Below, in pieces: positions 1-64,000 of a stretch of DNA of 64,000 nt. The position numbers and the translations under genes were made by a program. A model generated the notes under the pieces. The model worked only from the letters and a program-made list of their open reading frames with translations. It did no database searches and was not told the origin of the DNA. Positions within the stretch are counted from its first letter, which is position 1. Each line of letters starts with the position of its first letter. The stretch is from a phage, in sequence record OZ346212.1; one strand, written 5' to 3'.

Positions 1-20
1 CCCTTTAAGGAGAACTGTAT

Positions 21-2444
21 ATGAGCATGTGGTCGTTCGACTTTGAGTCATCCGGTTTGCTGGAAGACCCAGATCTTTATTATCACTGCGGCCTGTTTAA
101 AGAGCTGAATAAGAACCGTTTTATGCTGTTCCTTCCTCTAAATGACCGCACACACTACTCCGAGGAGGATATAGAAAAGGCTAAGAACTTCATTCTGGCA
201 AAGAAAACTCTTTATAAAGATTTTGAAGTTCGCATAGCAGATTTTTCAGAGTTGGAAGGTTGGCTTACAGGAAATTCTGACTGGTCACCAACAGCTTTGA
301 ACTGCCATAACTGCTACAGTTATGACTTTATGCTGATGGAAAGATTATCTGGTATTCATTTTGATATGTTCCGTGATCCTAAGTGTATGGGGACTATCAA
401 CGATCACCAGGTTAACCTGTTTGATACGTTGGCGATGAGCCGAATCTTGTGGCCTGATCGCCCTTTACCAAAAGGTTGTCCGGACTCTGTATTCAACCCG
501 GTTACTAAGAAAATGCAGCCTGTTGGTCCTCACGGCCTTATGGCATGGGGCTACGCCCTTGGTAACCAGAAAGTTCAAATTGATGACTGGCGCGATCTTC
601 CGTTATGGAAGTATGTGGATCGTGTATTTGAGGACGTTATCATCCAGGAGCTGCTCTGGAAAGAGCTGGTAGCGGAATCAAAAGGTGTATTCTACGGCAA
701 ATCTGACATGCAGAACTTTATGTACGATCCTGCCAAAGAGAAGCCGAAAGGGTTCAAGAAGATCACCTGGAAGAACGCATTACGTCGAGGCATGTTGCAG
801 CACTTCCTGATGGAGCTGCAGGCCCGTCAGGGTGTATACTTCGACATAGATGGGGCTATTGCTTTACGTGACCGCTGCGATGCGTGGATGAAAGAGATCG
901 CTGATCGTGTTGAACCACAACTGCCTTTAAAAGAGCTGTCAATGTCTCAGCGGCCCAAGTTCCCTGAAAAGCCGTTTAACCAAGATGGGACAATCTCTAA
1001 TAATGGTTGGAAATGGTTAAAAGATAAGCTTGGCTATCCTGTGGACATGAGTGCTTTAGAGTTCAAAGCCCCACCTAAGCGAGCATTTACCTCTACAGGA
1101 GATGTCAGTAAGATGGGGATAAAATGGTGTGAAGAGATGGGCTGCAAAGACCACGATAAGATGGCTGATTTCTTGAGAGGTTATATTAAGGGCACCTCCA
1201 CACCACAACCTTTACCTAAAGAGCTGATGGATCAGGCAATAAGCGATCTGCAACAGAAGCGAATGCCTGACTGCAAGATACCTATGAAAATCAGCAATCA
1301 GGACGACATTAAGCGATACCTGATCAGTGCTGGTTGGCTTCCGACAATGTGGAGAACTAAGGATGTAACTAAGGACAGCAAGAAGAAAGCTCTACCTGAT
1401 GCAGATGTTGATGCACGAGTATATGCATACATGGACGAGCTTTTAGAGTCAGAGTATTGTGACCTAATTATCAACTTCTGGAACAAAACTGATGCTAAGT
1501 TTCAGACAACAGTGCACAAGTTCCGAAGCTTTCCTAACTCCGAAAGGATTAAAAAGGAAGTGTTCGGGAAAATACGCAGAAAAGCCAGGGCACTTATTAC
1601 TTCTCCGCAACTGAAAGATACGTTTGGACACCTATGTCCGAATCTTGAAAAATTGAACGGAGAGATGGCTAAAGATATCGTCTTGTGGTTATCATTGCGA
1701 AACCGCAGATCGGTCCTTGATCCAATCAAGGAGGATAAGGTTGATACTGGTCTTCTTAATCACCCACGTTTGAAGATTGACCATAAGCTTCCTGCTAAAA
1801 GCTCTGGATTAACAAACACTTCCCGACAGAAACACAGTATTTGTGCAAACATGCCTAAACCATCTCCTAAAGTGGTTATGGGTAAAGAGATGCGTAGCTT
1901 GTGGGGTGTTCCTCCTGGATACTTTGAGATCGGTATTGACGGGTCCAACTTAGAGCAGCTTATCGGGGCTTGGGGTGCCTTTGAGTTCGACAACGGCTTG
2001 TACTATGATGTTGTAAGTAACGGGGACGCACACCAAAACAATGCTGAGGCATATACAAAAGTAGCAGGCAGAGAGGTGTCTCGTAACGACGGTAAACCTA
2101 TCACGTATGGGGTTATGTACGGGGCACAAAAAGATAAAGTTGCAGATATGCTGGATATCTCCCCAGAGTTGGGGCAAAGGGTGATCGATGCACTTTGGGA
2201 TGCCAACCCAGGTCTTAAGGGGCGCAAAGAGGATCTGGAGAAATTCTGGGAAGCAACAGGTAAGAAGTTTATCTACTCTTTTGATGGTCATGCTATCTGG
2301 ACCCGATCTAAACACTCTTTACTTAATGCATACCAACAAAATGGCGGCGCATCGTTGTGTGACTTAGTTGGGATACTCATGCACCATCAAATGGTGAAGC
2401 GTGGGTGGTACGATGAAGGTGTTCGTCGTATTATCTATTACCAT
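21..2444 (+). CDS. DNA polymerase, family A (T7 gp5-like), exon 1: 3'-5' exonuclease domain plus polymerase motifs A and B
   Basis: AAGGAG SD then ATG 21; N-terminus SFDFESSGLL...YHCGLF resembles T7 DNAP Exo I; motif A-like IDGSNLEQL and motif B-like RNDGKPITYGVMYG; frame closes one codon after ...RRIIYYH, exactly where motif C (HDE) is expected. Confidence 0.8.
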
Positions 2445-3286
2445 AAATAACATTGTGGCTTCGTGCAGTGATGCACGTCGAAAACCTCTTTAATTGACGG
2501 GAAGGCTAAGTTGACTTTTACACCTAAACATGGTAAAAGCTCAATATGCTAATCCGCAGCGAAGACTAAAGGGGTGTAGTTAAAATGGCTAGATCAGTTG
2601 AGTATCACGGATATACCGTGTTTGATGATGGAACAATACCTTTATCGAAACGTGATCATACAACAATGTTTTGTTTTGATAATGGTCGAGGTTACCTTTG
2701 CGTAACCATGTTCATCGAGGGGAAGCAGTGCACAAAAGGTGTCCACCACTTGGTTGCTGAATGCTTTGTATCAAACCCTGATCCTGAAAGGCTCACATGG
2801 GTGAACCATAAGGACGGAAACAAATACAACAATGCATACTGGAACCTTGAATGGACCACCCCTGGTGGAAATATCAAACACGCTTATGATAATGACCTCA
2901 GAGTAAGGCCAGTCGGTGAGTATAATGCCAACGCTGTACTGACCGAGGATGAGGTAACGGAGATTTGCGAACTGTTACAAAGTGGTTTACGACAATGCGA
3001 GATTAGGGATCTTGGGTATCCTTATGAGACGGTCAGAGCCATAAAGCAAAGAAGACAGTGGAAACATATCTCTAAAAACTACACCTGGTAGTAACGTTCA
3101 GAGACTATCGAAAGCATAGCGCCAACATAAATTGGTGCGAAGAAGCGAGTAGAGTAGACCAGCAAGTGCGGTCGAAATGGGAGGTGCCTTGGTAACAAGG
3201 TAGTGAGATAGTCCGATCCATACAGGAAACTGTATGGCTGTGCACGTAATGGTGCGGGGTAGCTTAACGACCTACCTGAACTATTG
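2445..3286 (+). mobile_element. putative group I self-splicing intron in the DNA polymerase gene (boundaries approximate)
   Basis: Last exon-1 nt is U, last insert nt is G; joining 2444|3287 restores ...YYH|DEYQLQV (motif C); insert carries a free-standing HNH ORF flanked by 140 nt and 195 nt of non-coding sequence. Confidence 0.55.
2585..3091 (+). CDS. HNH homing endonuclease (intron-encoded)
   Basis: HNH signature HHLVAECF...VNHKDGNKYNNAYWNLEW; complete ORF lying inside the interrupted polymerase gene. Confidence 0.8.
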   Translation: MARSVEYHGYTVFDDGTIPLSKRDHTTMFCFDNGRGYLCVTMFIEGKQCTKGVHHLVAECFVSNPDPERLTWVNHKDGNKYNNAYWNLEWTTPGGNIKHAYDNDLRVRPVGEYNANAVLTEDEVTEICELLQSGLRQCEIRDLGYPYETVRAIKQRRQWKHISKNYTW

Positions 3287-3640
3287 GATGAGTACCAACT
3301 TCAAGTCCCTGACACACCGAAGTATAAGACTGTGTACACCTTCGACACAATCGAAGAACTGGAAGCATTTAAGGCAGAGCAGGAGGCCAAACTTCATGTG
3401 TTCGACGGTCATAAGTACAAAAAGGCACGCAAGGATGAGGACGGAAACGAAGTGGTTGACAGAGACGGAAACACGGTGTACGATCCTATCCTGAACGATG
3501 ACGGAAAGCTTGAACTTATCTGGAGCCCTGTGGGTGAAATGGTGGTGCATTGCTTCTGGCAAGCTTCTAAAATGATGGGCGTCCCGTTCCAGATCACGGG
3601 TGAATACCTGTGTGGTCGTAATTGGGGTGATTGTCACTAA
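3287..3640 (+). CDS. DNA polymerase exon 2 (motif C to C-terminus)
   Basis: Frame reads DEYQLQV... supplying the missing HDE; C-terminus ...GEYLCGRNWGDCH parallels the T7 DNAP C-terminus ...GKMGPNWAICH. Confidence 0.7.
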   Translation, partial: DEYQLQVPDTPKYKTVYTFDTIEELEAFKAEQEAKLHVFDGHKYKKARKDEDGNEVVDRDGNTVYDPILNDDGKLELIWSPVGEMVVHCFWQASKMMGVPFQITGEYLCGRNWGDCH

Positions 3641-3689
3641 TGTAAACTATCAACACATGGAAGTGTTGTTGAGCAAAGAGGAGACTTTT

Positions 3690-3974
3690 ATGGTAGTAGA
3701 ACCAACAAAAACATTTACATCCATGACTATCCCTGTTATTATGCAGGTGGAGTGTGTTCAGGTATCTCAAGTGTGGCCTGGCACCAAAATCCCGACAGGG
3801 CCTGATTTCTTTCAGGTTGGCAAAGTGTACAATGTCTGGAAGGCACCAGATTGTTACCCTTTCATCAAAGATGACCGTGGGATGCTGTGGTATCTTGGAA
3901 ATGATTTGACACTGCACCTTGGGAATGCTATTATTGCAGTATTCAGACTTAACAAGAAGGAGACTGATCAATGA
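3690..3974 (+). CDS. hypothetical protein
   Basis: ATG 3690 preceded by AAGAGGAG; longer track ORF (from 3600) would overlap the polymerase 3' end. Confidence 0.5.
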   Translation: MVVEPTKTFTSMTIPVIMQVECVQVSQVWPGTKIPTGPDFFQVGKVYNVWKAPDCYPFIKDDRGMLWYLGNDLTLHLGNAIIAVFRLNKKETDQ

Positions 3975-4198
3975 CGACTTTGGTTAAAGCTACCTTTGTA
4001 GAAGAAAAGATGACAGACCTGTCATTCTTTAAAGAAGGAAAGACCTACGAGGTTTATTACGATAAAGCTCGTGCAAATAAAATGATTAAAGACGAGGAAG
4101 GGGTTGCCTGGTTTATCTCCCATCTGGCAAACGGTGAGTATCATATCTACGGAACCACCCTGCTTGCCAAGTTTGTAGCTGTTGAAGAGGACCTATGA
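3971..4198 (+). CDS. hypothetical protein (75 aa)
   Basis: Track ORF, start overlaps upstream stop (ATGA), co-directional compact packing. Confidence 0.55.
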   Translation: MTTLVKATFVEEKMTDLSFFKEGKTYEVYYDKARANKMIKDEEGVAWFISHLANGEYHIYGTTLLAKFVAVEEDL

Positions 4199-4389
4199 AA
4201 GTAAAGTATCTGGCTGAGGGTATGAGTAGGTATTTCACCCTTGGTGAAGAATATTGGCCATTTACAAGCAACGGCGATGTCTACGTGAAAGATAATTTCG
4301 GCACGCCATGGTTTTTGCACCCTAACGGGTTAGGGTATTCTATTTATCGCAGTGCAATGAGCGACACAACCCTTGCAGAGTTTGTATAG
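4195..4389 (+). CDS. hypothetical protein (64 aa)
   Basis: Track ORF, ATGA overlap with upstream gene. Confidence 0.5.
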   Translation: MKVKYLAEGMSRYFTLGEEYWPFTSNGDVYVKDNFGTPWFLHPNGLGYSIYRSAMSDTTLAEFV

Positions 4390-4399
4390 AGGAGGTAGA

Positions 4400-4771
4400 A
4401 TGTTAGTAAAAGGTACTCACACAGTCAAACAACGTATCGAAGTTGAGATCGATGACTGCGAGCTGAAGCATATTTTACGGTCATGTTCCAACGTTTTGCT
4501 CCTTAGTATTCTCCAGGAGCGAGCGGAGAACGAGTTCTTAAATGCACTGGCAGGCCGCCCTGGTGATTTCTGTGTGCGTAAGCGTGGTGACAACAAGTCA
4601 TGGCTGTGGGAGATAGACGCAGAATGGGATTACCATAAAAATGAGGGTATAGATGAACCTATTCGTGAATTGACGGACAACGAGGTTCAGATGTACAATG
4701 AAGTTTGTCAGTGGGCAAAAAGTCAACAAACTTATCTTGATCCTTGGTGGATGATCGAAAATAGTCGTTGA
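4400..4771 (+). CDS. hypothetical protein
   Basis: Internal ATG 4400 preceded by GAGGAGG; track ORF starts 4373. Confidence 0.55.
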   Translation: MLVKGTHTVKQRIEVEIDDCELKHILRSCSNVLLLSILQERAENEFLNALAGRPGDFCVRKRGDNKSWLWEIDAEWDYHKNEGIDEPIRELTDNEVQMYNEVCQWAKSQQTYLDPWWMIENSR

Positions 4772-4847
4772 CAGGAAGTAAGATTAGATATAAGATGCTT
4801 CACACAAACAGAGCGTTGATTGTTTAACACTTAAGGAGACCGCTAAG

Positions 4848-5102
4848 ATGAAAATTACTCTGAAGCCAGAATGCGTTGAAAATGACCGAGCTTTTAAAGA
4901 TTGCACAATCGGTGCAATTTATGAAGCAGAGTTTTGTGAGAACCCTTTGGTAAAAGCCCTTCTGGAAGAAGGAGCTCCTCTATCACAGGAAGAGCTTGAT
5001 GAGTTGGAAAACTCAGCACAGTGCCTTACCTTTAAAGATGATGAAGGAGACTCTGTCTGGTGCACTGTTAATGAAGTAGTTTTTGTAAAACCTGAACATT
5101 AA
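4848..5102 (+). CDS. hypothetical protein, paralog of 5166-5438
   Basis: SD AAGGAG; shares AF(K/R)DCT...KDD(E/Q)GD...C(T/C)T motifs with the next gene. Confidence 0.6.
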   Translation: MKITLKPECVENDRAFKDCTIGAIYEAEFCENPLVKALLEEGAPLSQEELDELENSAQCLTFKDDEGDSVWCTVNEVVFVKPEH

Positions 5103-5105
5103 TGC

Positions 5106-5134
5106 TTGACAACAGTCATAGGGCCTACTATAAT
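5106..5134 (+). promoter_or_regulatory. sigma70-type promoter (TTGACA-17-TATAAT)
   Basis: Perfect -35 and -10 hexamers with 17-nt spacer upstream of gene 5166. Confidence 0.6.
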
Positions 5135-5165
5135 GGCCCTATCAAAACGAAAGGGGACCACAGCA

Positions 5166-5438
5166 ATGACCAAACAATATCAACGAATTAAAGCCAAGGT
5201 TAAGCCAGACTATCTGGAGAAGGACTCTGCTTTTCGGGACTGCACAGCTGACAAAGTTTACACAGGGGCCGTCCTGTTGAACGATGAACTTGAAGTAGAT
5301 ATTCTGGGTAAAGAGGCCACTATTAAGGACGACCAAGGCGATTATGTTTGCTGCACCACACGTGAGCTAGAAATCTTAGAATACTTCGGTGAAATCTTCA
5401 CCTCTCTTGATGATTACTTAGATGATGAGGAAGCGTGA
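5166..5438 (+). CDS. hypothetical protein, paralog of 4848-5102
   Basis: ATG 5166 downstream of consensus promoter; track ORF start at 5106 is the -35 hexamer itself (TTG). Confidence 0.6.
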   Translation: MTKQYQRIKAKVKPDYLEKDSAFRDCTADKVYTGAVLLNDELEVDILGKEATIKDDQGDYVCCTTRELEILEYFGEIFTSLDDYLDDEEA

Positions 5439-5827
5439 TGAAAAATATTTGGGATATCGATATCTTTGAAGCCTCTAAGCTTGATGGTGCTGATGGAGTG
5501 ATTATGGTGTCTGATGGCAAAGCAACACTAACTTCCGGAGATATCATCTATGCCTTGGACGAGCTGGCGCTTCTGAAATCTACCGGTAACACTTTAGAGG
5601 AGCGTCTTCAAGGCTTCGCCTTCAAAGAAGGCACAAATACCGCCATGATGTGCACCACACGGACAGTTCAAGTTGGTAACGGTGTCTATATGATCATTGC
5701 TGTGTGTCCTAAATTCAGCAACGTCAACAAAGATGATGCTGACGCTGTCAACGATGTGGTTGTTCTCTTCGTGGGTGACGCTATGGCAGATCTGATGAAT
5801 GCAGGAGAAGCAGCAAATGAAGACTGA
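5435..5827 (+). CDS. hypothetical protein (130 aa)
   Basis: Track ORF, ATGA overlap with upstream gene. Confidence 0.55.
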   Translation: MMKNIWDIDIFEASKLDGADGVIMVSDGKATLTSGDIIYALDELALLKSTGNTLEERLQGFAFKEGTNTAMMCTTRTVQVGNGVYMIIAVCPKFSNVNKDDADAVNDVVVLFVGDAMADLMNAGEAANED

Positions 5828-6119
5828 AAACATCACCCCCGCAGGGTTCTTAAAAGTATACCGTGAACTGCTATATACTACAGAGGACAGTGTTCTAGAG
5901 TATCCAGAATATCTTTTGCTGTATAAGTATCTGCAGGAGGCTGGTGAAAATCTGCCAGTTAGTGCAGAAGGTGGTCCGAACTGGATATACAGCGCATGGA
6001 GAAAGGTTGACATTCTCCCAGATCCGGGTAAAGATATGGTAGTTTGGCAGCTTATCAACAACATCGGGATTCCAATCTTTGATGAAGCTGTTAAAATCTA
6101 TTTTGAACTTGACGATTAA
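5817..6119 (+). CDS. hypothetical protein
   Basis: Internal ATG 5817 after AGGAGAAG; avoids overlap with previous gene. Confidence 0.5.
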   Translation: MKTENITPAGFLKVYRELLYTTEDSVLEYPEYLLLYKYLQEAGENLPVSAEGGPNWIYSAWRKVDILPDPGKDMVVWQLINNIGIPIFDEAVKIYFELDD

Positions 6120-6136
6120 TATCAGGAGACCTTAAG

Positions 6137-6382
6137 ATGGCTGAAGTAGTTGCTCGCGCAGGACAGAAAGTACGTTGTGTGGAAGTAGGTTTTGGTGGCA
6201 AAGGGTGTCAAAACTTGACTCAAGGTAAGGAATACGCTGTTATTTCTGGTGGTGGCGACGAGAGTATTGTGTTCGAGGGCCACATCCTGGATGCTGAAAA
6301 CTTTGAAATCTTTGACGACGATGGAGATCCGATCACCTGCCTGCTGGACGGGAATTGGGGAACTTTCGAAGTGATTGGCTAA
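6137..6382 (+). CDS. hypothetical protein (81 aa)
   Basis: SD AGGAGA upstream; Gly-rich small protein. Confidence 0.55.
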   Translation: MAEVVARAGQKVRCVEVGFGGKGCQNLTQGKEYAVISGGGDESIVFEGHILDAENFEIFDDDGDPITCLLDGNWGTFEVIG

Positions 6383-6465
6383 CAAATACCTATTGTAATT
6401 TACAGAAGGGGATGCTAAAATAGTGTCTCCTTCTATGTTGTTCAAATAAAATCGGAGATTCCATA

Positions 6466-6831
6466 ATGGAACAAATGAACGATCAAGCGTCGGTTGCGAT
6501 GAACGAGCAAGAACAACCTCAAGAATTTTTCTTAGGGTTAAGTAAAGATCAAGTGTCTCTTCTGCTAGTGCTTTCTTCTTTCATGGGAAGACTTCAGGAG
6601 CTCACACAACAGCCAGAGGCTGAACAATTATTCCAAGCTTTGCGTGAAGAAGAAAAATATCGTCGTTTGGACTATGCCTTAGGTTGGGTAGCTCAACAAC
6701 GAGATATGCTGATGGCCCTCTCTGGGACCACAAGTTTTGCAATGGGGCTGTTGGCTCAAGTTCAGGACAAATTAATTCAAGCAGGGTTTGCACACACGGC
6801 AAACACTAACGAAGAACAAGGAGACAAATAA
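6466..6831 (+). CDS. hypothetical protein (121 aa)
   Basis: Track ORF with SD-like GGAGA upstream. Confidence 0.55.
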   Translation: MEQMNDQASVAMNEQEQPQEFFLGLSKDQVSLLLVLSSFMGRLQELTQQPEAEQLFQALREEEKYRRLDYALGWVAQQRDMLMALSGTTSFAMGLLAQVQDKLIQAGFAHTANTNEEQGDK

Positions 6832-8057
6832 TGAGCGTTATTCAACAATTCGCTAACCCGATGAATCCGCGTGAAACTGTTTTACTGGCTCACGGCATGA
6901 TTAAACGTGTCAGCATCAAGCCTATCAAAGGTGCTGATCCTACAACAGGTATTAAAACCACTGTGTGGCAAGGTAAGAAAATTGAATCCAGCCACACCAT
7001 CTCTTTACTGATTTCTGAACTGGATTCCTCTGATAACCTGCTTCAAGGTGGTGAAGAAGTTTGGATCAGCATGGGTGATAAGCTGCTTAAACCTGGTCAT
7101 CAAGACTCTGTCTCTGTTAAAATTGATGACAAGTGGGAAACCGTAACGCCGGGATGGATCGTAAATATTCCTTTGAAGGCAAACGAGCATAACGGTAAGA
7201 CCTATTACAAAGGCTCACTGGCTAAGATGGTCAAGCTGGGTGCAGGAGAGGCTCCAGCAGCGACTCAGCAGCAAAAACAGCAACAAGGTGCACAATCACA
7301 AGGCCAGAAGCAGAAACCTCAGCAGAATGCCAATCAGGACGTTTTACGCATCTATGGTGATGTGACTCAGATTGTTGGCAACGTGGTTACTGTTAATGAC
7401 CACAAGATTGGCGAAGGTGCTATGGTTGTAACTGATGAGCAGCTTAAAGACCTGGTGGTAGGTGGTCGTGTTGCAGCCATTGTTGACAAAGACACCGGAA
7501 ACATTATCAGTGGTTTCAAGGCCTATCCTCCTAAGGCAGAGAACGGCACTCAAGGCTCTGGTGGCAAGCGTAAATCCTCTTACGACCCTATCGGTGTGGA
7601 AACGGGGCATAGCATCAATGCGTTGCAGATCATCCTGGATCGCGGGTTTAAGGTAGACGACCCACTGGGCGTGGCTAAAACACTGCACGTAGTCACCATT
7701 GAGCTTAAGAAAGAGTATGCTCAAGCCACCAACCGAGCTGAAGATGAAGTAGGTGCCAGTGTCGGTAATGCGGTGTTGAACGCTTGTCGCCGTATTGACA
7801 AGAAAACGAAAGTTGATGATTTTGCAGTGGCAATTACTGCAGAAGCAAAAGATGTCTTGACTAATCTAGCTGAGCCGTTGTACGATTGGATCAAGAACGG
7901 TGCTGAGTCCACTGACCATCAAGAACCTCAGGCTGCCAAACAGGAAGCAGCTCCACAGCAAAACACTGTAGACGCTCCTCCTGTAAATGATGCGGAAGAT
8001 GACCCAATGGATCAGAATCCAGCACAGTACGTCTTTGATGATGACATCCCATTTTAA
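6831..8057 (+). CDS. putative ssDNA-binding-like protein with SSB-type C-terminal tip
   Basis: Ends ...YVFDDDIPF*, identical to the E. coli SSB interaction tip; internal Q-rich low-complexity linker (QQQKQQQGAQSQGQKQKPQQ). Confidence 0.45.
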   Translation: MSVIQQFANPMNPRETVLLAHGMIKRVSIKPIKGADPTTGIKTTVWQGKKIESSHTISLLISELDSSDNLLQGGEEVWISMGDKLLKPGHQDSVSVKIDDKWETVTPGWIVNIPLKANEHNGKTYYKGSLAKMVKLGAGEAPAATQQQKQQQGAQSQGQKQKPQQNANQDVLRIYGDVTQIVGNVVTVNDHKIGEGAMVVTDEQLKDLVVGGRVAAIVDKDTGNIISGFKAYPPKAENGTQGSGGKRKSSYDPIGVETGHSINALQIILDRGFKVDDPLGVAKTLHVVTIELKKEYAQATNRAEDEVGASVGNAVLNACRRIDKKTKVDDFAVAITAEAKDVLTNLAEPLYDWIKNGAESTDHQEPQAAKQEAAPQQNTVDAPPVNDAEDDPMDQNPAQYVFDDDIPF

Positions 8058-8119
8058 CATTTAGTTAACATAGCCCTGCCAGAAAGGGTGGGGTATTTTT
8101 GTATAAGGAGATCTAAAAA

Positions 8120-8536
8120 ATGACATTAGAAGATATCATTGTTAAACCTGAGAACTATGACCAATACAACCTGTCAACTCAATCTGTAGACCTTGGATGC
8201 GCCACGGTCAGTGCGTGGCTGGTTAACGGAAAAGAGCTGGATAAATGCTTAGAAGCTCACATGTCTATTAACAAGTTTCTGGATGAAAATACTCACTGGC
8301 TTGAGGGTGCAGGAGTATATGCTTCATGGTTGGAAAGTATGGGATTCGACTACCAATCTGAAGAAGGGTGGTGGAGCTATTTAGCTATCTGCCCAGAGAC
8401 GCTGCAATGCTTCATGAAATATTCTGAAGATTTGGAGTACCGGGCGGTGGTTGATAGTGCTATTGCCCGTTATAGCCGTAAACCTTTTTCCCACGACATT
8501 AAAACTGTGGAAGAGTTTGTTGAAGTTTTCTGTTGA
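8120..8536 (+). CDS. hypothetical protein (138 aa)
   Basis: SD AAGGAG upstream of ATG. Confidence 0.55.
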   Translation: MTLEDIIVKPENYDQYNLSTQSVDLGCATVSAWLVNGKELDKCLEAHMSINKFLDENTHWLEGAGVYASWLESMGFDYQSEEGWWSYLAICPETLQCFMKYSEDLEYRAVVDSAIARYSRKPFSHDIKTVEEFVEVFC

Positions 8537-8632
8537 CACAGGTGGAAAGGTGTGCAATTATAACTTCATAGAACGGGAGGACGTGATGAACGAAGAAAAC
8601 TGGGATGTATAACTAACAGGAGGCCACTGCCC

Positions 8633-8830
8633 ATGATTTATCGAATCCGTGTAAGAGAAGATGCACCAGGCTGTTACTTTGACTGGCGTGGGTGGTGGTT
8701 TCTCCACCCAATGGATGGACTCACAGATAGAATGCTGGATGCTGCCCTTTATACAGATACCGACATAGAATATAATCTCTATCTGAAGGACGGTATAGAT
8801 AACGGCCTGTTTGAAGCAATTCCTGTGTAA
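8633..8830 (+). CDS. hypothetical protein (65 aa)
   Basis: SD AGGAGG upstream; preceded by TTGACA promoter-like hexamer at about 8546. Confidence 0.5.
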   Translation: MIYRIRVREDAPGCYFDWRGWWFLHPMDGLTDRMLDAALYTDTDIEYNLYLKDGIDNGLFEAIPV

Positions 8831-8898
8831 GAGACTGTAATAGCTATGTTTTATGATCTTCCTGTAGCACCACCACCTGTTGAACCCGGAGAACTAAG

Positions 8899-9324
8899 AT
8901 GATCTATGAAATGCCAAAACTGATTCGTGACGATGCCCAAAACGCCCACACCTTTATCATGGGCAAGCGCATGGATATTATTTGTCATAAAGATTTCTGG
9001 GAAGGTAGTTACTTCACAGAATATTTTGGTAAACTGGATAATGGTCTGCTGATCCAGTTCTACACCGATGCGGAAAACAATATCTGCTGGGAGTTCGAAA
9101 CTGAAGATATCCATAAACTTTTCACCTTCCTAGGTATTAAGGTTGAGGCCAAGTTTGAAGAAGGCGAGTGCGACGATTGTGGATTCTACGAGGTAACAGA
9201 TTTCTATCTCCCAAGTGGTGAGAACCTTTACTATGAAAGCCACTTCGGCAACTCAAATATGCCACAAGGTTGGGATGAGTTTTTTGAAATTGCGGAAGAG
9301 GAGCTGACATACCGTGATTATTGA
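8899..9324 (+). CDS. hypothetical protein (141 aa)
   Basis: Track ORF, SD-like GGAG upstream. Confidence 0.55.
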   Translation: MIYEMPKLIRDDAQNAHTFIMGKRMDIICHKDFWEGSYFTEYFGKLDNGLLIQFYTDAENNICWEFETEDIHKLFTFLGIKVEAKFEEGECDDCGFYEVTDFYLPSGENLYYESHFGNSNMPQGWDEFFEIAEEELTYRDY

Positions 9325-9772
9325 TACTGTAGCGGGAGATTTAATCTCCCTTTTTAAGAGCGGTGCTGGTCACCTGATCCACGGTTGTAACTGCTTTCAT
9401 ACAATGGGTGCAGGCATAGCGAAAGATATTGCCCGTGAGTTCCCTCAAGCACTGGCAGCCGACAAAGAGACTGCCTATGGTAATCTGGACAAGCTGGGTA
9501 TGTTTTCTTGTTGGGAGCATTTTGCCAAGAACAGGGTCGTATATGGAATCAACCTGTATACCCAGTTCTACCCAGGGCCCAATGCTGAATACTTCTCAAT
9601 AATGAAAGGTTTTGAGCGAGTCAACGAGGTATTCAAAGGTGTGTCATTGCCGTTCTACATTCCTAAAATTGGATGCGGTATTGGCGGTCTAAAGTGGGAA
9701 CATGTAGAAGATGTAATTAATCTTGCAACCACAGATATTGATGTGGTTGTAGTAGAGTACAAAAAGTGTTGA
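9314..9772 (+). CDS. macrodomain protein, TARG1/OARD1-like (putative ADP-ribose hydrolase)
   Basis: GDLISLF...HGCNCFHTMGAGIA and IPKIGCGIGGLKWEHV align with human TARG1 GDLF...HCISEDCRMGAGIA and MPRIGCGLDRLQWENV. Confidence 0.7.
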   Translation: MIIDTVAGDLISLFKSGAGHLIHGCNCFHTMGAGIAKDIAREFPQALAADKETAYGNLDKLGMFSCWEHFAKNRVVYGINLYTQFYPGPNAEYFSIMKGFERVNEVFKGVSLPFYIPKIGCGIGGLKWEHVEDVINLATTDIDVVVVEYKKC

Positions 9773-9826
9773 CGACCATCTTCTGAGGTGATATAGTTTC
9801 CACAACAACTAAGAGAGGAGAGCACT

Positions 9827-9997
9827 GTGGAGACTAAAATCTTAATTCTTGCTGTGGTAGATACAACCGAAGGAGCTATATTCGAATCTGCAGGGGGGTA
9901 TTTCTACCTACCATACGGAAAAAGAACTTCCGAGCCAAGTAAAGATTCAATCCTCAAGGTGTTCCCGTGTGCTTTCTGGCTGGAGATTTTGGTATAA
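9827..9997 (+). CDS. hypothetical small protein (56 aa, GTG start)
   Basis: Strong SD AGAGAGGAGAG 6 nt before GTG; below track size cut-off. Confidence 0.35.
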   Translation: METKILILAVVDTTEGAIFESAGGYFYLPYGKRTSEPSKDSILKVFPCAFWLEILV

Positions 9998-10023
9998 GAT
10001 TGCAGAGGATTTGGGAGAGAATT

Positions 10024-10218
10024 ATGAGAAACAAGAAAGAGCTTTACTCTGGTGAGTGGATCAACGATCAACAGGTGGGAGAGGTAACCTGCTTCCGATG
10101 TTTTACCAGGTACAATCTTAAAACTGCACCAAAAAGTGTTCCAAAGACTGACGGTTATTACATAAAAGAACCTCATTGCCCAAAATGTAAATGCCGATTA
10201 TACTGGAGTAACCTGTAA
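10024..10218 (+). CDS. small zinc-ribbon protein
   Basis: ATG 10024 after GGGAGAGA; CFRC...CPKCKC cysteine pairs. Confidence 0.5.
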   Translation: MRNKKELYSGEWINDQQVGEVTCFRCFTRYNLKTAPKSVPKTDGYYIKEPHCPKCKCRLYWSNL

Positions 10219-10222
10219 AAGA

Positions 10223-10250
10223 TTGACATCTGAAAACTGCAGTGTATAAT
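10223..10250 (+). promoter_or_regulatory. sigma70-type promoter (TTGACA-16-TATAAT)
   Basis: Consensus hexamers 59 nt upstream of ATG 10282. Confidence 0.6.
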
Positions 10251-10281
10251 ATATGCATAAACTAACAGAGAGTGATGTATT

Positions 10282-10473
10282 ATGGTAATTTTTAACCGGG
10301 ATGGTATCATAGTTAGACAGCACCCGTTCCTTGAATACTATCAAATTGAGCAATGGTGCTACGGGGATTGCAGTCACTCCTATGGGCAAAGTTGGGGATA
10401 TCGTACAGTTTTTGAATCCACAGACCTTGACAAAGTAAAACAGAAAGTTTTAGAACTTCTTAACAACAAGTGA
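10282..10473 (+). CDS. hypothetical protein (63 aa)
   Basis: Track ORF downstream of consensus promoter. Confidence 0.5.
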   Translation: MVIFNRDGIIVRQHPFLEYYQIEQWCYGDCSHSYGQSWGYRTVFESTDLDKVKQKVLELLNNK

Positions 10474-10483
10474 GTATCGTGCC

Positions 10484-10816
10484 ATGGTAACATTGGAAAG
10501 ACGTAAAGCTATTGCCGCCACACTGGCAGACATCTTTTGGGATTGTAATTTAAAATCTACCCGAAATTGTGGTGCATCTGTAGATGTATTATTCCCACGG
10601 CCTACTATTGTTGCAATGGGCAACCTGCTCGATGTGGTATATGGAGCATGGGACAAGGAAGGTGGATTCTATATCTGGCAACCTGACTACGGGACTTGGA
10701 AAGAGGTTAGTGGTTCTTCGGACTTCACTCCTGCAGTGGCTAAAATGGATGGCTGGAAAATCTATGTCGGTAACGACATGGAACTGAAAGGCGAAATTGT
10801 TTACTGGTTACCTTAA
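10484..10816 (+). CDS. hypothetical protein (110 aa)
   Basis: Track ORF, co-directional. Confidence 0.55.
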   Translation: MVTLERRKAIAATLADIFWDCNLKSTRNCGASVDVLFPRPTIVAMGNLLDVVYGAWDKEGGFYIWQPDYGTWKEVSGSSDFTPAVAKMDGWKIYVGNDMELKGEIVYWLP

Positions 10817-10837
10817 GAAAGTCCAGGAGATAAAGTT

Positions 10838-11083
10838 ATGAACAAAGGGTGGACATTTGTAGACGGCGTTAAAAACATGCCTCTAGGAAAGTATATTGTA
10901 GCCATGGCAGATGAGAATGGCAAGGTTGATTTCGGAGTTTGCGAGGTTGTTCTTGCAGGATCTGGTGACTATGCTCACAAAACTGGGATAATTAACGGTC
11001 ATTTCTACTTTGATTACAACCCTGTTGTGGCGTATATGGCTATGCCAGAGTTCGAGCTCCCAAAGGAAGGTGCAGATGTTTAA
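10838..11083 (+). CDS. hypothetical protein (81 aa)
   Basis: SD AGGAGA upstream. Confidence 0.55.
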   Translation: MNKGWTFVDGVKNMPLGKYIVAMADENGKVDFGVCEVVLAGSGDYAHKTGIINGHFYFDYNPVVAYMAMPEFELPKEGADV

Positions 11084-11273
11084 GCTTAAATCTGCATGGA
11101 ACATCGCTGTGGGGGACGAGATCCGTATCCCAGGTGGAAAGACCATTATGAAAATATCTCGTATCGAGTACGAAGGTGATCGTGTATTTCATATCTTTGC
11201 AGAAGATGGTCGAGAGATTTATATACAGGTAGGATCTCACATCTATATTCGTAAGAAAGGGGAGGACAAATGA
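11076..11273 (+). CDS. hypothetical protein
   Basis: Internal ATG 11076 after AAGGAAGG; track ORF starts 11010. Confidence 0.5.
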   Translation: MFKLKSAWNIAVGDEIRIPGGKTIMKISRIEYEGDRVFHIFAEDGREIYIQVGSHIYIRKKGEDK

Positions 11274-11599
11274 CAGAGATCATCATTTCAACTGCAGGGT
11301 ATGTATTCCTGACAATCATTGCACTGGCTATTTTGGTGACAGTGTATGGGTTTGTTATCCTTCCTATCCTTGAGACATTTAGTTTGTGTCGGTGTTGGAG
11401 AAAAGCTTACGGTCCACAACCATGGAAGGACTGGCCCCACCTGGTGCGCTTAGCGTTCTCTTATGCTTACGATCACTCCAGTAGTGCATGCATAACCGGA
11501 TACCACGCCCACAACTGGAGCTGGGAAGGGTTGAGGAAATGGAATGTTACAAAGACCATACCTCTGCGCATGTACAAACCTAAAAACAAAGACAACTGA
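11270..11599 (+). CDS. hypothetical membrane protein
   Basis: N-terminal hydrophobic segment (IISTAGYVFLTIIALAILVTVYGFVILPIL); ATGA overlap. Confidence 0.5.
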   Translation: MTEIIISTAGYVFLTIIALAILVTVYGFVILPILETFSLCRCWRKAYGPQPWKDWPHLVRLAFSYAYDHSSSACITGYHAHNWSWEGLRKWNVTKTIPLRMYKPKNKDN

Positions 11600-12780
11600 T
11601 ACTTGAAAATTCCTGGCATATCAAGTATAAGGGGGATTTCTAAAATGGATTTCCTCCTTTTGATATTTCACCGGGCTGGATATTTTAAAATTCTTAGAAA
11701 ATCAGAAAATGGATCGAAAACTAAAATGGATTTTTCAGAGTAGGCGCGACAAGCTGAATAACTCATCCTATCGTTTGCACCATATTCCAGGCCACCATTA
11801 TAGATTTCCCACACATGCTAACCTCTCCCTACTAGAACTTCCTCCACTTACCCTTGACCTTCTATGGTAACAATCTAACCGCTATCTTGAAGTTGCGGTG
11901 CAGCTTTCCAGGTACTCGATCTACTTTTCATTTCAGGGCTTGGATTTTCTGAAAATTTTTCTCGATAAATTTCTCAGTACTCGATCTGTTTTTCGTTTTC
12001 TGAATCGGATTTTCTGGAAATCGTTCCGGCTCTCAACCTGAAATTTTTGGGGACGAAATCGATTTTTCGTTTTCAGAAATGGATTTTTAAAATTTCTATA
12101 TGGGAATATTTTAGTGGATACTGTTTTATAGGAAATTGTTACGGAGGGTAATTAGCATGCTAATTAAATTTATTAAATGCGAGGAGTTCTCATTTAGAAT
12201 TTTGAATGATAATCATTCTCGTTTGCAGAATAACGGGCAGGCCCGGTGATTGTCTCCCGGCCCCTGTTGCCCCGGCTTGTTATTATAGTATCACACAGGA
12301 CAAAGAAAGCAAGGACTTTTTGCATAAATTTTTAAATGATAATGATAACCGTTCTCATTTTATGCAGCGCCCATCCCCGGTGGTTGTCTCCCCCGTCACC
12401 GGTGCCTGCCGTCCTTTCGATATGTATATTGTGCCACCTGGCGGGGCCGCTGTCAACACTTTTCAAAAAATTTTTCTAACCTGGTGCGCTAACCGTTGCA
12501 ACCTGGCGGGGCCAGCCTGGCAGGACCTAACTGACCAGGTAGGGGAGAATGAAGGCTTGTAAACCTGGTGGGCCTATGCTACAGGATAGGTAACAATTGA
12601 AGAGGAGGTACAAAAATGATATGATCCCCCTGGAAAATGTAGCTATTAATGACTCTGAGGCTATCGCCCTGGTTGAAAAGGCTATGGCGGGAGCGTTGGA
12701 ACATAAAGAAGAGTACGAAAATGGTGGTTAACCTGGCGGGGGCGGCAGGTGGATTCTATCATAAAAATAATTTAAAATAG
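11600..12780. other. non-coding repeat-rich island
   Basis: About 1.2 kb without a convincing ORF; degenerate GGATTTTCTGRAAA / TACTCGATCT repeats, two tandem units with Fur-box-like GATAATGATAA sites, repeated CCTGGCGGGGC motif. Confidence 0.6.
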
Positions 12781-12861
12781 TAGTTGACAACAAGGTTAAT
12801 CATGGTATTATTACCCTACAAGGTGAACAACACCGCACTAACCAGTAAAGAGGATAAATTT

Positions 12862-13059
12862 ATGAACGCATACGGGATCAAAGTACGTCGCAACACTCGC
12901 CAGGTGGTCACCAATCAAGTGATTTGCCGGGTGGATGTAACCATCAACAACGGGCAAGGCCTTTATAAATTTCGTCGCGGTCATAGCTATACCCTGCAAC
13001 AGCTTAATCGTTGCGCCCTGACAAAAGGTCAGATCAACCACTGGTTTAATAAAAAATAA
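12862..13059 (+). CDS. hypothetical protein (65 aa)
   Basis: ATG 12862 after AAGAGGA; track ORF start 12784 is the promoter -35 TTG. Confidence 0.5.
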   Translation: MNAYGIKVRRNTRQVVTNQVICRVDVTINNGQGLYKFRRGHSYTLQQLNRCALTKGQINHWFNKK

Positions 13060-13062
13060 GTA

Positions 13063-13091
13063 TTGACATACAGTCAGACACCAAATACACT
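13063..13091 (+). promoter_or_regulatory. sigma70-type promoter (TTGACA-17-TACACT)
   Basis: -35/-10 hexamers 61 nt upstream of ATG 13124. Confidence 0.5.
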
Positions 13092-13123
13092 AAAAGCACA
13101 AAAGACACTAAGAGGATAAAATC

Positions 13124-13309
13124 ATGAAAACCACTACCTTTAATTTTGATAATGCAGACTTTTCTTTTTCTGATGTCAAGAACTGCCGCCGTGATCGTGG
13201 ATTTTACAAGGCTTATAATCTGGTGGGCCTGGACGATGACAATAATTTGCACGAAGTAGCTGAGATCCAGCTTGACAGATTGGACGGGAAAGTACTAAAA
13301 ACTTATTGA
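13124..13309 (+). CDS. hypothetical protein (61 aa)
   Basis: SD AAGAGGA then ATG. Confidence 0.55.
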   Translation: MKTTTFNFDNADFSFSDVKNCRRDRGFYKAYNLVGLDDDNNLHEVAEIQLDRLDGKVLKTY

Positions 13310-13310
13310 G

Positions 13311-13357
13311 TTTATTTTTAGATGGCCTTGACACCAGGGCCATCAATAAAGTAAACT
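13311..13357 (+). repeat. intergenic palindromic element, copy 1 (GATGGCC-TTGACACCA-GGCCATC)
   Basis: TTATTTTTAGATGGCCTTGACACCAGGGCCATCAATAAAGTAAAC; near-identical copies at 13933 and 17650, degenerate copy at 14266. Confidence 0.7.
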
Positions 13358-13509
13358 AACCACAGTTGAGCGGAAAAGGAGGCTTAAAGATGAGCACTAC
13401 ACGCCAGCACACAAAGGTAACCATCATCGTTTGCATCATTGGGTACATCCTGGCGCAAATGTTGATGGGTAGCGCCAACGGTGTCGCAAAATTTTTCTTA
13501 AACTTTTAA

Positions 13510-13537
13510 TTGACAAGCTAACTTAAATCGATATAAT
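13510..13537 (+). promoter_or_regulatory. sigma70-type promoter (TTGACA-16-TATAAT)
   Basis: Consensus hexamers about 79 nt upstream of ATG 13589. Confidence 0.6.
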
Positions 13538-13588
13538 AAGCACATAAACGGGAAAACTTCCCAGAACACACAAAAGGAGAAAAACACC

Positions 13589-13930
13589 ATGACTACTATG
13601 ACCGCCTCAGAAAAAGCTATGCAGATCGCTGAACTGAAAAAACAGATCGCAGACCTTGAGAATAAGATCGATAACTTTGAAATCGACGAGGACAAGTACG
13701 ACGAAAACTATGATGAATGGTTAGACGAGATCTACGGCGAAATTATGATCGGAAACATTTCTTTTCTTCCGTCGCGTATCCTCAAGGAGCTAGATCCTAT
13801 CGCTTACCGCTGCGGATTTAGCGACTACATCGACAGCCTGGATATTGAGGACGATGAAGAATACCAGGAATTACAGACAGAGTTAGAAGAAGCAAAAGAA
13901 GAGCTTGCGGAGCTGGAAGAAAACGAGTAA
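13589..13930 (+). CDS. hypothetical acidic coiled-coil protein (113 aa)
   Basis: SD AAGGAGA; D/E-rich with heptad-like N-terminus. Confidence 0.55.
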   Translation: MTTMTASEKAMQIAELKKQIADLENKIDNFEIDEDKYDENYDEWLDEIYGEIMIGNISFLPSRILKELDPIAYRCGFSDYIDSLDIEDDEEYQELQTELEEAKEELAELEENE

Positions 13931-13932
13931 GC

Positions 13933-13978
13933 TTATTTTTAGATGGCCTTGACACCAGGGCCATCAATAAAGTAAACT
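13933..13978 (+). repeat. intergenic palindromic element, copy 2
   Basis: Identical core to copy 1, directly after stop of 13589-13930. Confidence 0.7.
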
Positions 13979-14019
13979 TTATACTGTTAACACTGAACTA
14001 ATGCATAGGAGTTAAAACC

Positions 14020-14265
14020 ATGGCAGCACTAATCACCAAATATTATGCCCCTACCAACACCAAAAGCGCCCGTATCATGGTAAAAGGCTTCGGACGTAAA
14101 AAGGTGTACACCTGGGATTATGCCTTAGACACGGAAGACAACTACACCAACGCAATGACCGATTTTATTAATGAACTAAATAAGCAGATCTTGACAAGTT
14201 ATAAAGTGACCGATATTGCTTATATAGGTGAAGGCGGGATCTGTTTTGTAGGCATTGTGAAATAG
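14020..14265 (+). CDS. hypothetical protein (81 aa)
   Basis: SD TAGGAG then ATG. Confidence 0.55.
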   Translation: MAALITKYYAPTNTKSARIMVKGFGRKKVYTWDYALDTEDNYTNAMTDFINELNKQILTSYKVTDIAYIGEGGICFVGIVK

Positions 14266-14339
14266 TTATTTTTTCGGTGGTCCTGGTTGCAGGGCCATCT
14301 ATAAAGATAATTTATTAACACCATGAAAGGAGAAAGTAC

Positions 14340-14693
14340 ATGATCAGCGGGGCAAGTTTTATTATTGGCGCTATTGCTACGGCTTTAATTGTAAATAAGA
14401 TCCAGGATAAAAAGGAAAGAGGAAGTACCGCCCTTGCAGAATATCCATTTTGGGCATTCAACGATAACGAAGATTATATTATAAAGTATAAAAATAAAGA
14501 AGGTGACCAAGTAACACCGCGACCGATCCCGGCTTACAAAATGCAGGAAACACTATACCGCCTGGAGGCGGGTGGCGCAAAAATTGTAGACTTTTGGGGA
14601 TACGACCACACAGATCAGGAAGTTATAAAGCGCCGTATCCGGGCTATTCAGGCCAATATTGAAGTTAGCAAGGGGGGAATATATGAAAATTAA
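14340..14693 (+). CDS. hypothetical protein with N-terminal transmembrane segment
   Basis: SD AAAGGAGAAAG; hydrophobic N-terminus SFIIGAIATALIV. Confidence 0.55.
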   Translation: MISGASFIIGAIATALIVNKIQDKKERGSTALAEYPFWAFNDNEDYIIKYKNKEGDQVTPRPIPAYKMQETLYRLEAGGAKIVDFWGYDHTDQEVIKRRIRAIQANIEVSKGGIYEN

Positions 14694-14880
14694 TTTCGAG
14701 AAAATTGTAAAGCGCCCTCATGATTCCGAAGAGCTGCCAGAACGCCGCCAGCGTAACAATAAACTGAATAAGCCAAAAAGGTTTGGGAAGATCTGGCGTA
14801 ATCATTATGATCGTAAATTGCCCGGCCTACTTTTGGAACGTGAACGACAGGCAGAACGATACCGCCATAAAGACAAATAA
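14683..14880 (+). CDS. hypothetical basic protein
   Basis: Internal ATG 14683 after AAGGGGGG; R/K-rich. Confidence 0.45.
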   Translation: MKINFEKIVKRPHDSEELPERRQRNNKLNKPKRFGKIWRNHYDRKLPGLLLERERQAERYRHKDK

Positions 14881-14888
14881 CAACCAAC

Positions 14889-14917
14889 GCCCCGCCATTG
14901 TGCGGGGCTTTTTATTT
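14889..14917 (+). terminator. rho-independent terminator
   Basis: GCCCCGC-cattgt-GCGGGGC followed by TTTTTATTT. Confidence 0.7.
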
Positions 14918-15037
14918 CTATCCTACGAATAGCGCCCCTGGTTGGCCCTGTAAGCGCCAAAAAGGCCCCCACCTATGCAATCGCCCCTTTAACCTGAAAA
15001 CATCGCCCAGGGCCGTTTCATGGCGTTAAAAATATCA

Positions 15038-15065
15038 TTGACATCGTCAACAGGTTAGCTATACT
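15038..15065 (+). promoter_or_regulatory. sigma70-type promoter (TTGACA-16-TATACT)
   Basis: Hexamers 60 nt upstream of ATG 15098. Confidence 0.6.
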
Positions 15066-15097
15066 AACCACATCAAAGAGAGAAAGGAGTAAACGCC

Positions 15098-15358
15098 ATG
15101 CGTAAATTAAAAAATTTTGATAAAGTTGATGTTATCCTGAATAATTTTTACTACTGCAACAACAAGGCTATTTGGTGGCGTGATAGTTCCACCGATAAAG
15201 TCAGGGCGCGCTTTCTTCAGGGGCACTGGCAAGGCCGCCCAGTGATTAAAATCATGGGGCAATCGGTAGCGTTTAAAAATTGCCGCCGTGTTGATGACGT
15301 TGAGGAGATTTTAAACATTTTGCGCCACAATAATTTAAAAAATAGTGTTGACAAGTAA
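15098..15358 (+). CDS. hypothetical protein (86 aa)
   Basis: SD AAAGGAG then ATG. Confidence 0.55.
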   Translation: MRKLKNFDKVDVILNNFYYCNNKAIWWRDSSTDKVRARFLQGHWQGRPVIKIMGQSVAFKNCRRVDDVEEILNILRHNNLKNSVDK

Positions 15359-15375
15359 GCCTCAATAAGTATACT
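15348..15375 (+). promoter_or_regulatory. sigma70-type promoter (TTGACA-16-TATACT)
   Basis: Overlaps last codons of upstream gene; followed by leader hairpin GGCGGGAA-aac-TTCCCGCC. Confidence 0.6.
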
Positions 15376-15432
15376 TAAACACACAGGCGGGAAAACTTCC
15401 CGCCACTAACAAAGAAAATAGGAGAAAATATC

Positions 15433-16056
15433 ATGACCACCGTTAACATTACCGCAGGTTACAATTTATCTTTCGACGTGCTGACCGACGAACAAAAAGA
15501 AAAAGCCGTTGAAATGGTCCGCGAAAGAGAAGAACACAGCGGGGATAACTTTTTTGCAGAAAGTGTAATTGAATACTATAAAGAATATGTTTTTCCAGAG
15601 TATGGCCTTGAAGATACCGAAGTACATTGGTCAGGCTTTTGGTGCCAGGGTGACGGCGCGTCAATCAGTGCTGAAAACGTGGATTTAGAAAAATTTTTAC
15701 GTAAAGTAAAGGCCCTGACCAAGTTCCGATCAATTCGTCACTTGTTCGGCACAATGCACGATGGCGAGTTATCAGCCAGTGTTGAACGCGACAAGTACAG
15801 CCATTACAGCCATGAAAACACTGTAAGCGGGTACATTGATACCACTTGGCTAGATCTGACCGCCAAACAAGAAAACAAAGTGGAAGACCTGGAAGAACTG
15901 ATCACCGAGACGGTACGGGAGCTATCCCGCAAGGTTTACGTAGACCTGGAGGAGGCCTATCTAGAACAGTTCACCGCAGAAAACCTGATCGGCCTTATCG
16001 AGGCCAATGATTGGCGGTTTGATGTCGATGAATATGGTGAGATGACTTTTTCATAA
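15433..16056 (+). CDS. hypothetical acidic protein (207 aa)
   Basis: SD TAGGAGA; strongly D/E-rich. Confidence 0.6.
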   Translation: MTTVNITAGYNLSFDVLTDEQKEKAVEMVREREEHSGDNFFAESVIEYYKEYVFPEYGLEDTEVHWSGFWCQGDGASISAENVDLEKFLRKVKALTKFRSIRHLFGTMHDGELSASVERDKYSHYSHENTVSGYIDTTWLDLTAKQENKVEDLEELITETVRELSRKVYVDLEEAYLEQFTAENLIGLIEANDWRFDVDEYGEMTFS

Positions 16057-16146
16057 ATAAAGTGTTGCAATAACCTAAAAACCTGCTATATTAAAACTCA
16101 AGGGGGCAAGACGTTTGCCCCAACACAAAACAAAGAGGATAACATC

Positions 16147-16527
16147 ATGAAAAACACTACCAAGGCTATTGACACCGTTATGTTTAACCTGGTTACATTC
16201 CGTGAAGATATGAAAGATCTTCCTCGTGAAACAGTGTGCGACCATATCGAAAACTATCGCAAACTAATCAAAGAGTTGCCTTTAAAACGTGATCAATATG
16301 CGGCTAACGCCATGCTTAATGCCATGATCAAAAAGATGATCCAGTGTGATTTAACCCTGGCCTATGATTATGCAGGCGGTCGTTTTGCAGTATACAATCA
16401 GCCCGTGCCCGGTATGAGCACCACCGAAGAATTGCACGCGCTCAATCTAAAACAAGACGTGTGGGATAGTATGCCTCGCGTGGTGGTATGGGTAGAAAGC
16501 GGAAAGATTTACGGCGATAATTTTTAA
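16147..16527 (+). CDS. hypothetical protein (126 aa)
   Basis: SD AAGAGGA then ATG. Confidence 0.55.
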   Translation: MKNTTKAIDTVMFNLVTFREDMKDLPRETVCDHIENYRKLIKELPLKRDQYAANAMLNAMIKKMIQCDLTLAYDYAGGRFAVYNQPVPGMSTTEELHALNLKQDVWDSMPRVVVWVESGKIYGDNF

Positions 16528-16536
16528 TCAGGTAGC

Positions 16537-16563
16537 AGGCGGCATATTTGCCGCCTTATTGTT
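16537..16563 (+). terminator. rho-independent terminator
   Basis: AGGCGGCA-tatt-TGCCGCCT followed by TATTGTT. Confidence 0.6.
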
Positions 16564-16591
16564 AATCAGAACTGTAAAAGAGGTACATAGA

Positions 16592-16963
16592 ATGGAATTT
16601 ATTATTTTGGCTGTATTGGTTGCCTTGTTTAACGCCTGGATCGCTGGCAAGATGGGAAGATCCGCCTTTTTATGGTTTATTATATCTATTTTCCTGGGGG
16701 TGGTTGCAACTATTGTATTGGTTATCCTTGCAATTGTTGACAAGGGGAATAATAGAAAGGGTAAAGTATTTTCAGACCTGTACGACGCTCAAACGTTTGT
16801 CAACGCCTATTATAGTGATCTTCCAGTCTCCCTACGTTGCAGCCTTGCACAACAGGTTTTCGATGAAGCTAAAACCAGAGATCACGCCCATGAGATTTGT
16901 TTAACTGAGGCGGATCGCCTATTTGAGAGGAATAGAAAATATGTGGACCAGCCGTTTAAATAA
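16592..16963 (+). CDS. hypothetical membrane protein (two predicted TM helices)
   Basis: ATG 16592 after AAAGAGG; IILAVLVALFNAWIAG and FLWFIISIFLGVVATIVLVILAIV hydrophobic stretches. Confidence 0.55.
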   Translation: MEFIILAVLVALFNAWIAGKMGRSAFLWFIISIFLGVVATIVLVILAIVDKGNNRKGKVFSDLYDAQTFVNAYYSDLPVSLRCSLAQQVFDEAKTRDHAHEICLTEADRLFERNRKYVDQPFK

Positions 16964-17306
16964 TGCCACGTTAATTAACCCCTTTAGTAAAGATTTGAAG
17001 CCAGCCGCCTGGCGGGATGGATTCAATAACGAACGCTTTATTTTCAGGCCTGATCTTGAGGAATTTTATAACAATGGATCGAACAACAGCGGAGATAATT
17101 TTTCTTGTGGTGTGTGTCGTGATAGGACTCCTGGGGGCCATTGTAGATCGCGTCACTACTACCAGAAGGAAAGGGGGAGACGATGACAACCAAGGATAAG
17201 CCCCGCACCGATAAGGTGCGCCGTGTTATGGTATGGCTTGAGATCATCGCCCTTGAAATATTGTTAGGCGTAGGGATGTATTTTATCTCTGTAAGTAACT
17301 GATAAC

Positions 17307-17338
17307 GGCCCCCGATCCCTGGGGGGCCTAACTTTTTT
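17307..17338 (+). terminator. rho-independent terminator
   Basis: GGCCCCC-gatccct-GGGGGGCC followed by TAACTTTTTTC. Confidence 0.65.
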
Positions 17339-17445
17339 CAAAAAATTTTTCTTCCGGGGTGTTGCAATCCGGTCCTGAATATGGATAATAACAATCAACG
17401 GGGAAACATCCCCACCAACACAAAAACCAGAAAGGAGAAACAAAA

Positions 17446-17646
17446 ATGAGCAACAATATCCGCGTTATTAACTTCAAAAAAGAAGAAAAAATTGCCGTGC
17501 TGATTGACGGTCAAGAAATCTTCAAGGGCGACTATGAAGATCATCAAACGGCGATTAGTATCACTCGCGTGATTGGTTACCATAATTTTTACCCCCAAGG
17601 CGCTGAGGCGGCGGTTAAACGAATCAAAGAGATTGTAGGCCTGTAA
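17446..17646 (+). CDS. hypothetical protein (66 aa)
   Basis: TTGCAA/GATAAT promoter, leader hairpin, SD AAAGGAGA. Confidence 0.55.
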   Translation: MSNNIRVINFKKEEKIAVLIDGQEIFKGDYEDHQTAISITRVIGYHNFYPQGAEAAVKRIKEIVGL

Positions 17647-17649
17647 AAT

Positions 17650-17695
17650 TTATTTTTAGATGGCCTTGACTCTAGGGCCATCAATAAAGTAAATT
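17650..17695 (+). repeat. intergenic palindromic element, copy 3 (TTGACT variant)
   Basis: TTATTTTTAGATGGCCTTGACTCTAGGGCCATCAATAAAGTAAAT. Confidence 0.7.
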
Positions 17696-17739
17696 TAAAC
17701 CCTGTTAAAATACCACGCAGTTAACAAGGAGTAATGATC

Positions 17740-18039
17740 ATGTTTATCCAGGCTAATAATCTTTATTTCTTTGATGGTCAGATCGTAGATGGTGTGGAAG
17801 TGGAGATCACTGGGTGCCCTGGTGGTCAGGCTATGACTTTTCGGAATAATGCCTTTGATGATTCTCATATCGTTATGAGAATGGAAGTTACAAAGCTGGA
17901 CGACAAGAAAACGCTCATTGACTATTCCGTGAAAGATCATCCAGACTACCACATGATCTATGGTGATTTGTGCATTGTTGACCGTGACAAGGTGGGCGGC
18001 ATTGTGATCGCTATTGTGAACGATGTTTTCTCTGTATAG
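17740..18039 (+). CDS. hypothetical protein
   Basis: Second ATG (17740) has better spacing from SD AAGGAG than track start 17734. Confidence 0.55.
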   Translation: MFIQANNLYFFDGQIVDGVEVEITGCPGGQAMTFRNNAFDDSHIVMRMEVTKLDDKKTLIDYSVKDHPDYHMIYGDLCIVDRDKVGGIVIAIVNDVFSV

Positions 18040-18097
18040 TTCCGGCAAATGATGCAAAATAAGGCCCCTAGCAGGGCCTACAGCGATATAATCACAT

Positions 18098-18130
18098 AAA
18101 GGCCATGCAACCGCATGGCCTTTATTATTT
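18098..18130 (+). terminator. rho-independent terminator
   Basis: AAGGCCATGC-aacc-GCATGGCCTT followed by TATTATTTT. Confidence 0.7.
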
Positions 18131-18217
18131 TGGCGTTACAGCGGCCCCAAGGCGCTTAAAAATTTTTTAAAGAAGTACTTGCATCAAGCCCTACAATATG
18201 GATAATAGGACGTGTCA

Positions 18218-18231
18218 GGGGGGGGGGGGGG
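18218..18231 (+). repeat. homopolymeric G tract (14 nt) in a 5' leader
   Basis: G14 between the TTGCAT/GATAAT promoter and the SD of gene 18271. Confidence 0.8.
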
Positions 18232-18270
18232 AGGCCCCAATCATTAACCGGATAGATAGGAGTTAAAACC

Positions 18271-18555
18271 ATGGCTATTGTTACCGCTGGCGATGTAGTA
18301 GAAATGGAAGCAAAATACTTAAAAGCGGGTATGCATATCCTACGCAACGATCTTGAACTGGTCCTGACAATGGTTGACTATAACCCAGGGCAAGATTATC
18401 CAAGTGTTGACTACTTTTTTGAGTATGTTGATGAAGAGTTGAAAGAGGATGAGGCCTATTGCGGTGAGTTCTGCAACTTCTTTTGTCCTGATGAGGTTGT
18501 AAAGGTTATCTATCAACCTGGCGTAGCTTTCCCGCTGCACGCTATCAATAAATAA
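18271..18555 (+). CDS. hypothetical protein (94 aa)
   Basis: SD TAGGAG then ATG. Confidence 0.55.
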   Translation: MAIVTAGDVVEMEAKYLKAGMHILRNDLELVLTMVDYNPGQDYPSVDYFFEYVDEELKEDEAYCGEFCNFFCPDEVVKVIYQPGVAFPLHAINK

Positions 18556-18559
18556 ACCT

Positions 18560-18590
18560 GGCGGGGCCGAAAAGGCCCCCGCCTGAAATT
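18560..18590 (+). terminator. terminator-like hairpin
   Basis: GGCGGGGCC-gaaaa-GGCCCCCGCC directly after stop; weak U-tract. Confidence 0.45.
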
Positions 18591-18617
18591 ATGAAAAATA
18601 AAAAGAGGCAAACTATC

Positions 18618-18851
18618 ATGATGGAACAAATTAAACGCGCTGAGGCTATTAATGGCAATGTAATCTATTTTGTCAGCAAAAACGAAAAAGGCGTACCCTA
18701 TGCGGCGGTAATAGTACAGCCTGACGGCGATTATTGGTGCACTGTGTACGGCGCTTATTCTTTTGGGCGTCCAGTGCATGATAAAATTTTGAAAGTAGCG
18801 AACCCTACCGGGAAAAATATTACAGCAGAAAAATTTTTTGAAAAAAGTTGA
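18618..18851 (+). CDS. hypothetical protein
   Basis: ATG 18618 after AAGAGG; track ORF starts 18591. Confidence 0.5.
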   Translation: MMEQIKRAEAINGNVIYFVSKNEKGVPYAAVIVQPDGDYWCTVYGAYSFGRPVHDKILKVANPTGKNITAEKFFEKS

Positions 18852-18927
18852 CATGACCATATAAAACTGTAGTATATAAATCAAAGGGGGCAACAAGCCC
18901 CACCAACCACAAAGAGGATAAAAAATC

Positions 18928-19107
18928 ATGGCTATTATTGCAAAGACCGAGATCGTAGGCTTAGATTCTATTCTCCTCGCATATGAGGAAGCTATAGAAA
19001 TGTATGTGGTTTCCTATGGTGAGTATATCCGTGAATATGAATCTATTGATCTAGCTTTTGAATGTTATATTCGCCAGGTTAATAAAGCGTACGATGATTA
19101 TCGTTAA
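18928..19107 (+). CDS. hypothetical small protein (59 aa)
   Basis: TTGACA promoter, leader hairpin, SD AAGAGGA, ATG 18928; just below track size cut-off. Confidence 0.45.
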   Translation: MAIIAKTEIVGLDSILLAYEEAIEMYVVSYGEYIREYESIDLAFECYIRQVNKAYDDYR

Positions 19108-19198
19108 AATAGTTTGACAACAAACAACCATCTAACAAAGCATAATACATAAGGTGGTAGAATGATCCGCCACCCGGAACAAAGAAGAGGTAAACACC

Positions 19199-19444
19199 AT
19201 GAAAAGCAATAAAGGTTATAACGGTTACAAAAACAAAACTCATTGGAATGTAAGCCTTTGGATTAATAACGATGAGTCATTGTACCGGTTGGCCCAAGGA
19301 TTTATTAACGCTAATGCTAATCGTAATGATGCGGCGCGGGATATGATGCTTTTTCTGGAGCTAACCGGACAAGATAAGACCCCGGACGGCTTCAAGTACA
19401 GCACTACGGCGATCCGTGCCGCGATGGTTGGAATGAAACACTAA
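19199..19444 (+). CDS. hypothetical protein (81 aa)
   Basis: TTGACA promoter at about 19117, SD AAGAGG. Confidence 0.55.
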   Translation: MKSNKGYNGYKNKTHWNVSLWINNDESLYRLAQGFINANANRNDAARDMMLFLELTGQDKTPDGFKYSTTAIRAAMVGMKH

Positions 19445-20436
19445 AAGCACATAGCCGCCAGATCTCAGAATTTACGTACGCTCACCAGTCTATAGCCTGC
19501 TAAGTATTTATTCCAACCATAGAATAACGGAATAGTCAATACCTGCATAAAATAATTATTCGTGTAAACTGCATAACATAAATCGGCTAGGATGTCAACA
19601 TTTTTCGTAAACAGCTCGAAATTATAACGGTGAGTTATAATAAACAGAGAAATCTTTAGTCGTCTAATGTTTACTGTACATTACTATACTGACTGGAATC
19701 ATTAGATGACTAAGAGAAAGATAAGAAATCATTAACAATGCAATTGTTTTATTCGTAACAATAAGGCAACTATGCAAACGGATGGCATGGCGCGACGGAG
19801 TCGCGACATAATATAAAAGCAGTAACCATCACCCCCGTGATAGTTTGTCTGCAAACTATTAATCAGATCATAGTTGCCTTGTATTTAGTTAATCATGACA
19901 TAACAAGCAAGGCAACTATAGATCTGCTAATAGTTGCCCTGCTTTTATATTATGTCATAGATTATTAGCCTGTTAATTGTTAGTCAGTCAAATCAACAAC
20001 GTTATCATTTCAGTCTTTATTGTTGTTGATCGTTATTGTTATCATGCAAACGAATGGCATGGCTTATCATTTTTGAGTAAACAATCTATACGTGAACAGT
20101 GAGGCAAGTTAGCAGCCGATAGATTAGATATTAACCTGCAGACTTCTGACCGTCTAGACGTCTAAACGCCCACACAACAAGGATTATACATACAATACTG
20201 AATGTAAACAGGGCCGCAAAAATGCTACCATACCACAGATTGTAAATTTTTCATGCAGCACTTGACAAAGAGGAGAACTTAATTTTATCAGGATAGGCAA
20301 GAATGTCAAGGCATGACTGCTCACTAAACAAGCAAACAGTCATGTGTGGGAGGTAAGTGATTGTGGTGGTAGGAAATTTAGTTGAAAGATGTGTTATAGG
20401 TGCTTCCAGCACTTTAGCCGGGCAGCTAATTGTGTG
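19445..20436. other. convergent-transcription junction, AT-rich with hairpins and direct repeats
   Basis: No ORF; palindromes ATAGTTGCCTTG...CAAGGCAACTAT, CGCGAC-gga-GTCGCG, ATAGTTTG-tctg-CAAACTAT; direct repeat ATGCAAACG(G/A)ATGGCATGGC twice. Confidence 0.5.
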
Positions 20437-20652
20437 TCAGTCCAGCGGTTCATCCTCTACTTCACTGAAATCAATGTTCATGGTCTCTTCCCAACCATCG
20501 ATCTCAGCACAAGAGTGGAGTTCTTTAGGGTTTACTCCTAAAGCCTCAGCAACAGAGTCTATATTTAACACCTCTGGCAGGTATGATTCATCAAATTCAA
20601 GGTAAATCAGGCCACGAGTGTTGTCAGCTCCACCAAATATTTCTATCTTCAT
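20437..20652 (-). CDS. hypothetical acidic protein (71 aa)
   Basis: Track ORF; last gene of the minus-strand block. Confidence 0.5.
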   Translation of the reverse strand: MKIEIFGGADNTRGLIYLEFDESYLPEVLNIDSVAEALGVNPKELHSCAEIDGWEETMNIDFSEVEDEPLD

Positions 20653-20773
20653 AAAATCTCCTCTGGAAATGAGAGTGTGAACAGGGTTTTATACGTCCCA
20701 ATGCACAGGAATTATGCACGTTTTCCTCTTCAGGCCATGCTTTAGCATGAGGAACCTGTGTGGGCTCGGTGCT

Positions 20774-20986
20774 TCATAGTCTACCACCTCTGAACTCTTC
20801 GTGCTCAGGCATAATAGAGAACCAGATATCTACGATGTCCTCCCACGTCAGGTCATCAGCCTCAGGATCTGTCTGGGACGAAGATGAAGAGTCCTCAGAA
20901 TCTAAGTTTTCCTCTTTAACTGGCTCATCCAAGGGACATATGGTCACTCCTTCGGATGTCTCTTCAGATGCATGTGTGTTGATCAT
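20774..20986 (-). CDS. hypothetical acidic protein (70 aa)
   Basis: Track ORF; D/E/S-rich. Confidence 0.5.
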   Translation of the reverse strand: MINTHASEETSEGVTICPLDEPVKEENLDSEDSSSSSQTDPEADDLTWEDIVDIWFSIMPEHEEFRGGRL

Positions 20987-21346
20987 GTTCCACCCGTGAG
21001 TATTCCGGCAACAGCTGCTATGGACGTAATGATCATCAGGATCACCACTAAAACTTCGGACAATGTTCTCATTGTGTACTCCATATTCTACAAACTATGT
21101 GTGGATACTATCACTGGATCGGTAATGTGTCAACAGAAACGCCGCGAGGGTTTGGTTAAAATCCGAGCGTATGGTGATTTGGGTCAAAACGGACGTGCGT
21201 TCTCGCTACGCTCGAAAGAGAGATTTGTTTGTAGGAAGCTCTTAAACGCTCTGTAATGAGATTATCTGTCCAAGGTATGCAATCGTGCACCAGATAAAGA
21301 AAAGGACGCCACAGAGCGTCCTAGGTGTCTTAAATTTGATATTTTG

Positions 21347-21658
21347 CTATACCCATGAGGGCTTATCAAGGTTGGAGTAGCTGAAAGGTGTCAAAAGGTG
21401 ACTGTCAAAATCTCTCAAACTATCTAAATCTTTTTCCTCGTCCTGACACCATCTGTGCCTACATTTATTGTTGTAGTGCATAGAATGCATAGCGTTCTGC
21501 AACTTAACAGGTACAAGTGATTCAGGAGTAGATAGTATTGTTGGGTATGCCAGAATCACCTCAAACAGTGGAAACACATCGAAACTAAAGTCTACCTCTG
21601 CAGAGGTTGATGGCATATAGGAGTATTTAGCCGCCTTTGTAGACATAATCCACCTCAC
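21347..21658 (-). CDS. hypothetical protein (103 aa)
   Basis: Track ORF; ATGA overlap with upstream gene. Confidence 0.5.
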   Translation of the reverse strand: MRWIMSTKAAKYSYMPSTSAEVDFSFDVFPLFEVILAYPTILSTPESLVPVKLQNAMHSMHYNNKCRHRWCQDEEKDLDSLRDFDSHLLTPFSYSNLDKPSWV

Positions 21659-21981
21659 ACAGGTTTGATAATACCTTTACCGAATAATTCTTCGTATCTA
21701 ATCTTATCCGGATCCCACTCTTGGATAATTTCGAAGACAATATCCAACCCAGGGATAATCACTTCTCCAGTGTCAAGTTTGGCAAGAACAAAACCAGAAG
21801 GCTGAATGGTTTCCCAGTTGCGCCGATTGGAATAGAAGACCTCGAAAATATCGCCGACCTTTATCTGTTGATCAAGATGTTCAAGATTCTCTTTCATATA
21901 GACGCAGCGGATTTTTCGTGCAGGCCATAGACCACCTGCATCACGTTCATTTAGCTCTTTTACAGTAATCGGTATACCCAT
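21655..21981 (-). CDS. hypothetical protein (108 aa)
   Basis: Track ORF. Confidence 0.55.
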   Translation of the reverse strand: MGIPITVKELNERDAGGLWPARKIRCVYMKENLEHLDQQIKVGDIFEVFYSNRRNWETIQPSGFVLAKLDTGEVIIPGLDIVFEIIQEWDPDKIRYEELFGKGIIKPV

Positions 21982-22034
21982 CTCAAATCTCCTTCATAGA
22001 TAGTAAAGAGGGGCCCAAGCCCCCCTCTTTGTCA

Positions 22035-22340
22035 TCATTCTACAGAGCGTTTGAACAGAATGTCTGCCTCAGACATGTGCTCAACCTCTTCTTCGATTTT
22101 AGCGCGACGTTTTTCAGCCTCATAGCGAATATCGAACTCGGTAGCCACCAGAGATTTGATGAATTTAGGAGAATACAGGTGATCCTGCTTCTCAACGAGA
22201 ATGATATCCTTAATGGCATCTTTCAGATCTTTAATCTGAAGTTGGAGTTCTACCAGTTCTTCGATTGTTTTGCGAAGGCGATCACGCTCTGCAGTGTCAG
22301 AAGGAAGAGAGGTGAACAGTTCAACTTTAGATTTAGCCAT
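22035..22340 (-). CDS. hypothetical coiled-coil protein (101 aa)
   Basis: Track ORF; charged heptad-like sequence. Confidence 0.55.
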   Translation of the reverse strand: MAKSKVELFTSLPSDTAERDRLRKTIEELVELQLQIKDLKDAIKDIILVEKQDHLYSPKFIKSLVATEFDIRYEAEKRRAKIEEEVEHMSEADILFKRSVE

Positions 22341-22368
22341 AGTAAGAGTCTCCTTATGTTGTTTTAAA

Positions 22369-22623
22369 TTAACGTTCTACAAAAATACCGTTCAGTTCAA
22401 TAACCAGGAATTTCTGGTCTTCACTATCGTCTCGTGCCAGCACCTCACAGACGTATCGGTCATCCCCATCATCATCGCAGTCAAATACAAGACTGAGGAC
22501 TTTATCATGGTAAACCTTCGCCACTACCGCCTCGTAAGTATTGCCGATTGTGAATCCAAGATAATCTCCGATGCATTTGACAACAACATGGTCTCCAGCA
22601 TTTAAGTCAATCTTCGTCATTAC
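22369..22623 (-). CDS. hypothetical protein
   Basis: Internal Met (MTKIDLNAGDH) avoids overlap; track ORF extends to 22686. Confidence 0.5.
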   Translation of the reverse strand, partial: VMTKIDLNAGDHVVVKCIGDYLGFTIGNTYEAVVAKVYHDKVLSLVFDCDDDGDDRYVCEVLARDDSEDQKFLVIELNGIFVER

Positions 22624-22775
22624 TGCGCTCCTTGGGTAATAATACTGTATGTAAAACTTTAACCAGAGATGTGAATAACGCCCCAAAACACACCGATAGC
22701 GCTAAAACAGACAAGGCCATCATTAAAGCTTCAGTAAAATCAGTCATTCCTCACCTCTTGTTAGCCACTATACTA

Positions 22776-23039
22776 TCATTTATCCTTTTCGTCAAGAACT
22801 TTTTTAAATCTTTCAGGGATATCTCCCGTTCTTAGATAGTTCATGACCTCGCAAGGTTCCCACTTGAATTTCTTACAGAGCAGGGCGGCTGAGATTGTTT
22901 CATTGCGAAAAGAAAGGATATTAATATCCCACTCTGAGAACCCCAACTTCCGAAGGGTAGCTACAGAAATCCTCACCGCAACCCAGCAGCAAAAACATGC
23001 AACAAACGCCACTGCTACAACCCACATCAGGATGTTCAT
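22776..23039 (-). CDS. hypothetical membrane protein (87 aa)
   Basis: N-terminal hydrophobic helix ILMWVVAVAFVACFCCWVAV. Confidence 0.5.
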   Translation of the reverse strand: MNILMWVVAVAFVACFCCWVAVRISVATLRKLGFSEWDINILSFRNETISAALLCKKFKWEPCEVMNYLRTGDIPERFKKVLDEKDK

Positions 23040-23128
23040 ATAAGCACCTTACTGAAATACAAGACACAGTGTTAAGGTTACTGACCAGCAAATAATTAGC
23101 AGGACCATTGCAACCTTGGCAAGATTTA

Positions 23129-23416
23129 TCATAGTGCCTCTAAGATTTCATATCCTTCAGGTCGAAATACAAGCCACTCCGTGGCTCCGTTTGGTCGATA
23201 CGCTTTATACAGAACAACCTGATCTCGGCACATGCACATGGCTACATAGTTTTCATCCACACCTGCAGCCTGCATTGCATCTTCTTCTCCGGCAACTGCT
23301 TTGCTTACAACTTCCTTGGTAGGTAGGTGTGCGATCAGCTCGTCACCATCATTAATTCCAAAATGACTGAGTTCTCCATTGGTATCTTTAATCTTAATCT
23401 TAACCAGATCTTTCAT
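23129..23416 (-). CDS. hypothetical protein, possible distant member of MKVK...EIVE family
   Basis: Ends ...EGYEILEAL; tandem with family members. Confidence 0.5.
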   Translation of the reverse strand: MKDLVKIKIKDTNGELSHFGINDGDELIAHLPTKEVVSKAVAGEEDAMQAAGVDENYVAMCMCRDQVVLYKAYRPNGATEWLVFRPEGYEILEAL

Positions 23417-23745
23417 TAGTCTTTCTCCAGGTTCAAAGGTCCTAAGATTTCATATGCCAGATTAGAAGTTACCAGAGGGTCTTCTGCATCTTTAGTATTG
23501 TACCACCCGTGAATAACCAGAGTCCCACTTTGTTTCATATCCAACTGGAACTGTTCTGCAGTTTCCTCATCCAGCTCCAAGATTTCCATAAGGTATTTGA
23601 TGTTAGGAAGGTATGCAGCTGTTACAGTTCCCTCCACCAAACCTTCGGGCCAACCTACATCCGGATGACAAGTAGGAACCAGGTTGGTCAACTTAATGGT
23701 GTACGCTTTTTCTGCACGAGCCTTCAGTAACGGGTCAATCTTCAT
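23416..23745 (-). CDS. hypothetical protein (109 aa)
   Basis: Track ORF; ATGA overlap. Confidence 0.5.
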   Translation of the reverse strand: MKIDPLLKARAEKAYTIKLTNLVPTCHPDVGWPEGLVEGTVTAAYLPNIKYLMEILELDEETAEQFQLDMKQSGTLVIHGWYNTKDAEDPLVTSNLAYEILGPLNLEKD

Positions 23746-24095
23746 TATTCGTCCTCCTCTTCGGTGCCTGCTTCCAGTAATAAGTTAAGAATATCTTCTG
23801 CACAAGGCTCATAGAACTCTTGGCCTTCATTATCGATGATTTTGTAGTCATCTCCACGAATAATCAGGGGATCACTCTCAAAATTATCGAGACCTTTAAC
23901 AACGACAACACGATCGATTGCCATCATTGTAAGAACTTTATCGACATCTTCCTCTGCTACACCATACTGCAGCAGAATGTCTTTGGTAGGAGGAACAGCA
24001 TCCACCACAACGCCGTTACCAAAACCTTCTGGAAGTTTAGCTAAAATATCTTCCGGAACCACATTCACATCAAAACCGGTAATTTCTACTTTCAT
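23745..24095 (-). CDS. small acidic protein, MKVK...EIVE paralog family
   Basis: MKVEITGFD... N-terminus, acidic C-terminus; tandem array. Confidence 0.6.
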   Translation of the reverse strand: MKVEITGFDVNVVPEDILAKLPEGFGNGVVVDAVPPTKDILLQYGVAEEDVDKVLTMMAIDRVVVVKGLDNFESDPLIIRGDDYKIIDNEGQEFYEPCAEDILNLLLEAGTEEEDE

Positions 24096-24356
24096 TTACA
24101 GCACCTCTTCGTCAACTACTTCATAAAAATGGCCTGGGATTGCAATAGCGTTCTCACCTTCACCTGCAAACACAGTTCCGTCAAGAATCAACATCATAAG
24201 AATTTCTGTAATATCCTCTTCCGGAACGTTGCCAAAACCTTTAATCAGCTCGTAGGTTGGAATATTTACATCTAAGATGTCACCATCTTTAGAACGGAAA
24301 TCAACACCGTCCTGAATCTCTGCCGTTTCAAGGTTTTTCAATTTAATCTTCATCAA
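24096..24356 (-). CDS. small acidic protein, MKVK...EIVE paralog family
   Basis: MMKIKLKNLE... and C-terminal FYEVVDEEVL. Confidence 0.6.
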   Translation of the reverse strand: MMKIKLKNLETAEIQDGVDFRSKDGDILDVNIPTYELIKGFGNVPEEDITEILMMLILDGTVFAGEGENAIAIPGHFYEVVDEEVL

Positions 24357-24432
24357 TCGGTCTCCTGTCTTGTTAAGATGAAGGTATTATTTCACACAGG
24401 GTTGGCGTTGTCAACACCTGTGTGCAAGAAAA

Positions 24433-24828
24433 TTACTGAAACAGTGCGGATAAATTACCTTCTGGTGGGAACTTATCTGCCAAAAACGGTGTTAGCACAG
24501 TAGCCTTCTGAAGATCTGGGGTCCACTCGTTGTTCAGAACATCCCAGTAGTACGCAATGTTGCTGTGTGGGTGCCGCATTACGAACTTTTTCCCTTCGTA
24601 GTCGTCTGAAACCTCTACAGAAGAAATAACAACAGAATCTTCAAGGGTTTCTTCATAGAAAGATCCCCCTTCAAATTTCCAACGAGATGCAAGAGCCCCT
24701 GCCTTGAACGCTGCAGATAACGGACTGTCGGCAAGAACATACATTTCTTGCACTCTGTCGCTGCGATCTTTGCTTCTTACGTTGTATACAGTATCTGAGC
24801 TATACTCAACACGGTATAGGCTTACCAT
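24433..24828 (-). CDS. hypothetical protein, paralog of 26640-27038
   Basis: Shared YYWxxxxxxWTP...ATxLTPF segment. Confidence 0.55.
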   Translation of the reverse strand: MVSLYRVEYSSDTVYNVRSKDRSDRVQEMYVLADSPLSAAFKAGALASRWKFEGGSFYEETLEDSVVISSVEVSDDYEGKKFVMRHPHSNIAYYWDVLNNEWTPDLQKATVLTPFLADKFPPEGNLSALFQ

Positions 24829-25160
24829 TACCGCACCTCCTCAATAACTTCCACATCTGAACCTACCACAAATGCAAAAGGACAGGTTTCATGAAAGACA
24901 TCTGGATCGCCGCCAAGCTTGCTAACAATCTCTCCACCACTAATAAACACAAGCTCACCGATATTCATCAGATTGCTGAAATAGTAACCATAATGATTAA
25001 AGAATGCAGCAGGGTCAGGTAGACTGGTAGCCTCAAGCACTACATCGGTTGAGGTTACTTTCTTATCATAACCTCTCGCCTTTTGAGATGCAAGATCTGC
25101 AGAATCCTCAGGAGACCGGAGATGCACAGGAATTGTTTCACCAATAAAGCGTACTTTCAT
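24828..25160 (-). CDS. small acidic protein, MKVK...EIVE paralog family
   Basis: Internal start MKVRFIGE...; C-terminal AFVVGSDVEVIEEVR matches family; track ORF extends to 25187. Confidence 0.55.
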   Translation of the reverse strand: MKVRFIGETIPVHLRSPEDSADLASQKARGYDKKVTSTDVVLEATSLPDPAAFFNHYGYYFSNLMNIGELVFISGGEIVSKLGGDPDVFHETCPFAFVVGSDVEVIEEVR

Positions 25161-25164
25161 ATTA

Positions 25165-25428
25165 TCACCCAACAACCATAGCTTCAAAAGGAGTCATGAA
25201 CGAATAAACGGCATCATCATCTGCTTCAGGGAATGCTCCCAAAGACTTCATATCTGAACCCTTGACAAATACAAGGTTTTGATCAAAGGCTTCTTGGGGG
25301 TCAATCCGATACATATTTCGTAGAATATCGCTTACCTCCTCATCAAGAGGTGAGTATGCTGTGCACGTTTTTCCGATCAAGCTTTGAGAATCAGGGTATC
25401 CACCTGAAGTTTTAAAATAAACAATCAT
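25165..25428 (-). CDS. small acidic protein, MKVK...EIVE-related
   Basis: VFVKGSDMKSLGA matches family core VLVKGKDLLAAGA. Confidence 0.55.
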   Translation of the reverse strand: MIVYFKTSGGYPDSQSLIGKTCTAYSPLDEEVSDILRNMYRIDPQEAFDQNLVFVKGSDMKSLGAFPEADDDAVYSFMTPFEAMVVG

Positions 25429-25519
25429 ATAGTATCACCTCTGGTAAGAGATTGGGATTCCTTTCCCACAAATAATTACAAATCTTCCTTATCGAGGAAG
25501 TATGCTAATCCAAGCAGGA

Positions 25520-25789
25520 TTATTCCTCTACAATCTCATACACATCAGGAGTTACAATCAACTCTTCTCCGTTACCCGGTGCAACAAACACCACCAAACC
25601 TTCAGGTGTGTGCTTTTTAGCCATCTCGATAACATCTTCTCGCAGAGCTGGCTCCATCAGATCAAAACCTTCACCCAGGGCATCACGAACCACCTTCATA
25701 TAGTCAACTGGTTGTGCTTCAACAATCATGCCTTCAACCAGTCCACAGTTTTTGTCTGCCAGCTCAGTTTTGAATAATTTAATTTTCAT
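25520..25789 (-). CDS. small acidic protein, MKVK...EIVE paralog family
   Basis: MKIKLFKTE... and C-terminal TPDVYEIVEE. Confidence 0.6.
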   Translation of the reverse strand: MKIKLFKTELADKNCGLVEGMIVEAQPVDYMKVVRDALGEGFDLMEPALREDVIEMAKKHTPEGLVVFVAPGNGEELIVTPDVYEIVEE

Positions 25790-25926
25790 TTAGAGGTCTC
25801 CTCAATTATTTGATATTAATAGCCGTAACCTAACACATTAACTACAACTGCGATTGCAAACATAATTTCAAAGCATGCAATCTCTACATTTGGGACTAAT
25901 TTCTTAATCACACCCATTGTAGCACC

Positions 25927-26247
25927 TCATTCTCCAAAGTCAATCTTTACTTTGCCTTTCCCCTTACCTTTCTTTCCACCGCATTTAGCCAGCTGACGTG
26001 CTGCAACATCTACCATACGGTCAGTTGCCTCGTAAGCATCACTGCCTTTAGCCTTGGCAATAACTTCTTTTCCAGAATTGTCAAAAATGAACGCCATAAC
26101 TTCCTGGTGATCATTTTCAACTTTTACACTTACACGTGCATAGTTAACAGAGGGATGTAAACGCTCCAGCTTGGACATTTTGCGGGAAATAAAAGATACC
26201 ATACCTTCTGTGATTTCTACATTGTTGCCAGTGATTTCAATTTGCAT
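25927..26247 (-). CDS. hpf: ribosome hibernation promoting factor / RaiA-family protein
   Basis: MQIEITGNNVEITEGM...KLERL...VKVE...GKEVIAKAKGSDAYEATDRMVDVAARQL aligns along its length with E. coli HPF MQLNITGNNVEITEAL... Confidence 0.8.
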   Translation of the reverse strand: MQIEITGNNVEITEGMVSFISRKMSKLERLHPSVNYARVSVKVENDHQEVMAFIFDNSGKEVIAKAKGSDAYEATDRMVDVAARQLAKCGGKKGKGKGKVKIDFGE

Positions 26248-26331
26248 AACGTGTTCCTTTTAAGGAAGAGGGAATAACTATCTCTCTTTGAAAACAATGA
26301 TACTAAATCTGAAGCGTTGTGTCAACAGTTT

Positions 26332-26622
26332 TTACAGCTTGTTGTCGATAGTTTTTAAAATATCCACAGCAAGATCTGCCATTTTTCGAACATACTCTGC
26401 AAACTCAACAGGATCCTTGATCAAAGAATTCACAGGGTCGTACCCTAGAGCGTTTAAAATGGCTGCAGCATCTACAACCTTCTCATCATTTGCGAAGATC
26501 TCTCCGTCAAACTTGTAGGTCTATTTTGAGTCAACCTTAGCAGAGCAGGGTTTGTCCATGCTTGTTACACCATCGTCTTTAAACTCTCCTGCGTTATCAA
26601 TATTTAGAATTAAATCCATCAT
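26332..26622 (-). pseudogene. small ORF interrupted by an in-frame TAG (amber) after codon 33
   Basis: GAGGTG SD then ATG ATG (26622); TAG at 26521-26523; same frame stays open for 62 further protein-like codons (TYKFDGEIFANDEKVVDAAAILNALGYDPV...) without any start codon. Confidence 0.4.
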
Positions 26623-26639
26623 GGTGACACCTCACTGTT

Positions 26640-27038
26640 TCAGTTTAGCTTTTCTTCAACAACCCCATAACTTGGGGCAGAGTCAAGAGCTTTCTGGTTT
26701 AAAAGTGGCGTAGCAGAATCTGCAAACGGTGTCCAAGTTTTTGTTCTGGAATTCCAGTAATGCTTCACTCTGGAATCTGGATGCACTATAACAAAAACTT
26801 TTTCACTTGTCAACACATTAATTTCTTCTACACCCTTGCTGATAATTTCTCCGTCATAGCCCCCAGTCTGGTATCCTTCGTACCAGGTTCTTGCATAGGC
26901 ATAGCCAGCCTGCCAGCATGCAGCCTCCTCCGAGGTGGAGACTACGTAGAAGTCTTTCTCAAATTCCGGAATACGCCCTTGCTTTACGCTCCAAGCTCCG
27001 CGAATTTTCATTGTTACTTTGAAAAGCTTGTTCTTCAT
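26640..27038 (-). CDS. hypothetical protein, paralog of 24433-24828
   Basis: Shared HYWNSRTKTWTPFADSATPLL segment. Confidence 0.55.
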   Translation of the reverse strand: MKNKLFKVTMKIRGAWSVKQGRIPEFEKDFYVVSTSEEAACWQAGYAYARTWYEGYQTGGYDGEIISKGVEEINVLTSEKVFVIVHPDSRVKHYWNSRTKTWTPFADSATPLLNQKALDSAPSYGVVEEKLN

Positions 27039-27039
27039 A

Positions 27040-27294
27040 CTACCGCTCTACAATCTCTACGTCTGTTCCTACACCGAAGGCATAGTAATGTTCTTCCCCA
27101 AAGTAATACTTGGGGACACCCGCTTTGATCAGATCTAACCCGCGAATAAATACCACACCGTGTGATACAGTGGAATGCTTCTGACGCACAGGATCGTTGT
27201 CAGGCAACCATTCAAAGTACACCGCAGGTACAACCTTTCCCTTCAGGAAGGATTGTCCCAAGTAGACGTTAGAATCAAGAATTTTAACCTTCAT
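27040..27294 (-). CDS. small protein, MKVK...EIVE paralog family
   Basis: MKVKILDSNVYLGQ...GLDLIKAG...YYAFGVGTDVEIVER. Confidence 0.65.
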   Translation of the reverse strand: MKVKILDSNVYLGQSFLKGKVVPAVYFEWLPDNDPVRQKHSTVSHGVVFIRGLDLIKAGVPKYYFGEEHYYAFGVGTDVEIVER

Positions 27295-27511
27295 TCTCGT
27301 CCTCCACTATCTCTGCATCCTCACCAAGGGCAAAGTTGTAGGTCCACTGGCTGTCAAAGCAGTCCTGAGATGCACCAGCGGCAATAAGATCTGCACCTTT
27401 TATTTTTAAAAGGTCAGGATAATCTTCGTTAGGGATAGCGGTAAACACTTTCCCCACTAAGGGCTCCTGACCAATATAGAAGCTTGAATCTAAAACTTTA
27501 ACTTTCATCAA
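27284..27511 (-). CDS. small acidic protein, MKVK...EIVE paralog family
   Basis: MMKVKVLDSSFYIGQ...GADLIAAG...FALGEDAEIVEDE; closest paralog of 27040-27294. Confidence 0.65.
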   Translation of the reverse strand: MMKVKVLDSSFYIGQEPLVGKVFTAIPNEDYPDLLKIKGADLIAAGASQDCFDSQWTYNFALGEDAEIVEDENEG

Positions 27512-27795
27512 CGGTCTCCCTCAGGCGGTTGTGGGACGTAAACACTGTTACGAATATCGTCAGCAGTGTAGTAATAAGTGGTTCCAACCCTATCTCGGGC
27601 TGCAATGTACTCTGCTATACCAACAAGTGCCATTGATTTGGTGGCGTATCTTCCCCACTCGTTAGCTCCCCAGTAGAATTTAGACCAGTAGGGAATAAGA
27701 CCGAACAAATATACCTTTTGACGAACTTCCCAGTAAGTGCCTTTTCCGACAAGTTTAAACTCTACTTCACTACTGTTAATCTTTTTCATTATCAA
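27508..27795 (-). CDS. hypothetical protein (95 aa)
   Basis: Track ORF; W/Y-rich. Confidence 0.5.
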   Translation of the reverse strand: MIMKKINSSEVEFKLVGKGTYWEVRQKVYLFGLIPYWSKFYWGANEWGRYATKSMALVGIAEYIAARDRVGTTYYYTADDIRNSVYVPQPPEGDR

Positions 27796-28088
27796 TCTCC
27801 CTCTACCGTGGTCGGATTGTCAGTAAGAAATTGAGCATTGGCTGGAGGCACGCCTGACATTTTCCACACAACCATAAGTTTATAACCAGGCACTCTATTA
27901 AGTGCAGATCGAGTAGAGTTTGTGCACGTATACTTTCGCTTTCCAAACCCGTTCTCCATCATAATCCAGTACCCAGTATCTTTGTCACCAGGTATCGGTA
28001 GACCACCTTCATCAACCCACTGAATTGACCACGGCACGATGGCTACAGCTTTATATTTAAACTTTTTAAACCACTCAAAAAGTTTCAT
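27792..28088 (-). CDS. hypothetical protein (98 aa)
   Basis: Track ORF; ATGA overlap. Confidence 0.5.
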   Translation of the reverse strand: MKLFEWFKKFKYKAVAIVPWSIQWVDEGGLPIPGDKDTGYWIMMENGFGKRKYTCTNSTRSALNRVPGYKLMVVWKMSGVPPANAQFLTDNPTTVEGD

Positions 28089-28388
28089 AATTCAGCCCCG
28101 CATAGACATAATCACTATAAATAGGCAAACAATGAATCCGAATGCCACGCCACCCATAAACGTTAATATTGATGCAATCATAGTCAATCAGCCTCGCCTG
28201 GCAACTCTTCTACCTTAACATGCCGAAAAGTGTTACCGTAATGGTTGATCCATGACATCAGCTCACTTTCTTGCTCTTCCTCTGGGATGAACTCTCGAAT
28301 ACTGACAAGTTTTAAGAAAACCTAATCACAATCTGCACCCATTCTACCAGACAGACAATAGTGCTTCATAAAAACCCTCCCGCCCGGT

Positions 28389-28583
28389 TTAGAATATTGC
28401 TTCTTCCATTGCGCCTGAGAGCAACAAAGAGGTGATCTGGCTAACATTCATCTCAGACTCTACTTCCTCCCCTTTGAAAGGTTCGCGGCAGAATAGGACT
28501 GTTTCAGGACTTTTACTTCGAACAATATAATACAAATCATTCAATGTGTTGTAGTAATAAGTGTTAAAACGTAAGTTTTTCAT
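28389..28583 (-). CDS. hypothetical protein (64 aa)
   Basis: Track ORF. Confidence 0.45.
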   Translation of the reverse strand: MKNLRFNTYYYNTLNDLYYIVRSKSPETVLFCREPFKGEEVESEMNVSQITSLLLSGAMEEAIF

Positions 28584-28867
28584 TTTCTAGTCCTCTTCTT
28601 AGATTTTTGGGGAGAAACGCTTTCTGCAATACGAGACAGACGTTCTTCTGAAGCCTTACCTACTCCAGGTTTTTTGAGTGGATTATCTTTATGACCACAA
28701 TCCAACTGGATATTGGATACCTCTCCAACTTTGTAAGTCAATTCTAGCAAAAGGTTGTCGTCCTTGTCAAATGTTTTTACGATAAATTTTTTATCGTTCT
28801 CCTGAACTTCATATCTGGTACCTGCAGTATACAGCATGGTGCCATCAGCATAGGATATCCAGATCAT
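28580..28867 (-). CDS. hypothetical protein (95 aa)
   Basis: Track ORF; basic C-terminus. Confidence 0.5.
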   Translation of the reverse strand: MIWISYADGTMLYTAGTRYEVQENDKKFIVKTFDKDDNLLLELTYKVGEVSNIQLDCGHKDNPLKKPGVGKASEERLSRIAESVSPQKSKKRTRK

Positions 28868-29211
28868 TGAGCCTCCTTTTGCTGCAACAGCATTAACTCT
28901 TTGTTAGAGATCTTTACTGCTGTTTTTATTGTTCCATCTTCACGAAACCACGACCAGAACTCTACAGTGTCACCACTATCAAGTAAAGCATGCCCATGGT
29001 AAAAATCTTTGTCCTTAGACAGTTTCTCATCTATATCTGCATCAACACATTCGTGATCCAGAGCATTTTGCCTGAACGCATCGGTTATGCCAATGCACGC
29101 CTTGCTCTCAAGACTGGTATATCCGATATCTTTTAATTCAGTTTCCCAAGTCCAGTACCCTATAAAAGCTAAAACAGCTACCCACAGTAATAACGTTTTA
29201 ATCTTTGGCAT
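28864..29211 (-). CDS. hypothetical protein with N-terminal signal/TM segment
   Basis: MPKIKTLLLWVAVLAFIGYWTW hydrophobic N-terminus. Confidence 0.5.
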   Translation of the reverse strand: MPKIKTLLLWVAVLAFIGYWTWETELKDIGYTSLESKACIGITDAFRQNALDHECVDADIDEKLSKDKDFYHGHALLDSGDTVEFWSWFREDGTIKTAVKISNKELMLLQQKEAQ

Positions 29212-29273
29212 TCTCTCTACCTCTTTCTTAGTTTATTTCACTATGGCACATCCTTTGTGCCATATCTCAACTA

Positions 29274-29744
29274 CTACTTAAATAGTAGTTCAAAATAGTG
29301 CAAAATTAACAGAAGTTGAACTACACCTAGTGCAACGGCGAGTATGTTAATCTTAGAATCGAAAAACTTCTTAACTTTTACTCTAAAAGGTTCCTTAATG
29401 TCCTTTACGATCCTATCTATAGATGACCTCATATCTCTGATTACCATCCTGAACATTAAAGACGGATGCTCCCCCATCTCCGTAACGGAATCGAAAACAT
29501 ACTCTCTTCGGTCATAAGGGCCGCCAGCTCTGCGTATTAACCTCTCCACAGAGACCTCGAACGTCACACCTGTAACGTAATCATCTATAACAAGTCGTGA
29601 CGGGTCTTTACCTTTACTATCAAGAGGTATCAAAGTTATCTTTCCAGATTTTGTTAAAATTTCCCCTTTTTCAAGCAAGGTGTACCAATGCTCTCTGCCA
29701 AGACTGTTGAGGCACGTTTTTACATATTTAACAAACATCGTCAC
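29274..29744 (-). CDS. hypothetical protein with C-terminal TM helix (156 aa)
   Basis: C-terminal ILAVALGVVQLLLILHYF. Confidence 0.5.
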   Translation of the reverse strand: MTMFVKYVKTCLNSLGREHWYTLLEKGEILTKSGKITLIPLDSKGKDPSRLVIDDYVTGVTFEVSVERLIRRAGGPYDRREYVFDSVTEMGEHPSLMFRMVIRDMRSSIDRIVKDIKEPFRVKVKKFFDSKINILAVALGVVQLLLILHYFELLFK

Positions 29745-29944
29745 CCCTCATCGCACGTCTGATATAACCACTCTATAAAATCTTGATACCATTCGCCCTC
29801 TGAGCGCTCCGTAGGCCAATAATCTTCACCCTCTCGTGCATTAAAATCTGAGTATTCAACTTTCCACTCCTTTACCAGCTCGTGGAGAAGGTTTTCAGCC
29901 TGCTCTAAAGATTTATTTTTTACCATTGCTGTCTCCTTTTTCAA
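29741..29944 (-). CDS. hypothetical protein (67 aa)
   Basis: Track ORF. Confidence 0.45.
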   Translation of the reverse strand: MKKETAMVKNKSLEQAENLLHELVKEWKVEYSDFNAREGEDYWPTERSEGEWYQDFIEWLYQTCDEG

Positions 29945-30145
29945 GATAGTTATACATCAGAACTGCACCACCTAAGATGGCTACCAGTAACAATATCCCA
30001 GATAGCATCTCAATAAACATGGCTTGAAACACTGGAAGGTCTCCCTAAATTAACGCACCATTTTAAATACATGCTCTTTTCCCATAAAGGTGCCTGGCTA
30101 AGATCTGCGTAGAACGCAATCTCTTTAAGAACAGTATAGATAGTT

Positions 30146-30373
30146 TTAGGTGCGGTCTCCATCCCTACTCTCCTTCCTGATATTCTTGTAGTAATCAACT
30201 AGGCACATTATTACGATGAAGATAACAACAGGCCAAAAAGGTGCAGCAGTGATGATGGTGATAAAATCATCAAACTTCACCCTTCGTCTGGACACGATGC
30301 ATACACCTGTCAAGAATACCGCTGTTATAACGGACATTACCAGGTAACCTATTAGCACAACATTTATACTCAT
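30146..30373 (-). CDS. small membrane protein with two TM helices and charged C-terminus (holin-like topology)
   Basis: VVLIGYLVMSVITAVFLTGVCIV and ITIITAAPFWPVVIFIVIMCLV followed by KNIRKESRDGDRT. Confidence 0.45.
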   Translation of the reverse strand: MSINVVLIGYLVMSVITAVFLTGVCIVSRRRVKFDDFITIITAAPFWPVVIFIVIMCLVDYYKNIRKESRDGDRT

Positions 30374-30403
30374 TGGTCCTCCCTTTGTAGGTTAAATTGT
30401 ATA

Positions 30404-30937
30404 CTACAAATGGTCGCTGAGGGTGTCAAGAAAATTATCCCGTTCTTTCTCAGAGTTTTCATGTGTGTAGCTGAAAAACATATCGAGAATAACCTTATTG
30501 ATATATTCCAGCTCCTCTGTGTTCAGATGCTTAGCAGGATCTACAATGACATCCCAAATATCATACAGACCGCACTCATGATACCCATAACGCCACTCAA
30601 TTGTCAAGCTGAGCGGCAAATCTTTACCTTCACAAACAACCTTCCATCTACATATGTTGGTATCTGGTCGTACCTGTGCACGGTACACCTGCACAAAATC
30701 CAATTTGAATTTGAGGTACTCGTCATACAATTTAAGCACAAAGCTCTCGATTTGTGGAGACACTTTTGCAGCAAACTGTGCGTATTCGTACTTGCACTGG
30801 ATGATCTTTCTGCGTTTTGCAGTTAAATTTTTTGCCGCCAGTTGTTCTTCAGTGTATCTCCACCTACGATCAACAAACGCAACAGGGTCTTTGTCCCCAT
30901 AGAGGTCTTCCCAGTTAATCAGAAGCATACCTGTCAC
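30404..30937 (-). CDS. hypothetical protein (177 aa)
   Basis: Track ORF. Confidence 0.55.
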   Translation of the reverse strand: MTGMLLINWEDLYGDKDPVAFVDRRWRYTEEQLAAKNLTAKRRKIIQCKYEYAQFAAKVSPQIESFVLKLYDEYLKFKLDFVQVYRAQVRPDTNICRWKVVCEGKDLPLSLTIEWRYGYHECGLYDIWDVIVDPAKHLNTEELEYINKVILDMFFSYTHENSEKERDNFLDTLSDHL

Positions 30938-31167
30938 TCCTCCACAACTTCAAGGCCTTTACCGCCTCGCTCTGGCAGATTACTTAAAGATAGGTAATAC
31001 ATATAATCAGGAGAGATCCTGCCAGACTCTGCACCTGCAGCTAGTAAATCCTTCCCTTTAACCAGGACAACATTCTCGTTTGCAGATAGCCGTTTTGCTT
31101 CCACAATTTTACCAACACAGTCAACCAAGGAAGGGTACCCTAAATCTGTAAGAAATTTAACTTTCAT
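30934..31167 (-). CDS. small protein, MKVK...EIVE paralog family
   Basis: MKVKFLTDLGYP...VKGKDLLAAGA...LEVVEE. Confidence 0.6.
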   Translation of the reverse strand: MKVKFLTDLGYPSLVDCVGKIVEAKRLSANENVVLVKGKDLLAAGAESGRISPDYMYYLSLSNLPERGGKGLEVVEE

Positions 31168-31204
31168 GCTACCTCCTACCTACCGTCCCTGGTAAGATAA
31201 ATTA

Positions 31205-31603
31205 TTACTGAACAGAGCGCGGTGCTGGGAAGGATAACTCTTCTAAAGAGAAGATTTCATTTCCTACCACCCAAGTTGCTGGGTCATCTGGATCAACAGG
31301 TTGGATAATCATTACCTCATCCGCCTCGCACACACGTTTCCCACCCATAGTAGCGTCAGCCACTAACATACGCGGCTCTTCAGAAATGCACAGGTAGCCA
31401 CCTCGGCCCACTGTTCCTTCCACGGGATCCTGCCCTTTGACCACAATGAATACCTTCTCTCCTGTGGCGATATTACTTTTCACACTAACAGTTTGACCAA
31501 CTTTAGATGTACCGATCTTGGTGGCTTCAAACATTAAATCCCGAATTACTGTTGCATAGTTGCCGGACACTTTCTTACCTTCTTTAGTAATCTCAATCTT
31601 CAT
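31205..31603 (-). CDS. hypothetical protein, possible distant family member (132 aa)
   Basis: MKIEITKEGKKV...; track ORF. Confidence 0.5.
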   Translation of the reverse strand: MKIEITKEGKKVSGNYATVIRDLMFEATKIGTSKVGQTVSVKSNIATGEKVFIVVKGQDPVEGTVGRGGYLCISEEPRMLVADATMGGKRVCEADEVMIIQPVDPDDPATWVVGNEIFSLEELSFPAPRSVQ

Positions 31604-31872
31604 AACCTAGGCTCCTTAAATGAATCTATGTAATCAATTAAATCCCAAGCATCGCGATGGGCTGTCAGAGGGTATACTTCTCCGAGAGGGATCATAGCAA
31701 TAAGTCTATCAAAAACCCAGTCTGGACGCAACATTTTATGGTGATATTCCCACTCACCTTCCACAGATTTTTTCTGAGTGATCAGGATCTCTGTGTAGTG
31801 TTTCGCCTGTCTTGAGTAGATTGAAAATGACTTGTACATAAAGACCCCCTCTTGTTGAAAACAACAATACAC
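31600..31872 (-). CDS. hypothetical protein (90 aa)
   Basis: Track ORF. Confidence 0.5.
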   Translation of the reverse strand: MYCCFQQEGVFMYKSFSIYSRQAKHYTEILITQKKSVEGEWEYHHKMLRPDWVFDRLIAMIPLGEVYPLTAHRDAWDLIDYIDSFKEPRL

Positions 31873-31874
31873 AA

Positions 31875-32159
31875 CTACCAGGTTACTGTCAAGTAGGCAA
31901 CCGTATTATTTTTCTCTGGGGAGATGCCAACAACATCTACCTGCAGACCTCCTGCCCTTAAATCTCCAACAATGTGCGGGAAGTAATCTGAGAGATGCGA
32001 GGGTAGATTTATCGAAAATCCGCACCCCAGAAAGCCTGCTAACGCTTTATTTTGTATCTCCCCTACAATCGCATCATAAATGGAGTTAAGCTCGTCAGGG
32101 AGCGTTACAGGACGTTTTAGCGCTAACTGGTGTAATTTGTCCTTAGCACTCATTTTCAT
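31875..32159 (-). CDS. hypothetical protein
   Basis: Internal Met (MKMSAKDK) gives 4-nt overlap with upstream gene; track ORF extends to 32189. Confidence 0.5.
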   Translation of the reverse strand: MKMSAKDKLHQLALKRPVTLPDELNSIYDAIVGEIQNKALAGFLGCGFSINLPSHLSDYFPHIVGDLRAGGLQVDVVGISPEKNNTVAYLTVTW

Positions 32160-32689
32160 TTCAGGTCTACCTCTGGTGGTGCCAACCACATAAATGGCGG
32201 CAAGCCTAAACGGTTTTTCTTATCCCACACAAAATATGCATATGCTTGCCCGTCAGTTCTGCCATTTGATTGAAAAGATGGACGCTTAGATATTGTGATC
32301 ACAGTGGTAGGTGCATTATCAAGCCACCATTCAAATCTGGCTTTGCTTTCCAGAAAATTAAGACGCAAAAGCATAATAACTACGTCAGCATCTTTCAACG
32401 CCTTGTCTACAAACTCACGAGCCAAACTGTATGGTGGGTTGGTGATAATACAGTCAACATGGTTGTATTCTGTATTCAGATAGTCAACACCTTCTTGGAT
32501 TTCTCCCCATGCAGATCCTAACGGCATACGGGAGTAGAACACACCTGAGGCACTATTCCTGCAAGGCTCTAAGTAGGTCCAGTCTTCTGGGAACGGAATA
32601 AGGTCATACAGCCCTTCTGCACACCACTCCGGTGTCACATACTCATCGTAGGCGTTACGTTGTTCATCAGGTTTTCGAGCACAAGTCAT
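32156..32689 (-). CDS. putative N6-adenine methyltransferase (NPPY motif)
   Basis: CIITNPPYSLAREF catalytic motif IV. Confidence 0.45.
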   Translation of the reverse strand: MTCARKPDEQRNAYDEYVTPEWCAEGLYDLIPFPEDWTYLEPCRNSASGVFYSRMPLGSAWGEIQEGVDYLNTEYNHVDCIITNPPYSLAREFVDKALKDADVVIMLLRLNFLESKARFEWWLDNAPTTVITISKRPSFQSNGRTDGQAYAYFVWDKKNRLGLPPFMWLAPPEVDLK

Positions 32690-32740
32690 GCAAATCTCCA
32701 GATCATAAAAGCCCTCCGAAGAGGGCTTTAGAATTAATGT

Positions 32741-33790
32741 TTAAGCTTCTTCGACAATTCCTGCACCCAGGATTTTTTCATTGAGCTCTTTTGCTGTTTT
32801 AATAATATTGTCCACCAGACGCTTGCGAGTCTTATCTTTTACCTTAACCTCTTCACCGCCGTTCAGGGTTGTCTTCAATTGGGACAGAATGTCTTGAAGT
32901 TCAACGACAGAGAATCGCTGCAGATCTTCTGAGGTAATCTCGCCTAAGGCAATCTTAACGGTCTCACCACTTTCCATCTGCAGGTTCAGGAACACAGTGT
33001 GAACATCACCTTTCGAACCACCCGCTTTTGCAGATTCAACAGCATGAACTAGCTCATCTAAAGAGGTGCACTGGTGAATCTCCGGAAGACCTGCTTCACC
33101 TAGCACACCTTCTTCATCACCTTTTGCCAAAAGCTTTTTAGGTTTTTGTCCGTTCTGGATGCGTTGTATGTTGCCTTCATCCAGAATGATAGCTCCAGTT
33201 CGAGCTGCCAGCTCCTCTCCGTCCAACCACACTTCGCCACCCGCTGTGATGGATGCGATCTCATCTTCTGTCAGCACCCAACCGTAGTATTTTTCGATCA
33301 GGCGTTCGAAACGTTTTTTCCAGTAGCTGACCTGAGTATTCATGTTCACACCATTGCCATAAGTGCCGCCTTGATAGTAGTGGAACATAAACTCTGTGTC
33401 CGGAGCCACAGTGCGTTCTTTGCAACCCAGCCATAGGATTGTTCCAGCAGAGCAGCACATCCCTTCAGCATGTGCAACAACGCTTGCCTGAGACTCGCGG
33501 AATGCCTGTAGATAAGCCATTGCAATGTGCACGCAACCCCCAGGGCTATTGATGATCACACGAATGCTTTCTTCCGGCTGAGCCATACGGATCGTCTGCA
33601 GACGAGACATATGATCCTGCAGGTCCTCCAAATCGTCGATATAAAGAACGTGGTCAACAACAGGTGTTGGGTAGCTGTATGTTTCCATAATACCACCCGG
33701 CATACCAAACATTTTATTACTCATAGGTTCGAAACCGTTCTGTTTTTCTTTCATGCCGTGTACCATGGTTCTGCGAGGTGTTAAATTCAT
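32741..33790 (-). CDS. ClpP/S14-family serine peptidase-like protein with C-terminal extension
   Basis: INSPGGCVHIAMAYLQAF...GMCCSAGTILWLGC resembles ClpP core around the catalytic Ser. Confidence 0.6.
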   Translation of the reverse strand: MNLTPRRTMVHGMKEKQNGFEPMSNKMFGMPGGIMETYSYPTPVVDHVLYIDDLEDLQDHMSRLQTIRMAQPEESIRVIINSPGGCVHIAMAYLQAFRESQASVVAHAEGMCCSAGTILWLGCKERTVAPDTEFMFHYYQGGTYGNGVNMNTQVSYWKKRFERLIEKYYGWVLTEDEIASITAGGEVWLDGEELAARTGAIILDEGNIQRIQNGQKPKKLLAKGDEEGVLGEAGLPEIHQCTSLDELVHAVESAKAGGSKGDVHTVFLNLQMESGETVKIALGEITSEDLQRFSVVELQDILSQLKTTLNGGEEVKVKDKTRKRLVDNIIKTAKELNEKILGAGIVEEA

Positions 33791-33850
33791 GAGAAATCCT
33801 TAATATTGGAAGTTGAAAGCTATTTATTTAAACCTGATTCACATTTACCT

Positions 33851-34162
33851 TTATTTAGCAATCACTATGGAATACTTACGATTGTCAGAAGCATCACAAC
33901 TCAATGATTGCCAGTCTACCACATACCACGTATCATTGTCAACAATTACTTTATCGCCTGTTCTGTAGCAAGTGCTGCTTTCAATAATTCGAGACTCGAT
34001 AAAGAATCTGTGTCGGCGCTCACGTAGCAACGCTAAGTTAATTATATTACCACCGCTGTCCTTGGTCCACACATTCTTGGATCCCTTATTTGCCAAAATT
34101 GTCTCGCCGTTATAGACAAACAGGCAGTATATTTTATTCAGTTTCTCTTGTATTGTAGCCAT
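33851..34162 (-). CDS. hypothetical protein (103 aa)
   Basis: Track ORF. Confidence 0.5.
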   Translation of the reverse strand: MATIQEKLNKIYCLFVYNGETILANKGSKNVWTKDSGGNIINLALLRERRHRFFIESRIIESSTCYRTGDKVIVDNDTWYVVDWQSLSCDASDNRKYSIVIAK

Positions 34163-34263
34163 ACTGTCCTTCTCTCTGTTTTGTCCGATAATAATATCTA
34201 AAGCTTACCTATTTGTCAACAACTGTTTTAGATATTTAAGGGTGGAATAACCACCCTTCTGTA

Positions 34264-35052
34264 TTACTCGGAAACAGGGGTCCAAATATGATTTGCACGA
34301 TCCTCAATAAGATTGAGTGCGATCTGACGACCCAACCCAGAACGAACGACATCGTCTGGACTATCAAAGCTGATCATTCCAACCTCAGGATCTGGATGAC
34401 GAGTAAAGAAATCCGTCACCCATGCAAGGCCAGATTTACCAGGGATGTCACGTTGGCTATTATCACCCATAATTACAAGGGTGGCTTGATCAGAGATCCT
34501 TGTGATAATTGACAACATTTCTTCAGGGTTAGTTTGCTGTGCCTCGTCAATCAGGACAAAGCATCGCTCATCGAAACTACGACCACGAATGCTTTCAACT
34601 TCACAAATCTCGATACGGCTGTTCTGACCGTCTCCCAGCATTGCGGCAAAAGCACCTTTGCCAACACGACGACAAATCGTGTCCATCATGCTTCGAAGAT
34701 AGGGCCACAGTTTCTGCATTGCATTTCCAGGTTTAAATCCTGAAGTCTTTCCTGTCTGAACGTAAGGACGTGCAACAATAATCTTATCAATCTCGTTCTT
34801 ACGCAGAAGATCACCTGCATATGCAGATGCCATGAATGTCTTACCGGATCCAAACACACCGTTTACAATAATAATCTTACGTGACCCTAGATAATCAAGA
34901 TACTTTTGCTGCTTCTTATTCATTGGTCTGAGAGCTGGAGCGGTGTGCTCTCTTTCGTCAGCAAATTTCTCAGCAGCCTTACGCAGGCGATCAGATTTGC
35001 GAGCCTCTCTAGCTTCATCACGCATGCGTTTTGTTTCTTTAGCTCGACCCAT
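34264..35052 (-). CDS. phoH: PhoH-like ATPase
   Basis: Walker A GVFGSGKTFMA and PhoH-typical downstream motifs (VLIDEAQ...). Confidence 0.8.
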   Translation of the reverse strand: MGRAKETKRMRDEAREARKSDRLRKAAEKFADEREHTAPALRPMNKKQQKYLDYLGSRKIIIVNGVFGSGKTFMASAYAGDLLRKNEIDKIIVARPYVQTGKTSGFKPGNAMQKLWPYLRSMMDTICRRVGKGAFAAMLGDGQNSRIEICEVESIRGRSFDERCFVLIDEAQQTNPEEMLSIITRISDQATLVIMGDNSQRDIPGKSGLAWVTDFFTRHPDPEVGMISFDSPDDVVRSGLGRQIALNLIEDRANHIWTPVSE

Positions 35053-35090
35053 GTTGGGACTCCTTTCAGATTGAGATGTGCCAAGTACTT

Positions 35091-35441
35091 TTACTGCAAC
35101 AGTTTTTCAATAGCCGCTTCCATGCTGCTTGCAACAGCCTGAACTCGGATATTCATCTCTTCTTGGTGGATCAGCTCCTTAAGCTCTTTAATGGTAAATT
35201 CTTTAGAGAAACCTTCCACCATAATCTTGTGCAAGGCTTCTTGCGTGTCTACTTGCAAGAACTTTTCCAGTTTGTTGGCAGAGGCTTCTAAATCAGCCCG
35301 AATACGAGGGTCATCTGTGCGATTCAGCATTAGGCGTAAGCCATCAAGATTAGTAGAAATAGCATCTGCATGTTGAGTAACTAACCGTGGCAAAATGAGA
35401 TCTACAAACTTATTAGCCAAATCGATACGTTCTTGTGTCAC
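35091..35441 (-). CDS. hypothetical protein (116 aa, GTG start)
   Basis: Track ORF. Confidence 0.5.
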   Translation of the reverse strand: MTQERIDLANKFVDLILPRLVTQHADAISTNLDGLRLMLNRTDDPRIRADLEASANKLEKFLQVDTQEALHKIMVEGFSKEFTIKELKELIHQEEMNIRVQAVASSMEAAIEKLLQ

Positions 35442-35551
35442 TGTTGCACCCCCTCTTCATCTTCATGATGTTTCTTTTCACGCTTGTGTTTTTTCTTAAG
35501 CTCAAGCGCAATCTCTTTCTTGTACGCCTTCTTCAAGGCTTTTTTAGCCAT
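35438..35551 (-). CDS. small lysine-rich protein (37 aa)
   Basis: SD GGAGGTG then ATG; MAKKALKKAYKKEIALELKKKHKREKK...; below track cut-off. Confidence 0.35.
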   Translation of the reverse strand: MAKKALKKAYKKEIALELKKKHKREKKHHEDEEGVQQ

Positions 35552-35613
35552 TTGGCACCTCCTCTGCTTTCATTACGGCAATTATAACCAACTCAACAAA
35601 GCTTTGTCAACAA

Positions 35614-36087
35614 CTAGTCTACCTGAACCCAACCGCCTGATACTTTTTTAAACATTCTTTGGTTATCACTGCCTCGGAACGGTTTCTTGGTTGGTAAATC
35701 TTTTACATACTTACCGTCAATGATGATATCAGCCAGTTTAATAACATCACTAGAGATATGGTCAAATGTGAACCCAGTATATACAAGAATAGTTTTCTTG
35801 TCACCAAATTTTTCCTTAATTTTCTCCATCAGGCTAATAATATCTGGCTCATTATAGTATGCTAAGGGTTCTCCACCCAGTAGAGAGATACCGCACACAG
35901 ACGGGTTATCTAAATCTGACAAGATTTTTTGCAAGTCTTCTTCAGTGAACTTCCTCCCCTTATCTTTTGACCAAAATGCCTGATTAAAGCAACCAGGGCA
36001 AGCGTGTGGGCACCCAGATACCCACAAGGCAGTTCTAATACCTGGTCCTTCGGTGTAAGATATTTCTGTGTATCCAGCAATGTTCAT
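35614..36087 (-). CDS. nrdG: anaerobic ribonucleotide reductase activating protein (radical SAM)
   Basis: CxxxCxxC cluster VSGCPHACPGCFN. Confidence 0.8.
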   Translation of the reverse strand: MNIAGYTEISYTEGPGIRTALWVSGCPHACPGCFNQAFWSKDKGRKFTEEDLQKILSDLDNPSVCGISLLGGEPLAYYNEPDIISLMEKIKEKFGDKKTILVYTGFTFDHISSDVIKLADIIIDGKYVKDLPTKKPFRGSDNQRMFKKVSGGWVQVD

Positions 36088-36200
36088 AGATACTCCGCAT
36101 CACATTTAGGGCAATGCCAAATAAAATCGTCTAGTGCCTTGCACCAACGAAGATTACAACTACAGCCGCACTTGCAAATTTTATAAATACCTGATGACAT
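36084..36200 (-). CDS. small Cys-rich protein (38 aa)
   Basis: SD GGAGGTG then ATG; KICKCGCSCNLRWC...HCPKC; stop overlaps nrdG start. Confidence 0.35.
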   Translation of the reverse strand: MSSGIYKICKCGCSCNLRWCKALDDFIWHCPKCDAEYL

Positions 36201-36263
36201 ACTGCACCTCCTAGCTCACTGTGTGTCAATAATATGCCACATCCTTGTGGCTTTTGTCAAGAA

Positions 36264-37532
36264 TCAGCAACCACAACTTCCGTAGTGCTTAACTCGCTCG
36301 ATAACTTCCGCTTGCTTACCTTTATTGTAAGGACGGGAGTTAGGACTGGAAAGGTATCCAGACACACGTCGAATTACACTGATCGTTCCCTCTTCATGGT
36401 TTCCACACTCTGGGCATACAAAGCCTTTAGCTGTTGCACTGAACTCACCAGAGAAACCACACTTGAGACATTTATCCACAGGTTGGTTAATACCAAAATA
36501 CATAATGTGTTTATACCCGAAGTCAACAAGAGCCTCTAAAGCATCCAGGTTGTTTTTCAGGTTAGGTGTTTCTACGTATCCGATGTTGCCACCAGAGGAT
36601 ATCATAGCAAAACCTTCTTCATACTCCCACTTATCAAAAGGAGAGCTATTGATCCATACTGGCTGATGGAAACTGTTGGTGAGATATTCATGCTCGTGCT
36701 TCAACACTTCAGGATATTCACGATCCAGACAGGTTGCAGCTTTATAGCATAGACTCTCAGAAGGGGTGCCGTACAAACTAAACGCTAGTCTACTTTTCTT
36801 CTTGTATCGCTCACAAGCATCTCTCATGTGCTGAAGTATTCCAAGAGCTAAAGCCTTGTCACCCTCTCTGCCCAAAATCTGACAGGTTTCATACACACCA
36901 ATATACCCAATACTGATGGAAGCGTACCCGTCATAGAAGAGTTTATCAATACTCTCTTCAGGATCCAGGCGAGCAAGAGCGCCTTCACACCACATGATAG
37001 GGTTCTGCCCTGCCTTAGTGCCTTTCAGACGGTTAACCCTTACAAGGTGAGCTTCATATGCCAAATCCAGATACTCGTCAAGAACGGAAAAGAAATCAAC
37101 ACCTTCCGTCTTAGCTTTTGCCGCAATCATTGGCAGGTTAAGACTAACAACACCCAAGTTGAATCTGCCGAGGTATTTCTCCTCACCTGTTTCCAAGTCA
37201 TTGTATTTGCTAAGAAAACTCCGGCAACCCATGCTCGTTACTTTACCATCTGTCGAGCCTGTCACTTTACGATTTAGTGGAACAGAAACAAAGTCAGGAT
37301 AAATCCGCTCTGCAGAGCATTCCAGAGCTAATCGTTTCAAATCATAGTTAGGATCTCCAGGGTTCATGTTGACACCCTCTTCTAGGAAGAACAACACTTT
37401 AGGGAACACAGGTGTGATACGTTCTTCACCAAGACCCATTTTGTGGACTTTCAAGTAGTTTTTGGTAATCATTCTACCAAAGACTGAGGTGTCCAGACCT
37501 AAACTTAATGTGATGAATGGAGTCTGCTGTCT
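36264..37532 (-). CDS. nrdD: anaerobic ribonucleoside-triphosphate reductase, exon 2 (glycyl-radical half)
   Basis: In-frame upstream extension RQQTPFITLSLGLDTS...; MGCRSFL active-site Cys, RRVSGYL glycyl-radical motif, C-terminal CxxC...CxxC. Confidence 0.75.
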   Translation of the reverse strand, partial: RQQTPFITLSLGLDTSVFGRMITKNYLKVHKMGLGEERITPVFPKVLFFLEEGVNMNPGDPNYDLKRLALECSAERIYPDFVSVPLNRKVTGSTDGKVTSMGCRSFLSKYNDLETGEEKYLGRFNLGVVSLNLPMIAAKAKTEGVDFFSVLDEYLDLAYEAHLVRVNRLKGTKAGQNPIMWCEGALARLDPEESIDKLFYDGYASISIGYIGVYETCQILGREGDKALALGILQHMRDACERYKKKSRLAFSLYGTPSESLCYKAATCLDREYPEVLKHEHEYLTNSFHQPVWINSSPFDKWEYEEGFAMISSGGNIGYVETPNLKNNLDALEALVDFGYKHIMYFGINQPVDKCLKCGFSGEFSATAKGFVCPECGNHEEGTISVIRRVSGYLSSPNSRPYNKGKQAEVIERVKHYGSCGC

Positions 37533-38332
37533 CCTCCCTGTGTTTCCACAGGGCCAGACTATCTCTTACTCTACTTCAATAAGATAATAACCCTTTATTG
37601 TGAGATGCTTACCTTCGGCATTTCCTTCGATAGCCCTATGAACGTTACCTACGTTCAAATTTAAGGCTTTTGCACAGGCATAGAGTGAAGGATATTCACC
37701 CACCAAGGTTTTACCTTTGTATGCCTGCACTTTCCTATAGCACTTACCTGGACAAAGTCCTGTTCGGAAAGCATGTCTCTTATTATCTTCCGGCAAAACC
37801 CACTCTAGGTTAGACGGATGATCATTCAATGTATTGCCATCTTTATGATTCACTTCCCAGTTTTCAGGGTCTTCTGGGACATCCGGCAAACAATACAAGG
37901 CAACAATCCTTGAGGTTTGGATTCGAATCTTTTTACCTTTGTGGTTGAAAGAGTACATATAACGGCGTTTAACATGCTTGTTACCTTTTCCATAACCTCC
38001 CCACAATATTGGGTGTAGCATTCCACGTTTTCCGTATACGTTTCCAACCTCATCAATCACATAGTTTGATTCTTCACCATTAAGAATGATCTTTTTCATA
38101 GAGCCTCTCCATTTCGAAGTTAGTATTTCAACTAACCCCTACACTACTTGGTTCAGAAATGTTTGTCAAGCATTTCTGCCTTTCGTTAGTCGTTACAACC
38201 GTTCCAACTCCTGTAAGAACTAGTCACGGGATTGGCATAGCTTTCGCCTTAGCGTTCCCCGTTAGCCGGATTTACCGACCCCTCTTATGAGGTTAGGAGA
38301 GTTTTACAACGGCCAGTTTGTTAACCGTTGAC
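37533..38332 (-). mobile_element. putative group I intron (T4-like core) in nrdD, HNH ORF in 3' region (boundaries approximate)
   Basis: 5' portion contains CUAACGGGGAAC...CAAUCCCGUG, matching the T4 td intron core AAACGGGGAAC...CAAUCCCGUG; exon 1 ends in U, insert ends in G; splice restores INTLTS|RQQTPF. Confidence 0.6.
37566..38099 (-). CDS. HNH homing endonuclease (intron-encoded)
   Basis: WEVNHKDGNTLNDHPSNLEW HNH signature; lies between the two nrdD halves. Confidence 0.8.
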   Translation of the reverse strand: MKKIILNGEESNYVIDEVGNVYGKRGMLHPILWGGYGKGNKHVKRRYMYSFNHKGKKIRIQTSRIVALYCLPDVPEDPENWEVNHKDGNTLNDHPSNLEWVLPEDNKRHAFRTGLCPGKCYRKVQAYKGKTLVGEYPSLYACAKALNLNVGNVHRAIEGNAEGKHLTIKGYYLIEVE

Positions 38333-39184
38333 AGAAGTTAACGTGTTGATTTGATAGAGCAAAGTCTGCATGCTGTCAAATACGTCTTTATCTGTCATTT
38401 GCATTGCAACAGTTTCAGCATCCGGCAACCAATGTTCCTGGCAAAATTTAAGGTTCTTCTCATAGGTTGCTTCAGCATACTGTGCCAGATAATGATCAAT
38501 ATGGCTCATAGTCTGACCACCATATTGAGCACTAGCTACCGCACTAGAGATTTGGCTAAGGATTGTTGTTGCAACCCCTATTGACTTCGGCTTACTGACA
38601 TGGGCGTTACCAATGTTGAATCCGTTTTCCAACATATCTGGATAATTTACCAAACAACAGTTTGTTAACGGACTGATCAAGTAGTCAAGATCATGCACAT
38701 GGATGAATCCTTTATTGTGCTCTTCGGAGACACGGTCTGGCAGGATCTGTGTTGATGCAAGGTGTTTGCTAAGAATACCTGCAAGCAGGTCGCGATGAGT
38801 GTGTACATGATTAGTAGGCTTATTTGCGTTTTCTTTTGTAAATTCATCACAAGTTCGATCCAAGAAGCCACTAATATCTGCAAGCAGTTTTCCACCTGCC
38901 TCTCTGTTATTATCTCTTGTCTGTCTATACTGGATGTATTCTCTGGCTGCACATTTTAAACCCATATCCATAAGAGCATCTTCAACAAGGATATGGATAT
39001 TTTTTACAGAGATCGTGCACTGGTCGGTTGGTAGATTGTTAGCAACAACTTCATTAACCGCGCAGGCGATCCGGTAAGCTTCTTCTTCAGTATGTCCAGA
39101 CTCAAGTAAGGCGGACTCTGCCGCCTTGATCACCTTAATTCCGTTATAGAACTCTTCTCTACCGTCCCGTTTTACAACTTTCAC
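38333..39184 (-). CDS. nrdD: anaerobic ribonucleoside-triphosphate reductase, exon 1 (ATP-cone and N-terminal half)
   Basis: MKVVKRDGREEFYNGIKV ATP-cone start; ends ...LYQINTLTS just before the intron. Confidence 0.75.
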
Positions 39185-39459
39185 TTTTTCTCTCCAAAAC
39201 CATTCTTAACAAAAGAGATGAAATCGTCGGCACCGCCTATATGGACACTGTCAAGATCGCTTTCTAAGAAGATCTGCGGCAACGTTCTGGGGACAATTGG
39301 ACTGCACTTCTCAATAAGCTCTTCTTTTGTGTAGCCCTCGCCAAGTGTCTTATATACAAAAGGCAGACCTTTGCTGATTGCAAATTCTTTTGCTCTGACA
39401 CAATGTGGGCAGTTATCATTACCGTAAATGATGATGAAAAAAGATTTTTCGCAGCTCAT
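39181..39459 (-). CDS. glutaredoxin/NrdH-like redoxin
   Basis: CPHC active site in IIIYGNDNCPHCVRAKEF. Confidence 0.7.
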   Translation of the reverse strand: MSCEKSFFIIIYGNDNCPHCVRAKEFAISKGLPFVYKTLGEGYTKEELIEKCSPIVPRTLPQIFLESDLDSVHIGGADDFISFVKNGFGEKK

Positions 39460-39462
39460 ATA

Positions 39463-40551
39463 TTAAAACTCCCAAATTTCTTCTTCAGCGTCGTTAACAG
39501 TTGTGTTGACGCGGTAGTCAGTGTTCGACATTTCTTGGTTCGCCGTCTGTTGTAATGAAGGTTTCATCCACACCTGCATAAACGGTAGCGGGTCCTTTGT
39601 TGGCGGCACAAAGTCTTTGTCGATGTCGTAGTAATCATAAATCGGTGAGCAGTTATAGTCAACCCACTCTTTAAGCAACGGTGAGTTAAGACCTATAATC
39701 GCTCTTCCTTCGCTGAAAATATAGTCACTCCAACCGTACTCTTTGGTTCGTACTTCATCAAGAATCTCTTTTAACTCCCCCTTTATCTCAAGGAAGCTTT
39801 TCTCCCATGCGGGATCATTAAGCAAGATATCAATGATGGCAAAATCACCTTTCGAATGTAGCATTTCGTCAAGCATGATTTTTTGAACAAGCTGCGCCAC
39901 CTGAACAAAGATACCCTGTTCAGCTACTGCGAAAGTGCATGCAAAACTTGCAATAAACTCAATACTTTCCAGAGCTAAAAGTGCAAAAAGCGCTCTAAGA
40001 ATGCATTTCCGCACAACATCTTCTTCAACACTAGAAGGATCCAGTCGGTATTTTGCACCAATAACCTCAAGCTCTTGCATGTATTTGACAATAACGCCAG
40101 ATCTGCTCAGAACGTTTTGGTTTTCCTGAATCTCTTCTATAATCTCACGGGCATTGGGGAGGCATTGTCTAACAATCTCTGAGTAAGTTAGTGCGTGAAG
40201 AACTTCAATCTCTGACTGTTTCATCAATAGAGTGAAAAGCTCACTATTAGTGATGAATGGTGAAAAGAGGCAGATGATCGATCTTGCCGCAACGCTATCA
40301 GCCTCCCATTGCCACATCAAGGTCTGCACCATCACGTCATAAGTTGACTTTGAGCATGTTACAAAATCTGAAATAGATTGCGACAAATCCACTTCATCCT
40401 CTGCCCAATCTTGCTCTTTTTGTTTTTTGTATAGTTCAAACAGTTGTGGATATTTTTTGTTGATAGAGTCGTACATACCCATTTGCTGTCCCAGAAACAG
40501 CGGATAGTCACCAGTTTTATGAGCGGTGTTCTCAGCATTAAATACAGCCAT
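39463..40551 (-). CDS. nrdB: ribonucleotide reductase class Ia small subunit
   Basis: Internal Met after GAGGTAGAA SD; ferritin-like di-iron protein adjacent to nrdA; track ORF extends to 40611. Confidence 0.8.
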   Translation of the reverse strand: MAVFNAENTAHKTGDYPLFLGQQMGMYDSINKKYPQLFELYKKQKEQDWAEDEVDLSQSISDFVTCSKSTYDVMVQTLMWQWEADSVAARSIICLFSPFITNSELFTLLMKQSEIEVLHALTYSEIVRQCLPNAREIIEEIQENQNVLSRSGVIVKYMQELEVIGAKYRLDPSSVEEDVVRKCILRALFALLALESIEFIASFACTFAVAEQGIFVQVAQLVQKIMLDEMLHSKGDFAIIDILLNDPAWEKSFLEIKGELKEILDEVRTKEYGWSDYIFSEGRAIIGLNSPLLKEWVDYNCSPIYDYYDIDKDFVPPTKDPLPFMQVWMKPSLQQTANQEMSNTDYRVNTTVNDAEEEIWEF

Positions 40552-40589
40552 TATTCTACCTCTAAAATGGGGCCGAAGCCCCTTTAAAA

Positions 40590-42905
40590 TTATAGTGCAC
40601 AGCTTTCGCAATACGGATCTTCAACTGAACTATCTGCAATCAAAGGATAGTTCTTTCTGGTTTCATCTTCAGCCTGTTTCTTGGCATGGAGTTCCTCTGC
40701 CAAGGAGTCACCAGCACCAACCCTAGAGTTTAAATAATACCATGTCTTCATCCCGAATTTAGTGGCACGGATAAGGTACCCTAGCTGCTCCTTCATTGAA
40801 ATTTTACCATCTTTCAACTTGGTGTAGTCTATGTATAAATCCGCGCTGATTGCCTGACCTGTGAATTTTTGAATCACAGCATACATATCGATCATGTCGT
40901 TAGTATCAACGTCCCAAGCCGAAGTGTAATACTCTTTCAACTCATCGTATTCAGGAACGATAAACAGCACCTGCCCTTGTGGCGACTTTTTAAAGATAAT
41001 GTGCTCACGGACAGGATAAACCCCGTTAGTGGTGTTTGTTGCCAGCGAAGAGCTTTCATTAGGCATATATGCTTCAAGAACGCTATTACGTAGCCCACCA
41101 TTTTCAATGATTTCTTTACGTAACCCTTCCCAATCCTGTTTAAGAGAAGGATCTTTCACCACACTATCGACCTCTTTGTTATAAGTGTCGATTGGTAACC
41201 AACCTTCTGGATATTTTGTTTTATACATCCACTCGCAGACACCACGCTCTTTTGCCAACCGTAAACTTGCCTTATGCAAGCTGTAGCTGTGAAGTTCTGC
41301 AAGATCGTGAACAAGCTGTTTACTTTCAGGAGATCCGTAAGTAACCTTGTGGCTGGCAATAAAATGTGCAACATTGGTAAGGCCAACCCCGATGGATCTG
41401 CGTTTTTTAACAGTACTCTCCATGTTTTCATACGGATATGCCATGATTTCCATAACATTGTCAATCATAAGCACCGTGTAGTATGCAACATCCTCATACT
41501 CCTCTGGGGTAACCCTTCCAGCTACAAGAGATGACAGGAAGCACAATGCAACCTCACCATCATCAACATCGTACTTGAAGATATTACGCATATCTGAATA
41601 GCCTTTTGTCGGGAGGGCTATTTCTGCACACAGGTTGCTTGAATAGATCACATCTTTAAAAGGTGTATGTCTATTCATCTCATCTGTCCAGTATACGTAC
41701 AGCCTTCCCACCTCAGTACGCTGCGTGATCAGCTCAACAGCAAGATCTCTAGCCCGGATCCATGTCTTAGGAATACTGTCATCTTTAGCAATACGCTCAA
41801 CCTCTGCATCGAACTCCTCCATAGACATGGTGAAGATACCCTCATACAGTTGAGGAGCGTGCTTATAAGAAACAAGCATCCAATCTAAATTCTTAGCCAC
41901 ACGGTTGATAAACGACCTATTAATACCGATGGAGTAGTCCATGGTGTTGATTCTTTTTGAAGCAACAGTCATAGGGTTTCTCAAACGGATTAGCTCATCA
42001 ATCTGCGGGTCCAGTGCAAGGAATGATACTGTTGCAGAACCGCCACGTGATTGTTGTCTGTTCTCCTTAACACCAGCATCAATACCTCGATAATATGGAA
42101 TCTTACCCATGTGTTTAATAGTGTTACCGCGAACACCATCACCTGCAGATCTTGATGATAAATAGTAGCCGATACCTGCTTGGTTAACCGTCATTGTGTA
42201 CGCAACTTCACGTGCCACACCAATAGATTTTGCTGTATCGTCAGCTTTTATTACACAACAAGATGCATACCCTGTCTTACCTGTGCGCAGCCCGTTTAAG
42301 TACGGTGTCGGGGCATTGATCTTTAAGTCGGACAGATAAGTGTATAATTTTACAACATCGTTGATACGACGTTCTTTCGGCATATTCTTCATGACAGCCA
42401 TTGCTATCCCCATAAACATCATCTGGGGAGATTCAAACAAGGTGTCTTTAAGAGTATCCTTGATCCCGTATTTGTCGCGAAACTGTTTAAGGACTGCATA
42501 GCCATAGCCGAGATCTTTACTGTGGTCAATAACAGCGTCTAAAGTGTTTAGCTCGGTAAAGCTATATCCCATATCCTCCCAATACCCTTTCTCAACCATG
42601 TCGTTGTAAAATGATGGTAAGGAAGGGATCTTTGTAAACCCTCCAAAAGCCTCTTTATAAATCTGACCAATAAGAACACGACCAGCCATACGGGAATGTG
42701 CTTCGTCTTTACGGCTAACACAGGAGTCTATGATAGCTTGGTTAACTTCTTTGGTTGTACATCCATCATACAGTCGTTTGTATGCATCCAGTGCAATATG
42801 TGACCAATTGCCGTTACCGTCGTCACCGAAAATAGCTGCCTTATTTAAACGTTCTGGATCGAATGCCACTTCACATCCGTTGCTTTTAATTACCTTGGTG
42901 ATCAA
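40590..42905 (-). CDS. nrdA: ribonucleotide reductase class Ia large subunit
   Basis: 771 aa; N-terminal ATP-cone, catalytic SSNLCAEIALPT motif. Confidence 0.9.
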   Translation of the reverse strand: MITKVIKSNGCEVAFDPERLNKAAIFGDDGNGNWSHIALDAYKRLYDGCTTKEVNQAIIDSCVSRKDEAHSRMAGRVLIGQIYKEAFGGFTKIPSLPSFYNDMVEKGYWEDMGYSFTELNTLDAVIDHSKDLGYGYAVLKQFRDKYGIKDTLKDTLFESPQMMFMGIAMAVMKNMPKERRINDVVKLYTYLSDLKINAPTPYLNGLRTGKTGYASCCVIKADDTAKSIGVAREVAYTMTVNQAGIGYYLSSRSAGDGVRGNTIKHMGKIPYYRGIDAGVKENRQQSRGGSATVSFLALDPQIDELIRLRNPMTVASKRINTMDYSIGINRSFINRVAKNLDWMLVSYKHAPQLYEGIFTMSMEEFDAEVERIAKDDSIPKTWIRARDLAVELITQRTEVGRLYVYWTDEMNRHTPFKDVIYSSNLCAEIALPTKGYSDMRNIFKYDVDDGEVALCFLSSLVAGRVTPEEYEDVAYYTVLMIDNVMEIMAYPYENMESTVKKRRSIGVGLTNVAHFIASHKVTYGSPESKQLVHDLAELHSYSLHKASLRLAKERGVCEWMYKTKYPEGWLPIDTYNKEVDSVVKDPSLKQDWEGLRKEIIENGGLRNSVLEAYMPNESSSLATNTTNGVYPVREHIIFKKSPQGQVLFIVPEYDELKEYYTSAWDVDTNDMIDMYAVIQKFTGQAISADLYIDYTKLKDGKISMKEQLGYLIRATKFGMKTWYYLNSRVGAGDSLAEELHAKKQAEDETRKNYPLIADSSVEDPYCESCAL

Positions 42906-43132
42906 TTTGCTTCCTCCACTTCATCAACGTATTTATCAAGGCAGGTATCAGTATCTTGCTGGATAAAGGTATCCTCTTCTACAGAGATATTTATAATTTT
43001 GCCTGTATACTCGTCATAATAAACATCATCATACATTTTAATATCGTTTGTCAGGCCGTTGAACCAAAGCCAACCAACATACTCTGACCGACTTGCAAAA
43101 CCAAGATCCTTCCACTTGGAGTTATGACTCAT
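42902..43132 (-). CDS. hypothetical protein
   Basis: Internal Met (MSHNSKWKD) after GGTGGTGAAG; track ORF extends to 43210. Confidence 0.45.
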   Translation of the reverse strand: MSHNSKWKDLGFASRSEYVGWLWFNGLTNDIKMYDDVYYDEYTGKIINISVEEDTFIQQDTDTCLDKYVDEVEEAN

Positions 43133-43142
43133 CTTCACCACC

Positions 43143-43643
43143 TTAGCTTTCAATACCGAATAATTTTTCCAGGCGATGCAGATCTTCAAAATTGAAAGGT
43201 TCATCAACAATATGAATATCTTCAGCCTTTTCAGATTGTTTTGTATACTTTCTTACATTAACACGATCCTCTACAGGAATATCATACGGAAGATCTTGAA
43301 CAAGCATTGCCTCACCAGGTGCTTTATCCACATCTAAAATATCTACACCGTTATACATTTGCGGGTATCTAAAGTCTGCACGCATGACACCAGCAAATAC
43401 ATCTGCCTTTCGATAATGTGTTGGCTTATTTTTGCATCGAACGTTTTTTCCACGAAGAACATCAATACTTTTTAAATCAAACCCTACGGCAAAGAGTGCA
43501 GCTCGGAGACCGTTTCGTGTGCGAACGTTAAACCCGGGAACGGTAGATAGGAAATCCAAAGTAACTGAAATAAATGTCTTTTTAGGAATCATAACATTAC
43601 TCATATCTGTCTCCATTTCTGGCTCACCAACAAAGTGAGCCAT
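43143..43643 (-). CDS. hypothetical protein (166 aa)
   Basis: Track ORF between thyX and nrdA; no confident motif. Confidence 0.5.
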   Translation of the reverse strand: MAHFVGEPEMETDMSNVMIPKKTFISVTLDFLSTVPGFNVRTRNGLRAALFAVGFDLKSIDVLRGKNVRCKNKPTHYRKADVFAGVMRADFRYPQMYNGVDILDVDKAPGEAMLVQDLPYDIPVEDRVNVRKYTKQSEKAEDIHIVDEPFNFEDLHRLEKLFGIES

Positions 43644-43702
43644 TATTATAGATTATCTAATACTATTAGTCAACACAAAAGTTACCTATCGCTGTGATAG
43701 GA

Positions 43703-44686
43703 TTAACCTTTCACGAAGTGGTTATTAAGCAGTTGTCTGTGCTGAACCCACCCACAAAAGTTGGCAGACCAGAATTTACCATCACGGTCTTGATGGGTTA
43801 CACCTTCCTGCCAAGTACTGATGTCTTGTGTGATTTCACATGAAGACAGGTAGTAGTTTAAACGTTCCATTGCGTTATCGTGATCCATAGGTGTTGCCTG
43901 GTGCTCGTAAGGGCTTGCATGAATACGATCCCCACCAATCAATTTTTTAGCCACACTGTCTGCCTTTTCAAACGTGCTGTCAATATTTCGATAAGATACT
44001 TGTGCACAGCAACTAGCACTGATAGACAGAGCTTCTTTAGTATCGAGAATGCAGAGCTTTCCTTCTGTGTCACGTACAGCGTAGTTAAACTCCCCGTCCA
44101 AATAAACGTGCTCTACATATGGAGTGTGCCATTGACCCGGTTTAAGGATTTCAGGAGTGCTATTCACAAGAGCCTCCCACATACAATTAGCTAACATCTG
44201 AATCGTAGGATCCGCATCGTGCCAGCAACGGAGGTGGAAAAAATTATTCCACTCGGTGCTTGTTACAACTGTTTTCATGCGCTGAAAAGGCTCCACTAAG
44301 CGGTTACATACTTGCTTATGGTAACCAGCAAGGGCAAACTTCTCTGCATGCCAAGCGGCGTTTTTTGCAGCTTCTTTCCAAAACTCTTCCGGAGTTAGCT
44401 CCATATCAGTGTACTCTACACGGATCTTTTGATCGTGTTCCCCACCATCTTCCATTCCTCGCTTATTTACACCGAAGCGAACTGGCATTGCCGGATTCTC
44501 CACAATCTGTTGCAGCATCTTTCCGACAGGCACTGCACGGGAAGACATGGCGTTTCGGCTGAACACTCGGTGCGTCATAAGCTCTGAGTGAATAATTCGA
44601 GGATACTCTAGCTCAAAAGTGGTGATGCGCTTACCTTTCTCGGAAATGCTGTCAGCAATGATCTTTGCAGTGCACAGTTTTAGCAT
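43703..44686 (-). CDS. thyX: flavin-dependent thymidylate synthase
   Basis: ThyX signature region MTHRVFSRNAMSSRAVP (HR...S...SxR). Confidence 0.7.
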   Translation of the reverse strand: MLKLCTAKIIADSISEKGKRITTFELEYPRIIHSELMTHRVFSRNAMSSRAVPVGKMLQQIVENPAMPVRFGVNKRGMEDGGEHDQKIRVEYTDMELTPEEFWKEAAKNAAWHAEKFALAGYHKQVCNRLVEPFQRMKTVVTSTEWNNFFHLRCWHDADPTIQMLANCMWEALVNSTPEILKPGQWHTPYVEHVYLDGEFNYAVRDTEGKLCILDTKEALSISASCCAQVSYRNIDSTFEKADSVAKKLIGGDRIHASPYEHQATPMDHDNAMERLNYYLSSCEITQDISTWQEGVTHQDRDGKFWSANFCGWVQHRQLLNNHFVKG

Positions 44687-44886
44687 TATTTAGCTCTCCT
44701 TGTTTTAATTTTGGAAATTTCGTCTGGGTTTATGTTGGCCTTAAATGCAAGGTATCTGTTGAACATATCGGAGCACATGTCTTGGGTGATCCTGGAGGCA
44801 TACACCAGCTTACCTCCCAGATCATACACCTCTAGCCAGTCACCGTATCTGACTACAGGATCGCCACCTTTAGAACATCTGCCCAT
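44686..44886 (-). CDS. hypothetical protein (66 aa)
   Basis: Track ORF; ATGA overlap. Confidence 0.45.
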   Translation of the reverse strand: MGRCSKGGDPVVRYGDWLEVYDLGGKLVYASRITQDMCSDMFNRYLAFKANINPDEISKIKTRRAK

Positions 44887-44887
44887 T

Positions 44888-45481
44888 TCAAATACCTTCT
44901 AAAAACTTTCCTATTTTATACCAGCTATTAGCGGTATAGTCAACACTGACCTTTAACTCCTCAAATTGCTCATAAGGCGTATCTTTTAGGATTTTAATAA
45001 CTTCAGGGCGTGAAGCGAATTGGTTCAGGTATTCATGCCTGTCGTCAATTATAACATCTACAGCCACATTTCCCTTGAAATGCGTGGCGTAGAAGCCGTG
45101 ACCCTGGGTGTGATCGTCCAGATCCATAAAATCACTAGTCCAACGCTTTAAGAACCTTGATTTAGATGCAAGGTGACCTTTCTTGCATACCGAGATAAAT
45201 GCAAGCTTGTGACCACGAGCCACCAAATCTTTCATAACCTCAATAGCCCCCTCTTCAGGCTTAAGAAAGTCGTAGAGGAACGGGTCACTCCAGAAATCAA
45301 AAGGCCCTATGATGTTTTCTTTGGGGCGATCAGGCCAATACTTTGACAGATCGTAATACATTAACCCATTAGAAGGTTTAGTGACTGTCTTACTGGCTGG
45401 ACCATATAAACGCTCCAACCACTCCCACCATGCTGTTCCTGAATCTACCAGTGTCAAATCTACATCAATACCGATTAACAT
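44888..45481 (-). CDS. HAD-superfamily phosphatase (possible 5'-nucleotidase)
   Basis: N-terminal DxDxT motif in MLIGIDVDLTLVD. Confidence 0.45.
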   Translation of the reverse strand: MLIGIDVDLTLVDSGTAWWEWLERLYGPASKTVTKPSNGLMYYDLSKYWPDRPKENIIGPFDFWSDPFLYDFLKPEEGAIEVMKDLVARGHKLAFISVCKKGHLASKSRFLKRWTSDFMDLDDHTQGHGFYATHFKGNVAVDVIIDDRHEYLNQFASRPEVIKILKDTPYEQFEELKVSVDYTANSWYKIGKFLEGI

Positions 45482-46092
45482 TCTTCTTGGGCCTCTTTAG
45501 CATCAATATACTTGCACACAATCTCCGATGCACATTCCCAAGGTGCACCTTCAGGGTTTACAACATCGAACTCAATTCCTTTTATTCCGTTCTTTTCCAG
45601 ACTTAGATAGGTTCTGGAATCATTTCCCCAGTCATATCCGACACGGTGAATACGGAACAACAACAGATCTCCACCTGTGCTGTACGCGTACTCGCTAAGG
45701 CATGCCAGCTCCTCTTTGAATCCACCATCGGAGTAAACAACAACCCCTTTACCTTTAGGGAAATCTTTCTTCAAAGATGCGACTGCGGCTTTACCGAAAG
45801 CATCTTCACCAAAGATAGGTTTAATCAGATTTTCACTACAATGGATCATCCATTCTCGCGGAGAAACATGCTTGCCGTCTATCATTAAGAAAGGGCAAGG
45901 CTCTTCTTTGTAGTGGCGGTCATAAAGTGCATTCCAGAGTTGAGGAGTTACACCAGCTGCCTTAATTGCCACACTGAAGAGCATCTCCTTAACCTCACGG
46001 TGGTGTGAGTTAGGAATAGCTTCCAACAAGAGATCTGCAATGTGATCCTTACCACTGCTGGGTGGGGCGTTAAGAACAATAATATCCATCAA
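45475..46092 (-). CDS. putative deoxynucleoside monophosphate kinase
   Basis: P-loop-like NAPPSSGKDH resembles T4 gp1 SGVKRSGKDT; nucleotide-metabolism context. Confidence 0.4.
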   Translation of the reverse strand: MMDIIVLNAPPSSGKDHIADLLLEAIPNSHHREVKEMLFSVAIKAAGVTPQLWNALYDRHYKEEPCPFLMIDGKHVSPREWMIHCSENLIKPIFGEDAFGKAAVASLKKDFPKGKGVVVYSDGGFKEELACLSEYAYSTGGDLLLFRIHRVGYDWGNDSRTYLSLEKNGIKGIEFDVVNPEGAPWECASEIVCKYIDAKEAQEEC

Positions 46093-46292
46093 AAACCTCC
46101 GTGGTATTCTTCAACTGCATCAATAATACTTTTACACTTATCTACCAGCTCGTTAGCCACTACAGCATCGTCTTCCCAAACAGCTTCCTCGATCTGATCA
46201 AGCAATGATCGCATCTTACCCATCATTTCTGGGATAAAGTCTTCTGAAAAGCTGTCTGGAATTGTTAACTTTAGTGTCATTGCGTTCTCCAA
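46089..46292 (-). CDS. hypothetical protein (67 aa)
   Basis: Track ORF. Confidence 0.45.
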   Translation of the reverse strand: MENAMTLKLTIPDSFSEDFIPEMMGKMRSLLDQIEEAVWEDDAVVANELVDKCKSIIDAVEEYHGGF

Positions 46293-46307
46293 TCATACTA
46301 TGCGTTA

Positions 46308-46766
46308 TTAGAAGTTTGTTTTTACACGTCCCTTTTCATCAACCTCGTTGTTGGCTAGAAGCGTTACAAAGTCTGTGAAACGGACATGAAGAACTCTTTT
46401 CTTATCAAGGTATCCTAAAGCCACCCCTGAGAAATTTAGCATCAAAGGGGCTAAAGAAGCTCTGGCACTGAAATGCTGTTGTTCTACCCTTCCAACACCC
46501 TTAGTGTAGGATGGGTTAAGATTGTAAGTTCTGAATCCCAGTTTTGTTGGAGCTTTAGAATTAAAAACAACTTTATAGCGTTTCTTACTCAACTTATGCT
46601 CCAGGATAAGCATTCCCTTATCACCCTTGATAAGTTGAAAATCTGTAAAGTGCTCTTTTAATACGAAAGGTAGTGCCAGTCCCATCGCCTGCCCCCTTTG
46701 TACCGCTGTCTCACCAAAAGCTTTTGCATCAGTAAGTTCTTTGGTCAAGTCTATGCTTTTGATCAT
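46308..46766 (-). CDS. hypothetical protein (152 aa)
   Basis: Track ORF. Confidence 0.5.
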   Translation of the reverse strand: MIKSIDLTKELTDAKAFGETAVQRGQAMGLALPFVLKEHFTDFQLIKGDKGMLILEHKLSKKRYKVVFNSKAPTKLGFRTYNLNPSYTKGVGRVEQQHFSARASLAPLMLNFSGVALGYLDKKRVLHVRFTDFVTLLANNEVDEKGRVKTNF

Positions 46767-47577
46767 ACCTAGTCTCCAAAATGTATTGTAGTTCTTTCTT
46801 ACCTATACTCTTCATTCCGGCAGTCTTACCTGCTTCTTCTTGAAAAGAAGAATAGCATTCAGCAAACACTCTGTCAACACCGTCAACTAAAGATTTTATG
46901 AAATATGTTGATTCTTCAGATTTTGGGTCATCCTCCCCCAATACTTTTCCAGCATTATACCCAACACGTCTTACACAGAAGTCGTAGTCATCTGGAGTGC
47001 TAAAAGAAAATAACTTATTCTCCCCAATCTCTACAGGATCCCTGTTGCACGCCTTTTTCTCCCAAATTTGGAAAACACACGGCACGTCATAAGGTTTGCC
47101 ATTAAGTAGAAACGAGTTCTTAGGGCACCTTTCACTGTAGACAAGGTGCATCGACATGTCCAGTTTGTTTGCAAAAAATATTTTTTCAAATGTCCGTGGC
47201 AAGATGAAGGCTATAGCCCCTCCAAGCTCTAGCAATGATGCACAATGGTTAAAGAATTTGCAAGCTAAAGATGAATTCTTGCCAAATGGTGGGTTACCTA
47301 TGAAGACATCTGCCTTGGGATGCACCTCCAAGAAGTTTGCCTGAATGCACGGTGTTGGTCCTTCAAATTCAGGATCTGGTACTAGATCGTAAGACAGTAT
47401 CTCTGAAAATAGTTTTGAAAAAGAACCCCTTCCAGCAGAAGGCTCAACGTATGCACAATTTCCATACTTATCTTTTACTTTACCAACAAGATATTCTGCA
47501 TACTCAGGGTTTGTGTAATATTTGTCGTTGGACTCTTTCTTGCTCAAAGTGCCTCCAAAAGGAAAAGGGAGGCGCAA
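46729..47577 (-). CDS. putative adenine-specific DNA methyltransferase
   Basis: AdoMet-binding-like PSAGRGSFSKLF and catalytic DVFIGNPPFG. Confidence 0.5.
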   Translation of the reverse strand: MRLPFPFGGTLSKKESNDKYYTNPEYAEYLVGKVKDKYGNCAYVEPSAGRGSFSKLFSEILSYDLVPDPEFEGPTPCIQANFLEVHPKADVFIGNPPFGKNSSLACKFFNHCASLLELGGAIAFILPRTFEKIFFANKLDMSMHLVYSERCPKNSFLLNGKPYDVPCVFQIWEKKACNRDPVEIGENKLFSFSTPDDYDFCVRRVGYNAGKVLGEDDPKSEESTYFIKSLVDGVDRVFAECYSSFQEEAGKTAGMKSIGKKELQYILETRYDQKHRLDQRTY

Positions 47578-47593
47578 GCCTCCCTATACTTGA

Positions 47594-48583
47594 TTAGATT
47601 ATCTGAATCAGGGTGTTTTTCATTTCTTCTCTGGTACGGATGTTGTTACGGTCACGAACAACAGATCCACAACCTTCGCAGCGATATGTTTTAAATGCAC
47701 TCAGTTGAGTATACGCCAAAGCTTCTTCCTCGTGAAGGTGTTCTCCACCGCAGCGTGGGCAACGAACTTTTGGCTCCTCATCCTGGTAGTACAATGACAT
47801 ATTGGGGTGCTGCTTAGCAAACGGGCGTGCCAGCAAATACAGGCCTTCCAGAGATAGGATATCACCAACATTGTACTCCCGCATCTGTTTAAACGCCTCA
47901 AGATCACCATGAACACACTTGATCCACATTTCAAATGTGTGGTCAATCAGTTTCTGTCGGGCAAGTTGGAAGTATTTGCATGCATACTCCAAAGTGTTTG
48001 CATTCAAACGGAATGCCTTCTTGATCATTTTAAGGGTGTCAACCTCTTTGTATGGGCTTGTTGGAGGCAACCCGTGAAATGCAAATCGTTGGTTTGCCCA
48101 CCCACAGTCAAAACCTGAATTGTGGGCTACTGCGACATCACATTTATCCAGATAATACCACAAGTCCTGAATCAATTCGAGGTCATTGTGAATATCCTCA
48201 TCCCACATTTTGTAATCGGGAAGAGCGCAGTCAACCACACTAGGACTGTCTAACCACTTACCTGCGAAAGTTAGCATATAGGGCATAATTTCAATACCGC
48301 AGGTTTGAATGTTGGTCTTATAGTGCCCAAAGAACCAGCCGTTTGTTGGTGATGTTTCTGTATCATACACCCAAACTTTAGCTCCTTTGTGTTCTTCAAG
48401 GAAGCGCTCAGTTGCTTCTCCTACAATCTCTGACATATTCTCTTGTGCACGTTTAAGCTGTAGTCGGATCCAACTCTCACGTGACTCACGGCCTAAAAAT
48501 TCACGAGCAATTTGTCTATTAGTGTATCCCTGCTGCTTTAGTGTTAAAATTTGCTCAAGAGTTAACTTTGTCATCATCGTCAA
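47594..48583 (-). CDS. DnaQ-like 3'-5' exonuclease with N-terminal HTH and C-terminal zinc ribbon
   Basis: Exo motifs VWVYDTET and VAHNSGFD; CPRCGG...CEGCG. Confidence 0.5.
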   Translation of the reverse strand: MTMMTKLTLEQILTLKQQGYTNRQIAREFLGRESRESWIRLQLKRAQENMSEIVGEATERFLEEHKGAKVWVYDTETSPTNGWFFGHYKTNIQTCGIEIMPYMLTFAGKWLDSPSVVDCALPDYKMWDEDIHNDLELIQDLWYYLDKCDVAVAHNSGFDCGWANQRFAFHGLPPTSPYKEVDTLKMIKKAFRLNANTLEYACKYFQLARQKLIDHTFEMWIKCVHGDLEAFKQMREYNVGDILSLEGLYLLARPFAKQHPNMSLYYQDEEPKVRCPRCGGEHLHEEEALAYTQLSAFKTYRCEGCGSVVRDRNNIRTREEMKNTLIQII

Positions 48584-48589
48584 AATTCC

Positions 48590-48811
48590 TTAGTAAAACT
48601 GAAGAATGTCTTTTAAAGCGAAGTCACGATATTCGCCCTTGTCTACATCAAAGGCATGCATCAACCACTGCTCTTCTTTATGATACTCTGTAGAGCCAAA
48701 CCATAAATTAGGCTCAGTAACGCAGCGATCTGCAACAACACCTTTCCAGTTACGGTATTTCATCCTGATCAGGACTGAGTCGCAAGGATTGAATACCTTT
48801 TTCATCCCCAT
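48590..48811 (-). CDS. hypothetical protein (73 aa)
   Basis: Track ORF. Confidence 0.45.
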   Translation of the reverse strand: MGMKKVFNPCDSVLIRMKYRNWKGVVADRCVTEPNLWFGSTEYHKEEQWLMHAFDVDKGEYRDFALKDILQFY

Positions 48812-49355
48812 AGAAATCTCTCTCCTCAGTTTTCTTTATAAACTCCTGCATGTAGGACTCAATAGCCTCATGCTTGGTGCACTCTGGATTAATGACAAGA
48901 TTGAGATCTGATTCTGCTCGTGCAATAATCGTAGCTTTAGAGCATCTCCTCAAGAACTTTGTCATATCATCTCTGTAGTTTTTGTGGAGCGGGAAGTCGC
49001 TGTAGTCTTTCTCCAGATAGTCAGCCATCCGGCGCAACGCCTCTGATAAACTGCAATCTGTATACTCGTTACAGTATTTCATCCAGTATTTAAGCACATA
49101 CCCCTCAAAGGTATTAGTGCACTGAGACAAAACACCCCTGCAACGACCAGTCAGATGATCATGATCTAAACAAGGCTTACGAAGTGGCTCGCACAAGATC
49201 GGATCAAGACCATCCTGCTCCTCTGACAATTCTTTTCGAAAGTTGGCTATGTCCTTAGAATCTTTTAGCCACCCGCTATGAACGGGGGCTTTGACAGCTT
49301 TCTTTCTTATTTTACGCTTTGCGATAACCCCTCCAGATGCGCCCTGCCTATCCAA
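48750..49355 (-). CDS. endonuclease VII-like recombination endonuclease (T4 gp49-like)
   Basis: CLDHDHLTGRCRGVLSQCTNTFEG parallels T4 EndoVII NHLDHDHELNG...VRGLLCNLCNAAEG. Confidence 0.65.
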   Translation of the reverse strand: MDRQGASGGVIAKRKIRKKAVKAPVHSGWLKDSKDIANFRKELSEEQDGLDPILCEPLRKPCLDHDHLTGRCRGVLSQCTNTFEGYVLKYWMKYCNEYTDCSLSEALRRMADYLEKDYSDFPLHKNYRDDMTKFLRRCSKATIIARAESDLNLVINPECTKHEAIESYMQEFIKKTEERDFYGDEKGIQSLRLSPDQDEIP

Positions 49356-49936
49356 TAAGCATCTGCGAGATCGGCCTTACCTTGTACCAAATTGATCCCA
49401 TCTAGGAACCCAGGTTCAGATACTTCGCAGGCCTTAACCATCAACTTTTTATCCATCGTAACAGGTTTCTTCACAGTATGCTCTTTACCTGTCTTTTTGT
49501 CAAGCTTTTTCTTCTCCTCAAAAGCAAGTTCCTCAGGAAGATGACTACGAGCAAACTTTTTGGCAGTTGTTGGTGTCACAGTGTGGACCTTAAACAGGCC
49601 GTCATTTTCACAATCAGCTAAAGCATCCCAAAGCATAACTTCAAGACCGTAAAACAACCCAGCCAGTTCGCGTGTGGCATCCCCGCGTGATCCAAAGGAA
49701 AGCCCTTCCATAACCACGGTGTCAACGCCGTGCGTGTGGATGTAATATCTGACCTGTTTGCAGATCCAGTCAATACGCTCAGCAGCTGTTGCAAAAGAAA
49801 CCGTCCCTGGTTTCTTCTCTTTTGCAGATGAGCTTTGAGTTCGTAACACAACCTTATGAACAGGCTTTCCATCGTCCCATACAACGCAAGCTGTGTGTGT
49901 CAACGACTGGTCTATGGATAATAGACGCTCTCTCAT
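49307..49936 (-). CDS. putative RuvC-like (RNase H-fold) nuclease
   Basis: LLSIDQSLTHTACVVW, VVMEGLSFGSRGD and DLADAYWIG resemble RuvC-family catalytic segments. Confidence 0.4.
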   Translation of the reverse strand: MRERLLSIDQSLTHTACVVWDDGKPVHKVVLRTQSSSAKEKKPGTVSFATAAERIDWICKQVRYYIHTHGVDTVVMEGLSFGSRGDATRELAGLFYGLEVMLWDALADCENDGLFKVHTVTPTTAKKFARSHLPEELAFEEKKKLDKKTGKEHTVKKPVTMDKKLMVKACEVSEPGFLDGINLVQGKADLADAYWIGRAHLEGLSQSVK

Positions 49937-50265
49937 GCTTCCTCGTCCTCCTCTCCTTCATCAGGAGCATAAGCCTTATCTTTGAACAAGACGAGAGAGC
50001 AAAGCTTAACATCTGTTTCCACACTGGTGAACATGCATAACCGCTCGCCCTCAATCAGCTCACAATCCTCTTTTAAAACAGCAGACCATACACGGTCATC
50101 TGCGTAATCATCCGTGTACAGGATGTATGAAATGGTGTCATCTTCATACAACCGCCACATACCTGTGGCAACAACGAATGTATTTTTTGTTTTAAGTGTC
50201 CCTGTTGTGTGATCATCCTCAAAAACAGCTTCCATAATTGCGTTATCTACAGCATTTTTAGTCAT
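49933..50265 (-). CDS. hypothetical protein (110 aa)
   Basis: Track ORF. Confidence 0.5.
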   Translation of the reverse strand: MTKNAVDNAIMEAVFEDDHTTGTLKTKNTFVVATGMWRLYEDDTISYILYTDDYADDRVWSAVLKEDCELIEGERLCMFTSVETDVKLCSLVLFKDKAYAPDEGEEDEEA

Positions 50266-51404
50266 CAGATTGCTCCAACATTTCTAAGAACGTTAACAAG
50301 TTTTGTCTGGTCATTAAATGTCCGCTTCATATACAAACAGTCAAAAATTATACTCATCCATTGACCTACGGAAATTCTACGATCAATACCATTGAAGTCA
50401 GTATACTTAACAACACCTTTCGGGAACCACTTCTTGTACTGATCAATAATAGCCACCCACATCTCCTTTGGAGTGCTGCACTGAGACAGTAGGTAGAATG
50501 CTGAGGCATCCCCGAACTTACCCTTACCGATAAGTCCTTGATACGGCTTGATGTTGTCAGCAGAGTCACCACACAGCATTTGGTATCCGAAGAACAGCAT
50601 CCCGTAACCGCCAACCTCTCCATTGGGCTTCATGAAGATGTTCCCCATACCGTTATCGATCAGCATAGGGGTTTCCCTTACAAAATCTCCCTTATCGTTT
50701 CGCATGGGATCGAACACAAGCCCCGGTAGTGTTCTTTGGTCCTTATCAATAGAGATAATAAACTTGTTGAACTTACCTGTTTTTTGGTAGTGGTTCCAAC
50801 CTTCAAATTGCTGGATAGCTAACCAGTCGTCAGCCTCGATACCGTTGATCACTTGAGCATTATACTGCTTTTGGAGATACTGTCTTGCATCTCCAAGCAG
50901 CAGTGGTCGAAGAGTATTGTTACGGTTGGCTTTATATCTTTCCGGCATGGGAAGATCTAGTCTGAAATTACCTGTGCCTCCAAGTACCCCCACGCACCGA
51001 TCTTCCGGAATACCGAGATAATTAAGGACTGCATTAGCTTTACACTTAATTGTGTGCAAGCAGTTCTCTACAGGATCAGGGGTTTGGATATCCAAGACAT
51101 CGAAATCTTCTCGTGTCCACGGAATAAACTCCTTGCCAGCCTTTTTACATGCAGCTTCACGGTTGGTATTCTCAGCTTTTAACCAACCACCAACGGTGTT
51201 CTTCTGCCGCCCCCAGAACTCTGTTCGTGTTTTAAACATCTTCTTACGTCCGGAGGCTTTGTGTGTTACCTCAATTGTCCTTTTTTCACAACTTGCTGCA
51301 GCTTGATATGCAACCTGATCGAAGTCATAATAAACTATAGCGTCAGGTTCAAGAAGATCAGCCAGACAATCTATGGACTCAATAAGTGGATATTCTCTAC
51401 TCAA
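50265..51404 (-). CDS. 5'-3' exonuclease, T7 gp6-like (FEN family)
   Basis: YKANRNN, GIEADDWLA and IISIDKDQRTLP parallel T7 gp6 YKANRKA, EGDDVMG and IISCDKDFKTIP. Confidence 0.6.
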   Translation of the reverse strand: MSREYPLIESIDCLADLLEPDAIVYYDFDQVAYQAAASCEKRTIEVTHKASGRKKMFKTRTEFWGRQKNTVGGWLKAENTNREAACKKAGKEFIPWTREDFDVLDIQTPDPVENCLHTIKCKANAVLNYLGIPEDRCVGVLGGTGNFRLDLPMPERYKANRNNTLRPLLLGDARQYLQKQYNAQVINGIEADDWLAIQQFEGWNHYQKTGKFNKFIISIDKDQRTLPGLVFDPMRNDKGDFVRETPMLIDNGMGNIFMKPNGEVGGYGMLFFGYQMLCGDSADNIKPYQGLIGKGKFGDASAFYLLSQCSTPKEMWVAIIDQYKKWFPKGVVKYTDFNGIDRRISVGQWMSIIFDCLYMKRTFNDQTKLVNVLRNVGAI

Positions 51405-51705
51405 AGACCCTCCTGTTAGTTATTCTGCAAGATGGTTGGATGCTGTAATGGAATGCATCATCACTCTCTGCAATAAGTGACTCAACATCCCAATACTTTT
51501 CAAAAAGGAACGGATTAGACCCCCAGTGGTGGGTTATTTTCATCAAGGAGTCTGGTATCATATAACCACAGATCTTAATTACATCGCCAGGTTGAATTGT
51601 GTTTTCATGAAGGTTGCTTGCCTTCTTCAGAATCATACCTTTATGATTCTCGTTTGCATACAACTGGACAATATCTTTATCTTCAACAATAAAAATTTTA
51701 AGCAT
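51397..51705 (-). CDS. hypothetical protein (102 aa)
   Basis: Track ORF. Confidence 0.5.
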   Translation of the reverse strand: MLKIFIVEDKDIVQLYANENHKGMILKKASNLHENTIQPGDVIKICGYMIPDSLMKITHHWGSNPFLFEKYWDVESLIAESDDAFHYSIQPSCRITNRRVFE

Positions 51706-51764
51706 ATCTAGTTCTCCTAGTTTATAGATATCTGACCGATAATATCAGATTAATAACACTTTTG

Positions 51765-52058
51765 TCAAGACTTTTTAGTCTTTCTTGGAGAGCTTTTTGT
51801 TGATCTTTTCCTTTTGTGGTAGATTCCAAGTGCAGCGTTTTCTTGGGCGCACGTTTTAACAGTTCTCAGAGAAGAACTTTCAGCTTTAGGCAGGTTTAAC
51901 TCCCACCAACCGAGCCAGTAAAGTTCTGATTCCGACAGCTGCTCAGATTCAGCCTTCCGATACAATGATTGCATACCTCTAATGATGTCGTCCAGAGGTG
52001 TATCGAATACAAAAGCTGTCTTATCGAATTTCTCTTTTACAGGTCTCTTAGCCATCAA
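51765..52058 (-). CDS. hypothetical protein with basic C-terminus (97 aa)
   Basis: Track ORF; ...HKRKRSTKSSPRKTKKS. Confidence 0.5.
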   Translation of the reverse strand: MMAKRPVKEKFDKTAFVFDTPLDDIIRGMQSLYRKAESEQLSESELYWLGWWELNLPKAESSSLRTVKTCAQENAALGIYHKRKRSTKSSPRKTKKS

Positions 52059-52563
52059 GGTAACCCTCTATCCACGAAAAGTCAGTCTTCCATTCTGGAA
52101 CTTTACTAAGCTCACGCCACTCTGCAAAGCAGTCTCGGTAATACGCCTCTGCCATACTCTTGGTGATCTTATTCACCTTAGCCAACTGATTAACTGCCTG
52201 AGCATACTTTCCACGGATATTTGCTAACCCAGGATGCACCGATGTGTGACAATCCGGGCACAGTGCTATCAGTCCGACAAGCCGGATCACTCCCTCTTCG
52301 AAAGTGTAAAGTTCATGACACTCCACTGGGTGTTTGCTGCCTTTACCGCCGCACACCTCACAAGTGTAGTTGGCTTCTCTATAGCACTTCTTACGTATCT
52401 TATCCCACTCACTCTTCTTCACAGCGTTTCGGAGGTTATTATACCAAGCTGTTTCTGGGATCAGTTGCACAATAAGCCTGCGTTCAGACTTCATTAAACG
52501 TCCGTCTTCCACGTGTTCTCCCTCATTCAAAGAAATGGGTGCGAGGGCAGGAACCTGCCTCAC
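52048..52563 (-). CDS. HNH endonuclease (free-standing)
   Basis: CEVCGGKGS...HPVECHELY...CPDCH zinc/HNH motif pattern. Confidence 0.6.
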   Translation of the reverse strand: MRQVPALAPISLNEGEHVEDGRLMKSERRLIVQLIPETAWYNNLRNAVKKSEWDKIRKKCYREANYTCEVCGGKGSKHPVECHELYTFEEGVIRLVGLIALCPDCHTSVHPGLANIRGKYAQAVNQLAKVNKITKSMAEAYYRDCFAEWRELSKVPEWKTDFSWIEGYLDG

Positions 52564-52729
52564 CTTGTTTCACAAGCTCGTAGAGCTCACCTTGACTTGT
52601 CTCATAAAGGCAAATACGTTTACCATTGTCCCGATATACATCGACAAGATACGCTGTTTCACCTGCAAACACGACACCACAGGCCAGACATGCTACCATG
52701 AACAAAATTGCCAATAGAAAATCTTTCAT
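52523..52729 (-). CDS. small secreted or membrane protein (68 aa)
   Basis: N-terminal LLAILFMVACLACGVVFA signal-like segment, directly downstream of lysozyme. Confidence 0.45.
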   Translation of the reverse strand: MKDFLLAILFMVACLACGVVFAGETAYLVDVYRDNGKRICLYETSQGELYELVKQGEAGSCPRTHFFE

Positions 52730-52792
52730 GGTTAAGCCCTCCTAAACATTTTATGAGGTAACAATACCACGTCCGTGTGGTTATGTCAATGA

Positions 52793-53263
52793 TCAATCAA
52801 GGACAACACCGCCTGCCTTTTTAAACACCTCGATCAACTTCTCGATCTTCTGTTCATGCTGACCATATCCAGCACCAGGTAACGAAGCCCAGCGGGAACG
52901 GCATTTATGGATAGCCTCGTGGATACGCCCTTCGTCAATGTCGGCGAGAGCCTTGCACTCACGGATCAGTTGCAACGCAATCTTGTCCTGACTGGCGGGG
53001 CCAAAATCTGGCAATCCTAACTGTTCCATGTAGTGTTTAGCAAACTTCTCCAAAACCTGGTAACGACCAGCAGCGGAGGAGGTAAGTTTAGCATTTAGCT
53101 TAACGTACACACCTGGATGCTTGCTGTAATCGCTAAACAGCTTGCCACCAACTATGACATCGTATCCCCGATCCTTAGTGGGTTGCCTACCATTATCTGT
53201 GCCTTCCGAATATGCGATCATGTCCAAGAAAGCTTTTCGTTGAACATTTTTATCAAGTTTCAT
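52793..53263 (-). CDS. lysozyme / lytic transglycosylase, lambda R-like endolysin
   Basis: QRKAFLDMIAYSEGTDNGRQ...GYDVIVGG...WASLPGAGYGQHE collinear with lambda R QRKAFLDMLAWSEGTDNGRQ... Confidence 0.85.
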   Translation of the reverse strand: MKLDKNVQRKAFLDMIAYSEGTDNGRQPTKDRGYDVIVGGKLFSDYSKHPGVYVKLNAKLTSSAAGRYQVLEKFAKHYMEQLGLPDFGPASQDKIALQLIRECKALADIDEGRIHEAIHKCRSRWASLPGAGYGQHEQKIEKLIEVFKKAGGVVLD

Positions 53264-53386
53264 TTTTCATACTCTCCAGTTTACTCATAACTAACACGAT
53301 CAACAACACTACACAGTGTGGTTATGTAGGTGCCGATTGAAAACCATCATTCAATTGGCTACCGTTACCTACTGAACCTTCCTACA

Positions 53387-54670
53387 TCATTCAAGCACCT
53401 CCCAAGTGTCTGGGTTAACATTTCGGACGCAGATACCGACAGGGAATTGGTAATTGTTGTCTTCTGTCCTTGCTTGGTATTTGAAGGTGACAAACTTGCC
53501 GATCATTTCCTGCATCCTGTCATAGCTACGCTCCTCGTGCGTGCCTTTCATCTTCATTTTAACAACAACACCTTCCTTGTCAACACAGATAAGAACACCT
53601 TCATCATTCTTATCTTTCTCAACGTCAATAACTTTCACCTCTGCGTCGTTGAACTTTTTCCATTTCAATGCTTCAGATGTTCGCTGACCATACTCATATT
53701 TACCGCAGAAATTACGCATGATAGTACCTTCATATCCTTCGGACATGAATATACCAACAGATTCTTCGCAATGATCAACTGTGTACGCAAGCTCTGCGTC
53801 AACAACCTTGATATGATCAAGCATCAGAGTGGTAACGGTATCCTCTGCATCCATAAGATCCTTGCAGCGTCCAGACTCTGTTTCTGGATCCCACCACACC
53901 TTGTCGCTAGGAATATCAAAAATGTGATACTCCAGATCGTAGCTACAGTATCCACCGTAACGCAAATCATCACGAACAGGCTCAACATCGACAGGAATAT
54001 CTACCTTGTTGAAGTTTTTGTATGTTGATAAGCCTGCCTTAATTGCTGCATGACGGCGTTTTTTATCTGCCTCATAGTCTTTATCGATCTCGGCCTGAAT
54101 CTCTTCCTGTGTGCGCCACCGTTTAGCAAGAGACACTATTTTCTGCAAAGGAAGACCATGAATGTATAGTTCCCCATCAAGTTGTTTAATCCCAGTGGTA
54201 GAATGGAAAGAACGAAGTTGCTCTAAAAGCTTTCCTTGAATAGGGTAGGACTTATTACCACGGGAAATAAATTTAGGCTCACCATTTTGGAAAACAACAA
54301 GCAGACGAAGGCCATCTAACTTACGCAAGATCCAGCAAGGTAATTTAAGTGCCTTGCCACGCTTCAGGTAGTCATGCACCAGCATAGGTAAAAGATCAAC
54401 ACCCTGCTCGCAATCTTCCATGTTTTCAACATACCCCAGACGGACTTGTTTTTCCCACTTGCTGATAGCCTCAAGCTCGGCCTGTTGCTCAGCTGTAGTC
54501 TCGTTGGCACGACCTACGTTTTTAGGTGTACATACCGTCTCTTTGTACTGCAATTTACCGTCAAGCTTGCCAAACTCTACGATAACCTTTTCGCCATCAG
54601 TGAATACTTTCCACTGTTGGTAGCTGCCATCTTTGTTCAGTGCGTACAGTGTTGTTTTGATTTGATGCAT
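53387..54670 (-). CDS. ATP-dependent DNA ligase
   Basis: Adenylation motif I RKLDGLR (KxDGxR). Confidence 0.7.
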   Translation of the reverse strand: MHQIKTTLYALNKDGSYQQWKVFTDGEKVIVEFGKLDGKLQYKETVCTPKNVGRANETTAEQQAELEAISKWEKQVRLGYVENMEDCEQGVDLLPMLVHDYLKRGKALKLPCWILRKLDGLRLLVVFQNGEPKFISRGNKSYPIQGKLLEQLRSFHSTTGIKQLDGELYIHGLPLQKIVSLAKRWRTQEEIQAEIDKDYEADKKRRHAAIKAGLSTYKNFNKVDIPVDVEPVRDDLRYGGYCSYDLEYHIFDIPSDKVWWDPETESGRCKDLMDAEDTVTTLMLDHIKVVDAELAYTVDHCEESVGIFMSEGYEGTIMRNFCGKYEYGQRTSEALKWKKFNDAEVKVIDVEKDKNDEGVLICVDKEGVVVKMKMKGTHEERSYDRMQEMIGKFVTFKYQARTEDNNYQFPVGICVRNVNPDTWEVLE

Positions 54671-54939
54671 TACTCGGCCTCTTCCTTAAAAATTTTAAAC
54701 ATCTCTTCTTTACTCATTACCAACCAGTCTCCCATAAAGTCAACTAACCAATCTCCCTGGTACAAAACCAAGTTGCCAAACGGCTCAACAAGCTCACACA
54801 TGCGACGAATATCTCTGGTCCGAACAGGTGACGATGTAAACACACCTGTATCAATCCACCGTTGCAGATCAGATACTGATGAAGAGCTTCCATCAAACTG
54901 GTGTGCTTCTACAGGTTTAGCAAGATTAAATAACGGCAT
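54670..54939 (-). CDS. hypothetical protein (89 aa)
   Basis: Track ORF; ATGA overlap. Confidence 0.5.
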   Translation of the reverse strand: MPLFNLAKPVEAHQFDGSSSSVSDLQRWIDTGVFTSSPVRTRDIRRMCELVEPFGNLVLYQGDWLVDFMGDWLVMSKEEMFKIFKEEAE

Positions 54940-55234
54940 TGCAGTCCTCCTTCTGTAGTAGGTCTTTTATAGGATAAACAAGTAAGTGTGGATCGGAATA
55001 ACGTATAGTCCTATTCTGCCACACTATGAACTTTATTACAACCAAATTTACAATATCTTTATCACCATGTAGCCCAACACACACATTTGTCCATATTTTG
55101 TGGTTGAAGATCTTGCTATCGATGTAGATTTTAGTGTCAAACTTATCTTCCATTCTACCTATAAGTTTGATCAGCTCCTTCATCTGGTCGCCAAACACAG
55201 CATCTTTTTCAAGATCTCTGGAATGCTTGTACAT
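54926..55234 (-). CDS. hypothetical protein (102 aa)
   Basis: Track ORF. Confidence 0.5.
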   Translation of the reverse strand: MYKHSRDLEKDAVFGDQMKELIKLIGRMEDKFDTKIYIDSKIFNHKIWTNVCVGLHGDKDIVNLVVIKFIVWQNRTIRYSDPHLLVYPIKDLLQKEDCNAVI

Positions 55235-55296
55235 AACTAACTACCTCACTGCATACTTTCCATAATAAGTAAAGCCGGGTAATCCCGGCTATGTTG

Positions 55297-56010
55297 TTAA
55301 ATATACTCTGTTACATCCTTGAAGCTCGAAGGCTTCATAATCTTACCTTTACTGTCAAGGAATATAATAACTTTATTACCGTTGTAGAACTCCTCTTTAG
55401 CAACGAAACCTTCGTAGCGACCACCAAAACGACGCTCAAGATCTTCAATCTCTAACTCTATGAGCAATTCAGTAGACATATCTGCACTGGCACCGTGAGA
55501 ATATCGTAGATGGTTGATCCGTGCAAACTTGCTGTCATTAGATTTGAGAACCTTCCGCATCATCCCACACACATCGCCGCGAAGCTGGAACAGCAAAGCT
55601 GTTGACAACTCCGCTAAGCGGTAAGCTGACGCTCTTTGCTTGGATGTGTTTTTCGCAGCGATCAGTGTATCATAGAACTCACCGATCTTGAACTTAAGAC
55701 CTCGTGGATTATCAAACAGGTTTGACCACTTTTCGTGATTATCATTAACAAGATAAGCGGCATAACTTGTGACAACGTGAAGATCGCAGGCCTCTTTTAG
55801 CAGGTGATCTCCACCATCACCTTTCTCCAGCTCTTCCAAAACCTCATTGAACTCTTCCTCAATGAAGCTAAGCTGTAATTCGAATGGTGTGTATGATTTT
55901 TTCACTTTAGCTGCCACACGGTTCCAGTTTTCCACCCAGTTGGCAGACCAAAGGTAGTTTTCAGGCTGAGACAGTTTTTCCAGGTTGTCGATCAGTTTAG
56001 TATTCAGCAT
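55297..56010 (-). CDS. hypothetical protein, possibly MazG-like NTP pyrophosphohydrolase
   Basis: EEEFNEVLEELEKGD...LKEACDLHVV reminiscent of MazG EExxE...EA...D pattern; weak. Confidence 0.3.
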   Translation of the reverse strand: MLNTKLIDNLEKLSQPENYLWSANWVENWNRVAAKVKKSYTPFELQLSFIEEEFNEVLEELEKGDGGDHLLKEACDLHVVTSYAAYLVNDNHEKWSNLFDNPRGLKFKIGEFYDTLIAAKNTSKQRASAYRLAELSTALLFQLRGDVCGMMRKVLKSNDSKFARINHLRYSHGASADMSTELLIELEIEDLERRFGGRYEGFVAKEEFYNGNKVIIFLDSKGKIMKPSSFKDVTEYI

Positions 56011-56023
56011 TAAAGGTCTCCTT

Positions 56024-56785
56024 TTAAAGTTCCATAAAGTTTTCTACAGTTTCAATAAATGCTTTATCAGAGAAAGCGTCAACAGCACCGTTAAACCATA
56101 CAGGGATCCCGCGATCCTCATATTGATAAAGGTCGCTACGTGAAATGCCACTCCCATCTGCACTCTGCGAGTCATACTTGTTTACAATCAGCAGTTTTGT
56201 GCCTTTACAAGTAGCAGGAAACAATTCCCAGTTAAAATTAATAACTGTGTTAGAACAACCTACTAGGATCACCATATCATTGCTTGTGAGAGATGTCAAC
56301 AGGTCATACATGTCTGTATACTTAGGAGCAACCTCACCGAAGAACACTACATTGGGCTTAACCCAGGTATACTTGCCTGTATCTACCTCCGTGTATCCGA
56401 TATTTTTAATTACATCATTACCTTCAGCATCTTCGTAGGTGATTTCAGGCAAATACCCGTGGACATGTAAAATATCTTCATGTTTTACACCAGCACGCTC
56501 CAGCAAATCATCTACATTGGTGGTAAGGTTGATCACACGACCAGACCAGCGGGAATACCACTCAGCGATCCGAAGATGTGCAAGGTTAGGATCAACACTG
56601 CCCAGAGCTACACGACGTGCATTGTAAAAGTCATGCACCTTATAGTAGTTCTTGGCAAAGGTGTGGATGTTGCACACCTCATCGATGCTGAAATTCTCCC
56701 ACATTGCAGTGCTACCAGATCGGAAAGTGGGAATACCAGATTCAGCGCTCAAACCAGCACCGGAGATAATAATCAGTCGTCGCAT
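56024..56785 (-). CDS. Sir2-family (sirtuin-like) NAD-dependent protein lacking zinc-ribbon cysteines
   Basis: Rossmann signature IIISGAGLSAESGIPTFRS and catalytic-His region LHVHG; no CxxC...CxxC pairs. Confidence 0.75.
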   Translation of the reverse strand: MRRLIIISGAGLSAESGIPTFRSGSTAMWENFSIDEVCNIHTFAKNYYKVHDFYNARRVALGSVDPNLAHLRIAEWYSRWSGRVINLTTNVDDLLERAGVKHEDILHVHGYLPEITYEDAEGNDVIKNIGYTEVDTGKYTWVKPNVVFFGEVAPKYTDMYDLLTSLTSNDMVILVGCSNTVINFNWELFPATCKGTKLLIVNKYDSQSADGSGISRSDLYQYEDRGIPVWFNGAVDAFSDKAFIETVENFMEL

Positions 56786-56793
56786 AAGTGTCC

Positions 56794-57144
56794 TCAGTAG
56801 ATGTTTTGTTTAATCTCTATTCCAAACTTCTTGAATGAGTCAGCAGCAAGCATAAATTTACGAGCTGCCGATGGATTAGAAGTATGCACGAAAATAATCA
56901 CGTTGTCAATAAGTGGTGGCTTTCCGAATACAAGTTTCTCCTCTAGCGCAGAGAAGCAGTCGTACCCTTCAAGCACTTCACCTAGATCATTGTCAAAATA
57001 CCACTCAGATACGCGTCTGTAGAGCTTTCTCTTATCATTAAGAAAATCCATAAACTCAGAAGAATTCTTTAGCCACAGAGCGTCTGGGAGTCCATAATCT
57101 GACGGATCTCTAAAATCATCAAGCCACACAATCCACTTCTTCAT
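56794..57144 (-). CDS. hypothetical protein (116 aa)
   Basis: Track ORF between the sirtuin-like and ligase-like genes. Confidence 0.5.
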   Translation of the reverse strand: MKKWIVWLDDFRDPSDYGLPDALWLKNSSEFMDFLNDKRKLYRRVSEWYFDNDLGEVLEGYDCFSALEEKLVFGKPPLIDNVIIFVHTSNPSAARKFMLAADSFKKFGIEIKQNIY

Positions 57145-58076
57145 TGCATATAGTCCTCGTTGTGGAAATAGTAGTCCAGTATCTCACGACGCTCCTGCTC
57201 TAATAAGCAATTCCACACATCTTCTGTATAGTTGCTACGAATAAATTTTACCATACCGTAAAACTCTTCGTCAACACGTTTAAAGATATCATCATCCCAA
57301 ATCTTCCAAGCTTTACCCCTCATTACTGCCTTCCGTGCCAGATAGTATGGAGACTTGATCTTCAGCTGCAGATCATAAGGGTAGTAAGGCTTACGAATCA
57401 TATACCCTTCACCTCTTGTTTCTGCAGCTAATTCTTTTGCATAGCTGAACGGAATTTCACGCACAGTGTTAGGACGTTTTGCACCAAGGTATTTGGCAAT
57501 CCCATCTAAAGCTGCTTCTGGTAGCATTATTCCAGAATCATTATATCTGCAACCTATCAAATATGCGCCATGGTCTTCTTGAACAATATGCGGATCTGAA
57601 GGGTGACAAATTTCAAACATGAATGTCATGTTTTCATTGCCCATAACCTTCTTGATAAGATCTAAATTACCACATTGCTCTTGGATGGTTTCCTTTGCAA
57701 GGTTACAATATGGAGAATCAAGAGACCCGGTTGTTGAGAACAATAGGTCACCTTTATGAGATGATACCACACCAAGGAATCCGTTCTTTTTCTCTACCGC
57801 AGTCACAAGCTTATTGTCAGGCAGGTTGGTGGAGTTTTCTCCCAAGTTAAACACTTTTGTGAAGGGCCATGCCACAACATTTCCTTCATTACCTACAACA
57901 ATGCCTCGGCACTCCAGTAAACGAGGGGACAAATGCCATAAATTGTTGTAAAATACTTTTCTAGCATATTTATAGATCTTTAACCCGAGATCTGGGTAAT
58001 ACCTACTGGTTACAAGACCTTTGTCAACTAGGTCGTCTGCATTAAAATACTTCATTATATGTTCCTCATTTGTCAT
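57141..58076 (-). CDS. putative RNA ligase / nucleotidyltransferase (ligase superfamily)
   Basis: Candidate motif I VEKKNGF (KxNG); divergently paired with P-loop kinase and phosphoesterase next to tRNA genes. Confidence 0.4.
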   Translation of the reverse strand: MTNEEHIMKYFNADDLVDKGLVTSRYYPDLGLKIYKYARKVFYNNLWHLSPRLLECRGIVVGNEGNVVAWPFTKVFNLGENSTNLPDNKLVTAVEKKNGFLGVVSSHKGDLLFSTTGSLDSPYCNLAKETIQEQCGNLDLIKKVMGNENMTFMFEICHPSDPHIVQEDHGAYLIGCRYNDSGIMLPEAALDGIAKYLGAKRPNTVREIPFSYAKELAAETRGEGYMIRKPYYPYDLQLKIKSPYYLARKAVMRGKAWKIWDDDIFKRVDEEFYGMVKFIRSNYTEDVWNCLLEQERREILDYYFHNEDYMQ

Positions 58077-58176
58077 TTTGTCAGTCTATCCTGCCACACA
58101 AATAACCTAGTGTCAACACTTGAAATTAACAAAACAGTTAGGTATACTACCGTTGAAATTAAAACGGAGGGTCGCT

Positions 58177-58587
58177 ATGTCTAAAATGCTATATATCGTG
58201 CGTGGTCTACCAGGGTCTGGCAAATCAACACTGGCAAATGAGCTATCTTTAGAGGGTCTGTATCCACATTTTGAGAACGACATGTTCTGGTATGACGATG
58301 ACGGCAATTACAACTGGGATGCAAGTAAAGTAACACTCGCAGCAAAATGGTGCAAAGATAACGTAGAAGATATGATGCGTATGGGATACGACCGTATCGT
58401 GGTAAGTAATACGTTTACAAAAGAAAAACATGTGCAGGAATATGTTGACATGGCAATCACTCACGGGTATAGTTATACCGTGATCGTGGTTGAAAACCGC
58501 CACGGTAATAAAAGCATTCATGATGTTCCAGACAAGGTTGTGGATCGTATGGAACGCCAGCTTAAAAACTGCATTAAACTTAAATGA
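58177..58587 (+). CDS. P-loop polynucleotide-kinase-like protein
   Basis: ATG 58177 after GGAGGG; Walker A GLPGSGKST; track ORF start 58120 lies in promoter. Confidence 0.6.
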   Translation: MSKMLYIVRGLPGSGKSTLANELSLEGLYPHFENDMFWYDDDGNYNWDASKVTLAAKWCKDNVEDMMRMGYDRIVVSNTFTKEKHVQEYVDMAITHGYSYTVIVVENRHGNKSIHDVPDKVVDRMERQLKNCIKLK

Positions 58588-58594
58588 GGAATGT

Positions 58595-59149
58595 ATGAAA
58601 TACTTTGTAACAAGCGACACACACTTTCTCCACCAGCGGGTCATGGAGTTTGATTCATGTCAAAAACACAGATCTCAGTATGATCACAATCTTGACAGTA
58701 TGAATGCAGGAATCATCGCCGAGTGGAACTCTGTTGTGTCACCTGCAGACACTGTGTTCCACTTGGGAGATATTGCGTGCACTAATGATAAGAATATCAA
58801 CAACTTACTTCCAGATATTCTAAATATGTTGAACGGACATATTATTCTTGTTCGTGGCAACCATGACACAAGGACGACTGTCAGAATTATGAAAGAGTTC
58901 GGTCATGAGGTTGTAGATTATTACGAGCTTCGCCACAACAAGAATTTGATCTGTATGAGCCATTACCAGTTTGCAAAGTGGAACAGAAAGCCTCACGGAT
59001 CAGTCCAACTGTTCGGTCATGCTCACGGAACCACACAACAGTTGTTTGGCAGGCAGCTTGATGTCGGTTGGGATGTGTGGGGGAGACTCTTACCATTAGA
59101 AGAGGCATACCGTATTGCAATGAGTTTTGATATTGACAGCAGGGAGTAA
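58595..59149 (+). CDS. calcineurin-like metallophosphoesterase
   Basis: MPP motifs SDTHF, GDIAC, GNHD; ATG 58595 after GAGGA. Confidence 0.65.
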   Translation: MKYFVTSDTHFLHQRVMEFDSCQKHRSQYDHNLDSMNAGIIAEWNSVVSPADTVFHLGDIACTNDKNINNLLPDILNMLNGHIILVRGNHDTRTTVRIMKEFGHEVVDYYELRHNKNLICMSHYQFAKWNRKPHGSVQLFGHAHGTTQQLFGRQLDVGWDVWGRLLPLEEAYRIAMSFDIDSRE

Positions 59150-59196
59150 TCCCTGCTATTTTAAAGAAAATTGCCACACAAGGAGAATCAGGAGAT

Positions 59197-59547
59197 ATGA
59201 AAGATGGGGATAAGCTGCTATATCTTAAAGTCCCCCTTGAAATACTATCTATGTCAAAAGTTTTGAATGACACAACTGGGGAGGTTGTTGTTCTTGACTT
59301 GTATGACAAGATCGTATACTGCTACCTGCACAACTGGTATAAGCTTGGAGGAAATTCACGCTTCACACCAAGCACAAGGAAAATTGCAGCAGATGTTGGG
59401 ATAAAGAAAACAAAAGCAGCAGCGTGCGTTAAAACTTTAGAATGTGCAGGAGTGGTTGAAACATCCACACAAGGGAGAGGTAAAAGATGCACATTTTCCA
59501 AAGTTTTGCCACCAGAAGAAGTTATTCGGATGTCAACAACTGGTTAG
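59197..59547 (+). CDS. putative HTH DNA-binding protein
   Basis: Helix-turn-helix-like STRKIAADVGIKKTKAAACVKTLECAGVV; immediately upstream of iteron array. Confidence 0.5.
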   Translation: MKDGDKLLYLKVPLEILSMSKVLNDTTGEVVVLDLYDKIVYCYLHNWYKLGGNSRFTPSTRKIAADVGIKKTKAAACVKTLECAGVVETSTQGRGKRCTFSKVLPPEEVIRMSTTG

Positions 59548-59621
59548 ACCAGTAAAAACTTAAATATCTGTACTATAAGGATTCGTATGTTTTATGTTCG
59601 CCATGGAACGGATACTATTAA

Positions 59622-59704
59622 CTGTCCGTGATACGGACACTACTGTCCGTCACGCGGACACATCTGCCCGTAATACGGACACTAACTGTCCGTGATACGG
59701 ACAC
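59622..59704. repeat. four phased palindromic iterons (CTGTCCGTGATACGGACAC, 21-22 bp period)
   Basis: Copies at 59622, 59643, 59664, 59686; each an inverted repeat TGTCCGT-N3-ACGGACA; followed by AT-rich tract to about 59830. Confidence 0.85.
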
Positions 59705-59829
59705 ATAAAGAATATAACTAAAATAACTAAATAATAAAAAATAAAAGATCTAGTACTTATGGTACTAAGTACATATACTTAACTTATGTAGAATATACTA
59801 GATCCTAAGTACCATGTTTTAAATTTATT

Positions 59830-60100
59830 ACTTACTATGGGCAGTGTCGGCCCTTCATTGGCACTCGCCTACGAGGGGGCGAGATGCCGGGCCTCCTTGG
59901 CGCACACAATAACAGAAGTTCATACATGCAGGTCTGTTAACATGTGTGGGAGCGAAGCGATAGCGCAGGCCAAAGGCCGAGCACTGATGTGGACCACCGA
60001 CGAAAGCTTGCCAGCGCCGTAAGGAGTCGGTTGAGAGTCTCCCGCGCGAGCTTGGATGAAGTTTATGTGTGGAAACTGACAAGAAGGCCCCTAAATCGCT
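59830..60100. ncRNA. GC-rich structured non-coding segment (candidate ncRNA, identity unknown)
   Basis: Sharp GC jump in an AT-rich genome; nested hairpins e.g. GGCA-CTCGCC-tacgaggg-GGCGAG-a-TGCC; both-strand ORFs are not protein-like and lack SD. Confidence 0.3.
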
Positions 60101-60208
60101 CCACAGCTATATAAACTATACCAGGTAATGCAATCGCACCAGTTTGATAGAAAAGCTCGTTACAAAGCGATACAGTGAGTTTTTCTATAACTTGAAGAGG
60201 AGGCAGCT

Positions 60209-60787
60209 ATGGGTTCACGCAAAGATGACCGTGAAAAGATTGCAAAACGTTATCAGAATGAAGAACAGATGGAGAAAACTTTCAAGTGGAAGCCAGGTTT
60301 CCAGCGTAATCATTCTAACGCTCGTGATCGTAAGCATCCGGATAAGTGGCTAACACCGCCAAATGATGGCATGCAGGTTGGGGATGAGAAGGAGATGTCG
60401 CCTGGAAAAGATGGCAACTACATTCGCACTAAGGACGCTGGTCCAAAGGATGACAGCTATCTTGTAGATAAGGTTCTTGATGGTATCAATGTAGATGTTG
60501 ACACTGCACGAAACCTTTTTCTTGGGTGGTATCGCACAGGTTTTTTCGACATCAAGGCTATTCGTCGTGTTTGTGATATTAAAAAGTCTGCATATGATGA
60601 CGACTCGTTACATCGCACCCTGAGACAATATTCAGAAAGATATGGTCATCCGGTTATCACTCTTGACGATGTTAACGAAGTGATGTATCATGCAGAGGTT
60701 GTTGCAGGAAGATTCGGTGATGCATATCTTGATATCCTTTCTGCAAAGGATGAGGTAATGTTAAATAAGATTTACTATGAACGCTGA
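60209..60787 (+). CDS. hypothetical protein (192 aa)
   Basis: SD GAGGAGG then ATG. Confidence 0.6.
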   Translation: MGSRKDDREKIAKRYQNEEQMEKTFKWKPGFQRNHSNARDRKHPDKWLTPPNDGMQVGDEKEMSPGKDGNYIRTKDAGPKDDSYLVDKVLDGINVDVDTARNLFLGWYRTGFFDIKAIRRVCDIKKSAYDDDSLHRTLRQYSERYGHPVITLDDVNEVMYHAEVVAGRFGDAYLDILSAKDEVMLNKIYYER

Positions 60788-60797
60788 GGAGCGCTTA

Positions 60798-60986
60798 ATG
60801 AACAACCCGGTAGCAAAGAACTGTAATAAGTTCAACAAGTCTGCAATTCACACTGACAGGAAAAAGAGCTGGTCTCCTGACATTGACGAGGAGCTTGAGA
60901 GTTACTTTGAAGACCTGGTCACTAATGCAGATGAGGTTGCGATTAAAGAATACGCAGACAGGAAGGATAAGGCCGGAATCTGTTGA
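60798..60986 (+). CDS. hypothetical protein
   Basis: Internal ATG 60798 after GAGGAG; track ORF starts 60777. Confidence 0.45.
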   Translation: MNNPVAKNCNKFNKSAIHTDRKKSWSPDIDEELESYFEDLVTNADEVAIKEYADRKDKAGIC

Positions 60987-61062
60987 CAAAAATAGTGTTA
61001 CCTGATAAGATCTGCAATATGATGTGATGCAATTTTAACTTACGAGGTCTACAGGTAATGCT

Positions 61063-61305
61063 ATGTTTAAGGTTAAGCTCGTTTTTCGTTCCATGAATGA
61101 GGATTATTTAGAAGATGAAGGTGAATTTCGTGCACTGGATGATGCAATAGATTTTGCCAACGACTTAGCTTGTATGAATACGGGTTATGGGCTATGCTGT
61201 TGGGATGGTGGTGTTCAGATCGGTGATAGCAAGATCTTCTACTTCTACCCTGAGCCTGATAACAAACAAATTAAGTATGTTTTATTTATTTGTGCTTTAC
61301 AATGA
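61063..61305 (+). CDS. hypothetical protein (80 aa)
   Basis: Preceded by TTGACA promoter at about 60984. Confidence 0.5.
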   Translation: MFKVKLVFRSMNEDYLEDEGEFRALDDAIDFANDLACMNTGYGLCCWDGGVQIGDSKIFYFYPEPDNKQIKYVLFICALQ

Positions 61306-61329
61306 GGTTGTTTTCGTGTATCATGATGA

Positions 61330-61592
61330 ATATCCAATTTAAAGATGAATTTGATGGCTTTATCTCCGGATGCTTTGAAACAGGGTTCGGAGAAGGCTGA
61401 GTTCCCCTTAGAGGGCTTGATAGTGCACCACACTTAAAATGGTAGGGGCAGCCAGCACATGACGATGTGACCCCAGCCAACCTGTAATAAGGTCGAGCCA
61501 AAGTGCGGTAATGGGCTCTGGTAACCCACTTGTTGGGTCTTGCTGGTCCAGGACGCTGGACAAGTCGCAGGGAATACCACCCTGCGGCGAAC
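61330..61592. other. second GC-rich structured non-coding segment
   Basis: No protein-like ORF on either strand; hairpins TCCAG-gacg-CTGGA, GCAGGG-aatacca-CCCTGC. Confidence 0.3.
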
Positions 61593-61621
61593 TTGACAAT
61601 CAGTATTTGCTATGATAAAAT
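61593..61621 (+). promoter_or_regulatory. sigma70-type promoter (TTGACA-17-TAAAAT)
   Basis: Hexamers 57 nt upstream of ATG 61650. Confidence 0.55.
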
Positions 61622-61649
61622 CCACCTATCACGTGATAATGGAGGAAAC

Positions 61650-61988
61650 ATGGCGGATACAACTAAAAAGCGTCGCCGTAGAGGCAGACCTCTGAAAGAG
61701 GAGTCCAACGCCATTCAGCTAGAGAAGAACATCCTTGATATGAAGGAATCTTTTATAGCGATGGTTCCAGAAGCTCACAAAGTTTTAAGAGAGCTGATGT
61801 TGGACCCGAAAACCAAACAAAATATTCGTCAAAGCATTGCAGAGTATGTTCTTGATAAGGCAGACCGAATGCAGGAAGAATATGATGAGATGTTTGGTGA
61901 AGAGGAAGAGGTGGTAGTAGAAGAGGCTGAAAAACCAGCACCTTTTATGCCATTCACCACAGAAATACAGCCTGTTGGCAATAGTTAA
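61650..61988 (+). CDS. AT-hook-containing acidic protein
   Basis: ATG 61650 after GGAGGA; KKRRRRGRPLK AT-hook-like motif, acidic C-terminal half. Confidence 0.55.
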   Translation: MADTTKKRRRRGRPLKEESNAIQLEKNILDMKESFIAMVPEAHKVLRELMLDPKTKQNIRQSIAEYVLDKADRMQEEYDEMFGEEEEVVVEEAEKPAPFMPFTTEIQPVGNS

Positions 61989-61997
61989 AATATTTTC

Positions 61998-62026
61998 TTG
62001 ACAAACTTTGCTTAACAGTGTAATAT
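61998..62026 (+). promoter_or_regulatory. sigma70-type promoter driving tRNA cluster (TTGACA-17-TAATAT)
   Basis: Consensus hexamers about 60 nt upstream of first tRNA. Confidence 0.6.
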
Positions 62027-62084
62027 TGTAAACATGGTCTCCCACCTTTTCTGGCGGCTAAGGTGTAAAAGAAAGCCACCCAGT

Positions 62085-62159
62085 GCCCTGTTAGCTTAGT
62101 GGATAAAGCAGCGGCCTTCTAAGCCGTTGACACTGGTTCGAGTCCAGTACGGGGTGCCA
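62085..62159 (+). tRNA. tRNA-Arg (anticodon UCU)
   Basis: Hand-folded cloverleaf: acceptor GCCCTGT/ACGGGGT, anticodon loop CTTCTAA, T-loop TTCGAGT, encoded CCA. Confidence 0.8.
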
Positions 62160-62163
62160 AATT

Positions 62164-62250
62164 GGGGAGTTATCCCGTAGAGGTAGCGGTGTAGACTGTA
62201 AATCTATTGTCATTGCGACTCGGGTGGTTCGACTCCACCACTCCCCACCA
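62164..62250 (+). tRNA. tRNA-Tyr (anticodon GUA), long variable arm
   Basis: Acceptor GGGGAGT/ACTCCCC, anticodon loop CTGTAAA, T-loop TTCGACT, CCA; overall like E. coli tRNA-Tyr. Confidence 0.8.
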
Positions 62251-62364
62251 AATTTATATTTTTAGATGCATAAATAATACAGATAATGGCATTGATATTT
62301 ATCGTCGTTTATACTAGTCACTAACTGCTCGAAAATCAGTGTCATTATCAGTATTATTTATAAA

Positions 62365-62455
62365 GGAGGGTAGGGAGCAATGGTGCTCAATCGGTCTTGA
62401 AAACCGTCCCGTTGAGGATGACTCGATGATGGTTCGATTCCATTACTCTCCGCCA
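62365..62455 (+). tRNA. tRNA-Ser (anticodon UGA), long variable arm
   Basis: Acceptor GGAGGGT/ACTCTCC, anticodon loop CTTGAAA, 20-nt variable arm, T-loop TTCGATT, CCA. Confidence 0.75.
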
Positions 62456-62553
62456 CATTGTTGACCTTGTAATTAAGCGAAAGTCGGAAGCAGAACCGGA
62501 TTATCAAATGTTACAGTCGTCATCGCCGACTAGCAACATGGTCAACATACTGA

Positions 62554-62650
62554 GCTAGGTAAGCCCTTTGGCAAGGGCGAGGATTTTTAATCCTGAAAAT
62601 AGACGAGGTAGTCGTTGAATACATAGGTGGTTCGATTCCATCACCTAGCA
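62554..62650 (+). tRNA. atypical 97-nt tRNA-like gene (possibly Lys-UUU with about 29-nt variable region) or pseudo-tRNA
   Basis: Perfect acceptor GCTAGGT/ACCTAGC, D-arm GCCC...GGGC, hairpin with loop TTTTTAA, extra hairpin ACGA-ggtag-TCGT, T-arm GGTGG-TTCGATT-CCATC; no encoded CCA. Confidence 0.35.
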
Positions 62651-62657
62651 CCTTTTT

Positions 62658-62733
62658 GCTGATGTAGCACAATCGGTAGTGCAATTGATTTGTAATCAAT
62701 AGGTTGTAGGTTCAAGTCCTGCCATCAGCACCA
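62658..62733 (+). tRNA. tRNA-Thr (anticodon UGU)
   Basis: Acceptor GCTGATG/CATCAGC, anticodon stem ATTGA/TCAAT with loop TTTGTAA, T-loop TTCAAGT, CCA. Confidence 0.85.
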
Positions 62734-62734
62734 A

Positions 62735-62809
62735 GGCCCTGTAGCTGGAAGGTTCAAGCAAGCGACTCATAATCGCCAGACGGTGGTTCAATTCCACCCA
62801 GGGCCACCA
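62735..62809 (+). tRNA. tRNA-Met or Ile2 (anticodon CAU), elongator type
   Basis: Acceptor GGCCCTG/CAGGGCC fully paired (not initiator-like), anticodon loop CTCATAA, T-loop TTCAATT, CCA. Confidence 0.75.
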
Positions 62810-62820
62810 AATAGTAAATA

Positions 62821-62897
62821 CTCCGCGTAGCTCAGCTTGGTAGAGCGCCTGATTTGGGATCAGGAGGTCGAGTGTTCGAATCACTCCGTGGAGACCA
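62821..62897 (+). tRNA. tRNA-Pro (anticodon UGG)
   Basis: Acceptor CTCCGCG/CGTGGAG, D-arm GCTC...GAGC, anticodon stem CCTGA/TCAGG with loop TTTGGGA, T-loop TTCGAAT, CCA. Confidence 0.85.
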
Positions 62898-62943
62898 CTT
62901 TCAGTTATACTTTAAACATATATAAACAAAAGGAACCTTTAAA

Positions 62944-63213
62944 ATGTATACACTTAAAATTGTAGAGCGTGTAAATCCAACTCATACCGTAGATTTTCGT
63001 GACGATTTCAATCCTCTGGCTGTAAATCTTCGAGAGTCATATCATGAACTCAGCTGCGATGCAGTGGTGGTCTTTTTTGAAGACAACTCTGAAGGGGCGG
63101 TAGCTTGTGTTGTTGATAGTGAGCAGAAGTTTTATATTTACAGAGATGTAGATGCATACTTGATGAATGAAAACGCAGTTACTGTTAGAATCATCCACCG
63201 AGTGCCTCGATAA
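62944..63213 (+). CDS. hypothetical protein (89 aa)
   Basis: SD AAAAGGAA then ATG, followed by terminator. Confidence 0.55.
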   Translation: MYTLKIVERVNPTHTVDFRDDFNPLAVNLRESYHELSCDAVVVFFEDNSEGAVACVVDSEQKFYIYRDVDAYLMNENAVTVRIIHRVPR

Positions 63214-63269
63214 GTATTAGTCTCCTTTTAGTTAGTTTCGATCTATTTAGGTTACTCAATTTTAACCCG

Positions 63270-63300
63270 CCCCGTTAGCTGTATAGCTGCGGGGTTTTTT
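63270..63300 (+). terminator. rho-independent terminator
   Basis: CCCCG...CGGGG stem followed by TTTTTT. Confidence 0.7.
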
Positions 63301-63318
63301 CGTTTCTGGAGCCTTAAA

Positions 63319-63717
63319 ATGATTTCAGGTTTAACATGGCTGAGTAGGTATAGAGGGATCATAAAAGGTTTAGTTTTTGCAGCGGCTATAGGTACAGCTT
63401 ATCTTGGGGCCGTGTATTGGTTTAACTCTAAGCTTAATGAAGCCTACCAAGAAGGTGTGTTAGCAACAGAGTTGAAGTGGGAACGGATCCTTGATCAGCA
63501 ACAAAAGCAGGCCGACAAAATTAAAATGGGCCACGCAGAGGAGGTTAAAAACCTTGAAAAATCCCTTTCTGATCTACAGGATAAATTAAATATAGCTGAG
63601 AGGGCAGGTAGAGAAAAGCAGATTATCTACCTCCAATCACCTGAAGGTAAGAAGTCAACACTTCCTGATCAGCTTATAGATATTTATAATGAGAGTATCA
63701 ATCAGGAGGATCGATGA
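63319..63717 (+). CDS. putative i-spanin (Rz-like)
   Basis: N-terminal TM helix LVFAAAIGTAYLGAVYWF then charged coiled-coil-like periplasmic region; overlaps lipoprotein gene by ATGA. Confidence 0.5.
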   Translation: MISGLTWLSRYRGIIKGLVFAAAIGTAYLGAVYWFNSKLNEAYQEGVLATELKWERILDQQQKQADKIKMGHAEEVKNLEKSLSDLQDKLNIAERAGREKQIIYLQSPEGKKSTLPDQLIDIYNESINQEDR

Positions 63718-64000
63718 GAGTTGCCGCACTGTTTATTGCGTGCTTGTTATTATGTGGGTGTGCAACAAGCGTTGAGAGAGAATACAAGATTGACCCTCCG
63801 GATGTAGGAAGGTTGATTGTTAAACCCCCAGAAGGTGCCATGAAACCACCTGCTAAGGCTATGCCTTTGAAGAAAGGTGCGCCAGATGCAGTGAATTCTG
63901 GCATTATGAGGGATAATAATCTGTCTTGTAGCAATGATAGAGCTAAATTGATCATTTTGCAAGACTATATTAGAACACTGTTTCCAAAGGAGAGAGGTTA
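63714..64000 (+). CDS. putative o-spanin (Rz1-like lipoprotein), 3'-truncated by window end
   Basis: MRVAALFIACLLLCGCA lipoprotein signal with lipobox-like LCGC; proline-rich mature part (DPPDVGRLIVKPPEGAMKPPAKAMP). Confidence 0.55.
   Translation, partial: MRVAALFIACLLLCGCATSVEREYKIDPPDVGRLIVKPPEGAMKPPAKAMPLKKGAPDAVNSGIMRDNNLSCSNDRAKLIILQDYIRTLFPKERG

Follow-up and report, generated by a model that had tools for sequence, protein, structure and literature searches.

A probable single-helix micropeptide gene beside an amber-interrupted 61-codon gene in an rV5-like phage genome

Several kinds of very small membrane protein have been described in bacteria and their phages. The bacterial single-helix regulators KdpF (29 aa), PmrR (29 aa), MgtS (31 aa) and AcrZ (49 aa) bind larger inner-membrane proteins, and the type I toxins TisB, Hok, Ibs, Ldr and ShoB, 19-50 aa long, each consist of one hydrophobic helix. 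T4 Imm and HK97 gp15 are small, dispensable phage proteins of the inner membrane which exclude competing phages by acting on membrane functions of the host. High turnover is typical of accessory loci involved in conflict. Papillomavirus E5 and the artificial “traptamers” are transmembrane micropeptides that pack sequence-specifically against a cellular transmembrane helix. As for the mobility of small genes, lambdoid phages reportedly carry morons, and conserved boundary sequences at their mosaic joints, as Juhala et al. in 2000 and Clark et al. in 2001 are said to have described.

Here we compare with these systems a locus found in a 64,000-nucleotide stretch of phage DNA (the window). Positions 27000-29500 match 118 phage records, and the best matches (rV5_ev146, nomo, A6-1 and magaca) are 99.8% identical. 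Judged by the taxonomy lines of the retrieved relatives' records, the window is from an rV5-like Vequintavirus, an E. coli myophage of a group with genomes of ~137 kb. The locus is a run of small minus-strand genes whose counterparts in the rV5 reference are rv5_gp131, gp132 and gp133 (Table 1). The downstream 98-aa gene starts 3 nt after the stop codon of the micro-gene described here and is highly mosaic among relatives, with up to 36% nucleotide divergence. In rV5, gp131-gp133 lie within a transcription unit, “genes 82-163”, that has σ70-type promoters (PMC3606486). The same unit encodes nrdG, PhoH, a ClpP-like protease, a DNA methyltransferase and RaiA; from this content and the σ70-like promoter match upstream of the gene run in the window, we infer that the unit holding the micro-gene is expressed early or in the middle period and is non-structural. 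The match at 28741-28770 is consistent with the σ70 promoters annotated in the rV5 unit.

Table 1 Features of the locus in the window.
Feature	Positions	Strand	Basis
Strong σ70-like promoter match, TTGACA-18-TAGAAT + TG, upstream of the gene run	28741..28770	-	consensus match only
Upstream 64-aa gene, rv5_gp131 homologue, PHROG 14379	28389..28583	-	family match and rV5 record
GGGAGGG, Shine-Dalgarno of the 61-codon gene	28375..28381	-	sequence
61-codon gene, rv5_gp132 / ORF137 homologue, PHROG 2381, amber-interrupted here	28184..28369	-	186-nt CDS in relatives
15-aa ORF, N-terminal fragment of the 61-codon gene	28322..28369	-	reading frame and alignment
Amber TAG, codon 16; TGG (Trp) in all relatives	28322..28324	-	alignment
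24-aa ORF, C-terminal part of the 61-codon gene from internal Met38	28184..28258	-	same frame
Weaker promoter-like match, TTGCCA-16-TATGAT, overlapping the micro-gene start	28177..28204	-	consensus scan
Upstream direct-repeat copy GCGAGGCTGA, Shine-Dalgarno and stop-codon junction	28188..28197	-	sequence comparison
GAGG, Shine-Dalgarno of the micro-gene, within the last codons of the 61-codon gene	28192..28195	-	sequence
29-codon micro-gene (plus stop), encoding MIASILTFMGGVAFGFIVCLFIVIMSMRG, predicted single-pass membrane micropeptide	28092..28181	-	ORF, annotation, conservation
Downstream repeat copy, GCGGGGCTGA here (9/10), GCGAGGCTGA in most relatives	28092..28101	-	sequence comparison
Downstream 98-aa gene, rv5_gp133 homologue, PHROG 8932	27792..28088	-	family match and rV5 record

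The micro-gene runs on the minus strand from an ATG at 28181 to a TGA ending at 28092. Its GAGG Shine-Dalgarno (SD) motif lies 10 nt before the ATG and is kept both in Vequintavirus copies and in the temperate-phage copies described below. A 31-aa version starting from a TTG at 28187 was rejected: the TTG is absent in the temperate-phage copies, and the ATG is invariant. Of the window's ATG-initiated ORFs, 412 have 18-60 aa, and a hydrophobicity cut (a 17-residue Kyte-Doolittle mean of at least 2.3) leaves no more than 13; five of the 13 also have an SD motif, and the micro-gene, at 2.71, is the most hydrophobic of these, so that it stands out from chance. The peptide has a GRAVY of 2.04 and a Hessa-scale sum of about -3.2 kcal/mol over residues 5-25, the sum being position-independent. 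Nearly the whole peptide would be taken up by one transmembrane helix, probably inserted in the E. coli inner membrane. The C-terminal tail has only two or three residues and varies in charge (RG, RD, QD or QR), and because this charge is not conserved, the topology is uncertain.

The weaker promoter-like match at the start of the micro-gene is also predicted by PhagePromoter in the Gotham record and is absent from the temperate-phage context. It overlaps the start codon and does not precede it, and consensus scans found no terminator adjoining the micro-gene. A further match on the plus strand, antisense at 28084-28112, is weak (9/12 consensus), and the 14 promoter-like matches of the region are only a modest excess over the 8.0 ± 2.9 expected from shuffled sequence. 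At the RNA level the micro-gene has an unremarkable fold (z = -0.37) and no credible Rfam match, and a structured-RNA reading was rejected on these two grounds.

Searches with tblastn found the micro-gene in 91 Vequintavirus records, 72 of which encode the identical peptide in DNA that differs from the window's. We analysed 39 copies, comprising 19 distinct 90-nt sequences with up to ~24% nucleotide divergence. All 39 are open and exactly 29 codons long, and every one has the pattern M-[IV]-A-S-I-L-T-F-x-G-G-x-[AS]-x-G-F-I-x-C-x-F-x-V-x-M. Parsimony on a neighbour-joining tree gave 35 synonymous and 34 nonsynonymous changes, set against a synonymous fraction of 0.24-0.27 expected under random mutation (binomial P 2e-6 to 2e-5); between the window and the copy in the M1/5 prophage, pS is 0.61 and pN 0.14. 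Within residues 2-26 all replacements are hydrophobic or small, and changes of charge are limited to the last three residues. The invariant residues include G10, G11, G15 and C19, so that the G10-G11-xxx-G15 face never varies. The synonymous excess, the intact frames and the conservative replacements point to a coding gene under purifying selection, and the ORF very probably encodes a real membrane micropeptide of a single helix. Its last three codons, however, overlap the next gene's SD, and some of the conservation may therefore reflect constraint on nucleotides. The original prediction had proposed a hydrophobic 29-aa single-helix peptide behind a GAGG; its coordinates and motif are correct, and with its conservation, its SD and the signs of purifying selection the ORF behaves as a real gene. 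Lack of conservation, one of the outcomes that would have spoken against that prediction, is contradicted by the copies open at 29 codons in related genomes.

The records of AlexBoehm (bas56_0157), NHEP1 and MiataMamis already list the peptide as a hypothetical protein, and database match tables also point to annotation in PMBT16 and in further BASEL phages. It is identical to cluster member P0001 of what we call the MIASILTF family, entries of which include GenBank QXV75708.1 (bas56_0157), UniRef A0AAE7VRD7 and E. coli EQT27264.1. The window copy has the layout of this family, with an SD that falls within the final codons of the gene before it and a next start codon that follows within 3-4 nt. 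In the rV5 reference and in most other Vequintavirus records inspected, the micro-gene falls in an unannotated 95-nt gap. The peptide has no Pfam match above threshold, no NCBIfam match and no match to a PADLOC model; its only match in PHROGs is a weak one to phrog_6302 (E 0.004), which has no known function. The gene is therefore an uncharacterised member of a family that databases list as a hypothetical protein.

Homologues were sought by exact cluster look-up, tblastn and pattern scans. GTDB representative genomes gave a single 20-residue match, in a Lachnospiraceae MAG, which we judged to be a chance hydrophobic similarity. A cluster member is also recorded from E. coli genomes, and a blastn search of 5,426 complete E. 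coli genomes returned 10 chromosomes that match at 76-87% identity. The match is confined to window positions 28086-28196, which is the segment from repeat to repeat (Table 1) plus the next ATG. All five loci inspected are prophages of the mEp021-like (“mEpimmI”) group of temperate coliphages (PMC11893012) and are laid out alike: holin, lysozyme and Rz are followed by a 180-aa gene, then by ~0.8-1.0 kb without annotation, and finally by the small and large terminase genes. Scans of metagenomes and IMG/VR added 23 loci, three of Vequintavirus and 20 of the mEp021-like temperate type, and neither these scans nor the E. coli genomes yielded a third context for the micro-gene.

The unannotated gap in the prophages is filled with tandem, same-strand, hydrophobic micro-ORFs. 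Across 25 temperate loci this array comprises 7-12 ORFs of 20-47 aa that cover ~70-97% of the interval and belong to about 20 peptide families, whose presence and order vary from locus to locus. Among the families that vary enough for pairwise pN/pS to be estimated, 16 of 17 have values of 0.00-0.37; the exception (1.03) is a family known from four loci, among which there are just two different sequences. In 23 of the 25 loci, slot 1 of the array is taken by the window's family, flanked there by the repeat CGAGGCTGATTATG. One locus, L015, was scanned for promoters, and no σ70-like promoter was found on the coding strand within its array, from which we take it that the array is probably part of a late operon, co-transcribed with the lysis genes. 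In a tree built on no more than 90 nt, all Vequintavirus copies fall into a single clade within the diversity of the temperate phages, a weak hint that the micro-gene passed from a temperate phage to an rV5-like ancestor. The words “transmembrane” and “small ORF” are never used in the mEpimmI paper (PMC11893012), and our literature search returned no description of the 29-aa peptide or of the array. An array of single-helix micropeptide genes between lysis and terminase genes has thus apparently gone undescribed so far.

What might such a peptide do? We propose that it would act by helix-helix packing through the invariant G10-G11-xxx-G15 face, with a host membrane protein, or possibly the peptide itself, as the packing partner; more broadly, either the bilayer or some membrane component of the host could be the target. 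As transmembrane helices often have GxxxG-like motifs, this one is weak evidence for a specific partner. The same peptide is carried by two unrelated phage types, a virulent myovirus, in a σ70-driven non-structural unit, and a temperate siphovirus, in a presumed late operon, which makes a host target likelier than a phage-specific partner such as a holin. That roughly one Vequintavirus genome in four lacks it, and that the array is shuffled so fast, argue for a dispensable, accessory role in conflict and against one in core lysis. Turnover and portability are the grounds for this conflict role, and we put forward a host-directed accessory function, in superinfection exclusion or counter-defence, only tentatively. 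The original prediction had named toxins, holin modulators and exclusion factors as roles that such micropeptides can have.

The genomic context of the temperate copies raises a different function, in which the peptide joins or modulates the inner-membrane holin/antiholin machinery as an accessory of lysis timing. In the 23 mEp021-like loci with a slot-1 homologue, that gene is on the same strand as the holin-lysozyme-Rz cassette and ~0.9 kb downstream of Rz, the 180-aa gene standing between them, and the lack of a σ70-like promoter before it in L015 makes late co-transcription likely. However, in mEp010 and MagusPhagus, whose lysis genes come in the same order, an unrelated hydrophobic ORF replaces the slot-1 peptide at the same junction. 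In rV5 the micro-gene is in a non-structural unit with nrdG, PhoH and RaiA, and there is no annotated lysis gene within ~8 kb on either side; both there and in the window it is not adjacent to endolysin or spanin genes. The peptide has one helix but no charged, hydrophilic C-terminal domain of the kind that holins and antiholins have. A virulent myovirus and temperate coliphages, unlike in both lifestyle and virion type, would not be expected to share a cognate holin partner, and many Vequintavirus genomes do without the micro-gene altogether. We consider a lysis-timing role improbable.

The host-directed reading can be extended to the array as a whole. The shuffled array might be a toolkit of transmembrane “binders”, aimed at membrane proteins of the host or of competitors and serving exclusion, counter-defence or control of membrane physiology, with ~90-nt micro-genes made mobile by their SD-stop-start junctions and one of them captured by rV5-like phages. 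This extension is speculative and we rate it as rather unlikely; if true, the 29-aa gene of the window would be a visible case of an unrecognised mobile class of phage micropeptide effectors.

The two other ORFs of the locus tell a different story. The original prediction had described a cluster of micro-ORFs, among them a 24-aa ORF and a 15-aa ORF behind GGGAGGG. Both are correct in sequence (Table 1), but they are not independent: they share one frame, their starts (28369 and 28258) being 111 nt apart, and are parted by a single TAG at 28324-28322. Relatives have one annotated 61-aa CDS here (e.g. VVG93914.1, A512_128, bas56_0158 and rv5_gp132), and in each of the 117 relatives in which the region is present tblastn aligns the protein from residue 1 to residue 61. 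If the TAG is translated as Trp, the window's frame gives a full 61-residue match to phrog_2381 (E 3e-21), a family of unknown function, and is 100% identical by tblastn to nomo and A6-1. No relative among the 117 matches the window exactly across the 61 nt that surround the TAG, the best matches carrying one mismatch. On reading frame and alignment, then, the 15-aa and 24-aa ORFs are pieces of a Vequintavirus-specific 61-codon gene broken by a private TGG>TAG change, and the window has a nonsense allele of the rv5_gp132 / PHROG 2381 family in place of its uninterrupted frame. That the TAG splits the gene explains why no ORF had been tracked across this 300-bp stretch.

Three origins are conceivable for the TGG>TAG change: the gene may have been knocked out recently, a suppressor host may have maintained an amber allele, or the sequence may be in error. 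If the in-frame TAG were read through, in a suppressor host or by means of a phage suppressor tRNA, the 61-codon gene would still work. The change is a single clean one in an otherwise intact and highly conserved frame, and common laboratory E. coli hosts carry supE or supF. A search for an amber-suppressor tRNA, however, found a CUA anticodon in none of the seven tRNA genes within the window, and the same single change is explained equally well by an error in the sequence or by recent loss of function. We rate readthrough as distinctly improbable.

The 61-codon gene also supplies one boundary of the micro-gene. The upstream copy of the direct repeat consists of the last codons of the 61-codon gene and 2 nt of its TGA stop (28186-28184), and contains the SD of the micro-gene. 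The downstream copy encodes the C-terminal R-G-stop of the micro-gene and doubles as the SD of the next gene. We compared relatives across this junction. An 801-nt region matches 118 records, only 91 of which have the micro-gene segment; ~23% of Vequintavirus genomes are without it. In Murica, Aya and S127 BCL3, 96-97 nt are missing precisely at the repeat, and genomes without the micro-gene retain a single repeat copy, GCGAGGCTGAATTATG, and with it a working SD for the next gene. Murica, which lacks the micro-gene, and A51.2, which has it, differ by 1 nt in 542 flanking nt, and the flanks of S127 BCL3 are of a very different background, nearest to NHEP1. In multiple alignments, alleles of the flanking 64-aa and 98-aa genes diverge by 21-36%, and the differences from the window are at most ~12% for the 61-codon gene and at most ~9% for the micro-gene.

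The simplest reading of the gap is repeat-mediated loss on more than one occasion. Because recombination is rampant in the region, some of the “empty” Vequintavirus alleles may be ancestral rather than losses. Absence from ~23% of relatives shows that phages can form plaques on laboratory hosts without the micro-gene, and it is dispensable for growth on the isolation hosts whether the gap is a loss or ancestral. In the mechanism we propose, the micro-gene moves as a ~96-nt cassette bounded by the repeated SD-stop junction GCGAGGCTGA; this junction, doubling as the ribosome-binding site of the next gene, would allow the cassette to be lost and transferred.

The same arrangement might be explained with no functional peptide at all, the 96 nt being a coupling or SD spacer, a promoter-bearing segment or neutral hitch-hiking DNA. 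The segment is dispensable, its 3' end supplies the next gene's SD and the TTGCCA-16-TATGAT match overlaps its start. A spacer would not account for the excess of synonymous change (P about 1e-5), for the absence of any stop or indel from the 39 copies in spite of their divergence, or for the hydrophobicity kept at every replacement. Moreover, the temperate-phage context shares the ORF and not the promoter-like site, genomes without the micro-gene have a working SD for the next gene regardless, and there is no Rfam family or significant RNA fold. We regard this explanation as very improbable. Likewise very improbable is a type I-like toxin of the TisB, Hok, Ibs or Ldr kind that depolarises or permeabilises the membrane: the peptide is extremely hydrophobic and the same size as TisB (29 aa), and a weak antisense promoter-like match is present, but that match is only 9/12 in a region modestly richer in such matches than shuffled sequence, the RNA structure is not unusual, the peptide has no polar or charged face, the gene is no stand-alone locus but one of a polycistronic series, with the next start codon 3 nt beyond it, and no match was found in Pfam or NCBIfam, curated toxin families (Hok/Gef, Ldr, Ibs, TisB, ShoB and others) included, or in PADLOC.

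Taken together, a broken 61-codon gene, a real 29-codon gene, a host-directed membrane accessory and cassette mobility form an account of the locus that we consider somewhat favoured. Annotation of a 29-aa membrane protein is justified in the Vequintavirus records that leave the 95-nt gap empty, and the 61-codon gene in the window genome warrants marking as a nonsense allele. A51.2 and Murica are a natural near-isogenic pair with and without the micro-gene, suited to work on phage micropeptide function. The more interesting lead is the connection with the array, some ten micropeptide genes in a common group of temperate coliphages of the human gut: if the array peptides target host membrane proteins, phages would have in them a set of effectors that is compact and evolvable and that mostly escapes gene callers.

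Among the systems with which we began, the bacterial regulators KdpF, PmrR, MgtS and AcrZ, the phage exclusion proteins and viral micropeptides such as E5 are the closest in proposed mechanism. The 29-aa peptide is similar to the bacterial regulators in size, is likewise almost entirely one transmembrane helix and is proposed to act in the same way; unlike them, it is phage-borne, and it has no sequence relationship to them (NCBIfam and Pfam negative). With T4 Imm and HK97 gp15 it shares being small, phage-encoded and dispensable, and its inner-membrane location is predicted, whereas those proteins have ~80 aa or more with polar domains and no homology to the peptide was found. The type I toxins are likewise short and formed of a single hydrophobic helix, but the micro-gene is embedded in an operon, has none of the locus architecture of an antisense-RNA system and matches none of their families. 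E5 and the traptamers belong to a eukaryotic system, and the analogy to them is one of mechanism only.

As a genetic unit, the micro-gene resembles the lambdoid morons. As is the case with those, it is an extra gene that is present or absent between conserved neighbours, its joints fall at a gene boundary, recalling the boundary sequences proposed for mosaic lambdoid phages, and it is common to otherwise unrelated phages. It differs from them in having no promoter and terminator of its own by consensus scans, and in scale: the mobile unit is only ~96 nt, and the 10-14-bp repeat that bounds it is itself the SD-stop-start junction.

The genes immediately surrounding the micro-gene, the 29-codon ORF predicted to encode a single-helix membrane peptide, do not share one pattern of divergence. 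When the window was compared with the Vequintavirus loci L006, L007 and L012-L014, the flanking 98-aa and 64-aa genes were found to exist as sharply distinct alleles with 21-36% nucleotide divergence, whereas divergence from the window does not exceed about 12% in the 61-codon gene (the rv5_gp132 homologue) and about 9% in the micro-gene, both of which lie between the two flanking genes. Judged from these sequence comparisons, the region is a fine-scale mosaic with joints at gene boundaries. In the Vequintavirus record of Escherichia phage MaxBurger (MZ501093.1), no more than 63 of the 801 nt around the micro-gene find a match, so the entire small-gene block seems to have been replaced or deleted there.

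The matches to the 2.5-kb region around the micro-gene include, together with E. coli rV5-like phages, 18 GenBank records titled “Campylobacter phage” (host C. jejuni). These belong to the MG0656xx accession series (e.g. MG065655.1 and MG065672.1) and, among the matches listed, are 91-98.5% identical across the 801 nt, which looks like mislabelling or mixed lysates. Annotations of the 156-aa gene contradict one another across relatives: it is variously labelled “HNH homing endonuclease”, “virion structural protein”, “putative membrane protein” and “hypothetical protein”. One of the seven clustered tRNA genes is unusual: ARAGORN labels it tRNA-??? and reads its anticodon as four bases (atcc), while Rfam still recognises a tRNA, at a weak score of 35.5 bits; it could contain an intron, have an unusual anticodon loop or be degenerate.

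Coordinates of features in the window and in comparison loci of mEp021-like phages
Feature	Location	Strand	Remarks
98-aa gene	window 27792-28088	-	
64-aa gene	window 28389-28583	-	
156-aa gene	window 29274-29744	-	hydrophobic segment at C-terminal end
Hydrophobic small ORF	window 13390-13509	+	SD motif confirmed
Hydrophobic small ORF	window 22607-22747	-	SD motif confirmed
Hydrophobic small ORF	window 23049-23132	-	SD motif confirmed
Hydrophobic small ORF	window 25816-25917	-	SD motif confirmed
Hydrophobic small ORF	window 29913-30032	-	GTG start; corresponds to annotated rv5_gp126
tRNA gene	window 62554-62652	+	97-99 nt
Micro-ORF array	L015 5144-6095	-	
Micro-ORF array	L016 5356-6095		
180-aa gene	L015 6098-6640	-	immediately upstream of array; has homologues

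Five more small ORFs in the window, of 27-46 aa, each contain a strongly hydrophobic stretch, so the non-structural unit that holds the micro-gene may be the source of more than one single-helix membrane peptide. The SD scan covered ATG starts only, which places the GTG-start ORF outside its scope.

Hydrophobic micro-ORFs form an array in mEp021-like temperate coliphages and prophages, where 7-12 of them, each 20-47 aa long and drawn from about 20 families, lie in tandem on the same strand. Besides the tabulated examples, such arrays are present at loci L018-L022, L025, L027-L031 and L034-L045. In 16 of the 17 testable families, pairwise pN/pS is 0.00-0.37. PGAP calls nearly nothing within the array, and the paper describing mEpimmI (PMC11893012) makes no mention of it. 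The array takes up the gap between the small terminase gene and a 180-aa gene, itself downstream of holin-lysozyme-Rz. The product of this 180-aa gene contains an HExxH-like motif (LVHEVAHATFH), and its sole match is phrog_1365, a family of unknown function. Its C-terminus, ...FKRG-stop, is encoded by a CGAGGCTGA junction, the same one as in the micro-gene.

Follow-up and report, generated by a model that had tools for sequence, protein, structure and literature searches.

A ClpP-like serine peptidase gene beside phoH in the replication and nucleotide-metabolism block of a Vequintavirus genome

The ClpP-like gene and its neighbours

The window, a stretch of 64,000 nucleotides of phage DNA (OZ346212.1), is from a Vequintavirus. 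A gene of 349 codons plus a stop codon occupies positions 32741–33790 of its minus strand, with an ATG start and an AAGGA Shine-Dalgarno-like motif 6 nt 5′ of the ATG, and we confirmed it as a genuine gene. Escherichia phage magaca shares 100% identity over this stretch, and among annotated proteins the identity was 100% with the magaca product (magaca_39) and 99% with that of rV5 (ORF122). The gene is already known: it has carried the name "ClpP ATP-dependent protease subunit" since the rV5 genome was annotated, and it is labeled "ATP-dependent protease subunit" in magaca. The counterparts rV5 gp122, magaca_39, and bas59_0158 of the BASEL collection are the same gene, sharing length, arrangement of domains, and location between PhoH and a methyltransferase; the family to which they belong (PHROG 5410) was named by homology only. 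A literature search covering phage-encoded ClpP, rV5, ICP1, ICP1 gp211, and Vequintavirinae returned mentions at the level of annotation, with no activity, oligomer, or substrate data for the family.

A DNA methyltransferase gene (32156–32689, minus strand; phrog_799, 5.5e-67) lies directly downstream and keeps this position in Seunavirus and Certrevirus. On the upstream side, and on the same strand, are a small conserved ORF of 103 aa (33851–34162; rV5 ORF121, phrog_5456) and then a gene for a PhoH-like P-loop ATPase (34264–35052; Pfam PhoH, 3.6e-47), which is a recurrent upstream neighbor of the family. The location between PhoH and a methyltransferase described in an earlier note on this DNA was thus correct, with the 103-aa ORF interposed on the PhoH side. 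The order of PhoH upstream and methyltransferase downstream was seen in the window, EduardKellenberger, rV5, EC152, and CR8. The genome also encodes a MoxR ATPase.

The gene was likewise placed in a replication or nucleotide-metabolism block in Vequintavirus, Seunavirus, Certrevirus, ICP1, and the KVP40-like phages, and in 79 IMG/VR loci, where its neighbors were PhoH, ribonucleotide reductase (RNR) subunits, the clamp loader, exonucleases, and replication genes. In 13 of the 23 dereplicated clusters, PhoH lay a short way upstream in the same orientation, at a spacing sometimes as small as 118 nt. The earlier note had offered an unusual genome arrangement as one explanation of the locus; for this family, across the five phage groups and the 79 loci, the arrangement is the rule.

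Family assignment and domain layout

The protein matched Pfam CLP_protease (PF00574) over residues 59–168 (E 2.3e-12; 47.6 bits against a gathering score of 20.2), which places it in PF00574 and MEROPS clan SK. PHROG 5410, "ATP-dependent protease," was matched over the full length (E 7.7e-155; residues 24–345 against positions 4–322 of a 323-position profile). These matches, together with the structural comparison given below, bear out its identification as a ClpP-like serine peptidase. A homologous core (1.3e-39) also occurs in the short non-structural ClpP-like proteins of PHROG 1827, present in ICP1 (gp211), KVP40-type phages, Pakpunavirus, and many IMG/VR contigs. Their genes share the replication or nucleotide-metabolism context and the frequent linkage to PhoH, but most of the proteins have 180–260 aa and lack the C-terminal domain of the Vequintavirinae proteins. 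The premise that phage ClpP-family proteins are usually prohead proteases overlooked these two large non-structural families, PHROGs 5410 and 1827. No PADLOC match pointed to an association with defense or anti-defense.

Four regions were distinguished in the protein. The N-terminal region (aa 1–44; 33659–33790, minus strand) is basic (pI 9.4) and predicted to be disordered (pLDDT ~40). It carries a family motif, FG.PG...Y[ST]YP, in which F28 and G29 are nearly invariant and Y40 and P41 are invariant, and its sequence is unlike the axial (gating) loop of ClpP. The catalytic core (aa 45–215; 33146–33658, minus strand) was modeled by AlphaFold at pLDDT 80–93. In Foldseek searches the model matched solved ClpP structures with E ~3e-9, a target-normalized TM score of 0.66–0.73, and an rmsd of ~3 Å over 160–175 residues; the predicted core superposes on the ClpP fold, handle helix included.

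After the core comes a variable linker of ~50 aa (aa 216–265; 32996–33145, minus strand; pLDDT 43–58), which differs in sequence and length among homologs, and then a C-terminal domain of ~80 aa (aa 266–349; 32744–32995, minus strand), which reached pLDDT 81.7 when modeled separately. The C-terminal extension reported previously is real, but it measures ~134 aa (residues 216–349) and not 150 aa. In the predicted model, the C-terminal domain consists of a β-hairpin and three helices, with F293, E297, and R322 invariant. Its profile gave 6 matches among 1.84 billion representatives, and the extension of ICP1 gp211 was not one of them; the domain thus appears to be lineage-specific and almost confined to the Vequintavirinae ClpP-like family. 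Foldseek found no fold match in the PDB (best E 1.6) and a single one in BFVD, an unnamed protein of family-like length, and a Pfam search with a relaxed E-value threshold yielded nothing above noise. Weak profile matches in PDB sequences to GINS Psf1 and to SAP-like motifs (2rno, MANF) had E-values of 0.1–1.2 and were rejected. A SAP/HeH-like DNA-binding motif (pattern F..EL..IL...R..L) was also considered and dropped, given the empty Foldseek search of the PDB.

Catalytic residues

The putative catalytic residues are Ser114 (codon 33449–33451), His137 (33380–33382), and, at the third triad position, Glu186 (33233–33235). Neither Ser114 nor His137 varied among 20 family members or in distant homologs, and both residues, together with the GG motif of the oxyanion loop (G84, G85), were retained even at 25%–30% identity. 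The position of ClpP Asp171, located with the HMMER alignment, is occupied by Glu186 in this protein and by Gln in 16 of the 20 family members, so that position 186 is E/Q. The MAFFT placement of E. coli Asp171, L189, and R192 was unreliable and was left unused.

A Gln at the third triad position in most members may mean that activity is low or dependent on something else. The replacement of the Asp, together with a conserved and unusual charged surface (R77, E99, H107, E109), could also fit a catalytically weak or non-proteolytic protein in which the ClpP fold, a crotonase-superfamily scaffold, is kept for a structural, chaperone-like, or binding role. The invariance of Ser114, His137, and the two glycines in distant homologs argues for selection on catalysis, and we give the non-proteolytic explanation very little credence.

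The unfoldase docking pocket

The hydrophobic pocket of ClpP that receives the IGF/IGL loops of ClpX and ClpA is formed by L48, F49, A52, F82, Y60, Y62, I90, M92, F112, and L114 (bioRxiv 10.1101/820209). In a sequence alignment at ~22% identity, which is not a structure of a complex, the E. coli residues Y60, F82, I90, M92, F112, and L114 corresponded to R77, E99, H107, E109, T127, and A/S129, and L48 and F49 were deleted. Six of the eight mappable residues are charged or polar, two more are missing, and the changes are invariant or nearly so across the family. The docking pocket thus appears not to be conserved. Because of this, the label "ATP-dependent" is unsupported, and "ATP-dependent protease subunit," the common entry in databases, is probably a misleading name.

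Comparison with bacterial ClpP (MEROPS S14; TIGR00493; E. coli ClpP) shows likeness in the fold, the catalytic Ser and His, the oxyanion-loop glycines, and the handle helix. The differences are the low identity (~22%), the docking pocket, the unrelated gating loop, the change of Asp171 to Glu/Gln, and the extra 134-aa C-terminal extension. The protein scored 33.2 bits with the NCBIfam clpP equivalog (TIGR00493), far below its cutoff of 308.6.

These data bear on the possibility that the protein is a true ATP-dependent proteolytic core, which would take the place of host ClpP or form mixed assemblies with it and would be powered by host ClpX/ClpA or a phage ATPase to redirect regulated proteolysis during infection. 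The ClpP fold with its handle region and the retained Ser and His are consistent with such a role, as are the P-loop ATPase PhoH, recurrent upstream on the same strand, and the MoxR ATPase of the genome. However, the family-wide loss of hydrophobic pocket residues, the unrelated and probably disordered sequence in place of the axial loop, and the score with the clpP equivalog all speak against it. PhoH does not belong to the AAA+ unfoldases, nor is it known to carry an IGF-type loop. We regard an ATP-dependent core as unlikely.

Distance to the head module

No capsid gene was found within the window by mapping it onto annotated relatives, in agreement with the earlier statement that the ClpP-like gene is far from any capsid gene there. 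At its right end the window stops where the terminase gene starts, ~2 kb short of the head module. In the relatives, this module contains its own protease: between the portal and scaffold genes lies a gene of 139 aa whose product scored 65 bits with Pfam Peptidase_S78_2 (XkdF-type; cutoff 24). In magaca, the S78_2 protease is at 49608–50027 and the ClpP-like gene at 14757–15806, 33.8 kb apart and on opposite strands. The earlier note had reasoned that capsid and scaffold genes immediately outside the window would mark the protein as the prohead protease. Head genes do lie near the window end, yet they are ~34 kb from the ClpP-like gene and on the other strand, and the separate XkdF-type protease agrees with the non-structural placement that the note had proposed. 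A regulatory function or proteolysis directed at the host, as suggested there, would be reasonable.

The layout with two proteases also occurs in Pakpunavirus and ICP1. The XkdF homolog of ICP1 is annotated "capsid protease," and the ICP1 capsid paper gives no experimental identification of the capsid protease. Among the 79 IMG/VR loci, none had head genes of the rV5 or Pakpunavirus type within 8 kb of the ClpP-like gene; one (L026) had a "minor head protein" ORF on the opposite strand at 7 kb.

The top curated match was NF045542, "head maturation protease, ClpP-related," with 60.3 bits, ahead of cellular ClpP (33–39 bits) but at half its cutoff of 120, and PHROG head-maturation families matched at 3.9e-21 to 1e-14; the gene may therefore have a capsid-related origin, or even a role of that kind. 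The ClpP-related head maturation proteases (NF045542; PHROGs 1684, 94, 2976, 133) share the fold class, frequently have C-terminal extensions, and do not need an unfoldase. They differ in that their genes lie beside portal, scaffold, and major capsid protein (MCP) genes, and not among replication and nucleotide genes.

Expression and virion content

A near-consensus sigma70-type promoter, TTGACA-17-TATTAT (11/12), was located by pattern match only at 34191–34219 on the minus strand, upstream of the ORF121 equivalent and the ClpP-like gene; it corresponds to the annotated rV5 promoter P121. In rV5, genes 82–163 form one transcription unit apart from the late genes 27–66. The only expression data among PHROG 1827 proteins are for ICP1 gp211 (36% identity), which was classed as "Middle-late" together with PhoH (gp208), whereas the capsid genes are late.

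Mass spectrometry of rV5 virions detected 19 proteins, and locus 122 was not included. In CB7 virions, 26 proteins were found, among them the head-module protease CB7_5, with no other protease mentioned. Both data sets are shallow and from mature virions, so the absence of the ClpP-like protein is weak evidence. The "predominant" virion protein of the rV5 paper, gp133, is encoded by another gene, 3 kb farther downstream; its designation rests on two peptides.

Prohead proteases are frequently missing from mature virions, and a C-terminal tail after the protease domain is typical of them. The protein could be imagined as an additional maturation or scaffold-processing enzyme, related to ClpP, whose gene lies apart from the head module and whose C-terminal domain targets it to procapsids, as the tails of HK97-type and lambda C-type proteases do. 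The precedence of NF045542 over cellular ClpP, the PHROG head-maturation matches, and the succession of protease domain, linker, and C-terminal domain would fit this, as would the lost docking pocket, which is unnecessary inside a capsid, and the middle-late, rather than early, class of ICP1 gp211. Against it stand the dedicated XkdF/S78_2 protease that Vequintavirus, ICP1, and Pakpunavirus encode between portal and scaffold, and that was found in CB7 virions, where the ClpP-like protein was undetected, as it was in rV5; the sub-threshold NF045542 score; and the placement among replication and nucleotide genes, not head genes, in the 79 loci, which is repeated in the replication cluster of the KVP40-like (T4-like) phages. 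We consider a morphogenetic role quite improbable, and it is very unlikely that the protein is the prohead protease.

Discussion

The explanation that we favor, and hold to be reasonably probable, is that the gene product is a ClpP-fold serine peptidase with no structural role, which the phage has in addition to the protease that matures its capsid. The enzyme would be cytoplasmic and self-compartmentalized and would not act through host unfoldases in the canonical way. It would probably be transcribed with PhoH and the nucleotide-metabolism genes from the sigma70-type promoter, before or alongside the late genes. Since the predicted fold includes the handle helix, assembly into ClpP-like rings is probable, and within the infected cell such rings would probably cut unfolded proteins or peptides by means of Ser114 and His137, with Glu or Gln as the third residue. 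Host ClpX and ClpA are most likely not used canonically, because the hydrophobic docking cleft is replaced by charged residues that are invariant in the family. The tethered C-terminal domain would be the best candidate for a module that recruits substrates or partners.

As a gene, this one is ordinary: it is an annotated coliphage gene in a catalogued phage protein family. What is new are the details predicted from sequence, namely the apparently unconserved docking pocket, the Glu/Gln in place of the triad Asp, and the extension of ~134 aa with its predicted disordered linker and its domain of ~80 aa. Beside phoH, a whole family of putative non-structural ClpP-fold peptidases is kept across distant myoviruses (rV5-like phages, ICP1, and marine phages). 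Phage PhoH is a widely used marker gene. It is conceivable, but in our judgment improbable, that the recurrent same-strand pairing of PhoH with the ClpP-like gene reflects a functional module, with PhoH acting as a non-AAA+ partner or with both proteins acting on a shared nucleoprotein substrate; the apparent replacement of the ClpX/ClpA docking site by the conserved surface of R77, E99, H107, and E109 would be compatible with it. Such a module, if true, would give phage PhoH a concrete biochemical role. If the peptidase degrades host or defense proteins, or cooperates with PhoH, two widespread phage genes would be explained. Genetics is feasible in the rV5-like phages of the BASEL collection and in ICP1, which makes the function of the family directly accessible.

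The small ORF interposed between PhoH and the ClpP-like gene is probably co-transcribed with the latter. BLAST identified the 102-aa ORF in the same position in Seunavirus EC152 as a homolog of ORF121, and these two were the only related pair: ICP1 gp209 and gp210 had no similarity to the small ORFs between PhoH and ClpP of the Vequintavirinae. In the magaca record, the equivalent of this ORF, magaca_40, is mislabeled "PhoH-like."

Identity of the ClpP-like gene

The ClpP-like reading frame that the earlier note placed between PhoH and a methyltransferase is real. It starts with an ATG preceded by the ribosome-binding motif AAGGA 6 nt upstream, spans 32741-33790 (-), and encodes 349 aa. The product matched Pfam CLP_protease over residues 59-168 (47.6 bits; threshold 20.2) and PHROG 5410, "ATP-dependent protease", over its whole length (E 7.7e-155). 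A small ORF of 103 aa (ORF121, phrog_5456; 33851-34162 (-)) and a PhoH-like ATPase (34264-35052 (-); Pfam PhoH, 3.6e-47) precede it on the same strand, and a DNA methyltransferase (phrog_799; 32156-32689 (-)) lies downstream.

Escherichia phage magaca was 100% identical across window positions 32000-35100, and more than 100 further rV5-like phages (genus Vequintavirus) showed 98-99.7% identity there. The gene is named ORF122 in rV5 (349 aa, "ClpP ATP-dependent protease subunit"), "ATP-dependent protease subunit" in magaca, and "ClpP-like protease" in BASEL phages. Because these near-identical copies are annotated, the gene is already known and catalogued.

A separate prohead protease in the head module

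In the related phage EduardKellenberger, the head module has the order terminase, portal, a 139-aa "prohead protease", scaffold, decoration protein, and major capsid protein (MCP). The 139-aa protein matched Pfam Peptidase_S78_2, the XkdF-type phage serine protease (65 bits; cutoff 24), as well as PHROG head-maturation families; the MCP matched Phage_cap_E and the portal Portal_Mu. The right end of the window is the exact start of the terminase gene on the magaca map, with an offset of 17984 established from the i-spanin ORF (window 63319-63717 = magaca 45335-45733). In magaca, the XkdF-type protease (49608-50027) and the MCP (51463-52473) belong to this module, and the ClpP-like gene (14757-15806) is 33.8 kb from the XkdF-type protease, on the opposite strand.

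Distant lineages repeat this two-protease layout. In ICP1, an XkdF homolog (40% identity) within the late capsid cluster gp122-126 is labelled "capsid protease", and a second, ClpP-like protease, gp211, lies next to PhoH (gp208). In Pakpunavirus HJ01, portal and scaffold flank the gene for an S78_2 protein (76 bits), and a short ClpP-like gene is present separately.

In virion mass spectrometry of rV5, locus 122 was absent from the 19 proteins detected. In virions of Certrevirus CB7, 26 proteins were detected; CB7_5, the "prohead core protein protease" of the head module, is the sole protease mentioned. Because both datasets have little depth and capsids frequently lose their proteases, this absence is supportive, not decisive. 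The view of the earlier note, that the ClpP-like protein is not the prohead protease, is well supported: a separate XkdF-type enzyme sits between portal and scaffold. The best NCBIfam match of the ClpP-like protein, below threshold, was "head maturation protease, ClpP-related" (60 bits; cutoff 120); that it acts as a remote head-associated protease is nevertheless improbable. The best-supported reading is a second, non-structural phage peptidase. For such a peptidase, the putative regulatory or host-directed role raised in the earlier note is plausible.

Gene order and linkage to PhoH

The order RNR genes, glutaredoxin, PhoH, one to three small ORFs, ClpP-like gene, and methyltransferase was found in Vequintavirus, Seunavirus EC152, and Certrevirus CR8. 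ICP1 has nrdA, nrdB, PhoH, two ORFs, the ClpP-like gene, and ligase; in Alteromonas phage V22, PhoH (CDS-146) adjoins a Clp protease (CDS-147); and in a KVP40-like phage the ClpP-like gene is flanked by frd and a DNA-repair gene.

From 490 confirmed candidate stretches, we fetched 79 IMG/VR loci encoding relatives 31-97% identical to the ClpP-like protein and scanned their flanks with HMMs made from sequences in hand. Within 8 kb of the ClpP-like gene, none of the 79 carried an MCP, portal, XkdF protease, or terminase of the rV5 or Pakpunavirus type. Dereplication at 70% identity gave 24 clusters, and in 23 of these the upstream flank was 3.5 kb or longer. NrdB was upstream on the same strand in 9 of the 23, and PhoH in 13, ending 118-2049 nt before the ClpP-like ORF. 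If genes were placed at random in a genome of 130 kb, PhoH would fall in this 2.5-kb same-strand slot in about 1% of cases. The observed PhoH count, taken without phylogenetic correction, is inflated by inherited synteny.

In a PHROG census of 143 neighbouring ORFs at 12 non-Vequintavirinae loci, most matches were to PhoH, subunits of RNR, the clamp loader, exonucleases, and proteins that bind DNA. A single head-category match was noted: a "minor head protein" ORF in one IMG/VR locus (L026), 7 kb away on the opposite strand. The phrog_2 "terminase" matches were as many as those of PhoH (six each), and the PhoH of the window itself cross-hits phrog_2; we therefore read them as probable P-loop cross-matches.

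The suggestion of an unusual genome arrangement thus found no support, because this placement is the norm for the family, from Vequintavirus, Seunavirus, and Certrevirus to ICP1 and the 79 IMG/VR loci. The linkage could reflect inherited synteny or functional coupling; we consider it doubtful that PhoH and the peptidase form a functional pair. No discussion of the pairing was found in the literature searched, and its quantification is an addition of the present analysis.

Expression

No transcriptome of an rV5-like phage was found in the literature searched. In ICP1, gp211 was classed as "Middle-late" together with gp205-gp211, PhoH included, and the capsid genes as late. The authors of the rV5 genome treated genes 82-163, among them ORF122, as one transcription unit, distinct from late genes 27-66, which bear a T4-late-like motif. 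Just 5' of ORF121 and the ClpP-like gene we found a candidate sigma70-type promoter by pattern match (TTGACA-17-TATTAT, 11/12; 34219-34191 (-)), the counterpart of the annotated rV5 P121. The peptidase would be produced alongside replication and nucleotide-metabolism genes.

A second predicted sigma70 promoter in the nucleotide-metabolism block (35581-35610 (-); 12/12 consensus) corresponds to rV5 P118. A GC-rich hairpin, AAGGGTGG-ttatt-CCACCCTT, at about 34233-34254 (-), lies between the PhoH stop codon and P121 and has no T-run.

Fold, catalytic residues, and unfoldase pocket

In the AlphaFold model, built on 20 homologs, N-terminal residues 1-42 are predicted to be disordered; residues 45-215 form a confident ClpP-like core (pLDDT 80-93) with the long "handle" helix at 150-169; residues 216-265 make up a linker of low confidence; and residues 266-343 form a C-terminal domain (pLDDT 70-86). 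The core superposed on many solved ClpP structures (E ~3e-9, target-normalised TM ~0.7, rmsd ~3 Å), and the protein would probably assemble into ClpP-like rings.

Ser114, His137, and the G84-G85 loop were invariant across 20 family members (40-69% identity), and stayed so in a wider set that also included E. coli ClpP and the homologs from ICP1, KVP40-like phages, Pakpunavirus, and CR8. HMMER alignment to Pseudomonas ClpP put Glu186 at the third triad position (Asp171 in E. coli), which is Gln in 16 of the 20 homologs. A non-catalytic ClpP-fold protein seems very improbable; the Ser-His centre would probably cleave peptides or unfolded proteins in the cytoplasm.

The IGL/IGF loops of ClpA/ClpX dock in a hydrophobic pocket formed by L23, L48, F49, A52, Y60, Y62, F82, I90, M92, F112, L114, and L189 (bioRxiv 10.1101/820209). 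By sequence alignment over the well-aligned core (E. coli ClpP mature numbering), Y60 corresponds to R77 in the family, F82 to E99, I90 to H107, M92 to E109, F112 to T127, and L114 to A/S129, and L48 and F49 fall within a deletion. All the mapped substitutions are invariant or almost so. The NCBIfam clpP equivalog scored 33 bits (cutoff 308.6). The protein shares the fold and the Ser/His residues with cellular ClpP, but its docking pocket is unlike and its equivalog score far below cutoff. From the pocket and the NCBIfam scores we conclude that it is a divergent ClpP-fold peptidase, not a cellular-type ClpP, and that the name "ATP-dependent" is unsupported. A true unfoldase-driven protease core, as that name implies, is unlikely, and the peptidase probably does not engage host ClpX/ClpA by the canonical route. 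The non-conservation of this pocket is a further addition of our analysis.

The C-terminal domain

The C-terminal extension measures about 134 aa, shorter than the 150 aa first estimated. Modelled alone (16 sequences; pLDDT 81.7), the domain forms a beta-hairpin followed by three helices, with F293, E297, and R322 invariant. It had no Pfam match, no significant PDB sequence match, and no PDB fold match (best E 1.6); the sole BFVD match (TM 0.80) was an unnamed protein whose length, 303 aa, resembles that of the family. Its profile gave only six matches among 1.84 billion representative proteins: three full-length ClpP-like proteins (313-355 aa) with the domain at the C-terminus, proteins of 144 and 53 aa, and, weakly, one of 1269 aa. 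Most environmental relatives have 180-260 aa and lack the domain. The scarce matches and the model therefore point to a lineage-specific module on a predicted flexible tether, a description new to this work. In Vequintavirinae it may recruit a substrate or partner.

Annotation of neighbouring and head genes

In the window (36264-39184 (-)), nrdD, which encodes anaerobic ribonucleotide reductase, is divided into an N-terminal part (38321-39184 (-); phrog_487 positions 4-293) and a C-terminal part (36264-37472 (-); positions 312-714), with an HNH homing endonuclease ORF (37566-38099) between them, probably an intron or homing-endonuclease insertion; it is one ORF in rV5 and EduardKellenberger. 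The magaca record wrongly calls the ORF121 homolog "PhoH-like protein" and NrdG (35614-36087 (-)) "putative minor capsid protein"; NrdG matched phrog_626 (1.9e-54), so this capsid label near the ClpP-like gene is spurious. The non-structural block also contains, some 3 kb downstream of the ClpP-like gene, a homolog of rV5 gp133 (29274-29744 (-); phrog_7821, "virion structural protein"). Two peptides in the mass spectrometry of rV5 underlie the structural call; for gp133, one transmembrane domain is predicted in the rV5 gene table, and the BASEL counterpart is annotated "putative glycosidase".

The XkdF-type prohead protease (3957-4376 in the EduardKellenberger locus, L001, and its relatives) is widely mislabelled "DNA methyltransferase" or "DNA-binding protein" in RefSeq/GenBank, for example in FV3, FFH2, and SYGMH1, probably because its best PHROG, phrog_1530, bears that name, presumably from fusion proteins. 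The large terminase subunit of magaca (46017-47883), encoded just past the right end of the window, is annotated as two or three pieces, which agrees with the reported interruption of rV5 terL by an intron and a homing endonuclease.

Follow-up and report, generated by a model that had tools for sequence, protein, structure and literature searches.

A probable subgroup IA2 group I intron with an HNH endonuclease gene in nrdD of an rV5-like Vequintavirus

The nrdD gene of the phage studied here appears as two open reading frames, and the question is whether these are two genes or the exons of one. The window, which is the whole stretch of 64,000 nucleotides analysed from sequence record OZ346212.1, carries both on its minus strand (38321..39184 and 36264..37472, the latter in a frame that is open upstream to 37543), and they match positions 1–154 and 157–562 of the Pfam NRDD profile, respectively. 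By sequence comparison the source is an rV5-like Vequintavirus, the window genome being 99.7% identical to phage magaca, and not a T4-like phage. It is very likely that a mobile, self-splicing group I intron of subgroup IA2 interrupts nrdD in this phage. The features of the locus are collected in Table 1.

Table 1. Exons, intron, helices and endonuclease gene at the nrdD locus (coordinates of the window).
Feature	Position	Strand	Details and evidence
nrdD exon 1	38324..39184	-	GTG start; ATP-cone and N-terminal NRDD; ORF list, Pfam
nrdD exon 1 end		-	...INTLTSVNG, last codon GGU; junction from intron-less rV5 and JohannBauhin alleles
Group I intron, IA2-like	37527..38323	-	797 nt; begins UAACAAAC, ends ...GACAG; terminal G at 37527
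P1	38307..38330	-	exon CAACGGU (38330..38324) with internal guide GCCGUUG (38313..38307)
P3 5' strand CUCUCC	38296..38301	-	partner GGAGAG 38110..38105; unconstrained MFE and RNAalifold
Two P3-P4 hairpins (P3.1/P3.2-like)	38264..38292	-	CCUC-AUAA-GAGG; GGUCGG-UAAAU-CCGGCU
P4-P5-P5a domain	38226..38262	-	ACGGG ... GC..GGC GAAA GCU..GC ... CCCGU; identical in all variants
P6 hairpin	38201..38220	-	two compensatory pairs relative to the ORF-less form
P7 5' strand GACUA	38187..38191	-	partner UAGUC 37561..37557; pseudoknot with P3; invariant
P7.1	38178..38154	-	IA2 signature together with P7.2 and GUA
GUA	38142..38140	-	immediately 5' of P7.2; IA2 signature
P7.2	38139..38116	-	IA2 signature, between P7 and P3 3' strand
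P3 3' strand GGAGAG	38105..38110	-	also core of the HNH ORF's Shine-Dalgarno-like GGAGAGG
P8 5' strand GCUCUAU	38104..38098	-	takes in AU of the HNH start codon
HNH homing-endonuclease ORF (predicted), I-HmuI-like	37566..38099	-	177 aa; in P8 loop; Pfam HNH_3, phmmer, phrog_59
P8 3' strand GUAGAGU	37574..37568	-	pairs with GCUCUAU; ends on U of the UAA stop
J8/7 AAGAGA and P7 3' strand UAGUC	within 37527..37567	-	Rfam partial alignment of the block
P9 CCCUGUG-GAAA-CACAGGG and tail AGGAGACAG to terminal G	within 37527..37567	-	one compensatory P9 pair
nrdD exon 2	36264..37526	-	starts CAG ACU CCA = QTP...; Pfam NRDD 157-562 and Gly_radical

The gene is indeed split, and the boundaries are set by the intron-less nrdD alleles of phage rV5 and JohannBauhin; comparison with intron-less alleles had been proposed as a check. 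These alleles read ...GTCAACGGG/CAAACTCCA... (a slash marks the junction here and below), or ...TSVNG/QTPF... in the protein, and the window exons joined at 38324/37526 encode the same protein. Excision thus restores the frame exactly at the rV5 junction NG/QT. The product is a 707-aa NrdD that is colinear with rV5 NrdD and carries 5 substitutions in 707 residues, with the glycyl-radical domain encoded by exon 2. The original prediction of about 800 nt between the two halves of nrdD was close to the actual length, but it ended exon 1 three residues early, at INTLTS, and began exon 2 two residues early: the 'RQ' in 'RQQTPF' belongs to the intron and is in frame by chance. The UAA that stops the exon 1 frame is formed by intron bases 1–3. 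An intein was rejected because there are stop codons in the exon frame from the first codon of the insert.

Relatives of the phage show the locus in three states. Among 121 related phage records, 28 have the intron with its ORF, 14 have an ORF-less intron and about 79 are empty. The ORF-less intron, 257 nt long, lies at exactly the same nrdD site in sister Vequintaviruses (HeinrichReichert, CM1, bov10K2, AlexBoehm and others) and has the same fold; in BASEL phages it is annotated within a joined CDS, and the joined CDS of MaxBurger implies the same 797-nt intron as in the window. The ORF-less form lacks the long P7.1 as well as the ORF, whereas its P4–P5 block is 100% identical to that of the window intron and over the first 139 nt the identity is about 86%. 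In its P8, an extended and closed hairpin, 20 of 25 nt of ORF codons 9–17 survive, which suggests, from sequence comparison, that this form arose by loss of the ORF.

The intervening RNA has the features of a group I intron. P1 places a U•G wobble (U38324•G38313) at the 5' splice site, the last intron base is G37527, and in the core from P3 to P9, with its P3/P7 pseudoknot, every helix pairs in both intron forms. Missing P1–P9 pairing had been named as the result that would speak against an intron; P1, P3–P9, P7.1 and P7.2 all form, and the single flaw is a U-U mismatch in P6. In introns of subgroup IA2, P7.1 and P7.2 lie between P7 and the 3' strand of P3 and are linked by G-U-A (PMC3428280), and the window intron has P7.1, GUA, P7.2 and the P3 3' strand in this order. 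In addition, AAGAGAUAGUC aligns to the Rfam J8/7-P7' consensus. The T4 intron core elements reported earlier, AACGGGGAAC...CAATCCCGT, are indeed present at 38263..38226; the combination is found at this one place in the window and in none of 100 shuffles. P10 is weak: the window has 3 bp (CUG/CAG) and ORF-less alleles have 2 bp. Two covarying hairpins lie between P3 and P4. At the periphery of an IA2 intron of the T-even type such an addition is atypical, but it is not novel in kind, since P3.1 is on the list of optional group I helices (PMC3873408). An alternative P3, built from the segment just 5' of P4, was rejected because it lacks a complementary 3' partner in either intron form; the attempt of Rfam at such a P3 uses non-canonical pairs.

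P1, P3, P4–P6, P7.2, P8 and P9 are recovered both by unconstrained MFE folding of the ORF-trimmed RNA and by RNAalifold on the ORF-less forms. Because MAFFT misregistered P7.1–P8 when given the full-length variants, pairs were counted in a hand-trimmed alignment. In this alignment of 8 variants, which was registered by hand, trimmed to equal length and leans towards structure, 63 pairs are 99.8% paired (31–46% in slid controls), and 11 pairs differ on both sides between the window and ORF-less introns (0–2 in slid controls). For example, the outer pair of P1 changes from C-G to A-U in ORF-less alleles (alignment pair 6/29), P3 shows a swap of C-G to G-C (39/175), and the second P3–P4 hairpin shows a compensatory change of G-C to A-U (60/68). 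P8 has another sequence in the ORF-less form, but pairing is maintained, and 4 of its pairs are compensatory. When remoter relatives were sought by pattern scans, only rV5-like contigs came up (1 from IMG/VR and 4 from metagenomes), so the covariation comes from essentially two lineages.

An Rfam search, which had been suggested as a check, does not by itself identify the intron. A scan of the window at gathering thresholds reports tRNAs only, and in E-value mode there are sub-threshold Intron_gpI matches that are misaligned through the ORF, full-length alignments to Intron_gpI being reached at E about 1e-4. Against the gathering score of 50 bits for RF00028, the window intron scores 27.8 and an ORF-less intron (L001) 29.8, compared with 105.3 for the T4 sunY control. 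In the alignment of L001, P3 is mis-paired and the P3–P4 hairpins are taken as insertions, and in that of the window the model is broken by the ORF. Probably the model misses the intron owing to these hairpins. With the score below threshold, the identification rests on the manual structure, the covariation and the intron-less alleles. More generally, genuine phage introns fall short of the Intron_gpI gathering score where the core is broken up by an ORF or by additional hairpins.

The ORF inside P8 is, from its sequence, a predicted HNH homing endonuclease of the I-HmuI type; an HNH gene within the insert was correctly recognized at the outset. Pfam HNH_3 (PF13392) matches residues 78–107 (NHKDGN...NLEW) with 29.3 bits, above the cutoff of 24.8, and the I-HmuI_NUMOD-like profile matches weakly, with 18.4 bits against a cutoff of 27. 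I-HmuI itself has two domains, HNH at the N-terminus and a DNA-binding NUMOD/helix-turn-helix part at the C-terminus. By phmmer, residues 8–160 align with residues 8–159 of I-HmuI (PDB 1U3E; E 2.7e-4), and phrog_59 is matched at E 1.5e-26. The ORF is uninterrupted, and its protein is 98.9–100% identical across the 28 records that carry it, in which the DNA of the nrdD region is 94–100% identical to the window. No promoter-like match was found upstream of the ORF in a sigma-70 scan of the intron. The ribosome-binding sequence (GGAGAG) and AUG of the endonuclease lie in the P3 3' and P8 5' strands, and would therefore be masked in the folded ribozyme. Sequestration of the ribosome-binding site has been described for T4 intron endonucleases, and the masking here is much alike.

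Based on established group I chemistry, the intron would be removed as follows. The nrdD pre-mRNA would fold into P1–P9, and an exogenous guanosine would attack after U38324, within the U•G pair of P1. The freed 3'-OH of exon 1 would then attack after the terminal G37527. The exons would be joined as ...AAC GGU/CAG ACU..., giving a predicted junction of ...GUCAACGGU/CAGACUCCA... in an mRNA for the full 707-aa NrdD. When an intron-less relative infects the same cell, the HNH product, for its part, may nick or cut the nrdD of that relative close to the insertion site, and recombinational repair would copy the intron (homing) together with short tracts of flanking exon. The patchy distribution and the near-identity of the endonuclease across the 28 records give indirect support for this. 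ORF-containing and ORF-less alleles differ at 10 of 42 nt near the junction, all synonymous, with a return to background within about 50 nt; the two exons carry 8 and 7 synonymous changes in the 50 nt adjoining the ORF-less intron. There is a small chance that the two intron forms are competing alleles instead of simple stages of decay. If the endonuclease cuts the intron-containing DNA of rivals, the synonymous flank block could mark immunity in a conflict between introns that is still going on in Vequintavirus nrdD. I-HmuI and I-HmuII act by nicking, and they also cleave intron-containing alleles of a rival phage.

Could nrdD be split without any splicing, the HNH gene and its flanks being a plain insertion and two NrdD polypeptides assembling into one enzyme? 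There is a precedent in NrdA of Aeromonas phage Aeh1, which is split by mobE into two polypeptides that assemble (PMC7344957, PMC3653736). Two separate nrdD CDSs are indeed what most GenBank records list; in most of the 28 ORF-containing records there are two nrdD fragments, and the ORF between them is entered as an HNH gene, as a 'hypothetical protein' or, in some, not at all. There is also an in-frame ATG at 37472, and an SD-like GGAGGAG at the 3' end of the intervening sequence. However, this motif has no start codon within 12 nt, and the downstream fragment has no in-frame ATG, GTG or TTG before 37472. As this first ATG lies 18 codons past the junction, the conserved QTPFITLSLGLDTSVFGR, common with T4 NrdD, would be lost. 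Moreover, the ribozyme fold of the intervening RNA is complete and shows compensatory changes, and an unspliced ORF-less form of 257 nt would have no reason to persist. We regard a non-splicing insertion as very unlikely.

If the element is a spliced intron, it could be orthologous to the T4 nrdD (sunY) intron, having come from T-even phages by descent or by transfer, as the original prediction held. Both introns interrupt nrdD in the same conserved protein segment, and both have an IA2 core with P7.1 and P7.2, lack P2 and run into a stop codon soon after the 5' splice site. The core blocks GUAAAA, ACGGG, CAAUCC, AACGACUA, GUAGGG, CGAAA and AAGAnAUAGUCUG are common to the two, and the P7 strands are homologous to AACGACUA / AUAGUC of sunY. 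However, the T4 site (...AYE/YEVNTLFSSNGQTPF) is not the window site (...SVNG/QTPF), which lies 32 nt downstream. The T4 ORF encodes the GIY-YIG endonuclease I-TevII in place of an I-HmuI-like HNH enzyme, and it is located 3' of P9: the T4 core, with J8/7-P7' at intron nt 167, wholly precedes the ORF, which starts at nt 236. In the window, on the other hand, the ORF stands between the P8 strands, and J8/7, the 3' strand of P7 and P9 all follow it; the T4 layout that had been claimed is thus not present. Furthermore, sunY is without the P3–P4 hairpins, scores far above the 27.8–29.8 bits of the window and ORF-less introns in Rfam, and belongs to phages none of which is retrieved by blastn with the 5' core. 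A group I intron with a core of the T-even type (IA2) and an HNH gene in nrdD stands from the first description, but a counterpart of sunY, as stated, is refuted, and orthology in any form is highly improbable. The two nrdD introns are rather a further case in which different introns with different endonuclease families have arrived independently within about 30 nt, in a conserved stretch of a ribonucleotide reductase gene.

Decay of the intron into a form that no longer splices, with nrdD a pseudogene in the window phage, would agree with the sub-threshold Rfam score and with the absence of the intron from many relatives, but is just as improbable, since both exons are intact, in frame and only 5/707 residues away from rV5 NrdD, the differences near the junction are all synonymous, the helices pair apart from the P6 mismatch, and the HNH ORF is conserved without interruption.

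Parallels to the window intron are also found outside T4. The I-HmuI and I-HmuII introns of Bacillus phages SPO1 and SP82 are phage IA2 introns with an HNH nickase (PMC3428280). They lie in another host gene, that of DNA polymerase, and in another phage group; I-HmuI is similar in size, and apparently in domain order, to the window ORF product (174 vs 177 aa), although sequence similarity is low. In the SPO1 intron the ORF is also in P8. Introns of Listeria LP-114 and Bacillus S4-2 have only the P4–P5 block in common with the window intron and are without the P3–P4 hairpins.

The intron is already annotated, as a spliced CDS in BASEL GenBank records, and is in this respect an ordinary finding. 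A literature search found no account of a Vequintavirus nrdD intron and no splicing or cleavage data for the window intron, and the rV5 paper describes terminase introns only. The main value of the present analysis is in annotation: the correct product is one spliced NrdD of 707 aa and not two fragments. Since the genus includes empty, ORF-containing and ORF-less alleles, the three states of the homing cycle, it would also be a convenient system for homing crosses.

In this genus nrdD has a second intron, which is not present in the window. It occurs in phita32, 241Ecol014PP and IMG-VR UViG 3300010279_000001, has a sunY/td-like IA2 core with its ORF after P6, and exists in both HNH-ORF and ORF-less versions. 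Its site corresponds to 37227/37226 in the window and directly precedes the Cys codon in SMG/CRSF. The window itself does hold two independent introns, as was first noted: the other splits a DNA polymerase gene, at 2445..3286 on the plus strand.

The window comes from an E. coli phage, a Vequintavirus resembling rV5, and a phage database search matched its region 36264..39184 to 121 phage records, with 99.7% identity to phage magaca. The anaerobic ribonucleotide reductase NrdD is represented there by two minus-strand ORFs, and the 177-aa ORF between them bears a Pfam HNH_3 domain. In rV5 and JohannBauhin, nrdD is unbroken and reads ...ACT TCT GTC AAC GGG/CAA ACT CCA TTC... (TSVNG/QTPF). In the window, exon 1 runs ...GTC AAC GGT directly into TAA, and the frame picks up again at CAG ACT CCA. 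The intron-less junction and the window reading frames thus define the exon and intron boundaries, and the joined exons encode 707 aa that align colinearly with rV5 NrdD and differ from it by 5 substitutions. The original prediction ended the exons at INTLTS and RQQTPF, which are off by three and two residues relative to the intron-less alleles; RQ was placed in the exon because the intron 3' tail (37543..37527, minus strand) reads in frame with exon 2. This tail also holds a Shine-Dalgarno-like GGAGGAG with no start codon in the following 12 nt, and a shorter, ORF-less intron of sister phages has GGGUGGGG in its place. The in-frame tail is probably coincidental.

Features of the interrupted genes, with the basis of each assignment
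Feature	Coordinates	Strand	Basis
nrdD N-terminal ORF		minus	Pfam: ATP-cone, NRDD profile positions 1-154
nrdD second ORF		minus	Pfam: NRDD 157-562, glycyl-radical domain
nrdD exon 1	39184..38324	minus	intron-less rV5/JohannBauhin alleles
nrdD intron (797 nt)	38323..37527	minus	intron-less rV5/JohannBauhin alleles
nrdD exon 2	37526..36264	minus	intron-less rV5/JohannBauhin alleles
HNH endonuclease ORF (177 aa)	38099..37566	minus	passes Pfam HNH_3 threshold; matches phrog_59
Second window intron (DNA polymerase)	2445..3286	plus	Rfam Intron_gpI 39.1 bits, E 1.8e-6, under gathering score
HNH ORF (168 aa) in DNA polymerase intron	2585..3091		
Second nrdD intron of relatives	phita32 (L002) 2468..3217; L014 (a locus with the ORF-less intron); related locus L008 ~2285..2535		insertion site equivalent to window 37227/37226

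A group I intron in nrdD, as had been proposed, is backed by splice sites, fold and covariation, the Rfam score being the one shortfall. The final exon-1 base is a U paired to G within a 7-bp P1 (CAACGGU/GCCGUUG), and the intron ends in G. With the ORF trimmed out, the unconstrained minimum free energy fold gives P1, a long-range P3 (CUCUCC/GGAGAG), P8 and P9; inside P3 lie two small hairpins, P4-P5-P5a, P6, P7.1 and P7.2. The P7 pseudoknot pairs GACUA (38191..38187) with UAGUC (37561..37557). P7.1 and P7.2 are flanked by P7 and the P3 3' strand, with GUA immediately 5' of P7.2, an arrangement that is the signature of subgroup IA2 (PMC3428280) and supports a predicted assignment to it.

A 257-nt ORF-less intron occupies exactly the same site in 14 sister-phage records, with ~86% identity over the first 139 nt, and is a natural control for the fold. 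RNAalifold on the ORF-less introns alone predicted the same helices. Eight distinct variants were registered by hand in an alignment that was trimmed to fit the structure and effectively samples two lineages. In it, 63 pairs were 99.8% paired, and in 11 of them both partners had changed (P1, P3, the second P3-P4 hairpin, P6, P7.2, P8 and P9 are represented); sliding the partners by 1-3 columns left 31-46% paired and 0-2 pairs changed on both sides. The Rfam Intron_gpI scan fell short of the gathering score of 50 for both the window intron (27.8 bits) and the ORF-less intron (29.8 bits), and gave the T4 nrdD (sunY) intron 105.3 bits. An ORF in P8 together with a ~30-nt hairpin pair between P3 and P4, found neither in sunY nor in the other IA2 introns compared, would fit the low score; 'P3.1' is a recognised optional group I element (PMC3873408). 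That nrdD is instead a split gene of the Aeh1 type, expressed without splicing, is unlikely, as the first start codon comes as late as 18 codons past the junction and compensatory change maintains the ribozyme fold. A dead gene is likewise unlikely, the exons being intact and conserved.

The HNH ORF aligns over residues 8-160 with I-HmuI (PDB 1U3E, 174 aa; E 2.7e-4) and keeps the H...N...N catalytic residues. Its closest phage relatives outside Vequintavirus share at most ~40% identity over most of their length. Its AUG falls within the P8 5' strand and its stop codon shares one base with the P8 3' strand, and therefore the ORF occupies the P8 loop. As the P3 3' strand doubles as its Shine-Dalgarno-like GGAGAGG, the translation signals are predicted to be masked when the ribozyme folds, resembling the sequestered ribosome-binding sites described for T4 intron endonucleases (PMC2988022).

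The T4 nrdD intron (NC_000866; 1033 nt) splits ...AYE/YEVNTLFSSNGQTPF, 32 nt upstream of the window site. Its entire P1-P9 core fits within the first ~200 nt, and the GIY-YIG I-TevII ORF comes after it. The two introns share host gene, conserved segment and ribozyme subgroup, but differ in site, endonuclease family and ORF location. The window intron and the sunY core have sequence blocks in common. 'T4-like core' is a fair description, whereas the 'same layout' once claimed does not hold. Orthology with the T4 intron is refuted by where the window intron is inserted and by the family and position of its ORF. Phage IA2 introns that carry an HNH homing endonuclease in a ribonucleotide reductase gene are a textbook kind of element. 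The BASEL records MaxBurger and HeinrichReichert already give nrdD as a joined CDS (method in PMC8594841), with lengths that imply introns of exactly 797 nt and 257 nt; literature searches found no published description or test of the Vequintavirus nrdD intron.

Of the 121 records, 28 contain the intron with its ORF (at least 98% identical), 14 contain the ORF-less one and ~79 have no intron at this site. The ORF-less intron has a P8 extension hairpin (~1545..1578 in L001, one such allele) that still matches ORF codons 9-17 (window 38073..38049) at 20 of 25 nt, which suggests that this intron is a deletion derivative of the ORF-containing one and not an empty ancestor. In the ORF-less alleles (L001, L012, L013, L014), the 50-nt flanks (window 38374..38324 and 37526..37477) show 8 and 7 substitutions, and the ~150-250 nt beyond them on each side show 0-3 per 50 nt; all ten substitutions in the 42 nt that surround the junction are synonymous. 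The metagenomic contig SKEL01000041 (L017), in which the ORF-less intron is joined to the other upstream flank, is a recombinant. The flank pattern reflects either co-conversion from a diverged donor or a target that resists the endonuclease, and such population marks would be expected for homing with short co-conversion tracts or for target-site immunity. About 20 'Campylobacter phage' records (host C. jejuni; MG065647, MG065655, MG065661, MG065674 and others) are 96-97% identical to the E. coli rV5-like nrdD, and look like coliphages that contaminated that deposit or were given the wrong host label.

The expectation of two introns in the window was borne out by a second group I intron in the family-A DNA polymerase gene, which splits polymerase motif C HDE. 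Exon-1 ORF 21..2444 ends ...IIYYH and exon 2 begins at 3287 (DEYQLQV), the splice sites (after U2444 and G3286) being read by eye from the sequence. A second nrdD intron, lying further downstream, is present in some relatives (phita32, 241Ecol014PP and an IMG/VR contig) and absent from the window; it has a sunY/td-like core and either an HNH ORF or none. Its site is directly 5' of the Cys codon in the conserved SMG/CRSFLS motif; this Cys is the catalytic cysteine of T4 NrdD. Elsewhere in the window, 62085..62894 (plus strand) holds a cluster of six tRNA genes over the Rfam gathering score, with two weak tRNA-like matches among them.
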